Below, piece after piece: positions 1 through 64,000 of a DNA stretch of 64,000 bases. Made by a program: the position numbers and the translations under genes. Source of the DNA: Vicinamibacterales bacterium (GTDB lineage: Bacteria > Acidobacteriota > Vicinamibacteria > Vicinamibacterales > JAMQPK01). A model generated the notes under the pieces. It searched no databases, was not told where the DNA came from, and saw nothing but the letters and a program-made list of their open reading frames with translations. Location: positions 1,432,188 to 1,496,187 of the forward strand of contig CAWGSZ010000009.1 of NCBI GenBank assembly GCA_963825295.1, written 5' to 3'. The first letter of the stretch is position 1, and the number at the start of each line of letters is the position of its first letter.

Positions 1-88
1 TTCTATTCGAATCCGATCTTCATTGAAACCGCACGATAGCCTGCCCTAAACAGAAGACCAGAAGATCAGAAGTTCGGAAAATCACAAT

Positions 89-151
89 AACAAGAGACTA
101 GGAGATCAGGAGAATAAGATCTGGTTTCCCCTAGTCTCCTAATCTCTTGTT
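89..151. repeat. imperfect inverted repeat (AACAAGAGA/TAGGAGA word hairpin)
   Basis: Arms 89-105 and 135-151 are complementary over 17 nt with 1 mismatch. The region is AT-richer than its flanks. The same AGGAGAT/TAGGAGA words form a hairpin at 5724-5768. Confidence 0.5.
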
Positions 152-169
152 GTTACAGACTATTGCCCA

Positions 170-1481
170 GTGCCCAAAGACCGTCGCCCATCGACCAAAT
201 CGACTGAGAATCTGACCGTCGGCGGTCGCGACGTTCCTGTTTCGAATCCAACGAAAGTCCTCTTTCCAAAGGCCGGATACACGAAGCTGGATCTGGTGCA
301 GTACTACATCGCCGTTTCCGACGGCGCGCTGCGTGCGGCCGGGGGACGTCCGAACGTGCTCGGTCCGGTATCCCAATGGCATCGGTGGCGAATTCTTCTA
401 CCAGAAGCGTGCGCCGGAATCACGGCCCGACTGGATCGAGGTCGTGACGCTGCGCTTCCCTTCCGGGCGCAGCGCCGAGGAAGTGGTCCCCCGCGATGCC
501 GCGTCGCTCGTGTGGATGGCAAACCTGGCGTGCCTCGAACTGCACCCACACCCCGTGCGTGCCGAGGATCTGGACCATCCCGACGAACTGCGGATCGATC
601 TCGATCCCGTGCCGGGCGTCGTCTGGCAACAGTTGCAGCAGGTCTCGCAGGTCCTGCACGCGACGCTGGACGAGCTGAAGCTGGTGGGCTGGCCGAAAAC
701 ATCCGGGTCACGCGGCATTCACGTCAACGTGCGGATCGAGCGGCGCTGGACGTTCGACCAGGTAAGACGGGCGGCGCTCGCGCTCGCACGCGAGGTGGAG
801 CGGCGTGCCCCGACTCTCGCCACGAGCAAATGGTGGAAGGAAGAACGCCACGGCGTGTTCCTCGACTACAACCAGAACGCCAAAGACAGAACGGTCGCCG
901 CGGCGTACTCCGTGCGCCCGACCGAAGACGCGCGCGTGTCGGCACCAATGACGTGGAGCGAAATCGATTCGGCAGAGCCGGGCGATTTCACGCTGCGCAC
1001 GATGCCGGCGCGCTTCGCGGGTATGGGCGATATACACGCCGCGATCGACCAGCATCCCTGTTCGCTCGAGCCGCTCCTCGAGCTGTCCGCGAAGCAGGAA
1101 CGTGACGGTCTTGGCGACGCACCATGGCCGCCGCACTATCGCAAGCAACCCGGCGAGCCGTCGCGGGTGCAGCCGTCGAAGCGCCGCCAACCCTCGCGCC
1201 CGCTCGTCGAAATCGGACGGGCGCGGCACCTGGAAGACGCCATGGCCGGACTGGAGCGCTGGAAGGAACGGCATCTCGATGCGGCGACGCACCTGCAACC
1301 GGCCGATGTGCTCGTCGATCGCATGCGCGGGCGTTTCAGAACCTGGACCAGGATTCGTGTGAATCTCGAGCACGTGCCGGAAGAGCTGCGACCCGGACAG
1401 GAATCGCTCGACCCGAACGAGGAGATCAACGACTGGGGTGGGCCGCCCCAAAAACCTTCTCGAGCTGGTACGGCGTCGTAA
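170..1481 (+). pseudogene. LigD-type primase-polymerase (Prim-Pol) domain protein with C-terminal extension; frame-broken as assembled
   Basis: The N-terminus (LTVGGRDVPVSNPTKVLFPKAGYTKLDLVQYY..GGRPNVL) is in the frame of ORF 170. The rest (VRYPNGIGGEFFYQK..SGSRGIHV..FLDYNQN..TVAAAYSVRP) is in the frame of ORF 333. Skipping one G at 362-363 joins them. Confidence 0.8.
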
Positions 1482-2517
1482 CCTCCAGCTGATCGTAACG
1501 GCAGTCGGCGGGCTGTCGATCCGGCCGCCAGCGCTGAAAAACGGCCGCGTGACGGAAGCGGTCTCCCTGCATGTGGTCGTACTTCACCTCGCACACCCGT
1601 TCGATGCGCAACGGCTCCCACGACAGATCCTTCCCGGCACTCCAGCGGCTCTGCCCGCCGGGCATGCGACTCATCTCGGCACCGGCTTCGGCCCAATCGC
1701 GCCACGGATGCTGCTCGAGTGCCTGCTCGCGCAGCGGCGCCAGCTCGTCGGCCAGCTGCGCGCGCATGGCCATCGTGAACGTGGACGTGACGCCGACATG
1801 CTGAAGCCGTCCCCGGTCGTCGTAGAGACCGAGGAGCAGCGAGCCGATGAGCCGATCCTTTCCGTTCTTGTGCCACCGAAAGCCCGCCACGACGCAATCG
1901 GCCGTGCGCGCGTGCTTCACCTTGATCATCGCCCGCTTGCCGGGCTCGTAGACGCCGAGCTCCGGTTTCACCATCACGCCATCGAGCCCGGCCCCCTCGA
2001 ATCGCGACAGCCAGTCCGACGCGACCGCGCGATCGCGTGTCATCGGCGTCAGGTAGATAGGCGGTCTGGCCCCTTCGAGCAATGATTCCAGAAGCGCGCG
2101 CCGCTCCCGCAGCGGCGTCGCACGAAGGTCCCGGCCGTCGAGCGCGAGCAGGTCGAACGCGACAAACGACGCCGGCGTTGCCTTCGCCAGCTTGGCCACG
2201 CGAGACGCGGCCGGGTGCAGGCGCAGCTGCAATGTGTCGAAGTCGAGACCGCGAGCGCCCGCGATGACAATCTCCCCGTCGAAGATGCAGCCGTCTGGAA
2301 GCGCCCTAAGGAAGACCTCGTGCAGGTCCGGAAAATAGCGATCGAGAGGGCGCGAGTCGCGGCTCTGGATGAACACGTCGGCATCGCCGCGAAAGACGAT
2401 CGCGCGAAACCCGTCCCATTTGGGCTCGTACAGCAGCCCCTCACCGGCCGGCAGCTCGTTGGCGAGCTTGGCCAGCATCGGTTCAATAGGGGGCGAAATC
2501 GGAAACATACCCGGCAT
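1426..2517 (-). CDS. ATP-dependent DNA ligase, stand-alone LigC-like
   Basis: Adenylation motif LYEPKWDGFRA, then DGEIV, LDGVMVK and an OB-fold C-terminus. The ATG at 2517 (MPGMFPISPPIEPMLAKL) is chosen over the longer ORF start at 2607. Confidence 0.85.
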   Translation of the reverse strand: MPGMFPISPPIEPMLAKLANELPAGEGLLYEPKWDGFRAIVFRGDADVFIQSRDSRPLDRYFPDLHEVFLRALPDGCIFDGEIVIAGARGLDFDTLQLRLHPAASRVAKLAKATPASFVAFDLLALDGRDLRATPLRERRALLESLLEGARPPIYLTPMTRDRAVASDWLSRFEGAGLDGVMVKPELGVYEPGKRAMIKVKHARTADCVVAGFRWHKNGKDRLIGSLLLGLYDDRGRLQHVGVTSTFTMAMRAQLADELAPLREQALEQHPWRDWAEAGAEMSRMPGGQSRWSAGKDLSWEPLRIERVCEVKYDHMQGDRFRHAAVFQRWRPDRQPADCRYDQLEVTTPYQLEKVFGAAHPSR

Positions 2518-2684
2518 TATAAAATTCCGCGGCGGCATGTCGAGAACGTGAGTATCTCGTCCGTCAAACCGCACGACTCGCTCTTGAAACACGAATACGT
2601 GCCTCACCGGTACGACTTAATTCAGTCTAAGCTGTCTTTTGCATGCTCGCCCCCCCATTTATACCGCCTTTCATGGAGGTACCC

Positions 2685-3479
2685 ATGACACGTGACTCTC
2701 GCCTGAAGCCGATCGTCGTCGCCCTCACCATCTTTCTTGTCGCCGTTTCATTGATGGCCCAGGAACCCCAGGACACTCAGGACACGCTGGAGAGCGTGGA
2801 CACCCTGGATGCCGCGGTCCCGTTTACAGCCGCGGATGTTTTTCTCGAGCTCAATGACAGTGACGGTGATCTCGGTCTCCATGGATCGACGTCCTCGACA
2901 ACGCCCTGGGTCCTGATGAAAGTCATCGGACCGACCGGACTCCTCCTGGAATTCACCACACGCCCGGAACTGACCGCACAAGGCATGTCGCAAGTGGACT
3001 TCGAAAGCGCCGAGCCGCCGTTCGATGAGCTCTCGCCGAGCCGGTTCTTCCGTCGATTTCCCGAAGGGCGATATGCGATCGTGGGGCATGGAGCGAATGG
3101 TGAGCGGATCAAGAGCTACGCGAACCTCTCGCACATCATGGCTGCGGTGCCCGGAAACGTCCTGTTAAACGGCGTGCCGGCCGCACGCAGTTGCGATGAC
3201 CCTCTCCCGACGCTGGTCGCGCCGGTGACGGTCACGTGGGACCCGGTCACGCAATCGCACCCCAGGATAGGAAAACGTGGCGCGGTCAGAATCGCCCGCT
3301 ACCAGATCTTCGTCGAAGGAGGCCGCATCAAGCTCTCGACCGATCTGGAGCCGACAATTACGGCATTCGACATCCCATCAGCCGTCACCGACGGCGCGCA
3401 CGAATTCAAGTTCGAAATCATTGCGCAGACGACCACGGGGAACAACACCGCGCTCGAAACGTGCTTCCTCGTTCAATAG
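2685..3479 (+). CDS. secreted hypothetical protein
   Basis: GGAGG at 2675-2679 precedes the ATG at 2685. Signal-anchor MTRDSRLKPIVVALTIFLVAVSLMAQ. I recognise no family. Confidence 0.6.
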   Translation: MTRDSRLKPIVVALTIFLVAVSLMAQEPQDTQDTLESVDTLDAAVPFTAADVFLELNDSDGDLGLHGSTSSTTPWVLMKVIGPTGLLLEFTTRPELTAQGMSQVDFESAEPPFDELSPSRFFRRFPEGRYAIVGHGANGERIKSYANLSHIMAAVPGNVLLNGVPAARSCDDPLPTLVAPVTVTWDPVTQSHPRIGKRGAVRIARYQIFVEGGRIKLSTDLEPTITAFDIPSAVTDGAHEFKFEIIAQTTTGNNTALETCFLVQ

Positions 3480-3562
3480 GCCAGGCACCAGGGACGGCCG
3501 GCTGAGGGCAGCCCGACGACATATTTCTGGAACGTCGTCGGGCGATTCAGCGTCTAAGACAC

Positions 3563-5695
3563 TTGAGCATGCGAACTCCCGAGGAATCAGTCCTGGATCC
3601 GCACTATGCCCTGACACTCGACGAGCGCGACAGGCTTCGCCTTCTGGCCGAAGTATCGGAATCGATCGCGTCACACCCTGACTTGAACGAACTCTTTCGC
3701 GATCTCGCACAGCGGTTGCCGCGAATCGTCCCGTTCGACTACATCAACGTCGTCCTTCACGACGCGTCGCGCAATGTGATGCGTCTTCGTCTGCTCGCCG
3801 TCCCTCAGGAGACAGACTTCAAACCCGGCATGGAGTTCCCCGTCGATGAATCGCCAGGGGGCTACGTCTGGAAGACTCAGGAACCGCTCGTCGTCAACGA
3901 CATTGCCGCGGAACACCGGTTTTCGAGCCTGATTGAACGGCTGCGCCGGGAGGGGGTGCAGTCGTTTTGTGTCGTACCGTTGACGACCGCTCTCGGACGG
4001 CTTGGCGCAATGGGGTTCGGCAGTCTGAGTAAGTGCGTGTACCAGGCGCGCGACATCAGCTTCATGCAGGAGGTGGCCAAACAGATTGCGGTCGCCGTCG
4101 ACAACGTCCTGCACGAAGAAAGCGCCCGTACCGCGCAGTCGGCCCTCGCCCGCGAGCGCGATCGGCTCCGCCTGCTCCTCGAAGTGAACAACGCCGTCGT
4201 CTCCAGGCTGGACATGGATGCGGTGTTCGCATCGGTCAGCACGTCGCTGCAGCGCGTGATCCAACACGATGGATGCAGCCTGCTGCTCTTCGAGCCCGAC
4301 ACCGGCCACTACCGCTGCCACGTGCTGAAAGTGACGAAGAACGAGAGCTTCGTCGAAGAAGGCCAGGCCGACCACACCATGGTGTCGCCCGGGTGCATCG
4401 CGATCTCGACACGCGCGCCCGTGGTCTTCAACGAAACGGGCCTCAGGGGTCTGCAGGCCAAATCGAAGGTCGCCCAGTTTCTGCTCGCGGAAGGCGTGAA
4501 ATGGTTCTGCAGCATTCCCCTGCAGTCGCGCGATCGCGTGCTCGGCACCCTGAACATCGGGCGTCTCACCGAAAATCCGTTCAACCCGGACGAAGTCGAA
4601 CTGCTCACACAGGTGGCGCAGCAGGTGGCCATCGCCGTAGATAACGGGCTCGCCTATCGCGAGATCGCGGAGCTGAAGGAAAAGCTGAACGAAGAAAAGC
4701 TGTACCTCGAGGACGAAATCCGCACCGAGCACAACTTCGAAGAAATCATCGGCGACAGCGCGCCGCTGAAGCACGTGCTCGCGCAGGTGGAAATCGTCGC
4801 GCCAACCGATTCGACCGTCCTGATTCAGGGCGAGACCGGCACTGGCAAAGAGCTGATCGCCAGGGCCATTCACAACCTCAGCGGCCGCCGCTCGCGCACG
4901 TTCGTGAAGCTGAACTGCGCGGCCATCCCGACCGGTCTCCTCGAGAGCGAGCTGTTCGGACACGAAAAAGGGGCCTTCACCGGCGCGATCGCGCAGAAGC
5001 TCGGCCGCTTCGAACTGGCCAACGGCGGAACGTTGTTTCTCGACGAGGTGGGTGACATCCCGCTCGAGCTGCAGTCGAAGTTCTTGCGAGTGTTGCAGGA
5101 GCAGGAATTCGAGCGCCTCGGTGGAACGAGAACAATCCGCGTCGATATCCGCTTAGTTGCAGCCACCAACCGCGACCTGGCGGCCATGGTCACCGACAAG
5201 GAGTTCAGGAGCGACCTCTACTACCGCCTCAACGTGTTCCCCATCGTGAATCCACCTTTGCGCGGCCGCCGCGAAGACATTCCTTCGCTCGTCCAGTACT
5301 TCACCACGAAGTTCGCGAGGCGGATGAACCGGCCCATCGACGCGATTCCCACCGACACGATGAACGCGCTGTCCGAGTATCACTGGCCAGGCAACATCCG
5401 CGAGCTCGAGAACTTCATCGAGCGCGCCGTCATTCTGACGCGGGGCTCGAGTCTGGCGGCGCCGCTGGCGGAGTTGCGGCAGCCGCGAAACGGCCACGAT
5501 AGCGATGCGCGGCGCGAGCTGAGCGAGTTCACGCTCGAAGAGGCCGAGCGCCGGCACATCCGTCACGCGCTTCATGCCGCTAACTGGCTGGTCGGCGGCC
5601 CGTCGGGTGCCGCGGCGAAACTGGGCATGAAGCGCACGACGCTGCAATCGAAGATGGCGAAGCTCGGCATCGAACGCCCCGCCGCCTCCCGATAG
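3563..5695 (+). CDS. sigma54-dependent transcriptional activator with two N-terminal GAF-like domains (FhlA-like architecture)
   Basis: Walker A GETGTGKE, sigma54-contact motif ELFGHEKGAFTGA, and WPGNIRELEN. C-terminal Fis-type HTH (AAKLGMKRTTLQSKMAKLGI). About 370 aa of N-terminal sensory region. Confidence 0.9.
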   Translation: MSMRTPEESVLDPHYALTLDERDRLRLLAEVSESIASHPDLNELFRDLAQRLPRIVPFDYINVVLHDASRNVMRLRLLAVPQETDFKPGMEFPVDESPGGYVWKTQEPLVVNDIAAEHRFSSLIERLRREGVQSFCVVPLTTALGRLGAMGFGSLSKCVYQARDISFMQEVAKQIAVAVDNVLHEESARTAQSALARERDRLRLLLEVNNAVVSRLDMDAVFASVSTSLQRVIQHDGCSLLLFEPDTGHYRCHVLKVTKNESFVEEGQADHTMVSPGCIAISTRAPVVFNETGLRGLQAKSKVAQFLLAEGVKWFCSIPLQSRDRVLGTLNIGRLTENPFNPDEVELLTQVAQQVAIAVDNGLAYREIAELKEKLNEEKLYLEDEIRTEHNFEEIIGDSAPLKHVLAQVEIVAPTDSTVLIQGETGTGKELIARAIHNLSGRRSRTFVKLNCAAIPTGLLESELFGHEKGAFTGAIAQKLGRFELANGGTLFLDEVGDIPLELQSKFLRVLQEQEFERLGGTRTIRVDIRLVAATNRDLAAMVTDKEFRSDLYYRLNVFPIVNPPLRGRREDIPSLVQYFTTKFARRMNRPIDAIPTDTMNALSEYHWPGNIRELENFIERAVILTRGSSLAAPLAELRQPRNGHDSDARRELSEFTLEEAERRHIRHALHAANWLVGGPSGAAAKLGMKRTTLQSKMAKLGIERPAASR

Positions 5696-5723
5696 AAAAC
5701 CAAAGAAAATCAAACAAGAGGTT

Positions 5724-5768
5724 AGGAGATTAGGAGAAATCTTTTCAAAAGAATTCTCTTAATCTCCT
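5724..5768. terminator. AT-rich word hairpin between convergent genes
   Basis: AGGAGATTAGGAGAAATC (5724-5741) pairs with GAATTCTCTTAATCTCCT (5751-5768) at 16 of 18 positions, with a 9-nt loop. It lies between the activator stop (5695) and the TolC stop (5776). Confidence 0.5.
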
Positions 5769-5775
5769 GATCTGT

Positions 5776-7459
5776 TTAGAACCCAACGTTCGCGCCGGGG
5801 CGGAACAAACCCTGCGGAGCGGGGGCGGGCAGCGACACCACGGTCGTGCCTCGCGAGCCTGTATCCGGATCGCTGACCGCCGGCGCCTGCTGCAAGGCTT
5901 CGTAGCTGACGAGCGCCGACTGATGGTCGAGCATCGCCTGCAGCAGATTCACTTCGGTCTGCAGGAGATCGCGCTGCGCCTGCGTCACGAGAAAGCTCGT
6001 CGACAGTCCGACCTCGAAACGCCGCTGTTCGACGTCGAGCCGCTGGCGTGCCACGGATTGTCCGGCACGGGTCGCTTCGATGCGCTCGGCGGTGCTGTGC
6101 ACGTGCCTCGCCGCCTGACGCAGCGTTTCGCCAATCTGAAGCTGCAGGCTCGCGATGCGCTGGGTTGCCTGCCGCCGTTCCACCGTCGCGCGCGCCAGCC
6201 CGGCCTCCTCGTAGCTGCGGCCGAGGGAGTAGTTCACGGACAGGCCCACGCTCCACGTCGGATACGAACTGCCGAACATGTCGCCGAGCACGCTGCCATA
6301 CCCGCGATTCACCGTGCCGGTGACGGTGCCCGGGAATCCGCCGTCGCGCAGGAATCGCGTGCCGCCCAGGCCGTTGCTGCGATACGACGTTTCCAGCTTC
6401 ACGTCGGGAAGCTTCTGATCGTTGTAGTAGTCGATGTTCGTCGTCAGGTTGTCGATATCCTTCCGTGCACGGGCGAGATCGTAGCGACCGGCGAATTCGC
6501 CGGACGCGATGCCATCCACGTCTGGCAGGACGCCGCTGACGACCGGCTCGTCGCTCGGACTGAGGCGCGTCCGCCAGAACGACGTGTCGGCCGGATCCAT
6601 GATGAGCCGCCGCAGACGGTCTTCCGCATCGCCAGCCGCCGCATTCGCGCGAATCAGATTCTCGCGGCGCTGGGCGACCTCTGCCTCGGCCTGCAGCAGG
6701 TCGAGCGGAGGCGTTTGACCGATGTCGACGCGCGCCTTGTTCTGACGCACCAGCTCCTGAGCCAGCTCGAGCGAGCGCTGCTGCACCGTGACGTTCGCCA
6801 GCGTGGCCTTCAACATCCAGTACGCCTGCTTCACCGCAGCGGTCGTTTGCACGACCGATTCCCTGACGCGCAGCTCCGAGCTTTCCAGGTTGCGCCGAGT
6901 GACGACCGTCTGCTGTCGCGCGAGATCCATCTTTCGGTCCTTGAGCAGCGGCTGCGAGAACGCGAACTGGAATCCCGACTGCAGGCTGGGATCGAAGCTC
7001 GTCAGCGGACTGTCGGTCGTGGTGCGGGAGGTATCCCACGAGAAGTGCCACGTGCCGGCGCCCCACGCGAGACGCTGCCGCACACCGGTAGACGAGAACA
7101 GATCGCTGGTATCCACGCCCCGCTCGCCCAGGAGAAAGTTCGACGGCGGCGTGGAGTTGCTCGTGGCGCCGACGATCGTCGAGAACACTGGCGTATAGGC
7201 GCTCTCGCTCTCGGACACCCGGGCGGCCTCGACCTGCGTGCTGGATCGCACGCTGGCCAGATCGGGATTGTTGTCGATGGCCCGGCGCACGGCTTCGTCC
7301 AACGAGAGGGCGAGTGTACCTGGAAGGTTCGTCGGGTTCGTCGGGTTGCGTCGGTTGGTTCGTCTGGTTCGTCGGGTTCGTCGGGTTCGTGCGGTTCTGT
7401 GCCGACACCGTCACCGACGAGATTAGAACACCTAGTGCGATTACGTGTATCCCTCTCAT
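5776..7459 (-). pseudogene. TolC-family outer membrane efflux protein; frame-broken in N-terminal repeat linker as assembled
   Basis: The TolC-like body (LSLDEAVRRAIDNNPDLA.. with two repeat halves) is in the frame of ORF 7302. The signal peptide MRGIHVIALGVLISSVTVSAQ starts at 7459 in another frame and overlaps the RND stop as ATGA. The frames switch inside the 9-mer array near 7354-7357. Confidence 0.8.
7326..7401. repeat. tandem 9-mer array (GGTTCGTCG)n, about 8 imperfect units
   Basis: Direct reading gives gttcgtcgg x2, gttgcgtcg, gttg, gttcgtctg, gttcgtcgg x2, gttcgtgcg. It encodes the NPT/PDE/RRT low-complexity linker of the TolC-like gene on the minus strand. Confidence 0.8.
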
Positions 7460-10400
7460 AATGCAGACTCCGTTGCTGGCGTCGCCATCGGCGACAACAC
7501 AGCCTCTGATGCTTCAGCGCGATGCGTGCGCGCCAGGAGCATGTAAATCGACGGCACCACGAACAAGGTGAAGAACGTTCCGATGACCATGCCGGTCACG
7601 AGCATGATGCCGATGCTGTTGCGCGCGCCCGCGCCGGGCCCGGTTGCCAGCACCAGCGGGAAATGTCCGACGACGGTAGCCGCCGTCGTCATGAGAATCG
7701 GACGAAGACGGGTGCCCGCCGCTTCGATAATCGAGGCGAGCTTGTCCTTGCCCATCTCCTGCAGGTGATTCGCGAACTCAACGATCAGGATGCCGTTCTT
7801 CGACACCAGGCCGACGAGCGTGATGAGCCCCACCTGGCTGTAGATGTTCAAGCTCGTGAAGCCGAGGAACGAAAACAGGAGCGCGCCCGAAATGGCCAGC
7901 GGTACTGAGCCCGCGAGGATGATGAAGGGATCGCGGAAGCTTTCGAACTGCGCTGCCAGCACGAGATAAATCAGGATCGCCGAGAGCAGGAACGTCCCGA
8001 GGAACTTGCCGCCTTCCGTTCGCAGTTGCCGCGACTCTCCGGCGTAGTCGATCGTGAACCCTTCTGGAAGGGAGGCGCGCGCTTCGTCTTCGAGGAAGCG
8101 CAACGCCTGATCGAGCGGCACGGGCGGCGGGATGACACCCTGTATGCGCACCGCGTTGAGCTGCTGGAACTTCTTCAGCTCGCGCGGCTGTGTCGTGGTT
8201 TCGAGGGTCGCGAACGTGGAGAGCGGTACGAGCTGATCCTTGGAGCCGGTGACGTAAATCTGGGAGAGCTGTTCGGGCGCCAGCCGTTCGGCGCGCTTGA
8301 TCTGCGGAATGACCTTGTAGCTGCGCCCCTGAATGCTGAAGCGGTTCACGTAGTTGCCGCCGAGCAGCGTGGACAGGTCCTGGCCGGCCTGGCTCAGCTC
8401 GACGCCCTGCGACCGCACCTTGTCGCGATCGAACACGACCTCAGCCTGCGGCTGATCGAACTTGAGATCGGCGTCGGCGAAGATGAACATGCCGCTGGCA
8501 AACGCCTTCTGCACGAGCTTCTGCGCGATTTCGTTCAACCGCTCGGGCTCGGCCGGCGACGCGATGACGAGATCGACGGGAAAATCACCACCGCCGGGCA
8601 GGGCCGGAGGTGTGAGCGGGATGACGCGAATGCCAGGAATCTGCGACAGCGGACCCATCGATTCCATCAACAGCTGTTGCGCGGTCTTCGTTCGCTCGCT
8701 CCACGGCTTGGTCACCATCCCGCCAAACCCGCCGGTCGGGTAGGTCAGCTGAAAGATGCTCTTGCTCTCGGGGATCGACCGGTACACATCGGCCACTTGC
8801 CTGGTGAACAACGACGTCTGGTCGATCGTCGAGTTCGCCGACGCCTGGATGATGCCGAACACGACGCCCTGATCTTCGGCGGGCGCCAGCTCGCGCTGGG
8901 AGAACATGTAGAACGGCACCATCAGCAGCGCGACGATGACCCACAACGTCAGCACGACCGGGCGAAAGCGCAGCGTGCCCGTCAGCGTGCGCGTGTACGC
9001 CTGACGCACGCTGTCGAATCGCCGGTTGATCCAGCCGGCGAACCCGCGCTCGGTGTCGCCCGCACGCAGCAGCTTCGCGCCCATCATCGGCGAGAGGGTC
9101 AGTGCCACGATGCCCGATACGATGACCGCGCCCGCCAGCGTGAACGCGAACTCCCTGAAGAGCGAGCCCGTGAGGCCACCCTGAATGCCGACCGGCGCGT
9201 ACACCGCTGCCAGCGTGATCGTCATCGCGATGATCGGGCCCACGAGCTCGCGCGCGGCTTCGATGGCCGCCCGATATGCGCTCTTGCCCTCGTGCAGGTG
9301 CCTCTCGATGTTCTCCACCATCACGATCGCATCGTCGACGACGAGGCCCACGGACAGCACGATGGCCAGGAGCGTCAGCAGGTTGATCGTGAAGCCGGCC
9401 ACCAGCATCAGGAACACGGCGCCGACGAGCGAGATCGGGATCGCCACAATCGGGATGATGACGGCGCGGAACGAGCCGAGGAACAGGAAGATGACCACGA
9501 TGACAATGAGCAGCGTCTCGGAGAGTGTGCGCAGCACTTCGTCGATGGCGTCCTGGATGTACTCGGTCGAGTCGTACGGCACACCGAGCTTCATCCCCAC
9601 CGGCAGTTGAGACTGGATCTGCGGCAGCGCCTGGCGCACGCTCGCGATCACGTCGAGCGAGTTCGCGGTCGGCAAGACCCAGACCCCCAAGAATGTGGCG
9701 GTCTCGCCGTTGAACCGCACTTCTTCTTCGTAGTTCTCCGCGCCGAGGACGACGTCGGCGATTTCGCCAAGGCGCACGACCACGCCGCCCTCTTCTTTCA
9801 CGACGAGCTGGCGGAACTCCTCTGCCGATCGGAGGTCGGTGTTGGCGATGAGGTTGACCGACACCATCGAGCCCTTGGTCCGGCCGAGCGCCGACAGGTA
9901 ATTGTTGCGGGCCAGCGCTTCGCGGACGGCCGTCGGGGAAATGCCATACGCCGCCATGCGCTCGGGCTTCAGCCAGATGCGCATCGCGAAAGTGCGGTCG
10001 CCGAGAATGTCGGCGCGCTGCACGCCGCTGATGGCGCTCAGCTTCGGCTGGACGACGCGCGTCAGGTAGTCGGTAATCTGGCTCTGATCGAGCTCGGCCG
10101 ACGAGAACCCAATGTAGATGGCCGCGAACTGGTTGTCGGCCGTTTCGAGCTCGATGATGGGCGCCTCGGCTTCGGGCGGCAGGTCGTTGCGCACCTGCGC
10201 GACCTTGGCCTGAATCTGCGTGAGCGCCGCGTTGGTGTCGTAATTGAGCTTCAGGTGCACGGTAATCGTGCTCAGGGCCTGGGCGCTGGACGACTCCATG
10301 TAGTCGATGCCATCGGCGCTGGCGATGACGCGCTCGAGCGGTGTCGTGATGAACCCGCGCACGAGGTCGGCATTCGCGCCGACATACACCGTCGAGACCT

Positions 10401-10536
10401 TGACGATCGCGATATCGCTGCGCGGATACTGCCGCACGCTGAGCGAGCGAATCGACTGCAGCCCGGCGATGACGATGACGAGGCTGACGACGATCGCGAG
10501 CACGGGACGTTTGATGAATAGATCAGTGAAACTCAT
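7456..10536 (-). CDS. RND efflux transporter permease (AcrB/MdtB-like)
   Basis: 1026 aa with typical RND architecture: 12 TM segments and two large periplasmic loops. The N-terminus MSFTDLFIKRPVLAIVVSLVIV is characteristic. Confidence 0.95.
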   Translation of the reverse strand: MSFTDLFIKRPVLAIVVSLVIVIAGLQSIRSLSVRQYPRSDIAIVKVSTVYVGANADLVRGFITTPLERVIASADGIDYMESSSAQALSTITVHLKLNYDTNAALTQIQAKVAQVRNDLPPEAEAPIIELETADNQFAAIYIGFSSAELDQSQITDYLTRVVQPKLSAISGVQRADILGDRTFAMRIWLKPERMAAYGISPTAVREALARNNYLSALGRTKGSMVSVNLIANTDLRSAEEFRQLVVKEEGGVVVRLGEIADVVLGAENYEEEVRFNGETATFLGVWVLPTANSLDVIASVRQALPQIQSQLPVGMKLGVPYDSTEYIQDAIDEVLRTLSETLLIVIVVIFLFLGSFRAVIIPIVAIPISLVGAVFLMLVAGFTINLLTLLAIVLSVGLVVDDAIVMVENIERHLHEGKSAYRAAIEAARELVGPIIAMTITLAAVYAPVGIQGGLTGSLFREFAFTLAGAVIVSGIVALTLSPMMGAKLLRAGDTERGFAGWINRRFDSVRQAYTRTLTGTLRFRPVVLTLWVIVALLMVPFYMFSQRELAPAEDQGVVFGIIQASANSTIDQTSLFTRQVADVYRSIPESKSIFQLTYPTGGFGGMVTKPWSERTKTAQQLLMESMGPLSQIPGIRVIPLTPPALPGGGDFPVDLVIASPAEPERLNEIAQKLVQKAFASGMFIFADADLKFDQPQAEVVFDRDKVRSQGVELSQAGQDLSTLLGGNYVNRFSIQGRSYKVIPQIKRAERLAPEQLSQIYVTGSKDQLVPLSTFATLETTTQPRELKKFQQLNAVRIQGVIPPPVPLDQALRFLEDEARASLPEGFTIDYAGESRQLRTEGGKFLGTFLLSAILIYLVLAAQFESFRDPFIILAGSVPLAISGALLFSFLGFTSLNIYSQVGLITLVGLVSKNGILIVEFANHLQEMGKDKLASIIEAAGTRLRPILMTTAATVVGHFPLVLATGPGAGARNSIGIMLVTGMVIGTFFTLFVVPSIYMLLARTHRAEASEAVLSPMATPATESAL

Positions 10537-10560
10537 CGTCTGTTCCTTTGATTGCCGAAG

Positions 10561-10607
10561 GACAGGGCTGAAGCCCTGTCTCTGGTAGCGCAGGGCTTGA
10601 GCCCTGC
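10561..10607. repeat. two REP-like hairpins (GACAGGGCTGAAGCCCTGTC; GCAGGGCTTGAGCCCTGC)
   Basis: Perfect 7-8 bp GC stems with 4-nt loops, in the 73-nt spacer between the MFP and RND genes. They belong to the family listed in the findings. Confidence 0.7.
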
Positions 10608-10609
10608 CC

Positions 10610-11768
10610 TCAGTTGTCCGCCGGCGTCGGCGACGGATCGTTCGCCGGCTGCACCTTGTTGTTGACGAGCACCGCCGCGCCGTTGCGCAGCTTGAAGACG
10701 CCTGATGTGACGACCTCGTCGCCGGGCTTGACGCCCGCGACTACCCCGACCTGATCGCCGCGCGCCCCCTCGACCTTCACGAACTGCTGACGCACACCTT
10801 TGTACGTGTCGCCGTTCGGTCCCTTCACCATGCCCACGATGAACACGGAGTCGCCGTACGGGGCGTAGCTGATCGACGTCGCCGGAAGCGCCACGAGCGA
10901 GCGTCCCTTCCCCACCGCCACCTCGGCCTGCACGAACATGCCCGGCCGCAACGTGCCTTCGGGGTTGGACAAGGTCGCCTGGACCTGGATGTTCCGCGTG
11001 GCCTCGTTGACGGTCGAATCGATCGCCGTTACACGGCCGAGGAACCCGGCGCCTGCCAGGTCCTTTGGTCCAGCCGCGTCAGCAAGCGTGATGCGGACCT
11101 CGCGGCCCATGCGCATCTGCGCGATGGCGTCCTGCGGCACGTCGAAGTTCACATAAATGGGATTCAGTGACTGGAGCTGCACGATCGGATCGCCACTCGA
11201 CAGGGTACTGTCCGAGATTGACCTGACGAATACCCAGGATTCCCGAGAACGGCGCCCGGATGGTCTTCCGCTCGATGGCCGAGCGAATCTCACCGACCCG
11301 CGCTTCGGTCTGCTTGCTGTCGGCCGTGGCGCTGTCGAACTCGGCGCGCGAGATCACGTTTTCCTTCAACAAGCCCTGCATGCGATCGAAGTTGACGCGA
11401 GCCAGGTCGCGCTGCGCGTCCGCGGCGGCGAGCTGCGCCCGCTCCTGCCGCGTGTCGAGCTCGACGAGCACCTCGCCCTGGCGTACCGACTTGCCCGAGT
11501 CGAACGCGATGCGATCGATCGTGCCCGACAGGTCGGCGCTGACGGTGACGCCTTGAACGGCGGCCACCGATCCGATCGCGCTCACGGTGGCAGGCCACTC
11601 TGTCTCCTGCGCCGCGATCGTGGTGACCGCCTCGGGCGGCATCTGGAACGAGGCCCCCTGCGCGATGGCCGCCTGAATCTGCTGGAACTTCACAAAGCCG
11701 AGACCGCCGATGAGTCCTGCCATCACGGTCAACATGAGGAGCATTCGTTTCATCATGCCGATCGACAT
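10610..11768 (-). pseudogene. RND efflux membrane fusion (periplasmic adaptor) protein; frame-broken as assembled
   Basis: The N-terminal part (..RAPFSGILGIRQVNLGQY) and the C-terminal part (LSSGDPIVQLQSLNPIYVNFDVPQD..) are in different frames. Removing one G from the GGG at 11203-11205 restores GQYLSSGDP. RBS GGAAGGG lies upstream of the ATG at 11768. Confidence 0.85.
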
Positions 11769-12016
11769 GGCAATTTCCCTTCCACATCGCGTGGTGGTCC
11801 AGACAACGCAGAAATCCGAGGAAAAGGGCCACTCTGTGACGAAGGAGTGCCGAACAAGTGCCGAACGTGGTTGCCGACTCTTCGGCACTGTGCCGATTTA
11901 CCGGCACCCGTCTGCGGCGTTTTCGACAGGCCTCACCAATTACTGAGTGAAATGAGGGATCCCGGACGATGCGGCCGCGGTACGCCTTCTGCAATTTGCC
12001 ACGCAGGAGGCTTCAT

Positions 12017-12625
12017 ATGAAACGTTTGCTCGTACTCGGGTTTGTGCTGGCATCATTTATTACCGCCACTCCGGTTCATGCGCAGGAAGGGCCGGCGGGG
12101 GCGGGCCGGGCCGAGATCACCATCATTCCGGTTGGCGCCCTCATGTTCACCGAGAACAGCGATGCCTCGGCGCCGGGCTTCGGGAACTACCAGCTCGGCG
12201 GTACCTTTACCTACAACCTCAACAGATACGTGGGGGTCGAAGGCGAGGTCGCCAGTTCGATCGGCATCTCGCAGAGTCTCGGCTTCGGGTATCCAAGCAC
12301 CGAGCGGACGCCCGACGTCCTCAACTACAACGGCAACGTCGTCGTGTCGGTGCCGAACGGCTCGTCGGTCGTGCCGTATGTCACCGGCGGCGTTGGCGGG
12401 CTCAGCCTGTTCAGCCGCGAGGCCTTTGGCGTCGACCAGACCGAGACGTTCTTCGCCACCAACGTCGGCGGCGGCGTCAAGTGGTACGCGGGCCGGTGGG
12501 GGCTTCGTGGCGACTATCGGTTCGTCGCCGTGCCGTCGAAAGACGAGACCTCGGCGTTCTTCGGTAACGACGCGCGCTATGGACATCGCGTCTACGGCGC
12601 CGTGATGCTGAACGTCGGCCGGTGA
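12017..12625 (+). CDS. outer membrane beta-barrel (porin-family) protein
   Basis: GGAGG lies upstream of the ATG at 12017. Signal peptide MKRLLVLGFVLASFITATPVHAQ. Alternating beta-strand pattern with Gly/aromatic-rich strands. Confidence 0.7.
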   Translation: MKRLLVLGFVLASFITATPVHAQEGPAGAGRAEITIIPVGALMFTENSDASAPGFGNYQLGGTFTYNLNRYVGVEGEVASSIGISQSLGFGYPSTERTPDVLNYNGNVVVSVPNGSSVVPYVTGGVGGLSLFSREAFGVDQTETFFATNVGGGVKWYAGRWGLRGDYRFVAVPSKDETSAFFGNDARYGHRVYGAVMLNVGR

Positions 12626-13353
12626 CGATCCAGGCCGCACTCAACGGCACTCGATCGGGTACGGACCACCCCGAAATCCCGATCACGCCGCGAACACAAG
12701 CCACGGAGGCGAGAGCCTCCGTGGCGGCGGGCGCGAGCGCCATTCATGTGCACGTGCGCGACGCAAACGGCAACGAGTCGCTCGGCGCCGGCGACCTCGC
12801 GGACACGATCGGAGCGATTCGCGACGCGTGCCCGGGCATTCCCCTGGGCGTCAGCACGGGCGCCTGGATCGTTCCCGATCTCGCGAAGCGCCTCGCGATG
12901 ATTCGTGCGTGGAACGTGTTGCCGGATTTCGCGTCGGTCAACCTGCACGAAGCGGGCGCCACCGACGTCATGCAACTGCTGCTCGACAAGGGCGTGGGCG
13001 TGGAAGCCGGAATCTGGAACGCGCCGGCGGCTGCCGCGCTGGTCGGAAGCAAGCTGGCCGACCAGTGCGTGCGGATTCTTCTCGAGCCGGCAGAGGCCTC
13101 GTGCCGCGCATCCGCGAATCTCAGTCAGATTGAATCGGTGCTCCAGGGCGTGGAAACCCCGCGGCTGCTGCACGGCCTCGGTCACTATGCCTGGCACTTC
13201 GTCGAGCTGGCCGTCAAGCGCCGCTACGACACGCGCGTCGGTTTCGAGGATACTCTCAGGCTACCGGATGGCACGCGCGCGGCAAGCAATGCCGACCTCG
13301 TCCTTGCCGCCCGGGAGATTATCGAGAGGCTGACGCTCGTTGAGCACGCGTGA
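12622..13353 (+). CDS. 3-keto-5-aminohexanoate cleavage enzyme family protein (BKACE/DUF849)
   Basis: IQAALNGTR..HPEIPITP..AGASAIHVHVRD..DFASVNLHE match the family pattern. The GTG start overlaps the upstream stop (GTGA). Confidence 0.8.
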   Translation: MTIQAALNGTRSGTDHPEIPITPRTQATEARASVAAGASAIHVHVRDANGNESLGAGDLADTIGAIRDACPGIPLGVSTGAWIVPDLAKRLAMIRAWNVLPDFASVNLHEAGATDVMQLLLDKGVGVEAGIWNAPAAAALVGSKLADQCVRILLEPAEASCRASANLSQIESVLQGVETPRLLHGLGHYAWHFVELAVKRRYDTRVGFEDTLRLPDGTRAASNADLVLAAREIIERLTLVEHA

Positions 13354-14247
13354 TCTCATCGATTTGTTCGTACTCGGCGCGATTTGGGGCGCGTCATTTC
13401 TCTTCATGCGCGTGGCCGCCCCCGCGTTCGGGCCGATTCCGCTGATCGCCGCGCGCGTGGGCATCGGGGCGGTGTTCCTCGTCGCGGTTCTGGCCAGGCG
13501 TGGCGGACTGAAGGGGCTCGCGCAGAACGCCGTGCCGCTGGCGGTTCTCGGGACAATCAATTCGGCCGTGCCGTTTACCTTGTTCGCGTATGCCGTGCTC
13601 TTTGTCACGGCAGGTTTCGCGCGCGGTCCTGAATTCGACGGCACCGCTGTTCGGCGCGCTCGTCGCGTTCGTCTGGCTTCACGAGACCCCTTCGAGCCAA
13701 CGCCTGCTCGGGTTGCTCGTCGGCTTCACGGGCGTGCTCATCCTCGTCTGGGACAGGCTGTCGTTCTCGAACGATGGCGGGACCTGGGCGGTGATCGCGG
13801 GATTGACGGCGGCGTTTCTCTACGGCATCTCGGCGAACTACACGCGAAGGCACCTCGGGAGCACCGATCCGCTGGTCGAACGCCACCGGAAGTCTCGTCG
13901 CGGCCACCGTGGTGCTGCTCGGTCCGGCTGTCGTGTACTGGCCTCGAACCGCACCGGACAGCGTCAGCTGGATCAGCGCAATTCTGCTCGGCGTCTTCTG
14001 TACGGGTATCGCCTACGTTCTGTACTTCCGACTGCTGTCTCGCGTCGGACCGTCGCGAACGCTTACGGTGACGTATCTGATTCCGGTGTTTGGCGTGTTG
14101 TGGGGATACGTGTTTATCGGTGAGGTGATCACACGGCGCATGGCGCTGGCGGGCGCAGTGATCTTCGTGGGCGTTGCGCTCGCCACGGGTGCCTTGAAGC
14201 GCAACCTCGCGAACCGGCCCGTCGTGGAAACGCTGACTAGGAGTTGA
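13340..14247 (+). pseudogene. EamA/DMT-family transporter; two frame breaks as assembled
   Basis: Three consecutive frames carry one continuous 10-TM-like protein: ..FAYAVLFVTAGFA | AVLNSTAPLFGALVAFVWLHE..RRHLGSTDPLV | NATGSLVAATVVLLGPAVVYWP... The breaks are at about 13619-13625 and 13878-13880, and each is repaired by skipping 1 nt. Confidence 0.8.
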
Positions 14248-15352
14248 CGTGGTGCTCGCGCACTACGCTTATCGATTCCGGCCGCACGGGCCTGGAAGAG
14301 GCAGCCAGGGCTCGATACTGGGCGAATAGAGGAGCGAGACCAGATTCCCATCGCTGGGCCAGCGCGTGCTGCCGCGCCGCACGCCCCATCGATGCGCGCC
14401 GGTCTTCGGTCCTGACCAGTGCAGCCGTGCCGACGATGAAGTCGGCATCGGAACGGCAGACGATCGCGGCGTCCGAGGTCGTGCGCTCGCGCGCAGCACC
14501 TTTTGCCATCACGACCACGGGCAGACCACAGGCCTGCGCTTCGAGGACGGCGTGATGCGTCGATTGCCGCTCGCTCGGTGAAACGAAGACGTCGGCGGAT
14601 GCCAGCAGCTCGGGCATCTGGGAATCGGGCACGTGGCCGAGAAAGATGGCGTGCGGGCACTTGTACCGAAGGCGCATGAGCGCCGCGCCGTCGCCGGCCA
14701 CGATCAGTCGATGCATCGGACGCGTGCGGCGCAGCTCGAGCTCCAGCGAGAGCAACCGCCATACGCCGTGCTCCTCCGAGATCGTGCCTGCGTAGATCAC
14801 CGCCGCACGGTCTGGCGACACTTGCCATTGTTCGCGCAGGCTCGCGCTTCGCTTCCTGGGAGTGAACGTCTCGATGTCGACTCCAGGACGCCAGGCGGCC
14901 ACGTGGGCGGGGTCCGTGAGGCGACGGAGCGTCTCGTGCGCGCACGCCGACGACGCGAGGACTTTGTGGCAGACCTCGGACAGCGTCCGGAGATACCGCC
15001 GCCTCAACGCGGTTGTCGTCAGAGAGTCGAGGTCGAACGAACCAACGAGCGGCAGGTGGAGCTTCGCGGCAAGAAGCAGCGCGACAAGCGCGACGTGTCC
15101 GCACGAAGCGATATGGACGAGCTCGATGCGCTGGCGCCGCAAACGCGCGATTAGTTCATTCACCCGCAGCAGTGAGGAGAAACCAGGTTGATTGAGGTAA
15201 GGAATGACGTGGATGTCGTCGGGCGAATGATCGACGAGCCCGGCGGTCGTGGTCCGAAGACCGCCAGGTGCGTCAAGATCCCATTCCGCGAAGAGCGCGA
15301 CTCGCACCTGAGAGTCGAGTATTGTCAGCCCGCGTAACGGCGCGGGGCACAA
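14237..15352 (-). CDS. glycosyltransferase family 4 (GT-B, Glycos_transf_1-like)
   Basis: The C-terminal half carries the typical motifs (..FLGHVPDSQMPELLASADVFVSPSERQSTHHAVLEAQACGLPVVV..). The true start may be the GTG at 15307 (VRVALFAEW). Confidence 0.8.
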   Translation of the reverse strand: MCPAPLRGLTILDSQVRVALFAEWDLDAPGGLRTTTAGLVDHSPDDIHVIPYLNQPGFSSLLRVNELIARLRRQRIELVHIASCGHVALVALLLAAKLHLPLVGSFDLDSLTTTALRRRYLRTLSEVCHKVLASSACAHETLRRLTDPAHVAAWRPGVDIETFTPRKRSASLREQWQVSPDRAAVIYAGTISEEHGVWRLLSLELELRRTRPMHRLIVAGDGAALMRLRYKCPHAIFLGHVPDSQMPELLASADVFVSPSERQSTHHAVLEAQACGLPVVVMAKGAARERTTSDAAIVCRSDADFIVGTAALVRTEDRRASMGRAARQHALAQRWESGLAPLFAQYRALAASSRPVRPESISVVREHHVNS

Positions 15353-15394
15353 GCTGCAACGAGTGCGTAAACATTCGGTTATAGTGCGGTAAAC

Positions 15395-17189
15395 ATGAAG
15401 CTTTTGTACGGTTATCTACGGAACTTATTGGCGCCTGGTTGCGTTGGCCCTTGTGCTGGCGACCATCAACCAGGTCTTTTCGCTCCTCGATCCCCTGATT
15501 TTTCGATACGTCATCGACAACTACGCGACGCGCTTCGCCGAATACACCACGAGCGAGTTCTTCCGGGGCGTCAGCCTGCTGCTGGCGGCGGCCGTCGGCG
15601 TGGCGTTCGTCTCGCGCGTAGCGAAGAACTTCCAGGATTACTACATCAATCTGATTACCCAGCGGCTCGGCGCCCAGCTCTATTCAGACGGCATCCGGCA
15701 TTCCCTCGAGCTGCCCTACTCGGTGTTCGAAGACCAGCGCAGCGGCGAAACCCTCGGCAAGCTGCAGAAGGTGCGCGCCGACGTCGAGAAGCTCATTTCG
15801 GCGTCGATCAACGTGCTCTTCACCTCGCTGGTCGGGATCATCTTCGTCATGGTCTACGCCTTCTCGGTGCACTGGCTCATCGCGCCTGTCTACTTCCTGA
15901 CGGTTCCCGTACTCGGGCTCATCAGCTCGGTGCTGAGCAAGCGGATCAAGACGATTCAGAAGCAGATCGTGGGCGAAACGACGGCGCTGGCGGGATCGAC
16001 GACCGAATCGCTGCGGAACATCGAGCTGGTGAAGAGCCTCGGCCTGGGCCAGCAGGAAATCGAACGGCTGAACAGCACGACCGGCAAGATCCTGAAGCTC
16101 GAACTGAAAAAGGTGAAGTACCTGCGAAGCCTCAGCTTCATCCAGGGCACCGCGGTGAACTTCCTGCGCACGAGCATCCTGTTCCTGATGCTCTACCTCA
16201 TCTTCCGGCGCGACATCACGGTGGGCCAGTTCTTTTCGCTCTGGATCTACTCGTTCTTCATCTTCGGGCCGCTCCAGGAGCTGGGCAACATCATCAACAT
16301 CTACCGCGAGACCGAAGCGTCGCTGAACATCTTCGAAGGCATATTGCAGATACCCAAAGAGCCGCGGCCGGTCAGCCCGCTGCCGCTGGACGACGTGCGC
16401 ACGCTGGAGTTCGATCGAGTGACGTTCCAGCACCAGTCGGCGACCTCGCCTGCCGTGAGCGACATCACATTCGCGGTACGTCGCGGCGAAACGATCGCAT
16501 TCGTGGGCCCGTCCGGCGCCGGAAAGACGACGCTCGTGAAGCTGCTCGTCGGGCTGTACCCGCCAGGATCGGGCCGGATTCTGTACAACGGCCTGTCGAG
16601 CAGCGACATCGACCTCGACGTGCTGAGGGAACGGATCGGGTTCGTCACACAGGACACGCAGCTCTTCTCCGGCACGATTCGCGAAAACCTGCTGTTCGTG
16701 AATCCGAAGGCGACAGATGCCGAATGCCTTGACGTGCTTCGCCGGTCGGCCTGCGACAGCCTGCTCGCGCGGGCGGCGAAAGGACTCGACACGGTCATCG
16801 GCGAGGGGGGCGTGAAGGTGTCCGGGGGCGAAAAACAGCGTCTGTCGATCGCCCGCGCGCTGCTCCGGCGGCCCCAGTTGCTCGTCTTCGACGAGGCCAC
16901 CTCGTCGCTCGACTCTTTGACCGAAGAAGGCATCGTTGAAACGATCCGCGACGTGGCGAGTACGGGCGAGTCGATGACGATTCTCATCGCGCATCGCCTG
17001 TCGACGATTCTTCATGCCGATCGCATTTACGTCCTCGAGCGCGGCCGTATCGTCGAGACCGGCCGCCACGACGAGCTCGTCGCGCAGAAGGGTCTGTACT
17101 ATGCGATGTGGCGGCAGCAGATTGGCGAGCGCAGGACTGAAGCGGCCACGACCGGCGACAAGCGCGAGCCGGTAGGCGCAAGCCGGTAG
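15395..17189 (+). pseudogene. ABC exporter, fused permease/ATPase (MsbA-like); frame break 9 codons into the gene as assembled
   Basis: MKLLYGYLRN (frame of 15395) continues as YWRLVALALVLATINQ (frame of 15444) if one T of the TT at 15425-15426 is skipped. Walker A GPSGAGKTT, signature VSGGEKQRLSIAR, Walker B LLVFDEATSSLD. Confidence 0.85.
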
Positions 17190-17201
17190 TAGGCGCGACC
17201 C

Positions 17202-17225
17202 GGTAGCGCAGGGCTTCAGCCCTGC
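17202..17225. repeat. REP-like hairpin GGTAGCGCAGGGCTTCAGCCCTGC
   Basis: 7-bp stem GCAGGGC/GCCCTGC with a TTCA loop, just after the ABC gene stop. It is preceded by three CCGGTAG(G)CGC words. Confidence 0.6.
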
Positions 17226-17249
17226 CAAATCAGCGCGAGGCGAAGGCGG

Positions 17250-18086
17250 TCAACCCTGCCTGGTCGCCCGCACAACAAGATCCGGATCGAACAGGCTCAA
17301 CGTCACGCCGTTTCCTGTACGCTCGAAGCGAATACGCACGGCCGGCGCGCCCGCCGGATGAAACTCGAGCTTGCCGAGATGCGTGAGCACGCGCCGCGTC
17401 GCGCCAGGACGGGTGATGCCGAGCACATTCTGAACGATATCGACGACAAACGCGTCCCGCGACCCGCTGCCAAAGACGTAGCGGCCTTCAAGAGATGTCC
17501 GGTCGGCTTCGGTCAATGGCTCGACATCTCCTGTCTTCGGCAAGTTCCCAACCGACTCGAGGAATCGCAGCACCTCTGCCGCCTGCGCGCCGCCCGCGCG
17601 CGCATGATTGACGAGCGGGATGCCGTGCGGGCCTCGAAGTTGATTCACATTCGGAACAGCGGCGGCAAACGCCTTGACGACATCGAGCTGCCCCAGCATC
17701 GTCGCGGAGAAGATCGTGGGGCCGGCGCCCTGCTCGATCAGCAATTCGGCGATGGCCCTGTTGCCGACGTGCGACGCCGCGCCAAGGGCGGTTTCCCAGT
17801 CGCCGTAACCCCAGTCCCAGGAGGCCTTCGCAAGTGAGGGATGTTGGGCGAGGAGCTCCTTGACGCGCGCGAGATTCCCGTGCGCCACGCCCACCATCTC
17901 CTTGACCAGAAAGGCGTGCTGGCTGGGAAATGACTCGTCACGCGGCGCACCCGGCGCCGGCGGCGGGCCCGGCCACGCAGGAACGGCGTCAGAGCCCTGG
18001 GCCCAGGCGACATCACTTGAAAGAACAAAGGTCCCGAGCGCGGGAACGACTCGAACGAATTGCCGGCGGCTCAACATAGCCGGCAT
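17250..18086 (-). CDS. exported ankyrin-repeat protein (Tat-type signal)
   Basis: MPAMLSRRQFVRVVPALGTFVL twin-arginine motif. Ankyrin-like repeats (GDWETALGAASHVGNRAIAELLIEQGA; PHGIPLVNHARAGG). Confidence 0.75.
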   Translation of the reverse strand: MPAMLSRRQFVRVVPALGTFVLSSDVAWAQGSDAVPAWPGPPPAPGAPRDESFPSQHAFLVKEMVGVAHGNLARVKELLAQHPSLAKASWDWGYGDWETALGAASHVGNRAIAELLIEQGAGPTIFSATMLGQLDVVKAFAAAVPNVNQLRGPHGIPLVNHARAGGAQAAEVLRFLESVGNLPKTGDVEPLTEADRTSLEGRYVFGSGSRDAFVVDIVQNVLGITRPGATRRVLTHLGKLEFHPAGAPAVRIRFERTGNGVTLSLFDPDLVVRATRQG

Positions 18087-18161
18087 GTTACACGTGAGTC
18101 GCAAGCGAGACGAACGAGGATTCGTTGAGGCGCCAACCCGCCTCGCTGGAAAGACTTGAGA

Positions 18162-19067
18162 CTACGGATTAGGACTCGATGGGAGGACATGTTCGCGTAC
18201 GCCAGACTCGATCAGGCGGGCGGCTTCGAGATCCAGACCGTCGAGCGAGCCGTTGGCGGGCCGCGCGATTCGACGTGTCCACAGATGCGTACCGTCGTCC
18301 AGTCGAATCAGATGCATCAGCAGGGTCAGATCGCCGTTGGTCGGCTGCAGTTGTGCCAGGATGAGGTGAGACGCGCCTGTCTGCGCTTCGATGCGATCGA
18401 GGTCGCGCGCATTGCGCGGCATGCGCAGGATCGCCGCGTTGCCGACGATACCGATCCGATTGGGACCCAGGCTGGTCAGCCGATCGACGACCGTGTCTGA
18501 GAGCGCATGAACGGCACGGTCGTAACGGCCGTCGCCCGTCTCGTTATCGAAGATCGAAACCGCCACGATCGGACGCCGCGGCTGGCTATCGAGGCGATCG
18601 CTGAAGGCCACAACCAGGACACCCAGAACCAGCAACCCGGCGGCGCCGAAGGCGACGCGCACCGCACGGGACGAAACGGCCATCCAGCCGGTCGGCTGAA
18701 CACAACCACCGGGCACGATCGGAGCGGCAACAGCGCCGGCATCGACCAGATCCTTGCGTGTGACCGGAGCGATGAACTTGAAGCCCCGCCTCGGCAGCGT
18801 CTGGATGAAGCGCGAGCTTTCGCCGGTGTCGCCAAGGGCCGAGCGGATCTGACTGACGCAGTAGGCCAGCCCGCGATTGAAATCGACGTGCGTATCGTGG
18901 CCCCAGACCCAGGCGGTCAGCTCCTCGCGCGACACGGTCTGCCCGGCTCGCTCGAGGAGCAGGCCCAGCGCGCGCGCAGGCTGGGGCTCGAGCGCGATGA
19001 GACGCCCGGATTTCCGCAGCTCGAGGGAGGCGGCGTCGAACTCGAACACGCCAAACACGTAGGTCAT
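18162..19067 (-). CDS. membrane-anchored winged-helix (OmpR/CadC-type DNA-binding domain) transcriptional regulator
   Basis: N-terminal FEFD..LELRKSGRLIALEPQPARALGLLLERAGQTVSREEL..RGLAYCVSQIRSALGD..IQTLPRRGFKF, one TM segment (VRVAFGAAGLLVLGVLVVAF), then a periplasmic domain. ATG at 19067. Confidence 0.7.
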   Translation of the reverse strand: MTYVFGVFEFDAASLELRKSGRLIALEPQPARALGLLLERAGQTVSREELTAWVWGHDTHVDFNRGLAYCVSQIRSALGDTGESSRFIQTLPRRGFKFIAPVTRKDLVDAGAVAAPIVPGGCVQPTGWMAVSSRAVRVAFGAAGLLVLGVLVVAFSDRLDSQPRRPIVAVSIFDNETGDGRYDRAVHALSDTVVDRLTSLGPNRIGIVGNAAILRMPRNARDLDRIEAQTGASHLILAQLQPTNGDLTLLMHLIRLDDGTHLWTRRIARPANGSLDGLDLEAARLIESGVREHVLPSSPNP

Positions 19068-19157
19068 CGCGGGCCTGACAAGACCAACTCTACAGAAAAA
19101 GAGTCTGATGGTGGTATTTGGAACTTCCGGCCGCCCGGAACCCAATCACCGATTAGC

Positions 19158-19805
19158 GTGACCAACGACCCTTCAGACCCGGAACTGCTCGAGCGGATGG
19201 CGGCGGGCGATCGCGAGGCGTTGGCCATCATCTTCCGCCGGCACCATCGAACGGTGTACCGCTTCAGCCGGCAGATGCTCGGGTCGAAGGAAGCCGCCGA
19301 AGACGTCACGCAGGACGTGTTCGTGGCGCTCACCAGGAGCGCCGCCCGGTTCAATCCGGCGGTTGCGTCGCTCTCGACGTATCTGTACGGCATCGCCCGC
19401 AACCTGGTCCTGCAGCAGTATAAGCGCAGCAAGGCGCGCATCGAGATCAGCATCGACGCCATCTTTGACGAAGACGATGCCGCGCTCGCGACCGGCGCCG
19501 ATCCCGCTGAATCGATCTCGCGCACGCAGATGACACGGCAGCTTCGCCTCGCGATCTTTCGCCTGCCGGTCCACTATCGCGAGGTCGTCGTGCTGTGCGA
19601 GCTGAACGGGCTTTCCTACGAGGACGCCGCGCAGATCGCCGGGTGTCCGGTCGGCACGATCCGGTCACGGTTGAGCCGGGCGCGGCAGATGCTCATCGAG
19701 CGATGCCGTGCGCTCATGAAGGTCGAGAGTGCCGGAGAGAAAGCGCACCAGATCGAAGAAGAGGTTGGGAAGCGATGGCTGATACTCACGAAGAACAACT
19801 GCTGA
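19158..19805 (+). CDS. ECF-type RNA polymerase sigma-70 family factor
   Basis: Region 2 (DPELLERMAAGDREALAIIFRRHHRTVYRFSRQMLGSKEAAEDVTQDVFVAL) and region 4 (YREVVVLCELNGLSYEDAAQIAGCPVGTIRSRLSRAR). The GTG at 19158 is preferred; the ATG at 19197 is the alternative. Confidence 0.85.
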   Translation: MTNDPSDPELLERMAAGDREALAIIFRRHHRTVYRFSRQMLGSKEAAEDVTQDVFVALTRSAARFNPAVASLSTYLYGIARNLVLQQYKRSKARIEISIDAIFDEDDAALATGADPAESISRTQMTRQLRLAIFRLPVHYREVVVLCELNGLSYEDAAQIAGCPVGTIRSRLSRARQMLIERCRALMKVESAGEKAHQIEEEVGKRWLILTKNNC

Positions 19806-20470
19806 GCGACCTGCTCGGTGACGTGGCTCGAGAGGACGAGCGCCTCGAGGCGCCGCACCTTGAAGCGCGAATCCTGGCATCCGCGTCGCTTTCAGAACGT
19901 GCGCGGCCTGCGCGTTCGAGAGCGTGGGTCATATGGCCGGTCGCGGCCGCGGCCGTGTTCGCGATTGCCGTGAACGTCCGTCCGAAGCCGGGCACGACCG
20001 ACAGCGCGGCCCAGGATTCGACCGAAGTGACACTCGCGGGGAACCCCCCGGCGCACGTTCCCAGGCAACCGGAGTCCGCGCAGGAATCAGTACGTAGTGT
20101 CCGGCTTCAGCCGGACCGTTCGGTACGTGGTGCCCGGCTTCAGCCGGGCCGTCCAGCGCGTGGTGTTCCCCGTGAGGCGGACCCTCAACCCGCGGCTGAT
20201 CAACCGCCGGCCATGGCGGCAGCTGAAACGCCTGCCGCACACAGCCAGGTCGAATTCGTCCCGCTTCTGCCCATGACCGAACAGGAGCTCGCCGGCTCAT
20301 TCCAGATCGTTCGCGTCCAGATGCCGGGCGCCTCGCTCGGCTCGCTGCGGTCGCCGCTGGTACTGCCTGATGAGATGATTGAAGCCGACGTGCTTCTCGG
20401 AGAAGATGGAAGAGCGCGCGCCATTCGCGTCAACACGAGCGGCTCGATTTACCCCTGGAGGCCCCGATGA
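19775..20470 (+). CDS. putative anti-sigma factor (single-pass membrane protein)
   Basis: It overlaps the 3' end of the sigma gene, has one TM segment (WVIWPVAAAAVFAIAV), and sits in the position typical of anti-sigma factors. No zinc-binding anti-sigma motif is seen. Confidence 0.55.
   Translation: MADTHEEQLLSDLLGDVAREDERLEAPHLEARILASASLSERARPARSRAWVIWPVAAAAVFAIAVNVRPKPGTTDSAAQDSTEVTLAGNPPAHVPRQPESAQESVRSVRLQPDRSVRGARLQPGRPARGVPREADPQPAADQPPAMAAAETPAAHSQVEFVPLLPMTEQELAGSFQIVRVQMPGASLGSLRSPLVLPDEMIEADVLLGEDGRARAIRVNTSGSIYPWRPR
20090..20155. repeat. two tandem 33-nt REP-like units inserted in-frame in the anti-sigma CDS
   Basis: GTACGTAGTGTCCGGCTTCAGCCGGACCGTTCG (20090-20122) and GTACGTGGTGCCCGGCTTCAGCCGGGCCGTCCA (20123-20155). 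They are translated as VRSVRLQPDRS / VRGARLQPGRP. Confidence 0.8.
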
Positions 20471-21414
20471 TTCGGAACATGTTCGTCCTTGCGTTACTCA
20501 TCCTCATGGCTGCGTCCGGCTTGCGCGGGCAGGGCGGGCCCAACGTCATCGCCTTCAGCAACCCGATGAACATCGAGTTCATGAACGGGCCGATTACGTT
20601 CGACAGCGAGCCTGTCACCGGTTCGCCCTACTCGGCGGAAGCGGTGACCGACGTCGTCCAGGTGCTGGCCGATGGCAACCGCATCGTCCGGCAGAACAAG
20701 GCCCAGATGGCCAGGGACGGGCAGGGCCGCACGCGCCGCGAACAAGGGTTTGCGATGTTCGGCCCGCTCGTCAATGGTCCGGGCGCCGGTGACCAACCCC
20801 GCAGCGTGCAGATCTCAGACCCGACAACGGGCACGATGATCATGCTCGATCTGCGGAACAAGGTAGCGCACAAGATACCCGCGCCGCATCTGATGTTGAA
20901 CAAGATGACCGGCCCCGCATGGACGGCGGGGGCCGCCGGTGTGAGGGTCGAACGATCCGAAGTGGCCGTGGCACCTCCGCCGCCGGGTGCTGGCGCGGGA
21001 ACAGGCGTAGGAGTGGGCGTGGGAGCGGGAGCCAGCGTGATGTATCACAGCACAACGGCCATTGCGGGCTTCGCTGGTCAGAACGTCGCCGAGCCGGTCG
21101 TCGAGCAGCTCGGCACGACGTTCATGGAAGGTGTGGCGGTAGAAGGGACGCGCAGCACGACGACCATTCGGGCAGGCGAAATCGGCAACGAGCAGCCGAT
21201 CACCATCGTCTCCGAGCGCTGGACGTCGCCAGACCTGAAAGTGCTCGTCATGAGCAAGCAATCGGATCCGCGGTTCGGAGAGACGACTTACCGGCTCACG
21301 AACCTTATGCGCGGCGAGCCGTCGCCTCAGCTTTTTGAAATTCCGAGCGACTTCCAGGTGATCGACGCAGGGTCCAGGCGGGACGTCGTGTTCGAGCGGA
21401 AAATAGTGAAATAG
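20467..21414 (+). CDS. secreted hypothetical protein (third gene of the ECF module)
   Basis: ATGA start/stop overlap with the upstream gene. Signal peptide MIRNMFVLALLILMAASGLRGQ. Gly-rich tract PPPPGAGAGTGVGVGVGAG. Confidence 0.6.
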   Translation: MIRNMFVLALLILMAASGLRGQGGPNVIAFSNPMNIEFMNGPITFDSEPVTGSPYSAEAVTDVVQVLADGNRIVRQNKAQMARDGQGRTRREQGFAMFGPLVNGPGAGDQPRSVQISDPTTGTMIMLDLRNKVAHKIPAPHLMLNKMTGPAWTAGAAGVRVERSEVAVAPPPPGAGAGTGVGVGVGAGASVMYHSTTAIAGFAGQNVAEPVVEQLGTTFMEGVAVEGTRSTTTIRAGEIGNEQPITIVSERWTSPDLKVLVMSKQSDPRFGETTYRLTNLMRGEPSPQLFEIPSDFQVIDAGSRRDVVFERKIVK

Positions 21415-21428
21415 TTTAGTTTTCAGTT

Positions 21429-22800
<1,372 letters not shown>

Positions 22801-22823
22801 TGGCTCGTATCATGTCATGGAAA

Positions 22824-22899
22824 ATGGCAGATGGCAGATGGCGAGCGGATGGCAGATGGCAACGGACGGTCCCGCCATTTGCCATTTGCCATTTGCCAT
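22824..22899. repeat. heptamer-word hairpin (ATGGCAG)n ... (CCATTTG)n
   Basis: The left arm atggcagatggcagatggcg..atggcagatggcaa faces the right arm gccatttgccatttgccatttgccat. A related element lies at 26543-26611. Confidence 0.7.
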
Positions 22900-22915
22900 G
22901 ACCGCCAGGCGAGCG

Positions 22916-23455
22916 TTACTTCGCCTGGACCGCCAAGGTCACCCGCACGTCGTCGCCCACCAGGAAGCCGCCGGTTTCAAGAGCGGCGTTCCAGCTCAAG
23001 CCAAAGTCTTTGCGGTTCAGCGTGAGCTCAGCTTCGAACACGTGCTTGGTATTGCCCCAGGGGTCCTGCGCAGCGCCGAGAAAGCTCGCCGGCAATGTCA
23101 CCTGTCTCGTGGTGCCGTGAATCGTGAGATCGCCCACGACATCGTAGGTATCCGGTCCGCGCGGCACGACCGATGTGCTCTCGAACGTAAGGGTTGGGAA
23201 CTTCTCGACGTCGAAGAAGTCGGCACTGCGAAGATGGGCGTCGCGCTGGGGTTCGGCCGTGTCGATGCTCGCCGCGTTGATGGTGACCGACACGTGCGAA
23301 CGCTCGGGGCTCGCCTCGTCCAGGGCGATGGTGCCGGCGAAATCGGTGAAGCGTCCGCGGACCTTGCTGAGCAGGTGACGCACCTGGAACGCGACTTCAG
23401 AATGGCTGCGATCGATGGCAAGAGTGCTGGCTGCGACGGCGGTTTGGGTTTTCAT
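22916..23455 (-). CDS. YceI-family polyisoprenoid-binding protein
   Basis: ..IDRSHSEVAFQVRHLLSKVRGRFTDFAGTI..RDAHLRSADFFDVEKFPTLTFEST..GDLTIHGTTRQVTL.. is the typical YceI pattern. Confidence 0.9.
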   Translation of the reverse strand: MKTQTAVAASTLAIDRSHSEVAFQVRHLLSKVRGRFTDFAGTIALDEASPERSHVSVTINAASIDTAEPQRDAHLRSADFFDVEKFPTLTFESTSVVPRGPDTYDVVGDLTIHGTTRQVTLPASFLGAAQDPWGNTKHVFEAELTLNRKDFGLSWNAALETGGFLVGDDVRVTLAVQAK

Positions 23456-23520
23456 GTTGCTGTCTCCTTAGTTGTTATGACGCTATGTGTGTAAACACCT
23501 ATCAGCCCGGAAAAATTCCC

Positions 23521-23985
23521 TCACGGGGCGCTCCGGACCTCCTCCAGCAAATCGATGAGCTCTCGGAGCCGCTTCTGGCTGAGGTGCCCCAGTTGCCTGG
23601 CGTGCATAGCGGGCAGCTCGCGATCGATCTTCTCGAGGAGCTTCAGGCCTTTGTCGGTAATGTAGGTCGCCACGAAACGACGATCCTCGCCGTTCCGGCG
23701 GCGGTTGATCAGCCCGCCGGTCTCCATCCGATCGAGCAACCGCGTCACGTCGGGCACCTGCGTGACGAGCCGCTCCCCCACTTCGTTCCGGCACAGGCCG
23801 GCGTCTCCCGCCCCCCGCAGAATCCGGAGCACGTTGTACTGCGTGATCGTGAGATCGAAGGGCTTCAGTGCTTCCGCTCCGGCGTGCTCGAGGAGCGCGG
23901 CCGTGCGCGCGATGCTCAAGATGGCCTCTTCCTCGACGCTCTTGAAGGGCCTTGTCATCTTCAGTTCGTCGCGCAGGGTCTTCAT
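23521..23985 (-). CDS. MarR-family transcriptional regulator
   Basis: Winged HTH (LTITQYNVLRILRGAGDAGLCRNEVGERLVTQVPDVTRLLDRMETGGLINRRRNGEDRRFV). It lies upstream of yceI in the same orientation. The ATG at 23985 is chosen because a TATAAT box overlaps the longer ORF. Confidence 0.85.
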   Translation of the reverse strand: MKTLRDELKMTRPFKSVEEEAILSIARTAALLEHAGAEALKPFDLTITQYNVLRILRGAGDAGLCRNEVGERLVTQVPDVTRLLDRMETGGLINRRRNGEDRRFVATYITDKGLKLLEKIDRELPAMHARQLGHLSQKRLRELIDLLEEVRSAP

Positions 23986-23998
23986 ACTGATGGGAAGC

Positions 23999-24027
23999 AT
24001 TATACGTGTTATAACACTTAATTGCAA
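23999..24027 (-). promoter_or_regulatory. sigma70-like promoter TTGCAA-17-TATAAT with a 12-bp perfect palindrome GTGTTATAACAC in the spacer (candidate MarR operator)
   Basis: The minus strand reads TTGCAA (24027-24022), the spacer TTAAGTGTTATAACACG, then TATAAT (24004-23999). The palindrome is at 24006-24017, and the ATG at 23985 lies about 14 nt downstream of the -10 box. Confidence 0.5.
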
Positions 24028-24036
24028 GCGGTCATC

Positions 24037-24061
24037 GGTAGGGCCCGGCTCCAGCCGGGTC
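24037..24061. repeat. REP-like hairpin GGTAGGGCCCGGCTCCAGCCGGGTC
   Basis: Stem CCCGGCT/AGCCGGG. Same family as 20090-20155 and 34378-34396. Confidence 0.5.
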
Positions 24062-24435
24062 GTTAAGCGGAAAACGCTCTAGGCCCGGCGCCGCCGCGCG
24101 GCAGCAATCAGCCGTTGACGATGCTGGATACGGAGCCGCAAAAGCCGGCTCTTGCGCTTGGTCAGCGAACGAAGGTGCGCCTGCGCCGCCTTAATCTCGC
24201 GATCGACCGCAAGAAAGCAATCCGCGTCCGAGCGATGCGGGAGATCGAGAGCGCCCTCGCAGTGGACACACACACGTTCGCGGTTTTCATTCCGGAACGA
24301 ATTCTACCAAAGAGGACGTCCGGGACATCCGGCCAGGACACCCCCTGTCGTTGTAAATCCAATGAATTCGGGGGTCTTTTGTTGGTGCCGTCCTTGCAAA
24401 CTCTGCTGACGTACTCGACAAGGAGGCTGTATCAG

Positions 24436-25185
24436 ATGCGCCACAGTGCCCCGGCCATCGTCCTGGCTCTAGCACTGCTCGTGCTCTCCCCCGTCCTGGT
24501 GTCCGCTCAGCAGCCGGCGCCCGACTTTCTGTTCGGTCCCCCCAATGGCATGGTGGGATTTCGAAGCGGCTGGGTGTTCGCGCGCGCGGAGAGCGATCTG
24601 CAATCGTTCATCCAGCGCACGCTGACCGTCGACGGCAGGGATTTCGATGCACCAGCCATTGGCATGGACGTCGAGTTCCGGCTCACGCCGCGGACGAGCA
24701 TCGTCGGCGGCTTCGACTGGTCGCAGGCGAGCAAGAATTCGGAGTATCGCGATTTCGTCGACAATCAGCGTCTGCCGATTACGCAATCGACGCGGCTGCG
24801 CGAGCTGAACCTGAGCGGCAGCGTCAAGTTCGCGCTCACGCCGCACGGGCGCGAAATAAGCAGACGCGCGTGGATTCCGGCTGCCGTCACGCCCTACGTC
24901 GGCGCCGGGGCCGGCCTGCTGCGCTACGAGCTGCTGCAATACGGCGACTTCATCGACGTGAACACGGTTAACATGGAGATCTTCACCGACACCTTGCGTT
25001 CGGACGGATGGCGGCCGAGCGCACAGGTGTTCGGCGGGGTGGATATCAAGGTGCTCAAGCGGATGTATCTCAGCGGCGAGGCGCGTTATCTCTGGTCGAA
25101 CGCCACACCCGATTCCGACTTCGATTTCGACTCGATCGATCTGACCGGTCTGAAGGCAACGGTCGGCATTCATTACATGTTTTAG
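24436..25185 (+). CDS. outer membrane beta-barrel protein
   Basis: AGGAGG at 24421-24426 precedes the ATG at 24436. Signal peptide MRHSAPAIVLALALLVLSPVLVSAQ. The C-terminal strand ends ..LKATVGIHYMF with a terminal aromatic residue. Confidence 0.65.
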   Translation: MRHSAPAIVLALALLVLSPVLVSAQQPAPDFLFGPPNGMVGFRSGWVFARAESDLQSFIQRTLTVDGRDFDAPAIGMDVEFRLTPRTSIVGGFDWSQASKNSEYRDFVDNQRLPITQSTRLRELNLSGSVKFALTPHGREISRRAWIPAAVTPYVGAGAGLLRYELLQYGDFIDVNTVNMEIFTDTLRSDGWRPSAQVFGGVDIKVLKRMYLSGEARYLWSNATPDSDFDFDSIDLTGLKATVGIHYMF

Positions 25186-25193
25186 AGGACCTT

Positions 25194-26528
25194 ATGGCAC
25201 ACAGATTCCTTCCGGCTTTCGCGATCGCATTAGCGGCCGTCTCGGCCCCGGCGATGGCGCAGGATTCAGCCACCGGATTCGATTCGAGATGGAACGCGTA
25301 TCTGGGGTGCTGGACGATTGCCCAGGATCAGCTCGGACAGCAGCCCGTGATGCTGGCGCCCGGCACGATGGTGTGCGTCAGGCCGTCCGGACGATTCGGC
25401 GTCGCCATCACCACCACCGTGGACGGCAAGGACGTGCTCGACCAGACGATCGTCGCCGATGGATCGGCCCAGCCGCTGTCGCAGGGCGAATGCCAGGGCG
25501 TGCAGACCAGCGAGTGGTCGCGCGACGGCGAACGGCTCTTTACGCGCGTCTCGCTCGACTGCGCCGGGCGGCCTGCTCGGACGGTGTCGGGCATCACGAC
25601 GATGGCCAAGGGACAGTGGGTGGACGTGCAGGCGATCGTCGTCGACAACGATCACGATCTGCGCGTCAGGCGGTATCGCCGCTCGAGCGATCCGTACACC
25701 GGAATGCCCGTGACGACGACCGCGCCGCTCAATGTCGAGGACATCATCGAGGCCAATGCGAAGGTGCAGTCGCCGGCGGTCGAAGCGGTGCTCCTGGAAG
25801 TGGGCGGGCGATTCACGTTGAACAGCCGGGTGCTCAGACAGCTCGCCGACGCAAAGGTCTCGCCCGATGTCATCGACCTGATGGTGGCGCAGGCATATCC
25901 GGACCGCTTCGATGTCGACAGCGGCGTGTATCCGCCCGCGCCCGTGGCGTCGGGTTCGTACTCGACGTCCCCGGCCGATCTGAACGCGACGATCGTCACC
26001 GGCGGCGGCGTGGGTTATCCCTATCCGATCTACGATCCGTTCTACAGCAGCTATTACTACTACTCACCGTTTGCGTATCCGTACTATTGGGGCGCGGGCT
26101 ATCGTTATCGCTACGGCTATCCGTACTATCGCAGCTACTACAACTACTACGGGGCCCCCGGGTATCCGTACTATCCCGGCAGCATCTACACCGGCGGCCC
26201 GAGCGATCCAGGATCGGGCTACGCCCCACCAGGAACACCCGACTCGCGCGGCGGCAGCGGCATCGCCACGAGCCGCGGGTACACGCGCGTGCGTCCGGCA
26301 GGAAGCGGTGGCGGTGGTGGTGAGAGCGCGACGCCTACCGGCGGAGGAAGCGTTGGAGGCAGCCGGGGGGTCAACTCAGGTGGTTCGTCAGGTTCGTCGA
26401 GTTCGTCGGGTTCGTCGGGTTCGTCGGGTTCGTCGTCAGGTTCGTCGGGTTCGAGCGGCGCGTCGAGCGGTGGCTTCTCCGGCGGCGGCAACAGCAGCGG
26501 CAGTGGAAGGACGGCTCAGCCCAGGTAG
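25194..26528 (+). CDS. secreted protein with extreme Tyr/Pro/Gly-rich segment and Gly/Ser-rich tail
   Basis: It starts 8 nt after the OMP gene. Signal peptide MAHRFLPAFAIALAAVSAPAMAQ. Segment GYPYPIYDPFYSSYYYYSPFAYPYYWGAGYRYRYGYPYYRSYYNYYGAPGYPYYPGSIY, then (GSS)n. Confidence 0.7.
   Translation: MAHRFLPAFAIALAAVSAPAMAQDSATGFDSRWNAYLGCWTIAQDQLGQQPVMLAPGTMVCVRPSGRFGVAITTTVDGKDVLDQTIVADGSAQPLSQGECQGVQTSEWSRDGERLFTRVSLDCAGRPARTVSGITTMAKGQWVDVQAIVVDNDHDLRVRRYRRSSDPYTGMPVTTTAPLNVEDIIEANAKVQSPAVEAVLLEVGGRFTLNSRVLRQLADAKVSPDVIDLMVAQAYPDRFDVDSGVYPPAPVASGSYSTSPADLNATIVTGGGVGYPYPIYDPFYSSYYYYSPFAYPYYWGAGYRYRYGYPYYRSYYNYYGAPGYPYYPGSIYTGGPSDPGSGYAPPGTPDSRGGSGIATSRGYTRVRPAGSGGGGGESATPTGGGSVGGSRGVNSGGSSGSSSSSGSSGSSGSSSGSSGSSGASSGGFSGGGNSSGSGRTAQPR
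26383..26457. repeat. tandem 9-mer array (GGTTCGTCG)n, about 8 units
   Basis: ggttcgtca ggttcgtcg agttcgtcg ggttcgtcg x3 .. ggttcgtcg ggttcgagc. It is the same 9-mer, on the same DNA strand, as the array at 7326-7401. Confidence 0.8.
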
Positions 26529-26542
26529 AGATGCCAGTCAGG

Positions 26543-26611
26543 GCAGATGGCTGATGGCAGATGGCACAAACCGAGGGCTTCCTTTGCCATCAGCCATTTG
26601 CCATTTGCCAT
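26543..26611. terminator. heptamer-word hairpin between convergent genes
   Basis: gcagatggctgatggcagatggca (26543-26566) faces tgccatcagccatttgccatttgccat (26585-26611). It lies between the stops at 26528 (+) and 26619 (-). Confidence 0.6.
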
Positions 26612-26618
26612 ACAGGAA

Positions 26619-28148
26619 TCACTCAGTCGCACCCAGCTTCTTCAGCAGCGCAATCGTTTCGGGGAAATTCGGGGCGCGAGACGGCGCGCGATCCGCGTCG
26701 TTGTCGTCGTCGGCAATCGCCGCAGCCGTAATCGCCGCGCCTCGTCGACGGGGACCCGCGTTGCCCGGCATCAGCGCGGCCAGCGGCGTCAATCCACGCC
26801 GGTTCTTCGCGTTCAGCTCCGCACCGCGATCTGCCAGCAACTGCACCACGGTATTGAGCCCGCGTCCTGCGGCGACGTGGAGCGCGGTATCGCCAGCCTG
26901 ATTGGCGCCGTTCACATTGGCGCCGAGATCGAGCGCCGTCGTGACAGCTTCCAGAACTTCGCTTTCCGGCTCGACGACGCCACCGTCGATGACGGCAATG
27001 CCGCGACGCGTGGAATTCCCGCCCGCACCGGCGCCGGCCGCGACCATCAACGGCGTGGCCCCATCTCGCGTCGTCAGCGTGGCGTCTGCCCCACTGGCGA
27101 CGAGCGTCTTCATGATGTCAGGCTCGAGGAAGCGCGCCGCCAGCAGATACGGCGTCGAACCGATCAGCGTGGCCGGCAGGTTGTAGTCGGTCGTATCACG
27201 GCGGATGGGCGTGCCTCTCGCGAGCCGCACGTTTGGACTCGCTCCGCGCTCGAGCAACGCCTTCACCAGCGTCACATCGCTCCTGAGGATGGCCGCATGC
27301 ATGGCGGTGTACCCGGCATCGGCTGCGTTCGGGTCGGCGCCTTTCTCGAGCAGCACCAGGCCGACTTCCGTGTGACCGCTGTGCACCGCCACCACGAGCG
27401 CGCTCATGCCTTCCGGGAGTTGATCGTTGACGCTGGCCCCGGCCGCGAGCAGCAGGCGCGCCGACGCCGCGTCGCCCGATCGGGCGGCAAACAGCAGCGG
27501 CGTGCTGCCCCCTCGCAGTACCGTGTAGTTCAGCTCTTCGCGGCCGAATCGCTGCGTCTGCTCGCCGACCACCGTCTGCGGAAAGGTGCGCGAACGCGCG
27601 TTGATCTCGGCGCCGGCCTCGACCAGAAGGCCGGTCACGTCAGGATGCCGCTGGGCGGCCGCCCACATCAGCGCGGTCTGGTCGTGAGACGTCTCCTTGA
27701 CGTTGACGCGCGCGCCCTTCACGAGCAGGGCCTTCACGCCGCGCGCATCGCCCGCGCGGGCACAGGTCATCAGCACCGTCTCGCCGTTGATCGACGCGGC
27801 GTTGGCATCGGCCTTTGCCGCCAGCAGACGCTCGACCATGACGCCGTTGCGATTGATGCAGGCGACGTGCAGCGGCGTAAACCCGTTCTCGTTCGCCACA
27901 GCCGCGCGCGCACCGGCCTTGATCAGCACGTCGGCGATCGTCAGATCGTCCACATGGGCGGCCCAGTGCAGCGCCGTCGTGCCGTCACCTTCCGGCGCGT
28001 TCACGTCCACGCGCTGCTTGAGCAGCGTGCGGACCGTCGCGACGTCTTTCGCCCGGATGGCTTTGATGAGACGCACGTCGGCCGCCGCAAACACCCCTGC
28101 CTGCGAGAGGAGCACGACGCAGAGTCCAACGATGGCTTTCGCGCGCAT
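26619..28148 (-). CDS. exported ankyrin-repeat protein (about 10 repeats)
   Basis: ATG at 28148. Signal peptide MRAKAIVGLCVVLLSQAGVFAAA. Repeated G.T(A/P)LH.AA..G...(V/L)..LL..GA..N units. Confidence 0.85.
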   Translation of the reverse strand: MRAKAIVGLCVVLLSQAGVFAAADVRLIKAIRAKDVATVRTLLKQRVDVNAPEGDGTTALHWAAHVDDLTIADVLIKAGARAAVANENGFTPLHVACINRNGVMVERLLAAKADANAASINGETVLMTCARAGDARGVKALLVKGARVNVKETSHDQTALMWAAAQRHPDVTGLLVEAGAEINARSRTFPQTVVGEQTQRFGREELNYTVLRGGSTPLLFAARSGDAASARLLLAAGASVNDQLPEGMSALVVAVHSGHTEVGLVLLEKGADPNAADAGYTAMHAAILRSDVTLVKALLERGASPNVRLARGTPIRRDTTDYNLPATLIGSTPYLLAARFLEPDIMKTLVASGADATLTTRDGATPLMVAAGAGAGGNSTRRGIAVIDGGVVEPESEVLEAVTTALDLGANVNGANQAGDTALHVAAGRGLNTVVQLLADRGAELNAKNRRGLTPLAALMPGNAGPRRRGAAITAAAIADDDNDADRAPSRAPNFPETIALLKKLGATE

Positions 28149-28150
28149 GG

Positions 28151-29494
28151 CTACAACGACAGGATCTTCACGTCGACGCGGCCGGTGCTGTCGCCGAACT
28201 TGTCCATCGTGACGCCGAACTGATCCATCAGCGTCAGATGCAGGTTCGCGAGCGGCACGTCCCTGAACCGGATGTGCCGGCCGCCCTTCAGGAAGCCGGT
28301 CCCCTTGCCCGCCATCACGATGGGAATGTCGTAAGGATCGTGGCTGTTGCTGTCGGCAATGCCGGCGCCATACATCATCGTCATGTGATCGAGGAGCGTG
28401 CCGTCGCCGTCGGGCGTGGCCTTTAGGCGCTCGAGGTAGTACGCGAACATCTTCATGTGGTACGCGTTGATCTTCGCGACCTTCTCGATCTTCTCCAGCT
28501 CGCCGGCGTAGTGGGAGATCGGATGATGCGAATCGTTTACGCCAATCTGCGGATACGTCATGCCGCTGTGCTCGCGTCCAACCATGAACGTGATGACGCG
28601 CGTGAGATCGCACTGATACGCCAGCACCTGCAGGTCGAGCATCAGCTTCATGTGCGCTTCCCAGTCGCCGGGAATCCCCGCGGGATGCTCGACGAGCGGC
28701 AGCTCGTCGCCGGCCTGCGCCTCGGCGAGCTGGATGCGCTGCTCGACGTCGCGAATCGCCGACAGATATTCCGTGAGCTTCACGCGGTCCGACGCGGGCA
28801 GCGCGCCCTGCATGTGCGCGACTTCCTCGGTGACCGAGTCGAGAATGCTCTTCTGCTGACGCATTCGCGCCGCGCGCACTTTCGGATCGGTCGTGCCGGC
28901 ATCGCCGAACAACCGCTCGAACACGACTCTCGGGTTGTTCTGGGTCGGCAGCGGTGTGTTCGCGCTCTTCCAGACGATGGTGCTGGTGTACGGGCAGGCG
29001 TAGCCGGTGTCGCAGGCGCCCGACGTCTCGCCGGACTCCATCGACAACTCGAGCGACGGCAGTTGCGTGTACTTGCCGGTCTCGTTCGCCAGGATCTGGT
29101 CCATCGAGATCCCGACGTCGAGCCAGGTCTCGCTGGTCGGCGGCGAAACGTTCGTCAGGAACCGGGTGCTGGCCTTCGCGTGGGCGCCGCCTGGCCGCTC
29201 GCGCGTCGGCAGGCTGTTCAAACCGCTCACGACGAGCACGTCGTCGCGGAACGGCGCCAGCGGGCCGAGCGTCGGCGTCAGCTCGTAGTTCGCGCCGACG
29301 GCGGTCGGCAGGTAGTTCTTCATGATCATCCCGTTCGGCACGTAGTACACGCCGAAACGGTTGACGGGTTTGGCGGCGGTCTTCTGCCACGCCGACAGCG
29401 CCGGCACCATGCTGTCGAACAGCGGCAGCGCCAGCATCGCCCCCATGCCGCGCAGCACCGTGCGGCGCGGAATCGCCTTTTTCGAAATGATCAT
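28151..29494 (-). CDS. DUF1552 domain-containing protein (Tat signal)
   Basis: MIISKKAIPRRTVLRGMGAMLALPLF, then ..RFGVYYVPNG... and ..SHHPISHY... typical of DUF1552. ATGA overlap with the upstream gene. Confidence 0.85.
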   Translation of the reverse strand: MIISKKAIPRRTVLRGMGAMLALPLFDSMVPALSAWQKTAAKPVNRFGVYYVPNGMIMKNYLPTAVGANYELTPTLGPLAPFRDDVLVVSGLNSLPTRERPGGAHAKASTRFLTNVSPPTSETWLDVGISMDQILANETGKYTQLPSLELSMESGETSGACDTGYACPYTSTIVWKSANTPLPTQNNPRVVFERLFGDAGTTDPKVRAARMRQQKSILDSVTEEVAHMQGALPASDRVKLTEYLSAIRDVEQRIQLAEAQAGDELPLVEHPAGIPGDWEAHMKLMLDLQVLAYQCDLTRVITFMVGREHSGMTYPQIGVNDSHHPISHYAGELEKIEKVAKINAYHMKMFAYYLERLKATPDGDGTLLDHMTMMYGAGIADSNSHDPYDIPIVMAGKGTGFLKGGRHIRFRDVPLANLHLTLMDQFGVTMDKFGDSTGRVDVKILSL

Positions 29495-32115
29495 CGCTCG
29501 CTCCTCATCCCCACTCTCGTCTCGGGCTCGGGACGTTCCGTGCTCTGCCCCGCGGCACCGCTGAACGGCGTGCTCGTGACGACACCCAGAATCACCGACG
29601 ACCACCGATAGTTGCCCGCCGCGGCCTCGCGCGCGATCTTCCGGATCGCCGGCTGATCGTAGTACTCGATGCCACGTCCGATCGCATACGCCAGCAGCTT
29701 GCCGCTGAGCGTTCTGACGAACTCTTCCTTGTTGTCGGTCAGATAGCTGCGCAGCCCGTCAACACCCGTGAACTTCTTTCCGTCGGGCATCGCGGCGCTC
29801 GCATCGACCGGCACCGCATCGGCCTCGACGCGCCACTTTCCGACGGCGTCGAAATTCTCGAGGGAGAAGCCAAGCGGATCCATCCGCTGATGGCACGACG
29901 CGCACGCGGGATTTTTCCGGTGCAGCTCCATGCGCTCGCGCAGCGACTTCGGCTGCCCCTCGGCACCGGCCTCCTTGAGCGCCGGCACGTCGAGCGGCGG
30001 CGGTGGCGGCGGCGCGCCGAGCATGTTCGCGAGCAGCCAGCGCCCGCGCATCACGACCGAGGTGCGGTTGGCGTACGACGTCACCGCCAGCACGCTGCCC
30101 TGTCCCAGCAGGCCGCCCCGATTGCGGTCGGTCAACTTCACCGGACGGTAGTGGCTGCCGTAGACGTTCGGAATGCCGTAGTGCTTCGCCAGCCGATCGT
30201 TGGCAAACGTGTAGTCCGCGAGCAGGAGGTCGGTCACGTTGCGATCCTGCTTCAGCTGATCGGCGACAAACATGCGCGTCTCTGTGGCGAACGCCTCGCG
30301 CAGGTTTTCGTCGAACTCCGGATACAACTGCGTGTCGGGCACGAAGCCGGCAAGCTTGCTCAACTCGAGCCAGCGCGTGGCAAATCCTTCGACGAGCGCC
30401 TCGGAGCGGGGATCGCGCAGCATGCGGCGCACCTGCTGCTCGAGGACGGCCCGATCTCTCAGCTTGCCGCGAATCGCGGCGTTCGTCAGCTCTTCGTCGG
30501 GAATGCTGCTCCAGATGAAAAACGACAGCTTCGACGCGAGGTCGATGTCGTCGGTGCGCGCCGACTTCACACGGAAGATGAAGCTCGGCGCCGCCAGCAC
30601 CCGCTCGAGACCGCGCTGAATGCCGGCATCGAAGCTGTTTTCCTCGGTGCGTCCTGCCCTGAAGAAGTCGACGAGGACCTGCGTTTCGGACTCGGTGACG
30701 GGACGGCGATACGCGCGAGCGGCCACCGTCGAGAGAATCCTGCGCGCGCACGCTTCTTCGTCGCCGCCTTTCGGCGTGCACACGTACAGCCCACGGCGCG
30801 TGGGCGACTGGCCGGGTCCGGTCACGTTGAAGGGGCCGCCGATCGACACCGTCTTCAGCGAGGGATAACCGAAATACAACTCGTTCGTCGTGCGGCCGAA
30901 TCCGGTCTGCAGCGGCTGCTCGATGCCTTCGGGCTCCCAGAGACGCCTGACGAACGAAACCCCGACCGAGTGCGGTCCGGCTGTCACGGGCACGCGAACT
31001 TCGAGTCCGCGGTCCGCCGTCAGCATGTAGTGCTCCCATTCGGGATCGCCCGGCGTGTTGCCCGCGAAATTCTCGGGCGTGCTCATGCCCCTGGCTTCGC
31101 CGCCGATCGAGAACCGCTTCAACAGGACGCCGTCGAGCCTGATGTCGACCTGGTGCGGCTCTCCCATCCCCACGAGGTAGTCGTAGAGCTGGCGCTTGAG
31201 CTCGAGCTTGATGAGGTATTCGCCGTCGACGGGGAACTGGTAGTTCACCGCAATGCCGCCGCGCGAGCCGAACGGCAGGTCGTCGCTCATGCGCTCGTCC
31301 TGCACGAAGTCGCGCTCGACCTTGAAGACGTCGACCACCGGCTTGCGCGAGGTATCGCCCACCGCGAGGCGGCTGATCATGCGCGCGGCCGAGAGATAGT
31401 TTTCCAGGAGCGCCGGCGACACCGTGAGCACGCTGGCGACGTTGTCGAACCCCTCCTGGTCGGCGTCATCGGTCGAGAGCACCGCGCGGCCGTCGATCTC
31501 GAGGCCGAAGAGGTCGCGAATGGCGTTCGTGTATTCGGTGCGGTTCAGGCGGTGCACCGGGACGCGGCCCGGATTCGGATTGGCGGCGGCGGCCGCGTCG
31601 AGCGCGCGTTCGATATGCGCGGTCATCGCCAGATACGTGGCCTGGTCGGGACGCGCTGCCGCGGGCGGTGGCATCTCGTGCGTCCGGAACTTGCGCGCGA
31701 TCTTCTCCCAGACCTCGGCGTCGGCGGCCACGTTCTGCGGGTCGAGATGATCGATCATCAAACCCGCGACCTTGCGCTTCTCGTTGTGGCAGGTGATGCA
31801 GTACTTCGAGAGCGTGGCGGAGGGATTGACCGGCGGTGTGACTGGAGCTGGTGATGCCTGGGCCTTGAGGACAGGGCTAAAGCCCTGTGCCACCGAGGCA
31901 GAGGCAGGGCTGAAGCCCTGCGCTACCAGAATCGAAGCTACCGGAATCGACGCACCAGACGATGGCCGATGGCCGATCGACGATGGACGATCGACGATGG
32001 ACGATGGACGATCGACGATGGACGATGGACGATCGACGATCGCTTGCCCCGCGACGGCTGTGAAGACAGCGCCACACGCAGCGAGGAAGAAGGTCATTCT
32101 GAGCGGTTTTTTCAT
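29491..32115 (-). CDS. DUF1592/DUF1595/DUF1588/DUF1587/DUF1585-type protein with c-type heme motifs
   Basis: CITCH near the N-terminus and CASCH near the C-terminus, with the large multi-DUF architecture that pairs with DUF1552. ATG at 32115 (MKKPLRMTFFLAACGAVFTAVAG). Confidence 0.85.
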   Translation of the reverse strand: MKKPLRMTFFLAACGAVFTAVAGQAIVDRPSSIVDRPSSIVDRPSSIGHRPSSGASIPVASILVAQGFSPASASVAQGFSPVLKAQASPAPVTPPVNPSATLSKYCITCHNEKRKVAGLMIDHLDPQNVAADAEVWEKIARKFRTHEMPPPAAARPDQATYLAMTAHIERALDAAAAANPNPGRVPVHRLNRTEYTNAIRDLFGLEIDGRAVLSTDDADQEGFDNVASVLTVSPALLENYLSAARMISRLAVGDTSRKPVVDVFKVERDFVQDERMSDDLPFGSRGGIAVNYQFPVDGEYLIKLELKRQLYDYLVGMGEPHQVDIRLDGVLLKRFSIGGEARGMSTPENFAGNTPGDPEWEHYMLTADRGLEVRVPVTAGPHSVGVSFVRRLWEPEGIEQPLQTGFGRTTNELYFGYPSLKTVSIGGPFNVTGPGQSPTRRGLYVCTPKGGDEEACARRILSTVAARAYRRPVTESETQVLVDFFRAGRTEENSFDAGIQRGLERVLAAPSFIFRVKSARTDDIDLASKLSFFIWSSIPDEELTNAAIRGKLRDRAVLEQQVRRMLRDPRSEALVEGFATRWLELSKLAGFVPDTQLYPEFDENLREAFATETRMFVADQLKQDRNVTDLLLADYTFANDRLAKHYGIPNVYGSHYRPVKLTDRNRGGLLGQGSVLAVTSYANRTSVVMRGRWLLANMLGAPPPPPPLDVPALKEAGAEGQPKSLRERMELHRKNPACASCHQRMDPLGFSLENFDAVGKWRVEADAVPVDASAAMPDGKKFTGVDGLRSYLTDNKEEFVRTLSGKLLAYAIGRGIEYYDQPAIRKIAREAAAGNYRWSSVILGVVTSTPFSGAAGQSTERPEPETRVGMRSER
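31871..31921. repeat. two REP-like hairpins inside the DUF1592 CDS
   Basis: ACAGGGCTAAAGCCCTGT (31871-31888) and GCAGGGCTGAAGCCCTGC (31904-31921). They are translated on the minus strand as VAQGFSPA x2. Confidence 0.7.
31961..32044. repeat. 12 tandem heptamers (GATGGCC/GATGGAC/GATCGAC), 21-nt super-period
   Basis: Direct reading of 84 nt, translated on the minus strand as IVDRPSS x3 plus IGHRPSS in the linker after the signal peptide. Confidence 0.85.
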
Positions 32116-32227
32116 CTCGCGCACACCACTCCCGGCCGTTTCAAAGGAACGTAATTAGGATAGCAAGGCCGCGGTCGGCAGGCTACCCCCAAACGTCGCA
32201 AAATGTGGCGATTTCAGGGGGATTTCG

Positions 32228-32479
32228 TCAGTCGTGCGGATGGTTTCTGACGTACTCCGCGTCGGCGGCGGCCTTCTCGCGCTGCACCTTGCCCGCGCGC
32301 TTGCGCCCGTCGGAAAGGGCCACCTGCCGCGAGCCGTCCGAGCTCGGGGCAAACATCGAAATCAAGCGCTCGAGATCGGTCCCCGCGCACGATGGGCAGG
32401 CCGCGTCGCCAGAGGAAGGCAGTTTGAGAAATTCGAAGCGATGGCCGCAGCCGCGGCACTCGTATTCGTAAATGGGCAT
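32228..32479 (-). CDS. FmdB-family zinc-ribbon protein
   Basis: MPIYEYECRGCGHRFE...CPSCAG is the CxxC...CxxC signature of the FmdB family. Confidence 0.85.
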   Translation of the reverse strand: MPIYEYECRGCGHRFEFLKLPSSGDAACPSCAGTDLERLISMFAPSSDGSRQVALSDGRKRAGKVQREKAAADAEYVRNHPHD

Positions 32480-32486
32480 GGGCGCT

Positions 32487-33329
32487 CTATAACCCTTCCG
32501 CCTTCATCATAACGCGCATTTCCTGCTGCGCCTGGTCGAGTCCAGTGGCGATGTCGGTCGTCAACGTCAGCAGTTCGCGCGCGAGCGTCGCACCGGCCTC
32601 GGGAGACGTGGCCGTCCGGATATTCTGCGCCACGGCGATCGCGCGATCGGTCGTCGCATCGATCTGGTTGAGCTTCTCCGTGACCGACGCGGCGTGACTC
32701 TTGACGCCGGCCGATGCGCCTTCGGCGGCCGCGGCGAAGCCCACATGTTGCACCGCGCCCGCGATGGCCTTTTTCACGCCGTATCCAGAGGCCGGCCCTT
32801 TCGGCTCGACCGACGGATCGAACGCGTGCAGCACGTGTCCGGCGTGCAGCTTCAGATCGTCGAGGCTGGATGATTTCGACGTCAGCAGCGCGTGCGCCGA
32901 CGCCACGCGCGTGTCGCTGATGGCTACGGTCAGCAGGCCAACCGTGCCCGGCGTGTCACGCCACGCGATCATGACGTGCCCGATGTGTGAGTGCACCAGC
33001 GGCAGTTCGATGCGGGCGATCATGATGCCTTTGTCGGTCATCGTGCCGGTGACGCGCACTGGTCGTGCCAGTCGGAGGGGCAAGCCCGCGAAGTCCTGAT
33101 TCGCGATGGGGATGGCTTTCTGCTGATCGTCCACCACCACGTACTTCGCGAGGCTCTTGAGACAGTGGAACGCACACTCGCGCTCGGTCATCCCGCTCGA
33201 CGCCATCATGGCCTGATGCGATCCGGCACACTTGTTCTCGCTGATCACACCCGACCATGTCTGCGGGCTCTGCGCCAGGGGCGCAGAGCTCAGCAGGAGA
33301 ACCAGAACCGCGACGAGTCTGTGGCGCAT
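32487..33329 (-). CDS. secreted hypothetical protein (Cys/His-containing N-domain, helical C-domain)
   Basis: Signal peptide MRHRLVAVLVLLLSSAPLAQS. 7-nt spacers to both neighbours. Confidence 0.6.
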   Translation of the reverse strand: MRHRLVAVLVLLLSSAPLAQSPQTWSGVISENKCAGSHQAMMASSGMTERECAFHCLKSLAKYVVVDDQQKAIPIANQDFAGLPLRLARPVRVTGTMTDKGIMIARIELPLVHSHIGHVMIAWRDTPGTVGLLTVAISDTRVASAHALLTSKSSSLDDLKLHAGHVLHAFDPSVEPKGPASGYGVKKAIAGAVQHVGFAAAAEGASAGVKSHAASVTEKLNQIDATTDRAIAVAQNIRTATSPEAGATLARELLTLTTDIATGLDQAQQEMRVMMKAEGL

Positions 33330-33336
33330 CCCTTGA

Positions 33337-34365
33337 TTATGGCGCGAGCGAGGCCGTGTAGGCCGAGATGTTGATCAGATCGTCTTCCGTCAGCTTCGCG
33401 ACGACCGGCTTCATGAGATCGGACCACACGCCCGCGCGCGCGCCGGTCTGCATGTCGAACATCTGCCGCGCGCTGTAGCTCGGCGAACGTCCGGCGAGGC
33501 CGGGCACCGGGCCCAGTCCCTTCAGATCCGCGCCATGACAGATAGCGCACGCCGTCGTCTTGCCGCCGCCGCTCTTGACGAGCGCTTCACCTTTCTTGAT
33601 GCTTCCGACCGGCACGTACGCGACAAACCCCGAGCGCGGATCGCGCAGCGCTTCGCGCGCGTTGTCTTCGGGCATCTCGATGATGCGCTGGCCGAGCGCC
33701 TCGGTTTCGGCGCCGAGGCCGACAAACAGACCGCCGGCGATGCGCGTCTTCGGCACCGTCTTGCTCTCGACGACCCTGATCCACGGCGTCCACTTCATCG
33801 AGCCGAAGTACTGCGCCGCAACGCGGATCTCTTCGTCGGTCATCGCCTTGGCAATCGCGATCATCGCGTTGACGTTGGCCTTTTTCGGATCGGCGCTCTT
33901 GCGCGCGCCGCTGCGGTAGTCATTCATCTGTTGAATGAAGTATGCGACCGGGAATCCGGACACCGGCGCGTTCTCGGCGCGGCCTTTCCCGTTCGGGTAG
34001 TGGCACAGCGCACACGCGCGGACGTTGCCGTCTTTGCGTCCGCGCGCGACGATGTCGGGCATCGGTGGGTGATCGCCCGGGTGCCAGTCGGCCGGGCCGA
34101 AGCCGTCGCGAATCTGCGGCAGCGTGAACTGGCCCGTGCTCCCCATCAGCGTTTTTGGCGACCCATCGTCCTGCGCGGGCGGCTGGGCAGGCGGAGGCGT
34201 GGAGCCAGGTTCGGGATACCCGTATGCCCATCGAGGGAGATTTGCCGGCGCCGCGGGCGTCGCCGCCGCGGCCGCACCCTCCTGCCGCGCAGGCTGCGCC
34301 TGCTGGGCAATGATGGACGCCGTCGCGACGAGTAGAGCCATCGCCAGGAGTGAGAGTCTTCGCAT
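33337..34365 (-). CDS. dihaem c-type cytochrome
   Basis: Two CxxCH motifs (CALCH, CAICH). Signal peptide MRRLSLLAMALLVATASIIAQ. ATG at 34365. Confidence 0.85.
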   Translation of the reverse strand: MRRLSLLAMALLVATASIIAQQAQPARQEGAAAAATPAAPANLPRWAYGYPEPGSTPPPAQPPAQDDGSPKTLMGSTGQFTLPQIRDGFGPADWHPGDHPPMPDIVARGRKDGNVRACALCHYPNGKGRAENAPVSGFPVAYFIQQMNDYRSGARKSADPKKANVNAMIAIAKAMTDEEIRVAAQYFGSMKWTPWIRVVESKTVPKTRIAGGLFVGLGAETEALGQRIIEMPEDNAREALRDPRSGFVAYVPVGSIKKGEALVKSGGGKTTACAICHGADLKGLGPVPGLAGRSPSYSARQMFDMQTGARAGVWSDLMKPVVAKLTEDDLINISAYTASLAP

Positions 34366-34377
34366 TGCGCCTCCAAT

Positions 34378-34396
34378 GGTCCGGCTGAAGCCGGAC
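34378..34396. repeat. REP-like hairpin GGTCCGGCTGAAGCCGGAC
   Basis: 8-bp stem GTCCGGCT/AGCCGGAC, in the 37-nt spacer between the propeller and cytochrome genes. Confidence 0.5.
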
Positions 34397-34402
34397 ACGA
34401 AT

Positions 34403-35248
34403 TCAAGCTACGTCAACCCTGCACATCCACCCGGTGTGCGGGCTCTTGTCACGTTCCCATCCGGGGTGTATGCCCGCGTCGCAGAAATACATCTTGCCAT
34501 CCAGCATCGCGAGACCATGTGGATCGGGATCGCCAACCGCCAACTGAATGCTCTCGCGGATGGCGCCTGTCTTCGCATCGATCTTCACGAGGCGCGGTTC
34601 GTCGGTCCCGTCGACGATCCACATCGCGCCGTTATCCCAGGCGAGGCCATGCGGCCGCTGTATCTGCGTAAATGGATGCGCAACGATGGGCTGAAACGTT
34701 TCCGGATTCACCTGCATGAGCGCGCGCAATCGCGACGCCACGATCCACAGCGTGCCGTCCACGTACTCGAGTCCTGTCGCGCCGCCTCCGCCCAGCGGAA
34801 CCGGATGCCGCTTGACCAGGGTGCCGTCCATCTGGCACTGCAGAATCTCCGAAGTGGTGCTCTCGATCTTTATCGGCCGATCGAATTGCGCGGCGCCGTT
34901 GGCCGACAGCCACAAATATCCGCCGCCAACCGCGAGACCACTGCAGTTGTGGCAGTCGGTCTGAAATGCCTTCAGCACTTTGCCGGTCATGTCCATCAGG
35001 ATGACGCGGTCGGTCACCTGCTCGCCGATCCAGAACCCTTCGGGCGACACATCGAGCGCGTTCGGATGACCGTCGGCCGTCTTGAAGAGCTTGGTGACCG
35101 TCGCTTTCCGCACCGGCGGCGGAGGCGCGGCGGGCTTCGCCGTGCGGACCTCGCCGGGCGCAAGCGGCCGTCCGCCCTGCGCGAGCGCGGTCATCGGTGC
35201 CGTCGCGAGCCCGGCGCCCAGTGCGGCGAGGAAGTCCCGGCGTCTCAT
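34403..35248 (-). CDS. Tat-exported beta-propeller-repeat protein
   Basis: MRRRDFLAALGAGLATAP twin-arginine signal. Five or six repeats of the type GLA(W/V)..G.(L/M)W(I/L). Confidence 0.65.
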   Translation of the reverse strand: MRRRDFLAALGAGLATAPMTALAQGGRPLAPGEVRTAKPAAPPPPVRKATVTKLFKTADGHPNALDVSPEGFWIGEQVTDRVILMDMTGKVLKAFQTDCHNCSGLAVGGGYLWLSANGAAQFDRPIKIESTTSEILQCQMDGTLVKRHPVPLGGGGATGLEYVDGTLWIVASRLRALMQVNPETFQPIVAHPFTQIQRPHGLAWDNGAMWIVDGTDEPRLVKIDAKTGAIRESIQLAVGDPDPHGLAMLDGKMYFCDAGIHPGWERDKSPHTGWMCRVDVA

Positions 35249-35328
35249 CGGCCTGCTCCCGGGAAAGGGGTCGGGTGCAATTTCACCCGACACCGTTTTT
35301 CGTGTGGGTCAGAAAGTGCCGCAAGCCG

Positions 35329-36474
35329 ATGCAAATGTCAATTGGCGGCAATTTCGCTCAGTCTGGCGTGCCGTTTGCTTTCCTGCTCATTGTGAAAGCA
35401 ACGATTGCCGGCGTGGTCCTCGTGGCTGCTGGTGTCGCCGCGCTGGGAGGATTCGAGACCGGCGACGGCATTCCCGCGCCGCCCGAAAGGGAGTGGCACG
35501 CACGCAACGATGCGCTGGCGCGTGCACGCGTGTTTCGCGAAACCGGATTCGACGCATCGGCGATCGACTTCACGTTCGATCCCAATGGCGGCGTGCTCGA
35601 CACCGGCCTCACGACTTGCCGATACACGCCCGACGACATTTCCGGAACGACACCCAAATTCGATTGCGAGCTGCCCAACGGCGAGCGCATCAAAGTGAAG
35701 TACGGGTGGACCAACGAAATTCCCTCGGAATTGGTGTCCACCCGTCTCCTTGATGGGCTTGGGTTCGGGGCCGATCGCGTGTCGCTCGTCGAGACAGTCC
35801 GCTGTTACGGCTGTCCTTTTCAACCGTTCCACTCGAGATCGCTCGCCGAATTCATCGGGATCGCCCGCGTGCTCGACAGACACATCGACTACACGAGGCA
35901 TCGCGATTTCCATCACGTCAGCGCCGAGCGCAATCTCGACGGCGAGGCCATCGAGGTCGGAAAGGCGCGCGGATGGGGGTTCTGGGAACTGAAACGCATC
36001 GACCCGTCGCGCGGCGGGGCCTCGCGCGCCGAAGTGGACGCGCTGCGATTGATGGCGGTGCTGCTGCACCACTGGGACAACAAGACGGCGAACCAGCGGC
36101 TCGTGTGCGCGGATGCCGACACGGCCGATTGCGCGCATCCGCTCGCGATGATTCAGGATGCCGGCTCCGACTTCGGACCAAAAAAGCTCGACCTCGATAA
36201 ATGGAGATCCAGGCCGGTCTGGTCCGGCGATCCGTCCACCTGCATGCTGTCGATGAAGGGGATGCCCTACGGCGGGGGCACGTTCGAGGATGTCGCGATT
36301 TCCGAAGACGGTCGCAGGCTGTTGGGGGATCGGTTGCGCCAGCTTTCTCCCGCGCAACTGGAAACGCTGTTCTCCATCGCGAAGCTGGATAAGGTCGCCG
36401 AGTGGGTCTCAGCGTTTCAGGAAAAGGTGCAGCAAATCGTCAACCGGGCCCCGTGCCCGTCCGCCCGTTCGTAA
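35329..36474 (+). CDS. membrane-anchored hypothetical protein with protein-kinase-like motifs
   Basis: N-terminal TM segment (FAFLLIVKATIAGVVLVAAGVAAL). Motifs ERIKVKYG, LLHHWDNKTANQRLV (HxDxxxxN-like) and MIQDAGSDFGP (DxG/DFG-like). See the finding at 35329-36474. Confidence 0.6.
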   Translation: MQMSIGGNFAQSGVPFAFLLIVKATIAGVVLVAAGVAALGGFETGDGIPAPPEREWHARNDALARARVFRETGFDASAIDFTFDPNGGVLDTGLTTCRYTPDDISGTTPKFDCELPNGERIKVKYGWTNEIPSELVSTRLLDGLGFGADRVSLVETVRCYGCPFQPFHSRSLAEFIGIARVLDRHIDYTRHRDFHHVSAERNLDGEAIEVGKARGWGFWELKRIDPSRGGASRAEVDALRLMAVLLHHWDNKTANQRLVCADADTADCAHPLAMIQDAGSDFGPKKLDLDKWRSRPVWSGDPSTCMLSMKGMPYGGGTFEDVAISEDGRRLLGDRLRQLSPAQLETLFSIAKLDKVAEWVSAFQEKVQQIVNRAPCPSARS

Positions 36475-36554
36475 GTCCTGACACATTCGTTCGGCATCTG
36501 CGCTCGCGCGCAGAGGTGAAAGGGAGGGCCGGCCCAGGGCCGGCCCGACGTGCC

Positions 36555-36722
36555 TTAGATGACTGGCCCTCTCCGTCCCGTGGCGAGATGGATCACCAGC
36601 AGGATGATCCCGACGATGAAGAGAATCCATGCGATCTGCGACGCGATGGCCGCAACACCCGTGGCGCCGAGCACGCCGGCAACAAGGCCGACGATGAGAA
36701 AAACAAGCGCGTAATACAGCAC
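36555..36722 (-). CDS. UPF0391/DUF1328 small membrane protein
   Basis: GGAGG lies 7 nt upstream of the GTG at 36722. (M)LYYALVFLIVGLVAGVLGATGVAAIASQIAWILFIVGIILLVIHLATGRR is typical of the family. Confidence 0.75.
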   Translation of the reverse strand: MLYYALVFLIVGLVAGVLGATGVAAIASQIAWILFIVGIILLVIHLATGRRGPVI

Positions 36723-36899
36723 AACAACACCTCCTGCCCGTCGAACAAAGCAGAAGATGTGCCGTTTCTCCTCGCGCCCGCGCATCGCGTTTTCACGAGC
36801 AAAAACGCAATCGCCCGAGCGCCGGCTTCCGGCATGTGTCGTGGAACGCTGCAGTCCGGACGTGGCACGGATCTCGTAGCGACGGGGACAGGAGGATCC

Positions 36900-37148
36900 A
36901 TGAGACCCAGGCTCAGCAAGCTCGACCGGAAACATCCCGAAGCCGCACGGGATGCCATGGAAGACATCAAGGACTTTGCGGGCGATCCCAGGCCCGTGCG
37001 CAACGAAATCAAGTATGTCAGCGCGAATCGCGATCGCGCGCTCGGCGCATCGGATCGCACCGGCCGCCACTACGACCACGACGGGGAAACGGCGAGCGAA
37101 ACGCAGGACGAAGGAGTGGACGCCTCCGTAGATCACGAAGCGGACTGA
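36900..37148 (+). CDS. small hypothetical protein (82 aa, acidic C-terminus)
   Basis: AGGAGGA at 36890-36896 lies just upstream of the ATG. The gene ends 15 nt before the FKBP gene. No family recognised. Confidence 0.4.
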   Translation: MRPRLSKLDRKHPEAARDAMEDIKDFAGDPRPVRNEIKYVSANRDRALGASDRTGRHYDHDGETASETQDEGVDASVDHEAD

Positions 37149-37162
37149 TATACACTGCCCGC

Positions 37163-37597
37163 GTGCGACTCTTCACACTCATCGCGATCGTTGCGTCGAT
37201 TGGATTCACCGGCTGTGGGGGGGCAGAAGCGCCATTGACATCTCCGCCGCCCACAGCGTTTTCACAGGTCGATCTCACGACCGGTAGTGGCGCCACGGCT
37301 CGGCGTGGCGCACGTCTCACCGTGCACTACACCGGGTGGCTCTACGACTCGAGCCGGCCCGACGCCAAGGGCAAGCAGTTCGACACGTCGATCGGCGGCG
37401 AACCGTTCACGTTCCGGCTAGGCAACGGCGATGTCATCGGCGGCTGGGATCGGGGATTCGAAGAGATGCGCGTCGGCGGCAAGCGACGGCTCATCATCCC
37501 GCCCGATCTCGGGTATGGCGCATCCGGCACGCCGGACGGCTCCATTCCCGCAAACGCCGGGCTCGTGTTCGAGATGGAACTGCTGGACGTGCAGTGA
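37163..37597 (+). CDS. FKBP-type peptidyl-prolyl cis-trans isomerase, lipoprotein
   Basis: Lipobox IGFTGC. FKBP core VHYTGWL..G..FD(T)S......F.LG.G.VI.GWD.G...M..GG.R.L.IPP.LGYG. GTG start at 37163. Confidence 0.85.
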   Translation: MRLFTLIAIVASIGFTGCGGAEAPLTSPPPTAFSQVDLTTGSGATARRGARLTVHYTGWLYDSSRPDAKGKQFDTSIGGEPFTFRLGNGDVIGGWDRGFEEMRVGGKRRLIIPPDLGYGASGTPDGSIPANAGLVFEMELLDVQ

Positions 37598-37601
37598 AAG
37601 A

Positions 37602-37682
37602 GGGGTATAGGGTCGGGAGGGGTTTTCGGCGGAAGCGGGCGAAAACCCCTCCCGACCCCATACCCCTCCCGACCCTGTTTTT
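37602..37682. terminator. long GC-rich hairpin plus T-run between convergent genes
   Basis: GGGGTATAGGGTCGGGAGGGGTTTTC (37602-37627) pairs with GAAAACCCCTCCCGACCCCATACCCC (37641-37666) at 25 of 26 bp. A partial third copy and TTTTT (37677-37682) follow. Confidence 0.7.
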
Positions 37683-37684
37683 CC

Positions 37685-38440
37685 TCAGCGTGCCGAGCCG
37701 AAGTCGCCGGCGAGATCGTCGACCCCGAGGACGCGCTCGCTCGACGGCGCAGGCCGATAGTCCTGAACCGCCGACACCTCGCCGGTTTCGACCATTTGCT
37801 TGAAGCGGCGCAGATCTTCGGCAATCTGATGCTGCGGGTCTTCGCCCAGCAGCCACGCGACCGTCGCGCCGATCTTGCCGGCGGGCGGGTCGTACTGCAG
37901 CTTCACCCGCACCTCGGTCGCCAGCTCGCCCGCCGGCTTGAAGCGCACCGATCCCGCGCTGACCACTTCGGACTCTCCTACCGATTTCCACGACAGCAGC
38001 GTGGGCGGGATGTCGTTGATGATCTCCGCATCCCAGCCGACCGTCACGCCGAGCGGGCCTTTCGCCGACCAGTGCGAGTGCAGCCGATCGACGACGCGCA
38101 CTTCCTCGAGGTGCTCCATGAAGCGCGGCAGGTTCTCGATGTTCCGCCAGCAGGAGTACACGTCGCTGACCGGGCGATAGATCGTGATCGCGTCTTCGAC
38201 GAGGACGCCGTGCTCGCCACCCAGGTGGCGTTTCGTCGAGTCATCGAGGCGGCGCCGATCGGCGTCGATGGCCGCCGTCACCGGACACCAGCCGCTCGCG
38301 CCGCGGGCGATGAGGCCCAGCCCCGTCGCTTCCAGCGCGCGATTCGCTCGCTTGTGGCCAAGGACCGCCAGCGCAGCGCCCGCAATCATCGACGTCCACC
38401 GGGCGGTCGGAGAGATATTGTGTTTGTACATTGATGTCAT
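37685..38440 (-). CDS. SRPBCC (cyclase/dehydrase) family protein with N-terminal DUF2892-like membrane segment
   Basis: ..RWTSMIAGAALAVLG..GLGLIARGASGWCP.., followed by a polyketide-cyclase-like domain (IYRPVSDVYSCWRNIENLPRFMEHLEEVRV..). Confidence 0.8.
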   Translation of the reverse strand: MTSMYKHNISPTARWTSMIAGAALAVLGHKRANRALEATGLGLIARGASGWCPVTAAIDADRRRLDDSTKRHLGGEHGVLVEDAITIYRPVSDVYSCWRNIENLPRFMEHLEEVRVVDRLHSHWSAKGPLGVTVGWDAEIINDIPPTLLSWKSVGESEVVSAGSVRFKPAGELATEVRVKLQYDPPAGKIGATVAWLLGEDPQHQIAEDLRRFKQMVETGEVSAVQDYRPAPSSERVLGVDDLAGDFGSAR

Positions 38441-38518
38441 CAGTGGCTCCGTTCGAGACGCCCCGCGTCATGCTCCGGGGGGTTTGGGGATTAGGGTGCA
38501 GGATGTGTGCCTGTTGAA

Positions 38519-38650
38519 GAGTCTTGGAGTCTCGGGAGTCTCGGAGTCTTGGAGTCCGAAGAGTCCAAAAGAGTCCGAAGAGTCGATGAGTCCGAAGAGT
38601 CCGGAGAGTCCGGAGAGTCCGGAGAGTCGGAAGAGTCGGAAGAGTCAGCC
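38519..38650. repeat. array of 15 GAGTC-containing 8-10-mers (consensus GAGTCCGAA)
   Basis: Direct reading. The array lies immediately 3' of the rluA-like gene and overlaps its stop codon. Confidence 0.85.
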
Positions 38651-39661
38651 TTGGCGGAGTTCGGTGAGCAGATCGCGCAGGTCTTCGGGCAGTGGCGCTT
38701 CGAACGAGACTGGCGTCTGTTCGACAGGATGTACGAAGCCCAGCCGCCACGCGTGCAGGGCCTGACGGCTGAAGGGAACCGGACGCAGCACCTCCGGACC
38801 GTACACGTAACGGGCTTCGCCGACGAGCGTATGGCCGCGCAGGCGCGCCTGAATGCGAATCTGATTCCGCTTGCCCGTCGTCAGCCGGATTTCGACGAGC
38901 GACGTCGATTCGAACGTCTCGACCACCTTGTAGCGGCTGATGGCTTCGGCCGCGCGCGGGTCGCTCGGATGCGTCTCTTTCTGGATCAGCGCTTTCTGAT
39001 CCCAGACGAGATGGTCGCGCCAGGTCCCCGACGACGGCTCGGGATGCCCGTAGACGACCGCCAGATACACGCGTTCCGGCGATCGTTCGCGAAATTGCTG
39101 TTTGAGCGCCGCCTGCGTGCGCGCATCTTTCGCGAAGAGCACGACGCCTGATGTATCGCGATCGATCCGGTGGACCACCAGCGGCTTGCGCTTGCCGTGC
39201 GATCGCAGGTGCTGTTGGATTTGATCGAAGATGGACTCCTCTTCGCCCCGCCGCTCGAGCGGCACCGAGAGCAGTCCTGCCGGCTTGTCGAGCACGATAA
39301 GGAACGGATCCTCGTACAAAATGCGCAGAGGCCCCGCCGTAAACGCCGTCGCTCGGCGGCGCGCGCTGCCGGGGCGATCTTCCCACACGCGGATTTCATC
39401 GCCCACCTCGAGCGGCACTCGAATCTGGTCGCGCCCCGCTTCCGTCCCGTTCACGAACACCTTGCCGCGTTCACGCGCCGCCGCCGCCTTCGACCGCGAC
39501 CCCAGCCGCCCTTCCGCCGCCAGAAACTTGTCGAGCAACAGTCCCGCGTCTTCCTCCGACACCTTCCACACTTTTCCCTCAACTCTCGGACGACTCGCCA
39601 GACTCTTCGGACTCTTCGGACTCTCTCGACTCCGAGGACTCTCAAGACTCTTCCGTTTCAT
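38645..39661 (-). CDS. RluA-family pseudouridine synthase with S4-like N-domain
   Basis: Catalytic motif HRIDRDTSGVVLFAK, then ..RNQIRIQ.., ..LHAW.L.F.HP. The ATG at 39661 overlaps the MFS stop (ATGA). N-terminal residues 5-25 are encoded by the 9-mer array. Confidence 0.85.
   Translation of the reverse strand: MKRKSLESPRSRESPKSPKSLASRPRVEGKVWKVSEEDAGLLLDKFLAAEGRLGSRSKAAAARERGKVFVNGTEAGRDQIRVPLEVGDEIRVWEDRPGSARRRATAFTAGPLRILYEDPFLIVLDKPAGLLSVPLERRGEEESIFDQIQQHLRSHGKRKPLVVHRIDRDTSGVVLFAKDARTQAALKQQFRERSPERVYLAVVYGHPEPSSGTWRDHLVWDQKALIQKETHPSDPRAAEAISRYKVVETFESTSLVEIRLTTGKRNQIRIQARLRGHTLVGEARYVYGPEVLRPVPFSRQALHAWRLGFVHPVEQTPVSFEAPLPEDLRDLLTELRQG
39581..39654. repeat. array of 7-8 GACTC-containing 9-mers (GACTCTTCG), inverted relative to 38519-38650
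   Basis: GACTC occurs at 39592, 39601, 39610, 39619, 39628, 39637 and 39646, an exact 9-nt period. Confidence 0.8.
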
Positions 39662-40971
39662 TCCTTCTCCGGCGGCGCCATCAGATTCGCCGCGGTCTGC
39701 AGCCCCTGCGCGACTTCCGGCAGAATCCCCATCCGCACGTAGATCGGACGCACCAGCGCGCGAATCTCGGGCAGTTCCCGTGAAAACCAGGCGGCCGTCG
39801 CGAAGCACAAGAGACCGCTGAGCGCCACGGTATGCGGCGCGCCGATGCGCGTCGAGAGCCAGCCCGCCAGCAGGCTGCCGAAAGGCGCCGTGCCGAGAAA
39901 CGACATCGTGTAGAAGCTCATCACGCGGCCGCGCTTCTCATCGTCGACGATCGTCTGGATGACGGTGTTGGTCGACGCCATCTGCACCATCATGCCGAAT
40001 CCCGTCACGATCATGAACGCGAACGACACCCAGAGCCAGCGCGAGAGGCCGAATCCGATGAGGCCTGTTCCGAAGACCACGGTGTTGATCAGGATCACGC
40101 GGCCGAGCCCGACGACCGACCTGCGGCTGGCGAGCCACAACGCGCCGCTCAACGCGCCGATACCCGACGCGGTCATCAGAAACCCCAGCGTGTGCGGACC
40201 GCCGCCCAGAATCTGATCGGCAAACACCGGCATCAGGACCGAAAACGGCATCGCGACCAGGCAGAGCCAGGCGAGCTGGGCCATCAGCGATCGGATCGGC
40301 CGGAACCCGAAGACGTACCGCCACCCTTCGAAGAGGTGCTCCATCATGCCGGCGTGCGGCGCCACGCGGTTCAGCAGCCGGACGTTCTTCATCATCAGGA
40401 GCGCGATGATGACCGCGAAGTAGCTGATACCGTCTACCAGAAAACACCACGCCTCTCCCGAGGTCGCTATCACGACACCGGCGATCGACGGACCGACCAG
40501 CCGCGCGGCGTTGAACATCGACGAGTTCAACGCGATGGCGTTCGCGAGGTCGTCCCTATCCGTGATCATGTTGCTCAGGAACGCCTGGCGCGCGGGCATG
40601 TCGAACGCGTTCACGAGACCCTGGACGGCGTTCAGCGCGATGACGGCGGGCACCGTGATGTGGCCGGTGAACGTCAGAACGGCCAGCGTGAATGACTGGA
40701 TCATCGACACCGTCTGCGTCACGACGAGCACACGATGACGATCCCAGCGGTCGAGAAAAGCGCCCGCGAACGGACCCATCACGAAACCCGGGAACTGTCC
40801 CGCGAACCCGACCACGCCGAGCAGCATCGCCGAACCCGTCAACCTGTACACCAGCCAGCTTGTCGCGGTCATCGAGATCCAGCTGCCGATGAGCGAGACG
40901 ATCTGTCCGCCGAAGAACAACCGGTAGTTGGGATAGGAGAGCGCGCGGAGCATGAACGAGACGCGGGTCAT
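39658..40971 (-). CDS. MFS transporter (EntS/MFS_3-like)
   Basis: About 12 TM helices, N-terminus ..YRLFFGGQIVSLIGSWISMTATSWLVY... ATG at 40971. Confidence 0.85.
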   Translation of the reverse strand: MTRVSFMLRALSYPNYRLFFGGQIVSLIGSWISMTATSWLVYRLTGSAMLLGVVGFAGQFPGFVMGPFAGAFLDRWDRHRVLVVTQTVSMIQSFTLAVLTFTGHITVPAVIALNAVQGLVNAFDMPARQAFLSNMITDRDDLANAIALNSSMFNAARLVGPSIAGVVIATSGEAWCFLVDGISYFAVIIALLMMKNVRLLNRVAPHAGMMEHLFEGWRYVFGFRPIRSLMAQLAWLCLVAMPFSVLMPVFADQILGGGPHTLGFLMTASGIGALSGALWLASRRSVVGLGRVILINTVVFGTGLIGFGLSRWLWVSFAFMIVTGFGMMVQMASTNTVIQTIVDDEKRGRVMSFYTMSFLGTAPFGSLLAGWLSTRIGAPHTVALSGLLCFATAAWFSRELPEIRALVRPIYVRMGILPEVAQGLQTAANLMAPPEKE

Positions 40972-41003
40972 CGTCGATCGTCCATCGTCGATCGTCCATC
41001 GTC
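40967..41003. repeat. heptamer array GTCGATC/GTCCATC (reverse complement of the 31961-32044 units)
   Basis: Five units abut and include the MFS start codon (40969-40971). Confidence 0.75.
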
Positions 41004-41159
41004 TGGAACTGATCTTGCACATATCATGGACGTGCACCACGAACACCACTATCACCTGCCCCACCAAGCGCTGTGGTTTGTCGTGATGCTGATAGTGCTT
41101 CTGTTGTTGCTGACGAGAGAGGCTTCATCCGTCGGCCGATCGACGTGGACGATGGACGG

Positions 41160-41975
41160 TCAGTGCGTCATCGCATACAGCAGGATGTTGATGCCGATGG
41201 CGTAGCCCTCGACCGAGAAGTTGTAGAAGTAGGTCGGATCGTCGGCTTCGCGCTCGTAAGAGTCGCCGAAGTCGGTGTTGTGCGAGATGAACACCATGAC
41301 GTGGCCCTTCGCGTCGAGCACTGCCCGCGCGTTCGCCGTGGCGCTGTCCGATCCCCGCTCCGACGTCGTGCCGCTGTAGACCCACGCGATCGACGGAATC
41401 TGCGGAAACCGCTTCGAGTCGAAGAGCGTGTGGAAGATCGAATGGTTCATCGGCACGTCGATAATGGGATATTCGCTGGCCGGCAGAACCTTCCGCAGCT
41501 CTCGCTCCCAGTGCGCCCACGCATACGAACCCCAGAAGTCGTCAGCCCAGAGGAACCCGCCCTTCTGCAGGTACTCGCGCAGCGCCTTCGCTTCCTGATC
41601 GTCGAACGAGGCGGCGCCGACTTCGGTGATCATCACGAAGGGGCATTGGAAGAGCTCTGGATCGGTCGCTTGAACGACGACGTGATTGGGTTCGCGCGCG
41701 GAATCGAAGTTGACCAGCGCCTTGGTAAGCTCGGCCAACCGGATCGGCAGGTTCATGTCGGCGCGCGGGTAGTCGACGCCCCATCCGCCACCGTCTCCGT
41801 CGTAGGCTTCGCGAAAGGCCAGGCGACAGAACGTGAAGTCGCCGGTCCAGGTGATGTCGGCGGGCCGCTTGATGCCGTACATGCCGCCGCGCCGTCCTCG
41901 TCGTTGTGCTTCGAGGAGGGCCGTCGTGCCTATGATCAGGACGAGGCCAAGCGCGATCAGTTTTTTCACCCTCAT
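41160..41975 (-). CDS. DUF4159 domain-containing protein
   Basis: Signal-anchor MRVKKLIALGLVLIIGTTALL. ..FTFCRLAFRE..GGGWGVDYPRADMNLPIRL.. and ..GGFLWADDFWG.. are typical of DUF4159. Confidence 0.8.
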   Translation of the reverse strand: MRVKKLIALGLVLIIGTTALLEAQRRGRRGGMYGIKRPADITWTGDFTFCRLAFREAYDGDGGGWGVDYPRADMNLPIRLAELTKALVNFDSAREPNHVVVQATDPELFQCPFVMITEVGAASFDDQEAKALREYLQKGGFLWADDFWGSYAWAHWERELRKVLPASEYPIIDVPMNHSIFHTLFDSKRFPQIPSIAWVYSGTTSERGSDSATANARAVLDAKGHVMVFISHNTDFGDSYEREADDPTYFYNFSVEGYAIGINILLYAMTH

Positions 41976-42018
41976 AGGGCCCGTGATTGAGTCTACACGA
42001 CCTGCCCGGCGGGACGCG

Positions 42019-42402
42019 TCAGTGCACTTCGCCCTCGCACTCCGGACATTGAATCTCGACAAAGTGGAGCCACGCCGCAATTTCCCGGGCCGACGGAAGC
42101 GCCGACACGTTTTCGGCCGACGCAATCCACTGCATTTCTCCCCATCGATCGGCAACGGCGCACCCAGGCAGCGGCATCCCCTCAATCGGGTTGGTCGTCA
42201 CCACCACGACCGCGTCATGGACGGCCATTGCCTTCTGGGCATCGCGCAGCTCCTGGATGTAGGACTGCGCGTCGGCCGACGCGTCTTCCGACAGGCACAC
42301 GAGCGCCAGGTTCTTCTTCTGCCACAGATCGGCATAGCTCACGTGCACATCGTCGATGGTGGTGCACTCGAATCGCGGAATGTGATCGCCCTTGTTCAGC
42401 AT
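42019..42402 (-). CDS. redoxin-like (AhpC/TSA-fold) hypothetical protein with C-terminal CPEC
   Basis: MLNKGDHIPRFECTTIDDVHVSYADLWQKKNLALVCL resembles a peroxiredoxin N-terminus, but the usual catalytic Cys context is absent. Confidence 0.55.
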   Translation of the reverse strand: MLNKGDHIPRFECTTIDDVHVSYADLWQKKNLALVCLSEDASADAQSYIQELRDAQKAMAVHDAVVVVTTNPIEGMPLPGCAVADRWGEMQWIASAENVSALPSAREIAAWLHFVEIQCPECEGEVH

Positions 42403-42437
42403 CGTTCCCTAAAGAGTAAAGGTGTCGCGTTCGTTTT

Positions 42438-43923
42438 TCAACGTTCAAACGACTCGCGTTTGCTCGATTCGGACAATTTGATGATGTATTCTTCGGGACG
42501 TTCCCAGAACATCGTCTTCAGCTCCGCCAGGCCGGCCGCCCCGCCGTAACTGATTGAAGAAGACAGATGTTTGAGCATGCCGGCGATAATGGGACGCGCA
42601 GAACCGCGCAGCGGCACGCTGACTTCGAGCCCTTCGGCCCCGAGCGTGTCGACATCGACCGTATCGGCGTCTTCGACGTCGAGGCGATCGACCATGGCGC
42701 CAATCGACGCCATGCCCCGAAAGACCTTGAACGGCACGCGGACCACCTTCTGCGATTCCGGTAGTACGACAGATTTGTGTACGGTTTCGCCTGGCGTCTC
42801 GAGCGTGCCGGCGAAAGCGTTGCCAAGCATGACGGTATCGCCGCCAAACAACAGCGCTTCGATGATGGCGCCGTCGCGCTTGATGCCGCCGTCGGCGATG
42901 AGCGGAATCCTCGAGCCGACCGCCAGGCGGCACTCCACCAGCGCTTGAAGCTGGGGAACGCCGAAGTTGGTATTGAGCCGCGTCGTGCAGCCGCCGCCAG
43001 GACCGATGCCGACTTTGATGCCGTTCACACCCCGCTCGGCCAGGTATCGCGCCCCTTCGATGGTGGCCACGTTGCCGGCGACCAGCTCGAAGTCGCCGAA
43101 CCTGGCACGAAATGCCTCGAGTGCCTTGGCCATCACGACCGAATGGCCGTGCGCGATATCGACCACGAGGACGTCGGCGCCCGCTTTGATGAGCTCGGCG
43201 GCCCGTTCGAGATAGTCGCCCTTCGCGCCAATCGCAGCGCCCACGCTAAGGCGGCCCTGGGCGTCGCGCGTGGCCAGCGGCAGGCGCTTCTGCTCGATGA
43301 TGTCCCTGGCGGTGATGAGGCCGACGAGCACACCGCTGGCGTCGACGAGCGGCAGCTTCTTGATCTTCCGCTCGATCATGATGTGCTCGGCCTCGTCGAG
43401 CGAGAATCTCGCCCCGGTGCACCACCAGCTTGTCGAGCGGCGTCATGCGATCGCTGACGCGCTTCTCGCCGGCTACGAACCGGAGGTCGCGCGAGGTGAG
43501 CAGTCCCTGCAGCTTGCGCGCCCCGTCGACGACGACCAGCGTGCCGACCCCGGACTTCTTCATCATCCGGGCGGCGTCTGTCACTCTGTCGGCCGGCGAC
43601 ACGGTATAGGGATCGGGAATGACGCCGTGCTGCGTGCGCTTGACGATTTCGACCTCGCGCACCTGCGCGGCGATATCGCCGCCGCGGAAGCCGCGATCGA
43701 TGATGCCCAGGCCCCCTTCTTCGGCCTGGACGACGGCCATGGCGGCCCGCGTAATCGTGTCCATGTTCGCCGACACGATCGGATGCTTCAGCGTGATGTG
43801 CTCGGAGAACCGCGCGGAGAGATCGATGGTCTTCGGATCGCGGCGCTCGAGCACGCTGAATCGAGGCGAGAACAGGAAGTCGTCGAACGTGCAACCCCGG
43901 ACCGCGTCCAGCAGTTGAGACAT
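42438..43923 (-). pseudogene. guaB: IMP dehydrogenase; single frame break in the CBS region as assembled
   Basis: The N-terminal part (..HPIVSANMDTIT..CBS..DKLVVHRGEI) and the C-terminal part ([37 protein letters not shown]..) are in adjacent frames. They join if one base of the AA at 43405-43406 is skipped. Confidence 0.9.
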
Positions 43924-43960
43924 GCGGTCATCATAGCCTGACTGATATCATGTACACCTT

Positions 43961-45523
43961 TTGAGAAGTCGCCGCATCCGCTACCACGCGTTCGCGATCG
44001 GCCTCGCCGGGATTCTGGCGGGCGCCATCGGCGATCTGCTGTTTGCGCAGGGCGGCAGCCCCATCACCGTGCTGTCGCGCGAGGGACGCCGCACGCTGCC
44101 GGCCGTCGAAGTGCAGAACCGCCAGATGGTCGGCCTCGACGACCTCGGTAATCTCTTTCAACTGCAGATCCGAGACGACGCAGCCGCGCACGCAGTCACC
44201 GCCACCTACAAGAACCAGACGATCGTGCTCACCCCCGATCAGGCGCTCGTGTCGGCGTCGGGCCGCCTGGTCTCGCTGCCCGCGCCGCTCGTCCGGCGCA
44301 GCAACCGATGGCTCGTGCCGGTCGAGTTCATCAATCGCGCGCTGGCGCCGATCTACGACGTGAAGCTCGATTTCCGCGCCGACTCGCGCCTGCTCGTCGT
44401 CGGCGATCTGCGAGTGCCACGGCTGACGACCCAGTACGACGACACACCTTCGTCGCTGCGGGTCACCTTCGAGATCACGCCACGGTTCAACGCCACCGTC
44501 ACGCAGGAACAGAACCGGCTGCTGGTCAGCGTCGACGCCGACGCGCTCGATGCGTCGCTCACCGCACCGCCGCAGCAGGGCCTGCTCGGCGCCCTGCGCT
44601 TCGCCGACGCGAATACGATTCAGATGGATCTCGGCCAGCGGTTCAGCTCGTTTCGCACGCTACCCGCAACTTCGCGCGGTGCGGCGTCCGTCATCACGGT
44701 CGAGCTGCTTGCGGCCGCCGCTCCCGAGTCGACGGCGGGACCGGCTGCGACGCCTCCACCGGCCGCGACGGCGTCCCCGGTTCCGGCAACGCCATTGCCT
44801 GTGTTCGGCGGCGCCGCTCGTCCCACGCTGCGCACGATCGTGATCGACCCGGGACATGGCGGCGACGACACCGGCGTAAAGGGGCCTGGCGGCGCCAGCG
44901 AGAAGGAACTGACCATGGCCATCGCACGGCGCCTGAAGGGCGCGATCGAAGGACGTCTCGGCATGCGAGTCCTGCTGACGCACGAAGGCGACAATCGCAT
45001 CGGCGCCGACGCCCGGGCGGCGCTCGCGAACAACAACAAGGCCGATTTGTTCATCAGCCTGCATGCGAACGGATCGCCGCGGCCAGCCACGCGCGGCGCC
45101 ACGATCTTCACGCTCGGCCTCGATCGCGTCGGCGAAGACGCGCGCCGGCAGTCGCAGGCCGACAGCGCGGTGCTGCCGGTGTTCGGCGGCGGATCGCGGG
45201 AAGTGTCGCTCGTCGAATGGGAGCTCGCCCAGGCCAGGCATCTCGACGGCTCCAATGCGTTTGCGGGCATCGTTGAAGAGCGGATGCGCGCGGTGGGCGC
45301 GATGGCGTCGGTCGCGCTCCAGCGCGTGCCGATGCGCGATCTCGCCGGCACCAACATGCCGGCGGTGCTCATCGAGCTCGGCTACCTGTCGAATCCCCAG
45401 GACGAAAAGCTGCTGACGACGGCCGAGTTCCAGAACGGCATCGCCATCGCGCTGACCGATGCCATCGCCGCGTTCAAAGATCACCTCGAGGGCGCGCCTG
45501 ACGCGCCGCCGCCGGCGCCATGA
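43961..45523 (+). CDS. N-acetylmuramoyl-L-alanine amidase (AmiC-like, N-terminal AMIN-like domain)
   Basis: IVIDPGHGGDDTG..EKELTMAIARRL..DLFISLHANG is an Amidase_3 signature. TTG start at 43961. Confidence 0.85.
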   Translation: MRSRRIRYHAFAIGLAGILAGAIGDLLFAQGGSPITVLSREGRRTLPAVEVQNRQMVGLDDLGNLFQLQIRDDAAAHAVTATYKNQTIVLTPDQALVSASGRLVSLPAPLVRRSNRWLVPVEFINRALAPIYDVKLDFRADSRLLVVGDLRVPRLTTQYDDTPSSLRVTFEITPRFNATVTQEQNRLLVSVDADALDASLTAPPQQGLLGALRFADANTIQMDLGQRFSSFRTLPATSRGAASVITVELLAAAAPESTAGPAATPPPAATASPVPATPLPVFGGAARPTLRTIVIDPGHGGDDTGVKGPGGASEKELTMAIARRLKGAIEGRLGMRVLLTHEGDNRIGADARAALANNNKADLFISLHANGSPRPATRGATIFTLGLDRVGEDARRQSQADSAVLPVFGGGSREVSLVEWELAQARHLDGSNAFAGIVEERMRAVGAMASVALQRVPMRDLAGTNMPAVLIELGYLSNPQDEKLLTTAEFQNGIAIALTDAIAAFKDHLEGAPDAPPPAP

Positions 45524-46113
45524 AGTATCGATTGAAGTATCGATCGCGCACGTTTGGCTTGTACATCGGCCTGGCAACCGTTCTCGGCGTCGGCCTCATC
45601 GTGTTGGCGGTATTGGGGCCGCGATGGCTGGTGACCGTTCCCGACGCAGAGATCGCCACCGTCGCCACCACGCCGGCCGCCGAAGCACGGAAGATCCGCG
45701 CGCGCTTGTTCTATGTCGACGAACAGGGGACCGGCCTGACCGGCGTCGAGCGGGAAGTGTTGTACGGCGAGGGCACGATCGAACAGGCGAAGCGCATCGT
45801 CGAAGCGCAGATCGCGGCGCCACCCGAGCCGCTCGCGTCGCCGATTCCGACGGGCACCGCGCTCCGCAGAGTGTTTTTCACGAAGGCCGGCGACATGTAT
45901 GTCGATCTCAGCCCCGAGCTTCGGCAGAATCATCCCGGCGGCACCACGAACGAGATTCTGACGGTCTACGCGATCGTCAGCGCGTTGACGACGAACCTGC
46001 CGGCCGTCACCGGCGTGCAGATCCTCATTGACGGCAAGGAGGTCGATACGCTCGCCGGCCACCTCGACCTGCGGCGGCCAATCGAGCGGGATCCCAAATG
46101 GATAACCAACTGA
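45520..46113 (+). CDS. GerMN domain-containing protein
   Basis: ATGA overlap with the amidase gene, one TM anchor, and the C-terminal ..[19 protein letters not shown].. pattern typical of GerMN. Confidence 0.7.
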
Positions 46114-46838
46114 TGCGAGTAGACAACAGAGCCCCCGACCAGCTTCGCCCCACACAACTCCACGCGCAGTACCTCCTGCATCCCGAAGGGTCCGTGCTGA
46201 TCGAATCGGGACGGACGAAGGTGATCTGCACCGCGTCGGTCGAGGACCGCGTGCCGCCGTTCCTGCGCAATACGGGAAAGGGCTGGGTGACCGCCGAATA
46301 CGGCATGCTGCCGCGTGCGACCTCCACGCGAAACACGCGCGAGGCCTCGACGGGCAAGGTGGGCGGCCGGACGCAGGAGATCCAGCGACTCATTGGACGC
46401 TCGCTTCGATCGGTGATGAAATTGGATCAGCTCGGCGAGCGGACCGTGTGGATGGACTGCGACGTCGTGCAGGCCGACGGTGGCACGCGCACGGCGGCGA
46501 TTACCGGCGCCTTCGTCGCCCTGGTGCTCGCACTCCAGAGCATCCGCGAAAAGGGACTCCTCGGCGAGATTCCGGTGACCGACTACGTCGCGGCCACGAG
46601 CGTGGGCATCATCGAGAGCACGAGCATGCTCGACCTTGCCTACGAGGAAGACTCGCGCGCCGAAGTCGACATGAACGTCGTTATGACCGGCAGCGGCAAG
46701 TTCATCGAAGTGCAGGGCACCGCCGAGGGACTTCCCTTCGGCCGGGACGCGCTGAACGATCTGCTCGATCTCGCCCAGAAAGGGATTGGCCACCTGATCG
46801 CGCTGCAAAAGCAGGCGGTGGGGCACATCCTGAAGTAG
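46113..46838 (+). CDS. rph: ribonuclease PH
   Basis: ..RPDGR-like N-terminus ([12 protein letters not shown]), [50 protein letters not shown]. The alternative upstream start is at 46098. Confidence 0.9.
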
Positions 46839-46841
46839 TCG

Positions 46842-47438
46842 GTGGTGACGAGCGTTTTGATCGCGACAACGAATCCGGGCAAGGTTCGCGAGATCCTGCG
46901 CATCCTCGACGGACTGCCGCACGAATTGAAAACCCTCGCGGACTTTCCTGGCATACGGGTTCCAGAAGAGACAGGCGCCACGTTCGCCGAAAACGCGTCG
47001 CAAAAGGCCAGACACTATGCCGGCCTCACCGGCATGGTGACGATGGCCGAGGATTCCGGGTTCGAGGTCGACGCGCTGAACGGCGACCCGGGGATTTTCT
47101 CGGCGCGCTATCTGCGCGAGGACGCGACCTACGACGAGCGCTTCGCGGACATCTATCGTCGCGTGCGCGAGGCCCGCACGCATGATCGTCGCGCGCGGTT
47201 TGTCTGCGCGCTCGCCGTGGCCCAGGGTGACACGGTGATGTTCGAAACCACCGCGACCGTCGAAGGCGAACTGGCCGGTGCGCCCGCCGGACCGAACGGC
47301 TTCGGCTACGACCCGGTGTTTTTCTATCCACCGTACGCACGGACGTTCGGCGAAGTGTCGGACGAGGAAAAGACCGCCGTCAGCCACCGCGGTCAAGCCA
47401 TGCGCGCGTTTCGTGAGTTCCTCATCCGCCGCAACTGA
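46842..47438 (+). CDS. rdgB: RdgB/HAM1-family non-canonical purine NTP pyrophosphatase
   Basis: VLIATTNPGKVREI.., ..EDSGFEVDALNGDPGIFSARY.., ..GFGYDPVFF.., in the conserved rph-rdgB arrangement. Confidence 0.9.
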   Translation: MVTSVLIATTNPGKVREILRILDGLPHELKTLADFPGIRVPEETGATFAENASQKARHYAGLTGMVTMAEDSGFEVDALNGDPGIFSARYLREDATYDERFADIYRRVREARTHDRRARFVCALAVAQGDTVMFETTATVEGELAGAPAGPNGFGYDPVFFYPPYARTFGEVSDEEKTAVSHRGQAMRAFREFLIRRN

Positions 47439-47469
47439 TGCGGACTTTTTCTTGCATCTGCGCTACCAC

Positions 47470-49026
47470 ATGGCAGACGAAACCACGAATTCGTACTGGA
47501 TCGACAACACTCCGGCACCACGCGTCTCGGCATTAAAAGAAGACATCGCCGTCGACGTGCTCATCGTCGGGGCGGGCATCACCGGCGTGACGGCCGCGTA
47601 CCTGCTGAAACAGGCAGGACACAGTGTCGCGCTCGTGGACAAGCACCGGTGTCTCGGTGGAGAGACGTCGTTCACGACGGCCCACCTCACCTGTGTCACT
47701 GATTCGCCACTCTCCCAGCTTGTCGGGAGCTTCGGCCGCGATCACGCGCAGGCCGCCTGGGATGCACAGCTCGCGGCCATCGACGCCATCGATCGCATCG
47801 TTTCGCGCGAGCAGATCAAGTGTCAGTTCGACTGGGTACCGGGGTATCTGTTCAACCCCGCGCCACAGATAGGCCGGCCCGCCGGCGACACGACGCCGCT
47901 CGATCTCGAGCAGGAAGCGCAACTGGCCGCCGAGTTGGGCTTCGACGCCGAGTTCGTCACCTCCGTGCCTTTCATCAAAAGGCCGGGAGTCCGGTTCGAG
48001 AACCAGGCGAAGTTCCACCCGCGGAAATACGTCATCGCGCTCCTGCGCCTTCTGAGCGCGGGCAAGGGCTGCCAGGTGTTCGAGCAGACCGAAATCGAAG
48101 AGATCGAAGGCACACCGATCACCGCCACCACGCGAGACGGTCATCGCATCCACTGCGAGCACCTGCTCATCGCGACGCACGTGCCGCTTCAGGGCAAGGT
48201 CGGACTGCTGCCCGCCACGTTTCTCCAATCCAAGCTCGCGCCCTACACGTCGTACGTGGTCGGTGGATGGGTGCCGCGCGGGACGGTCGACGAAGCGCTG
48301 TTCTGGGACACGGGCGATCCGTACGACTATCTCCGCGTCGATCGCCGGCACGATCATGATTTCGTCATCTTCGGCGGCGAGGATCACAAGACCGGGCAGG
48401 TGGAGCGCACGACGGACTGTTTCACACGCCTGGAGCAGCGGCTCAGGCGGTTCCTGCCGGACATCGCGGTCACCCACCACTGGTCCGGACAGGTCGTCGA
48501 GACCAACGACGGGCTCCCCTACATCGGCGAAACCGCCGAGCGGCAATACGCGGCCACGGGATTTTCGGGTAACGGCATGACCTGGGGCACACTCGCGGCG
48601 ATGATGTTCGCCGATTACGTGACGGGCGCGAAGAACCCCTGGGCCGAGCTGTTCGATCCGGGACGCACGAAGATCAAGGGCGGGGTCTGGAACTACATCA
48701 AGGAGAACAAGGATTACCCGTACTACCTCGTCCGCGATCGCTTCGCCGGCGTTTCGACACGATCGTTCCGCTCAATCAAGCGGGGCACGGGCGAGATTGT
48801 CGACGTCGACGGGCAACCCGCGGCCACCTATCGCGGCCTCGACGGGGAAATCCATGTGCGTTCGGCCGTCTGCACCCACATGGCGTGTTACGTCCACTGG
48901 AACGAGGCCGAGCGGACGTGGGACTGCCCCTGTCACGGATCGCGTTTCAGTGTGACTGGTGATGTGCTGGCAGGGCCGGCGGAGGCGCCGTTGGCCGAGC
49001 TCGAAGGAGTGAAAGAACGCAAATAG
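47470..49026 (+). CDS. FAD-dependent oxidoreductase fused to C-terminal Rieske [2Fe-2S] domain
   Basis: Dinucleotide fold VDVLIVGAGITGVTAAYLL. Rieske motifs CTHMAC...CPCHGS. Confidence 0.85.
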   Translation: MADETTNSYWIDNTPAPRVSALKEDIAVDVLIVGAGITGVTAAYLLKQAGHSVALVDKHRCLGGETSFTTAHLTCVTDSPLSQLVGSFGRDHAQAAWDAQLAAIDAIDRIVSREQIKCQFDWVPGYLFNPAPQIGRPAGDTTPLDLEQEAQLAAELGFDAEFVTSVPFIKRPGVRFENQAKFHPRKYVIALLRLLSAGKGCQVFEQTEIEEIEGTPITATTRDGHRIHCEHLLIATHVPLQGKVGLLPATFLQSKLAPYTSYVVGGWVPRGTVDEALFWDTGDPYDYLRVDRRHDHDFVIFGGEDHKTGQVERTTDCFTRLEQRLRRFLPDIAVTHHWSGQVVETNDGLPYIGETAERQYAATGFSGNGMTWGTLAAMMFADYVTGAKNPWAELFDPGRTKIKGGVWNYIKENKDYPYYLVRDRFAGVSTRSFRSIKRGTGEIVDVDGQPAATYRGLDGEIHVRSAVCTHMACYVHWNEAERTWDCPCHGSRFSVTGDVLAGPAEAPLAELEGVKERK

Positions 49027-49116
49027 TCGTAAGGCGCAAGTCGAAAGTCGGTAGGCGCAAGGCGGTCGTGACTTCGCCTTGTGACTTCCGACTTCCGACT
49101 ATCGCCTTGCGACTTC
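49027..49116. repeat. long imperfect word hairpin (AAGTCG/AAGGCG words) between convergent genes
   Basis: gtaaggcgcaagtcgaaagtcggtaggcgcaaggcg faces cgccttgtgacttccgacttccgactatcgccttgcgactt. Confidence 0.55.
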
Positions 49117-49665
49117 CTAGTTCGACTTCGTCTTGGCGACGTTCAGCTCGCCCAGCTTCGCGACCATGTCTTCGGCCGACGTCTCCACCTTGATGGCCTT
49201 GTCGATCGCCAGGATCCTGCCATCGGTGCCGATGTAGAACGTCCAGCGCGTCGCCATCCCCTTCGCGTTGAGCACGCCGTAGGCGGTCGCGACTTCCTTG
49301 GTCGGGTCGCTCAGCAGCGGGAAGTCGGCTTCCTGCGCCTTCGCGAAATCGGTGTTCTTCTCGATCGGATCGACGCTCGCCATGAAATAGGCGACGTTGA
49401 ACTGCCGGATCTTGTCGCCGTTCATCGCCAGCGACTTGCACTCGACGGTGCAGCCCTTGGTGAAGGCGGCGGGGAACCACGCGACGACGACCGCTTTCTT
49501 GCCGGCGAAGTCGGCGAGGTTGTACGTCTTGCCGTCGCTGCCTTGCAGCTTGAAGTTCGGCGCCTTGTCCCCGACTTTCAGCTCGACGGCCGGCGCCTGG
49601 GCGAACGCCATAGTGGCGAACCCGAGCACAAGTCCCGCAATTCCAAGAAGGTTCACACTCTTCAT
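49117..49665 (-). CDS. exported peroxiredoxin-family protein (Bcp/redoxin-like)
   Basis: Signal peptide MKSVNLLGIAGLVLGFATMAFAQ. ..GDKAPNFKLQGSDGKTYNLADFAGKKAVVVAWFPAAFTKGCTVEC... Confidence 0.85.
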   Translation of the reverse strand: MKSVNLLGIAGLVLGFATMAFAQAPAVELKVGDKAPNFKLQGSDGKTYNLADFAGKKAVVVAWFPAAFTKGCTVECKSLAMNGDKIRQFNVAYFMASVDPIEKNTDFAKAQEADFPLLSDPTKEVATAYGVLNAKGMATRWTFYIGTDGRILAIDKAIKVETSAEDMVAKLGELNVAKTKSN

Positions 49666-49720
49666 TGCCTGCCTCCAGTTACTTGTAGGTCAACATAAAT
49701 CCGCCACCCGTCGAGTGGGA

Positions 49721-50251
49721 TTATGGCACTTTTTCGGACCACACGCCCAGTTTCGCCCGGCGCGCGCCCGCCTCGAGCGCGAGGAACTCGTCTCTGCGCG
49801 GATGCGTACCCTGGCGATCGGCGTAGCCATAGCCGAGACGGATCATCTCGGCGTTCAGGAGCGTTTTGCCCGCCAGAAAGATGTAGGCATAGCGCCTGTC
49901 TCCGCCATCGCCCATACGGTAGCCGTCGTACACGATCGTGACGCGCTGGCCGACAGACTTCGACAGGTACGCGACGGCTTCCGGGCCGATGTTGATGCCG
50001 CCGACGAGCTCGGCCGAATTCGGCGCGCCGGAGGCGAGGGAATCACCAGGCGTCACGCGTATCAGCGCGTTGGCGCTTCGCAGCGGCGGCTCGACGCCTC
50101 GCAGACCGACGACGCCGACACCGCAGATCGTGAGCGTGTAGTCGCGCCCGTGGGCCGCGGCGAGCAGGGTGTCGGGCTTGCAGGCCACGTCCTGTGTCGT
50201 ACGGGCCGCCGAGACAAACGTGAGAAATACGAGGGCGAGCGCAACAAGCAT
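49721..50251 (-). CDS. thermonuclease (SNase-like) family protein
   Basis: Signal-anchor MLVALALVFLTFVSAA. The C-terminal part ..RYAYIFLAGKTLLNAEMIRLGYGYA......EFLALEAGARRAKLGVWS resembles SNase. The canonical GIDAPE motif is not conserved. Confidence 0.65.
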   Translation of the reverse strand: MLVALALVFLTFVSAARTTQDVACKPDTLLAAAHGRDYTLTICGVGVVGLRGVEPPLRSANALIRVTPGDSLASGAPNSAELVGGINIGPEAVAYLSKSVGQRVTIVYDGYRMGDGGDRRYAYIFLAGKTLLNAEMIRLGYGYADRQGTHPRRDEFLALEAGARRAKLGVWSEKVP

Positions 50252-50342
50252 GGCGTCTCCTCTCACCGAACGCAGGCATCCATGGTACCCGTTTTGACAC
50301 ACCGGTTTCCGTGAATCTGCGCGCCGGGCGTAGACTGGCACT

Positions 50343-51083
50343 ATGTCGATCGAATCTCAGGACGATCTCGATGGAATCACGCACGCCGGCCGTGTGGTCG
50401 CGAGCGTGCTGAAGGCCATGGCATCGGCGGTTGAAGCGGGAATCACGACGCGGGATCTCGACGGCATCGGCGCCGCGGTGCTGAAGCGCGAAGGGGCCAG
50501 ATCGGCGCCGCGCCTGCATTACCGCTGCCCTTCCGACAACCTCATCAGCGTGAACGACGAAATCGTGCACGGACTGCCGGGCGCGCGCGCGCTGCGCGCC
50601 GGCGATGTCGTAAAGCTCGACGTCACAGCGGAGGTCGGTGGATACATTGCCGACGCGGCCACGACCATCGTGCTTGCGGGCGGACATGAAAACGGCGAAC
50701 GGCTGCGCACCTGCGCGGTCGCGGCGTTCGAAGCCGGCTGCACCGCAGCCACGGCGGGCCGCCGCGTCTCGGAAATCGGCCGTGCGGTCGAGCGCGAAGT
50801 GTCGTCGCGGGGGTTTTCGGTGCTGCGCGAGCTGAGCGGCCACGGGGTCGGCCGCCGCATCCACGAAGAGCCGACCGTCGCCAACTACTTCGATCCCTTC
50901 CAGCGCGACATGCTGACGGACGGCCTGGTGCTGACGATCGAGCCGCTCATCTCGGAACAGAAGACGGGCATCATGCAGGACGCCGACGGCTGGACGCTGC
51001 GCACACGCAACGGCTGCCTCGCGGCCCACTACGAGCACACCATGATCATCACCAAGGGTGCGCCGATCATCGTCACGATCTAA
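50343..51083 (+). CDS. map: type I methionyl aminopeptidase
   Basis: ..NDEIVHGLPG..GDVVKLDV......GYIADAA.., ..GHGVGRRIHEEP.., ..VLTIEP.., ..AHYEHTMIIT.. are the metal-ligand motifs. Confidence 0.9.
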   Translation: MSIESQDDLDGITHAGRVVASVLKAMASAVEAGITTRDLDGIGAAVLKREGARSAPRLHYRCPSDNLISVNDEIVHGLPGARALRAGDVVKLDVTAEVGGYIADAATTIVLAGGHENGERLRTCAVAAFEAGCTAATAGRRVSEIGRAVEREVSSRGFSVLRELSGHGVGRRIHEEPTVANYFDPFQRDMLTDGLVLTIEPLISEQKTGIMQDADGWTLRTRNGCLAAHYEHTMIITKGAPIIVTI

Positions 51084-51105
51084 TCGTCACGACCTAACAG
51101 AAGGT

Positions 51106-51142
51106 CAAAAGATCAGAAGAAATAGTTTCTTCTGATCTTTTG
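51106..51142. terminator. perfect 17-bp hairpin, bidirectional terminator candidate
   Basis: CAAAAGATCAGAAGAAA-tag-TTTCTTCTGATCTTTTG, followed by TTT. It lies between the map stop (51083) and the minus-strand stop (51153). Confidence 0.8.
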
Positions 51143-51152
51143 TTTACCGTGA

Positions 51153-51479
51153 CTACGGTACCGGAGCGAGCGTGGCCGGTTCGCGCAGCACGCGCACGTG
51201 CAGCGGATCCCACGTGCTCCCCTGCTGGATCGACCGCACCGACACCGGAAACGGGAGGTTGTTTGCGGGCGTCACCGGAAGCGGCTGGGGGCCCAGGTTC
51301 ACGCGAAGACCCTGCTCCAGGTAGATCGGAAAGCCCTTCTCGTTCACCAGAACTACCGGCGTCGGCTTGACCAGCTCGGTCTGTGCGCGCGCGACAGGGG
51401 TGGCGCCGTTCAGGCACATCCAGACCAGGCACAGCGCGATGACGGTCAGCACGGTTTTCGTGTAGAGGTCGGTACTCAT
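51153..51479 (-). CDS. small membrane-anchored/secreted hypothetical protein
   Basis: ATGA overlap with the dehydratase stop. Hydrophobic N-terminus TKTVLTVIALCLVWMCL. Confidence 0.5.
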   Translation of the reverse strand: MSTDLYTKTVLTVIALCLVWMCLNGATPVARAQTELVKPTPVVLVNEKGFPIYLEQGLRVNLGPQPLPVTPANNLPFPVSVRSIQQGSTWDPLHVRVLREPATLAPVP

Positions 51480-52402
51480 GACGTCGCATTGCCTCCACTG
51501 ATGACCACGACCACGGTCTCGCCTGCCACGGGCTGGTACGCGCGGGACAGGAGCGCGGCGAATGCCGCCGCGCCGCCGGGTTCGGTCGCAATCCTCATTG
51601 TGTCCCAGAGTGTTTGCCGGCCGCGCACGATATCCGCGTCGGTGACGAGCTTGACGCTGTCGATGTACTGAGTCGTTTCCGAGTACATCAGCTGCCCGAC
51701 CCGCCTCGGCGCGAGCGAGTCGGCCGCGATGCCGTTTGCGGGCGCATCAACCGGCTTTCCCGCCTTGAGGGCGAACGTCAGTGTCGGCGCCTCTTCCTGT
51801 TCGACGCCGATGACGCGGATCGATCCGCGGTACCAGGCCGCAATCCCGCCAATCAGGCCTCCGCCTCCAACGGCGACGAGCACCGTGTCGGCCTCGGGCG
51901 CCTGCTCCTCGAGCTCCAAGGCGAGCGTACCCTGCCCGAGGAGCGTCTCTGGAGCGTCGAACGCGTGAATCGATAGCGCGCCTGTCTTCTCACGCCACTC
52001 TTCGCTGGCCCGCAGCGCTTCGTCGTAGCGATCGCCGACGATTTCCAGCCGGGCGCCGGCCGATCGAATGCGCGCGATCTTGGCGGGCGACGAAATCGTC
52101 GGCACGAAGATCGTGGCGGGCACATTCAGGCGCGCGGCGGCATAAGCGACCGCCGCCCCGTGATTGCCGCCCGAGGCCGCTACGACGCCCGCCGGCGGGA
52201 TGTCTCGCGTCAGCAGGTGGACGAACGCGCCCCTCGCCTTGAACGATCCGGCGCACTGCAGGTACTCGAGCTTGAAGACCAGCCGGCAGTCCGCCAGCCC
52301 GAACTCCCCGCCCGGCACGGCAACGACCGGCGTCCGGCGGATCCAGGGCTTGATGCGTTCATATGCCGCGGCAATCTGCTCGCGACCGAGGTCCGCGTCC
52401 AT
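51476..52402 (-). CDS. PLP-dependent threonine/serine dehydratase family protein
   Basis: PLP-lysine motif LQCAGSFKARGA, glycine loop SGGNHG, fold-type II pattern. Confidence 0.85.
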   Translation of the reverse strand: MDADLGREQIAAAYERIKPWIRRTPVVAVPGGEFGLADCRLVFKLEYLQCAGSFKARGAFVHLLTRDIPPAGVVAASGGNHGAAVAYAAARLNVPATIFVPTISSPAKIARIRSAGARLEIVGDRYDEALRASEEWREKTGALSIHAFDAPETLLGQGTLALELEEQAPEADTVLVAVGGGGLIGGIAAWYRGSIRVIGVEQEEAPTLTFALKAGKPVDAPANGIAADSLAPRRVGQLMYSETTQYIDSVKLVTDADIVRGRQTLWDTMRIATEPGGAAAFAALLSRAYQPVAGETVVVVISGGNATS

Positions 52403-52467
52403 GATGCTTGACAGGTTACTTCGTTAAATGGCAAGAGGTGAAGCGCGCGTTTCGCGACGCGTTGTGA

Positions 52468-52607
52468 ACCACGAAGGCATAACCACGAAGACACGAAGAC
52501 ACGAAGCTAACCACGACGGCTCGACGACTCGACGGTCACCACGAAGGCACAACCACGAAGGCACGAAGACACGAAGGATCACCACGACGACGCGACGACA
52601 CGACGTC
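52468..52607. repeat. two tandem 70-nt units built from ACCACGAAG/ACACGAAG words
   Basis: 52468-52537 versus 52538-52607. The first 39 nt match at 37 of 39 positions, and the remainder at roughly 75-80 percent by eye. Confidence 0.75.
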
Positions 52608-52791
52608 TGGGATAGATGCAGGATTGGGATCGTACGTTCAAAACCTCGGATGAGCGGGTGGCGCCGGGCGGGGCCGCCCCGGCCACGCCCGCAGGTCCGT
52701 CTCCCGTACACGCGTTGTTCGGACCGAGGACGGGACGGGGCAGCCCGGCGACAGGACCCGCTCGGTTGGTTTTGAAACTGCTTGTAGATTA

Positions 52792-53880
52792 CTAGAGCAT
52801 ATGAGCGCGGGTCTCGTCGATCAGTTGCTTCAACCAGCTCATGTACGGCGTCCCGCCCGTGCCGCGCGGGTCGTCGGTCCAGCGACTGATGTACTCGTTG
52901 GCCCACTTGTAGTGGGTCTCCCGGAACGTCGCAATCTGCTCGAGCACGTCGTTGAACGGGACCGCATCGGCGATCTCGCGAATCGAAGGCATCGCCTCGA
53001 TCTCGCTCAGCACCTCGCGATGGGCGATCGGCATGAAGCGCCGCATGTCGGCCAGGTGATTGGTCAGCACCGACGGCTGGTGTGGAATTTTCATGAACGA
53101 CACCAGCGCCGGCATGATGCTGCTCTGCGCGCCCGTCTCGCCGCGAAAGTTCATCGGCCCTTCGGACACACCCTCGTACACCACGTTCTCGAAGAAGCGG
53201 ATGTAAGGCCGGAACGTCTTGTGATACAACGCCGGATCCATCTTCTCGGGCAACCGGCGCAGCACCGTGATCTGCTCGCGCAGCGCAGCCGCGATCTCGA
53301 CGAGGGCGGCGTTCACCGCACCGGCGCGATCTCCGCCTGACGCCGATCCCACACGCCCGACTGCCGCGAGAATGCGCGCGGCGATCGCCTCGATTTCCAC
53401 GTGCACCAGGATGAACCAGTGCTCGTCGTACATATGGACGAAATCCTGGAACGTGTCGATGTTGCCGAGCGTGATGGGCTTCGCCGGATCGAATCGCTTC
53501 CAGTTGTACAGCGCGTAGCCGTCGTAGCTGAGAATCGGCGGCCTGCGCAGCAGGTTGCAAACCTTGCAAAGCGGCAGCGCGAGGTTGTGGGGCAGCAGCG
53601 TCGCCCGCGGCTGCGACGTCTGGTTGACGTAGGCAGAGGCGAGAAACCCGACGCGCACGTAATAGAGATGAAGCTGCCGCAGGTAATCTGGCGTACCGCG
53701 GTCGTCCGGGCACGGCGGGAGCGTGAGCCCTCGGGCGCGCTCGCGGAAGTGCTCGTCCTCAAGGAGGCTCGGCAGGTCACGGCCGATCTCGTCGAGCACA
53801 GACAGCGGCGAGCCGTATGGAAAGGCGACAAGCGGATCCTCGGCTGGCAGAAATCCGCGTTCGGCAAATACGCGATCCAT
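52792..53880 (-). CDS. indoleamine 2,3-dioxygenase (IDO) family protein
   Basis: ..FRGETGAQSS.. and ..GTGGTPYMSWL.. resemble the conserved IDO motifs (G.SAGQSS / GTGGT). Length is 362 aa. Confidence 0.75.
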   Translation of the reverse strand: MDRVFAERGFLPAEDPLVAFPYGSPLSVLDEIGRDLPSLLEDEHFRERARGLTLPPCPDDRGTPDYLRQLHLYYVRVGFLASAYVNQTSQPRATLLPHNLALPLCKVCNLLRRPPILSYDGYALYNWKRFDPAKPITLGNIDTFQDFVHMYDEHWFILVHVEIEAIAARILAAVGRVGSASGGDRAGAVNAALVEIAAALREQITVLRRLPEKMDPALYHKTFRPYIRFFENVVYEGVSEGPMNFRGETGAQSSIMPALVSFMKIPHQPSVLTNHLADMRRFMPIAHREVLSEIEAMPSIREIADAVPFNDVLEQIATFRETHYKWANEYISRWTDDPRGTGGTPYMSWLKQLIDETRAHML

Positions 53881-53937
53881 TCCGGGGCCCGATTATAGAA
53901 CCTGACGCTATACTGCGCTTTTCCCAAGGAGGGGCTA

Positions 53938-54258
53938 ATGCCCAAATATCTGGTTGTCGCGACGTATACGGCGGAAGGCGCAAAGGGCGTGTTGAAGGAC
54001 GGTGGATCCAAGCGGCGTCAGGCGGCCGAGGCGGCGTTGAAGAGCGTCGGCGGAAAGGTCGAAGCGTTTTACTTTGCATTCGGAGACGAAGACGCCTATG
54101 TGCTGATCGACGCCCCCGACAACGCGTCGGTCGCGGCGGCGTCGTTGACGATCGGCGCCAGCGGCGCCGTTCGCACGAAGACCATCGTGCTCCTCACACC
54201 CGAGGAGATGGATCAGGCGATCAAGAAGGCGCCGGCCTATCAGGCGCCCGGGCGCTAG
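53938..54258 (+). CDS. GYD domain-containing protein
   Basis: MPKYLVVATYTAEGAKGV........GGKVEAFYFAFGDEDAYVLIDAPD.. is the typical GYD family pattern. Confidence 0.8.
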   Translation: MPKYLVVATYTAEGAKGVLKDGGSKRRQAAEAALKSVGGKVEAFYFAFGDEDAYVLIDAPDNASVAAASLTIGASGAVRTKTIVLLTPEEMDQAIKKAPAYQAPGR

Positions 54259-54265
54259 ACAGGTT

Positions 54266-55213
54266 CTATTCGCGTGTCACGTCTCGGGCACCCTTGTCGC
54301 CGCGCAGCCCCACGAACGCGGAATGACGAAGGTGCCCGTCGCGTGTCCATTCGGTGAAGGCGATCTCCACGATGAGCGTGGGCTTCACCCACGTCAGCGC
54401 CTTCATGTCTTCTTCGGTCACCCCCTCGCCCCAGTGTCCCGTCTTGCCCGTCGGCAGATCGGCAAACGGGCACGTCGCTGTTTTCAGCGGGCGCAGCAAC
54501 CCAAAGATTGTCGCGCGTTGCGCGGCCGTCAGGCCGGCCCGCACGCGCCCCGCGAACCGGAGTTTGCGTTTTTCGTAGTATCCGACGACGAGCGATTGAA
54601 AGGTGCGGTGTTCGGGCTTGTAGCCGCCGACGACGAATTCCTGGCGGTGCTGGACTTTGAATTTCTGCCACGCGCCGCTGCGCTTGCCGGGCTCGTAGCG
54701 CGAGTCGCGGCGCTTGGCGACGACGCCTTCCAGCCCCACGCTGGCGATGGCCTGGACGATCTGATCCGGAGTGCCTCGAAGCTCGTCCGAGAATTCCAGT
54801 TCTGATCCGGCGACGAGTTTGCGCAAGGCGGCGCGTCTGACCGCGAGCGGCTCCCCCTGCAGATCCGTCCCATTGAGGTGCAAGAGATCGAAGGTGAAGT
54901 AGCGGATTGCCGTGGCCTTCGCCGTCCGGTGCTGCAACTGCTGAAACGATGGGCGGCCGGATTCGTCGAAGGCGACGACCTCGCCGTCGATGATCGCGGC
55001 ATTTGCGGTCAATTTCTCCGCAGCCTGTCGAACGGCCGGGTACGACCGGGTCAGGTCGTTCCCGTTGCGCGAGATAATGGTCACTCTCGGACCGTTTTTC
55101 AGCACCAGCGCGCGGTAGCCGTCGAACTTGGCCTCGTACAACCACGCGTCCCCTTCCGGCAGTGCCGTCACCGGCAGCGCGGCCATCGGCTGAACGAATC
55201 GCACGTCGCGCAT
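54266..55213 (-). CDS. ATP-dependent DNA ligase (LigD ligase-domain type)
   Basis: LYEAKFDGYRAL (KxDG), IIDGEVV, LEGVVAKR, GAWQKFK, OB-fold C-terminus. Confidence 0.85.
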   Translation of the reverse strand: MRDVRFVQPMAALPVTALPEGDAWLYEAKFDGYRALVLKNGPRVTIISRNGNDLTRSYPAVRQAAEKLTANAAIIDGEVVAFDESGRPSFQQLQHRTAKATAIRYFTFDLLHLNGTDLQGEPLAVRRAALRKLVAGSELEFSDELRGTPDQIVQAIASVGLEGVVAKRRDSRYEPGKRSGAWQKFKVQHRQEFVVGGYKPEHRTFQSLVVGYYEKRKLRFAGRVRAGLTAAQRATIFGLLRPLKTATCPFADLPTGKTGHWGEGVTEEDMKALTWVKPTLIVEIAFTEWTRDGHLRHSAFVGLRGDKGARDVTRE

Positions 55214-55246
55214 CAGTGGTAGGCAATGATTATCGCCTCGCGGCCG

Positions 55247-55714
55247 CTAGAGAAGGGTGGAGTTCGTGCATGGTCCGCCTTGTGGTCGCCTTACGGATCG
55301 AGTTGCCATGGACCCGCTCGTTCGCTGGCAGCGCAGCCGCTCTCTCAGCCGGAGCAAGCCGTCGATCGTGCTGGTCAAGCGGGACTCCTCGGTGGGCATG
55401 ACCAGGTACGAGGCGCCGGCTCTGCGTGCCTCCGCATCGAGCACGGGATCGAACACGTTGTGCGTGATGATGCACGGCGATGCAGGATCGAGCGCGTGCC
55501 GCAGCCAGGCGAGATGGAGACCGTTGAAATCTCCCAGACGAACGTCGGACACAACGATGCTGGTACCGCCGGTCCGTATCCACGCACGGGCTGCCTCGAA
55601 GGACGCGATGGTGGCAAACGAACATCCAATCCCGCGAAGCGCCTGCTCGACCTGGATGCTCATCGCCCAGTCAACCGACACAACCACGACGTCCGGTGAT
55701 GACTTCTCCGACAT
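55247..55714 (-). CDS. stand-alone atypical receiver (CheY-like) domain protein
   Basis: AGGAGG lies upstream of the ATG at 55714. VVVVSVDW..IVVSDVRLGDFNGLHL..CIITHN..YLVMP follows receiver topology, but the conserved Lys position reads Met and the acidic pair is degenerate. Confidence 0.55.
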   Translation of the reverse strand: MSEKSSPDVVVVSVDWAMSIQVEQALRGIGCSFATIASFEAARAWIRTGGTSIVVSDVRLGDFNGLHLAWLRHALDPASPCIITHNVFDPVLDAEARRAGASYLVMPTEESRLTSTIDGLLRLRERLRCQRTSGSMATRSVRRPQGGPCTNSTLL

Positions 55715-55968
55715 TCCTACCTCCTGGGCCGTGACATTCGTCCCGGAGCCATAGGGCAATTGACCTGCCACAACGGGACCCATTGCAAAGTCTTGAAAGA
55801 GAGTCCCTTAAGGCAAAGCACGAAATTGTGCGTGCTTTTTCTTGCATTGTTCTTGGCTAGGGCGACGGACGATTGCACAAAATCTCATCAGACAAAACTG
55901 AGATCGACAGTTCACAGTTATCAGTTCTCAGTCTTGAAAACTGACAACTGACGACTGATAACTGAAAA

Positions 55969-56853
55969 CTACTCCAGGGGCTCGCACATCAGCAGCGCGA
56001 AATCGCCGATCGTGGCGAAGCCAAGCCTGTCGTACACGCGCCGGGCGGCGCGGTTGTGGTCGCCGGTGAACAGGACGAGTCGCCGCAGCCCGTGCACCCG
56101 CACCGCATCGGCCATCAGCGTCGTCATGGTTGTGGTGGACAGGCCGCGGCCTCGCCGTTCCGGCATGGTGTACACACCGCCGACCTGTCCGATGTGTTTG
56201 TAAAGGGCGTTGAGTCCCGCGGTCGCCGAAAGGCGATCATCTTCAAAGTATCCCCACCATCTTCCTGCTCGCGTGGAGTCTTCGAAGAGCGTCTTCCGTT
56301 CGGCCGGCGTCCCGTGCCGCGGCAGCCCTTCCTGCTGGGAGAACGCGTCGTTCAGCGCGTCCCACTGGTCGAAGTCTTCCGGTCGCAGTCGTCTCACCTG
56401 GGGCATCGCCTCATGTGAAACATCGGCCTCGGTGAGATCGCGCGCTTGAAGGATTTCCTTGCACGCGTAGATTTCCTTGAACGAAGGGCGCTCGCGCAGG
56501 ATGGACCAGATGGCGTCGGCGAGCGTCCATTCGCCGAGCACGCCGCCGATGGGTCGCGGCTCGTTGAGGCACGCCTCGACGATCGCGCGCGCGTATTCCG
56601 TGCGGCCGCCCGCCTCGGCGAGGATCGGCGTCCGGCGCGTCAGGCAGAACACGGCGCGGACGTCGCCGTCGTGTTCGATGAGTTTGAAGTCGCCCGAATT
56701 GAGCGCCTCTCCCATCCGCGGGCCGCTGGTGGCCAGGATGCTGAGGAGGAACATCGATGTGTCGGCGTGCTGTTCCAGGAAGCGGCGGACGATCGGCAGG
56801 TTCTCTTCGTCGACGGCGCGCACGCGCGGGGGTTCGGCCATGACGCCGGCCAT
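55969..56853 (-). CDS. GNAT-family N-acetyltransferase (two-domain)
   Basis: C-terminal acetyl-CoA motif VGGVYTMPERRGRGLSTTTMTTLM...RLVLFTGDHNRAARRVYDRLGF. Confidence 0.8.
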   Translation of the reverse strand: MAGVMAEPPRVRAVDEENLPIVRRFLEQHADTSMFLLSILATSGPRMGEALNSGDFKLIEHDGDVRAVFCLTRRTPILAEAGGRTEYARAIVEACLNEPRPIGGVLGEWTLADAIWSILRERPSFKEIYACKEILQARDLTEADVSHEAMPQVRRLRPEDFDQWDALNDAFSQQEGLPRHGTPAERKTLFEDSTRAGRWWGYFEDDRLSATAGLNALYKHIGQVGGVYTMPERRGRGLSTTTMTTLMADAVRVHGLRRLVLFTGDHNRAARRVYDRLGFATIGDFALLMCEPLE

Positions 56854-56911
56854 TCTACCGCCATGCTAAACTTCACAATCTCCAGCGGTTTCCGGCTTCC
56901 GCGGGATCGGT

Positions 56912-56988
56912 CGGGGCGTAGCGCAGCCTGGTAGCGCACCTGCCTTGGGCGCAGGGGGTCGCTGGTTCGAATCCAGTCGCCCCGACCA
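56912..56988 (+). tRNA. tRNA-Pro (anticodon UGG)
   Basis: Manual cloverleaf: acceptor CGGGGCG/CGCCCCG (C1:G72), D arm GCGC-AGCCTGGTA-GCGC, anticodon arm CCTGC-CTTGGGC-GCAGG (TGG, G37), variable loop GGGTC, T arm GCTGG-TTCGAAT-CCAGT, discriminator A, encoded CCA. Confidence 0.9.
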
Positions 56989-57109
56989 CTTTGCTCCAAG
57001 AACTTGCAATTTCCTTAGCTAACTGCCGAGTTCAACAACACGGACCTTCCTCAGGGATTCCCGCGAAATCACGAAGCCCACCGTTCGCGTGTGGGATGCA
57101 CCCAATAGG

Positions 57110-57138
57110 TTGACAACCAACAGGTTGAGGTGTAGTTT
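57110..57138 (+). promoter_or_regulatory. sigma70-like promoter TTGACA-17-TAGTTT with CAACC-N4-GGTTG palindrome in the spacer (candidate PadR operator)
   Basis: TTGACA at 57110-57115 and TAGTTT at 57133-57138. The ATG at 57147 lies only 8 nt after the -10 box, implying a leaderless or near-leaderless transcript. Palindrome at 57114-57127. Confidence 0.45.
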
Positions 57139-57146
57139 TCCAACAT

Positions 57147-57494
57147 ATGACGCCCGACAAGAGCGACGTCCTCTACGGCACTCTCGGCCTGATGGTCATC
57201 AAGACTCTGGAGGCGCTGGGTCCGCTGCATGGGTATCGGATTGCCAGGCGCATCGAACAGATCAGCGGCGATCAGCTGGCGCTCAATCAGGGCACTCTGT
57301 ACCCCGCGCTGCTGAAGCTGGAGCAGATGGGATGGATTTCGTCCAAATGGGGCGAGTCCGAGAGCGGCCGGCGTGTGAAGATCTACACACTGACACGCGC
57401 AGGCCGCAAGCAGCTCCACAGGGAAGAAGCGCAGTGGCAGCGTTCGGCGAGTATCGTCGAACGCTTCCTGAAGATTACAGAGGACCCGTCATGA
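57147..57494 (+). CDS. PadR-family transcriptional regulator (acidobacterial type)
   Basis: LYGTLGLMVIKTLEALGPLHGYRIARRIEQISGDQLALNQGTLYPALLKLEQMGWISSKWGESESGRRVKIYTLT. Confidence 0.9.
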   Translation: MTPDKSDVLYGTLGLMVIKTLEALGPLHGYRIARRIEQISGDQLALNQGTLYPALLKLEQMGWISSKWGESESGRRVKIYTLTRAGRKQLHREEAQWQRSASIVERFLKITEDPS

Positions 57495-60196
57495 CACGCC
57501 TGCGGACGTTTGTGTTTCGTCTGTGGGCCCTCCTTGGTTCTCGGCAGATGGATCGCGACATCGACGACGAGATCGCCAGCCATCTTGCCGAAGCGACGGA
57601 GGAATACATCCGGCAAGGCCTTTCCCCCGAAGAGGCGCGTCGCGCCGCTCAACGCCGTTTCGGGGGCGTGACGCAGACGACGGAGGTCTATCGAGAAGTC
57701 CGGTCATTCACGTGGCCGGAGGATCTGCGGCGTGACCTGCGGCATGCGCTCCGCACGCTCCGGCGCGCTCCCGCATTCACGGCCGTGGCGCTTCTGACGC
57801 TGGCGCTCGGGATCGGCGCAAACACGGCGATTTTCTCGATTGTCAACGGCGTCCTGTTGCGTCCGCTCGATTACCCCAAACCCGAGCAGTTGATGTCCGT
57901 GACCACACAGTTCGCCGAGCTCGGCCTGCCGCAATTCCCGTTATCGGCGCCCGAATACCTGGAACTTCGCGAGGTCAACCAGTCATTTGCCGTGATGGGG
58001 GCGTTTTCGACGGGCCAGGGCGAGGTGAATCTGACTGCCCCCGGCGGAGCTCGGCACGTGCGTAACGCGAACGTCGACGAACATCTGCTCGACGCGCTCG
58101 GCCTGCAGGCTGCCCAGGGGCGGCTGTTCGCCCGCGGAGAAACCGACAGGCTCAGTAATGCGCCGCCAGGACAACAATTGCCACCGATCGTTATTCTCTC
58201 GCACGAGTTGTGGCAATCCGCGTTTGCAGGACAGCCGATGATCGGGAAAACGGTGGAAGTGAACAGCCGGCGTCGCGAAGTGATCGGCGTCATGCCGCCT
58301 GGCGCCGACGTCTTGGATATCCGGCCAGAGATCTGGTTGCCGCTGGGGTTGAACCCGTCCAACCGCGGGAATCGCGCCGCTCACTCCCTGCGGGTGATCG
58401 GCCGCTTGAAAAACGACGTCACACCTGAGGCAGCCCAGATGGAATTGACGACGTTCAACGAACAGTGGGGCGAGCGTGTCGGCGTCAGCGATCACATGTT
58501 CGCTCCCAACACCGGTCATACTCTGCAAATGGCACCGCTCCACGATCAGATCGTGAGCGGTGCCAGCCGGGCGATCTGGATGCTTCAGGCGACCGCCGGA
58601 CTGGTGCTGCTGATCGCCTGTGCCAATCTAGCGAATCTCCTGCTGGCGAGGGCGGCAATACGCCGTCGTGAATCCGCGGTGTGCACGGCCCTCGGTGCGA
58701 GCCGGCGCCGTCTCCTGCGGCAGTTCATGACCGAAGGCGCACTGCTGTCGATCGCAGGCAGCGCACTGGGGGTGTGGCTCGCCCATGTAGGTCTGCGCAC
58801 ACTCGCACAGGTGTACCCCGCGGCGATGCCTCGATCGACCGAGGTCAGCGTCGATCTGCCCGTGCTGCTGTTTGCCTGCGGCGTCGCTATCGCCACCACC
58901 ATGTTCTTCGGACTGGCGCAGCTTCGGCACATCGGCGTGAAGGATCTCCGCGTCACGCTCACCGACGCCGGCAGCAAAGGCGCCAGCGGCGGGACACGCC
59001 GTCACATCCGCCGCGGCCTGGTGATGGCCGAAGTCGCAGTGGCCGTCGTCCTCGTGATCGGCGCGGGCCTGCTCATACGCACCGTCTACAATCTCGCGAA
59101 CGTCGACTTGGGATTCAATCGGTCGCGCCTGGTGACGTTCTCTATCTACTTGCCGGAAAGTACCTATGCCACGTCGAGGATTCGAGTGCAGACGTTTCAG
59201 CGTCTGCTGGACGCGCTCCGTCCCCTCCCTGGTATGGAGGCGGCGACGGCCATGTCAGGCCTGCCGCCGAATCGGCCGCCCCTCACGGTCAATACACCGG
59301 TCGCCGATACCACGGCGCCGTTGGTGGGGCCGTTCCCTGTCGTTGATTATTATCAGTACGTGATGCCCGACTATTTCAAGACGATGGGCATCCCGATCGT
59401 ACGCGGGCGCAGTTTTCAGCCAACGGATGCCACATCCTCGGGGCCTGTAGCCATCGTGAACGAGAAGTTCGCCGAGACGTTCTGGAAAGGGCGAGACCCA
59501 ATCGGGCAGCGCGTAAAACCGGGCAACGATCAGCTGCCGTGGTTCACCGTCGTGGGAGTGGCGAAGGATGTCAAGCAGCGGGGCGTTGATCAGGAAACAG
59601 GAACCGAGCTTTACCTGTCAGCTCCGCAGATCGCTGTAGTGCAGGAGCTTGGGATGGTGCCACTCAACCACATTGTGTTGCGCACGCCCCTTCCTGCAGC
59701 GGCATTGTCGCAGTCCGTTGCGCGCGTGGTCCATGAAATGGACCCGGCTGTCCCAGCCATGCGCCTTCGCGATATGGAGACCGTCGTTGCTGAATCCATC
59801 CAGCGACCTCGCTTCCTGGCGCAACTCCTTGGGCTGTTTGCCGGCCTTGCCCTGCTGCTCGCCGCCCTGGGGACGTATGGAGTCTTGTCCTCCCTCGTTG
59901 CGGAGCGCCGCCACGAGATCAGCATTCGCATGGCGCTCGGCGCAGATCGCTCCAGCGTGCTCGTCCTCGTCATGAGGGAGGGCCTTCTCCTCACGGCTAT
60001 CGGTGTTGTGGTTGGACTCGCGGGGGCCTTCGGTCTGAACCGGCTGATCGCGTCGCTGTTGTTCGGTGTGGGCCCAACAGATGTGCCCACGGTTGCTGGC
60101 GTGACTGCCACGATGATCCTCGTGGCCGCGGTCGCATGTATGCTGCCAGCCTGGCGAGCGTCGAGACTCGATCCGAACGCGGTGTTGAGAATATAG
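57491..60196 (+). CDS. ADOP-family duplicated FtsX/MacB-like ABC permease
   Basis: ATGA overlap with padR. Conserved N-terminus ..DDEIASHLAEATEEYIRQGLSPEEARRAAQRRFGGV...E..R.., followed by two MacB_PCD plus FtsX-like 4-TM modules. 901 aa. Confidence 0.9.
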   Translation: MTRLRTFVFRLWALLGSRQMDRDIDDEIASHLAEATEEYIRQGLSPEEARRAAQRRFGGVTQTTEVYREVRSFTWPEDLRRDLRHALRTLRRAPAFTAVALLTLALGIGANTAIFSIVNGVLLRPLDYPKPEQLMSVTTQFAELGLPQFPLSAPEYLELREVNQSFAVMGAFSTGQGEVNLTAPGGARHVRNANVDEHLLDALGLQAAQGRLFARGETDRLSNAPPGQQLPPIVILSHELWQSAFAGQPMIGKTVEVNSRRREVIGVMPPGADVLDIRPEIWLPLGLNPSNRGNRAAHSLRVIGRLKNDVTPEAAQMELTTFNEQWGERVGVSDHMFAPNTGHTLQMAPLHDQIVSGASRAIWMLQATAGLVLLIACANLANLLLARAAIRRRESAVCTALGASRRRLLRQFMTEGALLSIAGSALGVWLAHVGLRTLAQVYPAAMPRSTEVSVDLPVLLFACGVAIATTMFFGLAQLRHIGVKDLRVTLTDAGSKGASGGTRRHIRRGLVMAEVAVAVVLVIGAGLLIRTVYNLANVDLGFNRSRLVTFSIYLPESTYATSRIRVQTFQRLLDALRPLPGMEAATAMSGLPPNRPPLTVNTPVADTTAPLVGPFPVVDYYQYVMPDYFKTMGIPIVRGRSFQPTDATSSGPVAIVNEKFAETFWKGRDPIGQRVKPGNDQLPWFTVVGVAKDVKQRGVDQETGTELYLSAPQIAVVQELGMVPLNHIVLRTPLPAAALSQSVARVVHEMDPAVPAMRLRDMETVVAESIQRPRFLAQLLGLFAGLALLLAALGTYGVLSSLVAERRHEISIRMALGADRSSVLVLVMREGLLLTAIGVVVGLAGAFGLNRLIASLLFGVGPTDVPTVAGVTATMILVAAVACMLPAWRASRLDPNAVLRI

Positions 60197-60199
60197 GGG

Positions 60200-60220
60200 C
60201 GAATCCAGTCGCCCCGACCA
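60200..60220 (+). repeat. direct repeat identical to the tRNA-Pro 3' end (att-like)
   Basis: CGAATCCAGTCGCCCCGACCA is identical to 56968-56988 at 21 of 21 positions. It begins 4 nt after the ADOP stop codon. Confidence 0.85.
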
Positions 60221-60254
60221 GTATCAACCGGGGCACCCTGAGCGAAGTCGAAGG

Positions 60255-60267
60255 GTCGCCCCGACCA
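60255..60267 (+). repeat. second, shorter copy of the tRNA-Pro 3' end
   Basis: GTCGCCCCGACCA is identical to 56976-56988 at 13 of 13 positions. The upstream 14 nt weakly resemble the T arm. Confidence 0.5.
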
Positions 60268-60430
60268 TTTTCGATATTTTCCTGGGCAATTCCTCTGATT
60301 CCGTCATTCGCCAACGACGGATTTCGCCCACCGATACTCACGAAAACCCGTAAAGGGGATCACAAAAGGGATCACAACGGCGGCACCGGCGAGTTGACTT
60401 TTTCGTCCGTCGAGTGCAAAAGGTAGAGTC

Positions 60431-60706
60431 ATGTTCGAAGTTCGCCTTCGGTTCCCCTTTCCTCATGCTGACAAGCAGCACCAAGTGACAGAGTTATCTC
60501 TTACCGAGATTGCTGACCTTCAACCCTTCTGGGAAGCGAATGATGGTGAACCTCTGGAGGAATACAGATGGGAGACCGGGTCGCGTGATGACGCGGAACG
60601 TATGGCCGGTCGCCTCAGGAATCTCCGCTACAAGTTGCCGGATCGACCGGAGTCGCTTCCTCCTCACGTAGAGGTGGTGGAGGTAGACTCAGGCCCGCAG
60701 ATCTGA
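60431..60706 (+). CDS. hypothetical protein (91 aa) in lower-GC patch
   Basis: An ORF with an ATG and plausible composition, but only a weak RBS and no recognisable family. Confidence 0.35.
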   Translation: MFEVRLRFPFPHADKQHQVTELSLTEIADLQPFWEANDGEPLEEYRWETGSRDDAERMAGRLRNLRYKLPDRPESLPPHVEVVEVDSGPQI

Positions 60707-60762
60707 GAACGACGTTCGCCAAAACCTACCTTGCGCGCGTGCGCCTCACCCCGCTACTCTTC

Positions 60763-60924
60763 CCGCCGCGCCAGCGAGAGCGCCTCGTCGCGAGACTGCG
60801 CGTCCATGATCGCATAGCCGCCGACAATCTCCTTGGACTCGGCCAACGGCCCGTCCATCACGGTGATCTTGCCGCCCGCGGGCCTCACACGCGTCCAGGC
60901 GGACGAGGGCTGGAGCCCGGCGCC
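60763..60924 (-). pseudogene. internal fragment of a YciI-like gene (paralog of 61519-61893)
   Basis: About 160 nt align with 61609-61770 at roughly 85-90 percent identity by eye (..GAGLQPSS..TRVR...GKITVMDGP.AESKEIVGGYAIMDA.SR.EALSLARR). Both ends of the gene are missing. Confidence 0.7.
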
Positions 60925-61048
60925 ACGATGACAGCAGCGGGGCGGCAGTGGCGACGAGCAGCGCTTTTCTGAATTGGTTTTCCGCAACGAGGCGCATGCC
61001 AGAGCCCTTACAAAACTTCCAAACCGAAGCGTCGCGACGGGCAGGCCA

Positions 61049-61273
61049 TTAGGCTTGGTCCTCTTCCTCGATGCTTTCTAGGGCGTCCGTGACCTTCTCG
61101 ATGTCTTGCTCCGCCTCATTGAGCTTCCGGTGCGACTCCAAAAGTGGTTCTTCTTTGGCTTCTGCAAGGGTAGTAGCGACATCGTCAAGGTCGGCAATCA
61201 CAGCGTCCAGCCTTTTCGAAAGGGTGGGCTCACGCTCATCAGCATCGGCTTTCGTGCCGGAATCGGATTTCAT
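61049..61273 (-). CDS. small acidic helical hypothetical protein (74 aa)
   Basis: GGAGGGG lies upstream of the ATG at 61273. Coiled-coil-like acidic sequence, no family recognised. Confidence 0.45.
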   Translation of the reverse strand: MKSDSGTKADADEREPTLSKRLDAVIADLDDVATTLAEAKEEPLLESHRKLNEAEQDIEKVTDALESIEEEDQA

Positions 61274-61518
61274 ATGGCCCCTCCGCACCCAGTCTAACAA
61301 TATTCAGAAGGCGGACCGTGTAAACAACTCGCAACTTTTAGCTCCAGCAATTTGGATTCGGAGGACTCTTGCGAGAAGAGTTCTGTCGGGTTACGCGCGT
61401 CGACGAGCCACGACACCTGAAGGCGAGTCACATCAAGCCGTGGCGAGAAGCGACGGACGCCGAGAATGCGCTTCCCCCACCATAGCGTGAGGTTCGCTTC
61501 ACTTGTTGTTCTTTAAAG

Positions 61519-61893
61519 CTACGCTTCCGGCTGCGCCTCCTCCTCGAGCGGGCGCATCTCGCACTCCCCCTCGAACGTCGGCCAGTGCTTCAGGTGGATC
61601 TCCATGAAACGCCGCGCCAGCGAGAGCGCCTCTTCGCGCGACTTCGCGTCCATGATCGCGTAGCCGCCGACAATCTCCTTGGACTCGGCAAACGGCCCGT
61701 CCATCACGGTGATCTTGCCGCTGGACAGCCTCACACGCGTTCCGGTAGACGAGGGCTGAAGACCGGCGCCGGTGATGAAATTGCCGCTCTTCGTCGTTTC
61801 CTCGATGAACTTGCCCATCTCCTCGTACAGACTCGCAGGAACCTGGACATTCCGGTAGTCCTCGGTGTGTTTGATGAACATCATGTAGCGCAT
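61519..61893 (-). CDS. YciI-family protein
   Basis: AGGAGGAG lies upstream of the ATG at 61893. MRYMMFIKH...VMDGPFAESKEIVGGYAIMDAKSREEALSLARRF is typical of YCII-related domains. Confidence 0.85.
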   Translation of the reverse strand: MRYMMFIKHTEDYRNVQVPASLYEEMGKFIEETTKSGNFITGAGLQPSSTGTRVRLSSGKITVMDGPFAESKEIVGGYAIMDAKSREEALSLARRFMEIHLKHWPTFEGECEMRPLEEEAQPEA

Positions 61894-61967
61894 GAGTCGT
61901 GATCTCCTCCTATCCTGACGTCGATCGGGGCGGGCCGAAATCGACACTCCGCCTAATTTGAAAGCCC

Positions 61968-61994
61968 GGACAGGCCTAAAGGCCCTGTGCCACC
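61968..61994. repeat. REP-like hairpin GGACAGGCCTAAAGGCCCTGTGCCACC
   Basis: Same family and same flanking GTGCCACC word as 31871-31895 and 62769-62792. Confidence 0.5.
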
Positions 61995-62113
61995 GATGAG
62001 GGGTAGGGCTTTGACTATTCCTCTCTCAGCGCTGTGTTCGGGTGCTGGCGACCCAGAGTAGTTGAATCTTTCAGAGGAACCAAAATCGCCCATATCATCA
62101 GCCATCCATACTC

Positions 62114-62716
62114 ATGGCACCGATCGTCCCCGATTCACGAACCATCAAGGCCTTCCCTACTCGAGCGGCGCTCGAACGCTGGATGCGGAAGAACCACGCA
62201 CGCGAGACGGAACTCTGGCTGAAGATCTACAAGAAGGGCTCCGGAGCCGCGACCGTGAGTATCACCGACGCGCTCGACGTGGCGCTCTGCTGGGGATGGA
62301 TCGACGGCATCCGCAAGGCCTTCGACGAGCAGTCGTTTCTGCAGCGCTACACGCCGCGGCGGCAGAAGAGCATCTGGAGTCAGATCAACCGGACGCATGT
62401 CGCACGGTTGACGGCGGCCGGCCGGATGACCGAACACGGTCAGCGGCAGGTTGACGCGGCGAAGGCTGACGGCCGCTGGGACAGCGCGTATGCGCCGATC
62501 CGCAGCACGACAAAAGAGACCATTCCCGCCGATCTGCGCGCGGCCATCGAGGCGAGCCCACGGGCACGCAGGACATTCCGGAAGCTCGGGCGCATGAACC
62601 TTTTCGCGCTGGCATTTCGCACCAACAACATGAAGACCGCTGCCGGCCGCGCAAGAAAGATCGCGTCGCTCGTCGCCATGCTGGAACGCGGCGAGACGAT
62701 CGTGCCCGAGCGCTGA
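62114..62716 (+). CDS. YdeI/OmpD-associated family protein
   Basis: ..F.TRAALERWMRKNHARETELWLKIYKKGSG...ITDALDVALCWGWIDGIRK..D...FLQRYTPRR..S.WSQIN.. is typical of the family. Confidence 0.8.
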   Translation: MAPIVPDSRTIKAFPTRAALERWMRKNHARETELWLKIYKKGSGAATVSITDALDVALCWGWIDGIRKAFDEQSFLQRYTPRRQKSIWSQINRTHVARLTAAGRMTEHGQRQVDAAKADGRWDSAYAPIRSTTKETIPADLRAAIEASPRARRTFRKLGRMNLFALAFRTNNMKTAAGRARKIASLVAMLERGETIVPER

Positions 62717-62752
62717 CACGTAACGAACGTCATTCACAATCGGTCCCGTATG

Positions 62753-62816
62753 GTCCGGCTAAAGCCGGACAGGCCTAAAGGCCTGTGCCACCGGAGAGGC
62801 AGGGCTAAAGCCCTGC
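62753..62816. repeat. cluster of three REP-like hairpins
   Basis: GTCCGGCTAAAGCCGGAC (62753-62770), ACAGGCCTAAAGGCCTGT (62769-62786), GCAGGGCTAAAGCCCTGC (62799-62816). Confidence 0.75.
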
Positions 62817-62837
62817 GCTACCGGTAAGGCTCGTGCG

Positions 62838-64000
62838 CTACCCCTGAGCTGCACGCGCAGGCACGTGGCGGCGGACGAGCGCGAGCGAGATGACGGTGAC
62901 GGACATCGCCGCGGCGACGACGGTGAAGAAGCCGCGGCTGCCGTCTGTATCGAGCGCCCACGCCCCGGCGTAGCTGCTGAGAATCGCGCCGAGCCGGCCG
63001 ATGCCGGCCGCGCTGCCCACACCGGTCGATCGCAGCGCCGTCGGATACACGTGCGCCGCCAGCGCATACAGCGTCGTCTGGACGGCATTGATCAGTCCGC
63101 CCGTCAACGCCAGCATCACCACGATCGGCAACGTCGCGCTGTCCGCGCCGATCGTCATCCCTCGCATGACGATCGCCGACACCAGCGCGCCCACCGCCAT
63201 CGCGATCATCGTGATGCGCGAGCCGATGCGCGCGATCGCCAGCGAGCCCGCGATGGCCCCCACGACTCCACCCAGATTGAACGTGGTGATGCCGAGGTTC
63301 GCCAGCGATCCGAGCCCCGCGCCCGAGAGCATCGACGGCACCCACGTGAAGCCGAGGTACACGGCCAGCAGACACGAGACATACGCTCCCCATAACGCGA
63401 GCGTGTCGCCCAGATAGGGTGGCTTCAAAACAGTGACGGCCGATGGACGATCGACCTGCGCGTCAGCGGTGTCGATGACACCCGTCGCCGAATCGAGGGG
63501 ATGCCCCATGCGCCGGAGCGTGGCGATTAGCTCCGGGCGCCGGCTGGGATGCCGCGCGAGAAATCGAGGCGATTCGGGAAGAAGCCAGAAGAGGAGCGCC
63601 GCCGCCGCAAACGGCACAGCGCCACCCAATGCGAACAGTCCCCTCCACCCGACGAGGGGAAGCGCGCGCTCGGCGAAGAGCCCGGCCAGCATGGCGCCAA
63701 GGGGCACACAAACAATGGTCAAGGTGACCGCAAACGGCCGATGGCGGCGTGGAACGAACTCCGATGAAAGCGTCGCGGCACACGGAATCGCGCCACCAAG
63801 TCCGATGCCGACGAGCAACCGCAGTGTGCCGAGCGCCGCAATGCTGTTCACGAACGACGCGGCGATCGTCATCGTGCCGAAGAGCAGCATACTCGCGATG
63901 AGCGCGCCACGCCGGCCCGATCGATCGGCCACGACGCCGGCCAGGCCCGCGCCGATGAGCATGCCGACGAAGCCGAGCGCGCCGACGCTGGCAAACGCAG
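62838..64000 (-). CDS. MFS transporter, aromatic acid:H+ symporter (AAHS)-like; N-terminus beyond window end
   Basis: ..ADRSGRR.., ..LPESPRFL.., and a 12-TM MFS pattern. The open frame continues past 63962 to the window edge. Confidence 0.85.
   Translation of the reverse strand, partial: AFASVGALGFVGMLIGAGLAGVVADRSGRRGALIASMLLFGTMTIAASFVNSIAALGTLRLLVGIGLGGAIPCAATLSSEFVPRRHRPFAVTLTIVCVPLGAMLAGLFAERALPLVGWRGLFALGGAVPFAAAALLFWLLPESPRFLARHPSRRPELIATLRRMGHPLDSATGVIDTADAQVDRPSAVTVLKPPYLGDTLALWGAYVSCLLAVYLGFTWVPSMLSGAGLGSLANLGITTFNLGGVVGAIAGSLAIARIGSRITMIAMAVGALVSAIVMRGMTIGADSATLPIVVMLALTGGLINAVQTTLYALAAHVYPTALRSTGVGSAAGIGRLGAILSSYAGAWALDTDGSRGFFTVVAAAMSVTVISLALVRRHVPARAAQG

Follow-up and report, generated by a model that had tools for sequence, protein, structure and literature searches.

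Among the described systems that come closest to the locus reported here are two kinds of element. One is the tDNA island, among which a T-loop/junction class of att sites exists (PMC4383910). The other is formed by ICE/IME-type elements, in which successive elements accrete at one site and then decay, and by the CIME, an element that is devoid of integration genes and retains both attL and attR (PMC5704250). Our locus lies in a window of 64,000 nucleotides, which is the whole stretch of DNA that was analysed, and combines a tRNA-Pro(TGG) gene, direct copies of the 3' end of this tRNA and a padR-ADOP operon. A first-pass annotation had taken the operon for a tRNA-targeted cassette. Part of this view holds, since the scars are genuine and the interval is variable among relatives; the rest is not supported, as the operon is joined by microhomology and is dispersed elsewhere without tRNA. 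Our verdict places the locus with a known kind, the decayed island. With a probability of roughly 0.7, we read it as the eroded remnant of at least one tyrosine-integrase island at tRNA-Pro(TGG) that now holds a padR-ADOP copy.

The tRNA gene, the only one found in the window by ARAGORN, is identical in sequence in three related genomes (L002, L003, and L004). The gene and the copies of its end are as follows.

56912..56988, plus strand: tRNA-Pro(TGG), predicted by ARAGORN; intact target gene, representing the attL side of the island array
60200..60220, plus strand: 21-nt direct copy of the tRNA 3' end, an exact match; left-truncated attR remnant
60221..60254, no strand: spacer of 34 nt between the 21-nt and 13-nt copies
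60255..60267, plus strand: 13-nt tRNA-end copy, better read as the second copy of a duplication of about 21 nt in the old attR

The exact recurrence of the last 21 nt of the tRNA had been noted before and is confirmed by string search: the 21-mer CGAATCCAGTCGCCCCGACCA occurs exactly twice in the window (56968-56988 and 60200-60220), with no further match when up to three mismatches are allowed. The tRNA-end 13-mer GTCGCCCCGACCA is found at 56976, 60208, and 60255, which likewise verifies the third copy (about 0.21 matches expected by chance; three reached in no shuffle). An intact tRNA thus stands at one end, and a cognate 3' fragment in direct orientation at the other, as in the Islander definition. 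The distance from the ADOP stop codon to the repeat had been given as 4 nt; it is 3 nt (GGG), with TAG at 60194-60196. Together with GGGG at 60196-60199, the 21-nt copy forms a 7-bp hairpin. The 21-nt block begins at T-loop position 3 and the 5' strand of the T-stem is absent beside it. Its first two bases (CG) are also bases of the padR-ADOP unit at this place in other genomes, and the unambiguously tRNA-derived stretch is therefore 19–21 nt. An origin of the repeats by chance, or from a dispersed repeat that has nothing to do with the tRNA, has only the GC-rich composition to recommend it and is vanishingly improbable. This origin is ruled out by the shuffled sequences, where a second 21-mer match appeared in 0 of 100, and by the relatives, where the match grows to 41–47 nt; within the window and the compared loci, the 21-mer is confined to tRNA-Pro and its att scars.

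Comparison with close relatives, which had been proposed as a way to find other cargo, was carried out with an extension obtained by anchoring on the FGE gene of L003 (the MFS right-hand anchor yielded the more distant loci L016 and L017, both without tRNA); all comparators are MAG or metagenome assemblies and may be chimeric. Three related Vicinamibacterales MAGs (L002, L003, and L004) have flanks in common with the window at about 90% nucleotide identity, or about 88–93% for L003 and L004, and each holds different DNA at tRNA-Pro, so that the content varies between related genomes. These cargos are a TOTE helicase with a toxin-antitoxin pair, a lanthipeptide synthetase, and an 11-kb mixed block, and the padR-ADOP pair of the window is present at this tRNA in none of the three. 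In the relatives, the displaced tRNA fragments measure 41–47 nt, beginning in the anticodon loop. A 41-nt copy in L003 and a 47-nt copy in L004 lie 4.1 and 5.3 kb 3' of the tRNA, respectively, and a 43-nt copy in L003 is found 10.9 kb past its 41-nt copy, giving two islands in tandem. In L004 a truncated tyrosine integrase (a C-terminal fragment of PF00589, 40.7 bits) reads into attR. In addition, IMG/VR viral contigs (L020–L022) carry 45–50-nt partial copies of this tRNA end, each beside an integrase-like gene, two of the three passing the Pfam threshold. Given the varied cargo, the 41–47-nt copies, the integrase remnant, and the viral copies, tRNA-Pro is a recurrent integration hotspot in this soil Vicinamibacterales lineage, and the direct repeats are att scars, as the first-pass annotation had assumed; the 41-, 43-, and 47-nt copies bear this out.

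Within the species, a near-identical strain (L001) has the same arrangement as the window. Neither an empty site nor an alternative allele was seen at this level. This strain differs from the window by about 5–20% substitutions in padR-ADOP up to 60196 and by none in the following 818 nt, a discontinuity that was considered as evidence for a site-specific junction and then dropped, because it falls at the end of the paralogue homology, because L001 in 58064-58460 is nearer to L010 (from the same sample as L001) than to the window, and because its ORF is broken. Gene conversion or chimeric assembly would explain the pattern equally well.

The interval between the tRNA and the first repeat contains the following features.

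57067..60201, plus strand: padR-ADOP homology block, hereafter the unit; runs from the promoter region through both genes and ends 5 nt beyond the stop codon
57110..57138, plus strand: promoter-like site, TTGACA-17 nt-TAGTTT, 8 nt 5' of the padR ATG, read from the sequence
57147..57494, plus strand: padR, a PadR-family regulator of the acidobacterial paralogue group (PF03551, TIGR03433)
57491..60196, plus strand: ADOP, a duplicated MacB/FtsX-type permease (TIGR03434), its start overlapping the padR stop

ORF and domain searches agree with the earlier statement that padR, ADOP, and a promoter-like site are all that this interval holds. The two adjacent genes, which overlap by 4 nt (ATGA), both score above their curated NCBIfam cutoffs: padR reaches 129 bits for TIGR03433 (cutoff 101.8) and 75.8 bits for PF03551, and ADOP 841 bits for TIGR03434 (cutoff 622.3), with MacB_PCD, FtsX, and permease prefix domains in addition. 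GC3 of ADOP is 0.745, vs. 0.81–0.83 in the flanking core genes. The TTGACA element (57110-57115) is perfect and the site is kept in the homologous units of L009 and L011; it fell below the threshold of a consensus scan, and so went unreported, because its −10 element TAGTTT is weak. Exact-protein look-ups of the GNAT, padR, and ADOP proteins returned no match. The absence of an integrase from the cassette, also claimed earlier, stands: neither Phage_integrase, serine recombinase, nor transposase domains were detected by Pfam in the main ORFs of the window, and tblastn of the 64-kb window with four integrase sequences gave no match. Accordingly, 56989-60199 encodes padR and ADOP only and no PF00589 tyrosine integrase of the kind sought by Islander, and the interval is free of recombinase and transfer genes, as in a CIME.

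As an observation in its own right, one padR-ADOP operon is seen as mosaic copies of 89–97% identity in at least seven contexts. The unit was found in at least six contexts besides the window, among which L009, L010, L011, and L023 have copies with 89–93% nucleotide identity, whose identity pattern is mosaic, and L012, L013, L014, and L015 have the conserved ADOP 3' end. Many further PadR/ADOP paralogues are found in related loci. Boundaries by blastn are 57067-60201 (L009), 57107-60201 (L011), 57708-60198 (L010), and 57108-60201 (L023), the left boundary at 57067 deriving from the single comparison with L009. Downstream contexts of the copies differ, with the exceptions that L014 resembles L009 and that L023 shares the first ~80 nt; in the L009-type arrangement an M23 peptidase comes after the operon. 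No tRNA was found near the other copies on the sequence examined (10 kb on either side for L009–L011), no tRNA-end repeat follows their stop codons, and a search for flanking direct or inverted repeats around them gave nothing convincing. It had been suggested that tRNA-targeted integration could be the mechanism of the ADOP expansion. Since the nearest copies sit in at least six contexts without tRNA, such integration fails to explain the family expansion, and the proposal that it drives this expansion is not supported.

Another possibility is that padR-ADOP operons are a mobile or copying module with defined ends, for which the tRNA scar is a mere landing place, and that repeated landings together with gene conversion among copies drive the ADOP expansion. 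The occurrence of one mosaic unit, 89–97% identical, in at least seven contexts is in its favour, and so are the ends: in most contexts the 3' homology stops no more than about 15 nt from the stop codon, and the 5' ends lie 40–80 nt upstream of padR. We judge it very unlikely, however, for the other copies have neither terminal inverted or direct repeats nor target-site duplications, no transposase or recombinase is associated with them, the boundaries are unequal (57067 once, 57107 in others, and ~80 extra nt of L009-type downstream DNA in L023), and gene conversion within old paralogous homology would give equally sharp edges without mobility. An integron-cassette reading was also discarded, there being no attC-like element, no intI, and variable unit boundaries. 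In L009, the remains of a decayed integrase are situated 1.2 kb from the unit, which implies that operons of this group may sometimes travel in islands. A related and still quite improbable scenario would have the padR-ADOP subgroup as a copying module picked up by, or landing in, integrase-borne islets, with the att scar of the window and the integrase pseudogene of L009 as two such cases; it would spread between and within Vicinamibacterales genomes while gene conversion keeps the copies 90–97% alike. If this were true, the ADOP and PadR expansions of Acidobacteria, so far unexplained, would gain a concrete explanation that is open to test.

We return to the preferred reading, the eroded island, on which the flanks of the operon and its junction with the scar bear directly. 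The flanking DNA is composed as follows.

56989..57060, no strand: flank directly 3' of the tRNA, homologous to the left end of the second island of L003
60268..60767, no strand: older flank right of the scar, common to L003; 94.6% identical to L018rc
60431-60706, within the older flank: orf91, GC3 0.58
60754..61300, minus strand: further variable DNA, situated past the scar and before the conserved YCII-OmdA-MFS block; absent from L003
60754-60987, in the variable DNA: internal fragment of a YCII gene
61049-61300, in the variable DNA: orf83, GC3 0.62

On the left, blastn aligns 56944-57029 with L003rc 16028-16112 (86%); anchored at the tRNA end, about 32 of 45 nt are identical over 56989-57033, and similarity is patchy to ~57060. 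The counterpart of this flank in L003 is the sequence just right of its 41-nt attR, and the flank probably represents an old island's P'-arm side. On the right, 60255-60767 matches L018rc 17149-17662 at 94.6%, in an alignment that begins inside the 43-nt attR of L003. The product of orf91 has no Pfam or NCBIfam match and was matched in exact-protein look-up by L001 alone. Further right, window 60764-60924 matches window 61610-61770 and L004rc 18776-18936 at 90%; when 60197-61520 was compared with the islands of the relatives by sensitive blastn and tblastx, only the YCII fragment was matched.

Both scars of the window map to the one 43-nt attR of L003. The repeats are demonstrably tRNA-derived and orthologous to the full-length attR of a relative. 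The window has the right 21 of its 43 nt, and this copy looks truncated beside its orthologue in L003, a 43-nt site that begins in the anticodon loop. The 13-nt end of the 21-nt repeat with the 8 nt after it (60208-60228) agrees with the second attR of L003 at 19/21 positions; the two window copies, taken as 13-mer plus 8 nt of flank, score 19/21 and 18/21 against the single junction of L003 and 17/21 against each other. The first 8 nt of the spacer resemble the ancestral post-attR flank (GTATCAAC vs. CTTTCAAC), and its remaining 26 nt are an insert pairing with the 13-nt repeat to form a hairpin. The 13-nt copy is hence better read as a local duplication of ~21 nt inside the same scar, rather than as a separate, older island end. 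The idea of successive events at this tRNA survives in part: the tandem islands of L003 reveal more than one, whereas the 13-nt copy probably does not count among them.

On its left, the scar starts where the homology of the padR-ADOP block runs out at its 3' end, the two sharing a 2-nt (CG) microhomology. The sequence is TAG-GGGCGCTCGAGCC in homologous units, TAG-GGGCG/AATCCAGT in the window, and GGTTCG/AATCC in the tRNA. An edge at the end of the operon homology with microhomology points to illegitimate recombination or deletion and not to an integrase crossover. The description of a cassette bounded exactly by att sites, in the manner of an integrase product, is thus not borne out, given this join, a right scar of 21 out of 43 nt, and on the 5' side the first ~45–70 nt past the tRNA, which are common to L003, whose island holds 10.9 kb of other genes. 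We also discarded the model in which the 21-mer is a target-site duplication, as the inserted block would need 78 nt outside the unit, the first 45 of which are shared with L003.

The same junction weighs on the alternative of a CIME, in which an att-flanked, integrase-less padR-ADOP cassette entered by crossover at the tRNA and has stayed mobilisable in trans, the integrase being supplied by another locus of the genome or by an incoming element. An intact tRNA with an exact direct repeat, an interval variable among relatives, viral contigs with integrases specific for this tRNA end, and a homologous unit near an integrase pseudogene (L009) would all be consistent with it, as would the definition of elements that lost integration genes but kept attL and attR (PMC5704250). 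The T-loop start of the 21-nt block would agree with the T-loop/junction class of att sites in tDNA islands (PMC4383910), and an integrase of the T-loop class could in principle use such a block as its whole att site. We nevertheless hold this alternative to be unlikely: the orthologous attR is of the 43-nt anticodon-loop class, with only its right 21 nt retained here; left of the repeat there is no 5' T-stem strand, which a T-loop core site requires; the break falls where the operon homology gives out, at 2-nt microhomology; the 45 nt adjoining the tRNA are shared with a relative without this operon; and in its other contexts the unit has neither a tRNA nor a tRNA-end repeat after the stop.

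For the eroded island, we infer the following order of events. Tyrosine integrases would have inserted one or more islands into tRNA-Pro(TGG), and each insertion would have restored a complete tRNA gene and pushed the original 3' part out to the distal end of the island, where it forms attR. In the window, losses presumably then took away the integrase, the left half of attR, and most of what the island held, and a 3.1-kb padR-ADOP copy may have taken their place, joined mid-attR at the 2-nt CG microhomology by illegitimate recombination or deletion and not by the integrase. The third, 13-nt copy would stem from the ~21-nt local duplication around the 26-nt insert in the scar. The operon seems to have arrived secondarily and not to be the last surviving cargo, although, had padR-ADOP been genuine island cargo, one deletion reaching from just past the ADOP stop into attR would leave an identical junction; the remnant is probably immobile now. 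What the decayed island contains is one copy of an operon that is scattered widely; the padR-ADOP pair here is no self-contained tRNA-targeting cassette.

The locus documents a tRNA-Pro integration hotspot in uncultured soil Vicinamibacterales, with tandem accretion, varied cargo, and progressive scar erosion. It also removes an attractive but unsupported shortcut, by which tRNA-targeted cassettes would be the cause of the ADOP expansion. The part that might repay genome-wide study is the set of mosaic padR-ADOP copies in at least seven contexts.

Compared with known systems, the window resembles Islander-type tDNA islands in its intact tRNA with direct 3'-end copies downstream and in cargo that differs among close relatives. 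These relatives add the tandem array of L003, the integrase abutting attR in L004, and, with the viral attP-like sites, identity blocks of 41–50 nt of the anticodon-loop class (PMC4383910). Unlike such islands, the window has no integrase and would fail the integrase filter of Islander, its displaced fragment is only 21 nt, and its left junction is microhomology to the operon and not a P-arm. With CIMEs and ICESt1-related elements of Streptococcus thermophilus it shares the state of an att-flanked remnant without integration or transfer genes, and the tandem accretion and decay of the latter are paralleled by the successive elements at one site in L003. A CIME, however, has by definition functional attL and attR, whereas in the window the attL side is intact and attR has shrunk to 21 of 43 nt, joined to the operon at a microhomology; the window also shows no conjugation or relaxase genes and no sign of ICE/IME origin or mobilisation. 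Finally, the operon conforms to the multi-copy TIGR03433/TIGR03434 pairs of Acidobacteria in passing the curated cutoffs, in its ATGA overlap, and in its many paralogues, and it differs from the other sampled copies of its subgroup, which have no tRNA or tRNA-end repeat beside them, in lying within an att-scarred interval at a tRNA gene.

The sole tRNA gene in the window is a tRNA-Pro, and two genes follow it before the first repeat of its 3' end, at 60200:

56912-56988, + strand, tRNA-Pro(TGG)
57147-57494, padR (TIGR03433, 129 bits against a cutoff of 101.8)
57491-60196, ADOP permease (TIGR03434, 841 bits against a cutoff of 622)

The last 21 nt of the tRNA, CGAATCCAGTCGCCCCGACCA, have one further exact copy in the window (60200-60220); no near match was found there with up to three mismatches allowed, and none of 100 shuffled sequences gave a second match. 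A third copy of the last 13 nt lies at 60255-60267, against a chance expectation of about 0.21 matches, and none of the shuffles contained three. Sequence search thus confirmed both repeats described in the first-pass annotation, as well as an interval holding just padR and ADOP, although the gap to the repeat is 3 nt and not 4, since the ADOP stop codon ends at 60196. Its description of a cassette without an integrase also stands: the main ORFs scanned across the 64-kb window gave no domain of an integrase, serine recombinase or transposase, and tblastn of the window with four integrase sequences returned no match. Before both tRNA-end copies, a G-rich stretch can pair with the acceptor 3' strand, which gives two hairpins (60196-60215 and 60229-60263); the 106-nt fold has an energy of -39.6 kcal/mol (z-score -2.6). 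The second hairpin is created by a 26-nt insert that is partly self-complementary to neighbouring sequence; GACCAUUUUCGAUAUUUU follows this hairpin, which could be the terminator of the ADOP transcript.

Anchoring on the GNAT gene upstream of the tRNA (55969-56853) retrieved seven MAG loci from Vicinamibacterales, and three of them (L002, L003 and L004) keep the upstream synteny at approximately 88–93% nucleotide identity together with an identical tRNA-Pro. The window's padR-ADOP is at the tRNA-Pro site of none of these three; the alignment to close relatives proposed earlier as a check for other cargo indeed shows DNA other than the window's in all three. In L003 the tRNA 3' end recurs as a 41-nt copy 4.1 kb downstream of the tRNA, with a 948-aa AEP-TOTE/DEAD/DUF559 helicase and a MazE/PIN pair encoded in the interval. 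L004 has a 47-nt copy 5.3 kb downstream, an interval with a LanM-like lanthipeptide synthetase (DUF4135, LANC_like), and the C-terminal catalytic part of a tyrosine integrase running straight into the repeat (PF00589, 40.7 bits, profile positions 123-167 of 172). L002 begins with the helicase island of L003 before its contig ends. In three IMG/VR viral contigs, exactly this tRNA 3' end is present as a partial copy of 45-50 nt, in no case with the full tRNA and each time adjoining an integrase-like gene; two of these three genes score above the Pfam threshold. All these tRNA-end blocks of relatives and viral contigs begin in the anticodon stem or loop, which corresponds to subsite 'A' of tDNA islands (PMC4383910). 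Judged from these sequences, tRNA-Pro truly serves this lineage as an attB, and does so repeatedly; the fragments downstream of it are its displaced 3' ends (attR).

Several features of the relatives are recorded here in their own right. The island shared by L003 (15050-18569 of its extended contig, L018) and L002 (L002rc 11279-14856), with its MazE/PIN pair and AEP-TOTE/DEAD/ResIII/DUF559 protein of about 950 aa and no integrase, is a candidate conflict or defence module. The class II lanthipeptide synthetase-like gene of L004 (DUF4135 + LANC_like; L004rc 12797-16100) is split by a frameshift and accompanied by a DUF6445 protein. TTGCAA motifs at 5-6-nt spacing lie beside att sites (L018rc ~17050-17075; L004rc ~12550-12575; window 57003-57015), namely GGTTGCAAATCCTGTTGCAAAGGGG left of the 43-nt attR of L003, GGCTTGCAACGAGATTGCAACGGGG right of the L004 tRNA and a single CTTGCAAT after the window tRNA, and may be integrase arm-type binding sites. 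Between GNAT and tRNA-Pro, an additional ~1 kb with a MEDS-domain gene is present in L003 (L003rc 10890-11855) and an additional ~1.5 kb with a gene for a 381-aa protein in L004 (L004rc 10903-12406); both are absent from the window and L002, so that the 5' side of the tRNA is variable too. Genes of non-homologous end-joining type also lie in the window (333-2607; 54266-55213), for a protein with a LigD primase-polymerase domain and for two separate ATP-dependent DNA ligases, one of them 1.7 kb upstream of the hotspot.

The extended L003 contig is a tandem array of tRNA, island 1 (4.1 kb), 41-nt attR, island 2 (10.9 kb), 43-nt attR and window-like DNA. In island 2 are a zinc-ribbon ORF, FGE, Crp and KaiC-like fragments and, on the opposite strand, an unrelated ADOP; it has no integrase. 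Window 60255-60767 matches the DNA after the 43-nt attR at 94.6%, the alignment starting inside that attR, and the OmdA-MFS block (62086-64000) matches further on at 91.7%. The window 13-mer with its 8-nt flank is present twice (60208-60228 and 60255-60275, alike at 17 of 21 positions), and these copies match the single attR junction of L003 at 19/21 and 18/21. On the simplest reading, the window scars would be one old attR, of which the right 21 nt are left, interrupted by a ~21-nt duplication that surrounds the 26-nt insert. The 45 nt after the window tRNA and those after the 41-nt attR are identical at about 32 positions, anchored at the tRNA end; because the geometry of integration makes the sequence right of an attR the former 3' neighbour of the tRNA, this shared junction is older than island 1. 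With left and right scar flanks shared, window 57034-60199 takes the place of the 10.9-kb island 2 interior. GC3 is 0.75-0.78 in padR-ADOP (0.74-0.78 in its homologues elsewhere), 0.81-0.83 in flanking core genes and 0.58-0.62 in orf91 and orf83 right of the scar, contrasts which fit a patchwork of foreign remnants from the tRNA to the conserved YCII-OmdA-MFS block. An internal YCII-family gene fragment (60754-60987, - strand), 0.6 kb upstream of the intact YCII (61519-61947) and 90% identical to window 61610-61770 and to the L004 YCII gene, looks like a relic of recombination or imprecise island excision.

The padR-ADOP unit itself is found in other places. Its closest ADOP homologues (91, 88, 87 and 86% protein identity; L009, L023, L011 and L010) each have a padR, and DNA identity to the window (89-93%) is confined to 57067-60201, 57108-60201, 57107-60201 and 57708-60198, respectively. 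No tRNA lies within 10 kb of the unit in L009, L010 or L011, nor do these units have a tRNA-end repeat or convincing flanking repeats. Searching metagenomes with the conserved 3' end of ADOP gave four more copies, three in further downstream contexts and one L009-like, all without a tRNA fragment. The copies are mosaic, and the extra L009-type DNA of L023 makes the unit boundaries similar, not identical. About 80 nt past the ADOP stop are common to L023 (5362-5438), L009 (12744-12821) and the metagenome copy L014; in L009 they start an M23 peptidase gene, while L023 then diverges into a 56-aa stub, a pattern that suggests imprecise segmental copying from an L009-type locus. In L016, a more distant relative, an ADOP gene and a padR with an ADOP fragment (11456-15244) lie between MFS and OmdA, which are adjacent in the window (62716-62838), giving another ADOP insertion/deletion polymorphism, and L011 has five ADOP genes within 22 kb.

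Beyond the ADOP stop, GGGCGCTCGAGCC or a similar sequence follows in other copies, and GGGGCG then AATCCAGT in the window; the tRNA has GGTTCG|AATCC at the corresponding point, and this comparison places the join at a 2-nt CG microhomology. Such a join bears the signature of illegitimate recombination or deletion and not of an integrase crossover, which would have kept the whole identity block and a P-arm. The earlier proposal of a tRNA-targeted cassette is not supported by this junction. The comparisons show the repeats to be att scars at a hotspot, the interval from tRNA-Pro to repeat to be a variable island remnant, and the window operon to belong to a dispersed, recombining group. Within this overall model, we give a probability of about 0.6 to the reading that the operon is not surviving original cargo but a copy that would have taken the place of the island interior, its integrase and the left half of attR. 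The same right junction could come from one deletion that began just beyond the ADOP stop and ended in attR; with the left junction (~57060-57067) fitting the unit equally tightly, this alternative is less economical.

The 3.9-kb metagenome contig of a near-identical strain, L001, repeats the window arrangement; its padR-ADOP differs by frameshifts and by 5-20% substitutions as far as 60196, beyond which no change occurs in 818 nt. This discontinuity looked like a site-specific junction, but we do not count L001 as evidence: the break coincides with the end of paralogue homology, parts of L001 are nearer to L010, from the same sample, and gene conversion or assembly chimerism would explain the pattern equally well. 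Among approximately nine sampled copies of the subgroup, a tRNA fragment abuts the unit only in the window and L001, and tRNA-targeted integration as the cause of ADOP expansion is thus not upheld. A weaker reading, that the operons hitch-hike in islets, is kept alive by a frameshifted tyrosine integrase C-terminal fragment in L009 (8199-8457; 50% identity to that of L004), 1.2 kb upstream of the unit; no tRNA fragment was found near it, and we regard this reading as improbable.

Among named concepts, Islander-type islands and CIMEs come closest (PMC4383910, PMC5704250). The former are defined with an integrase, which the window locus lacks, and a CIME has functional attL and attR, whereas the window attR is incomplete, leaving membership unproven. 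The locus resembles a decayed tDNA island within a tandem-accretion array, a real feature that is ordinary in kind.
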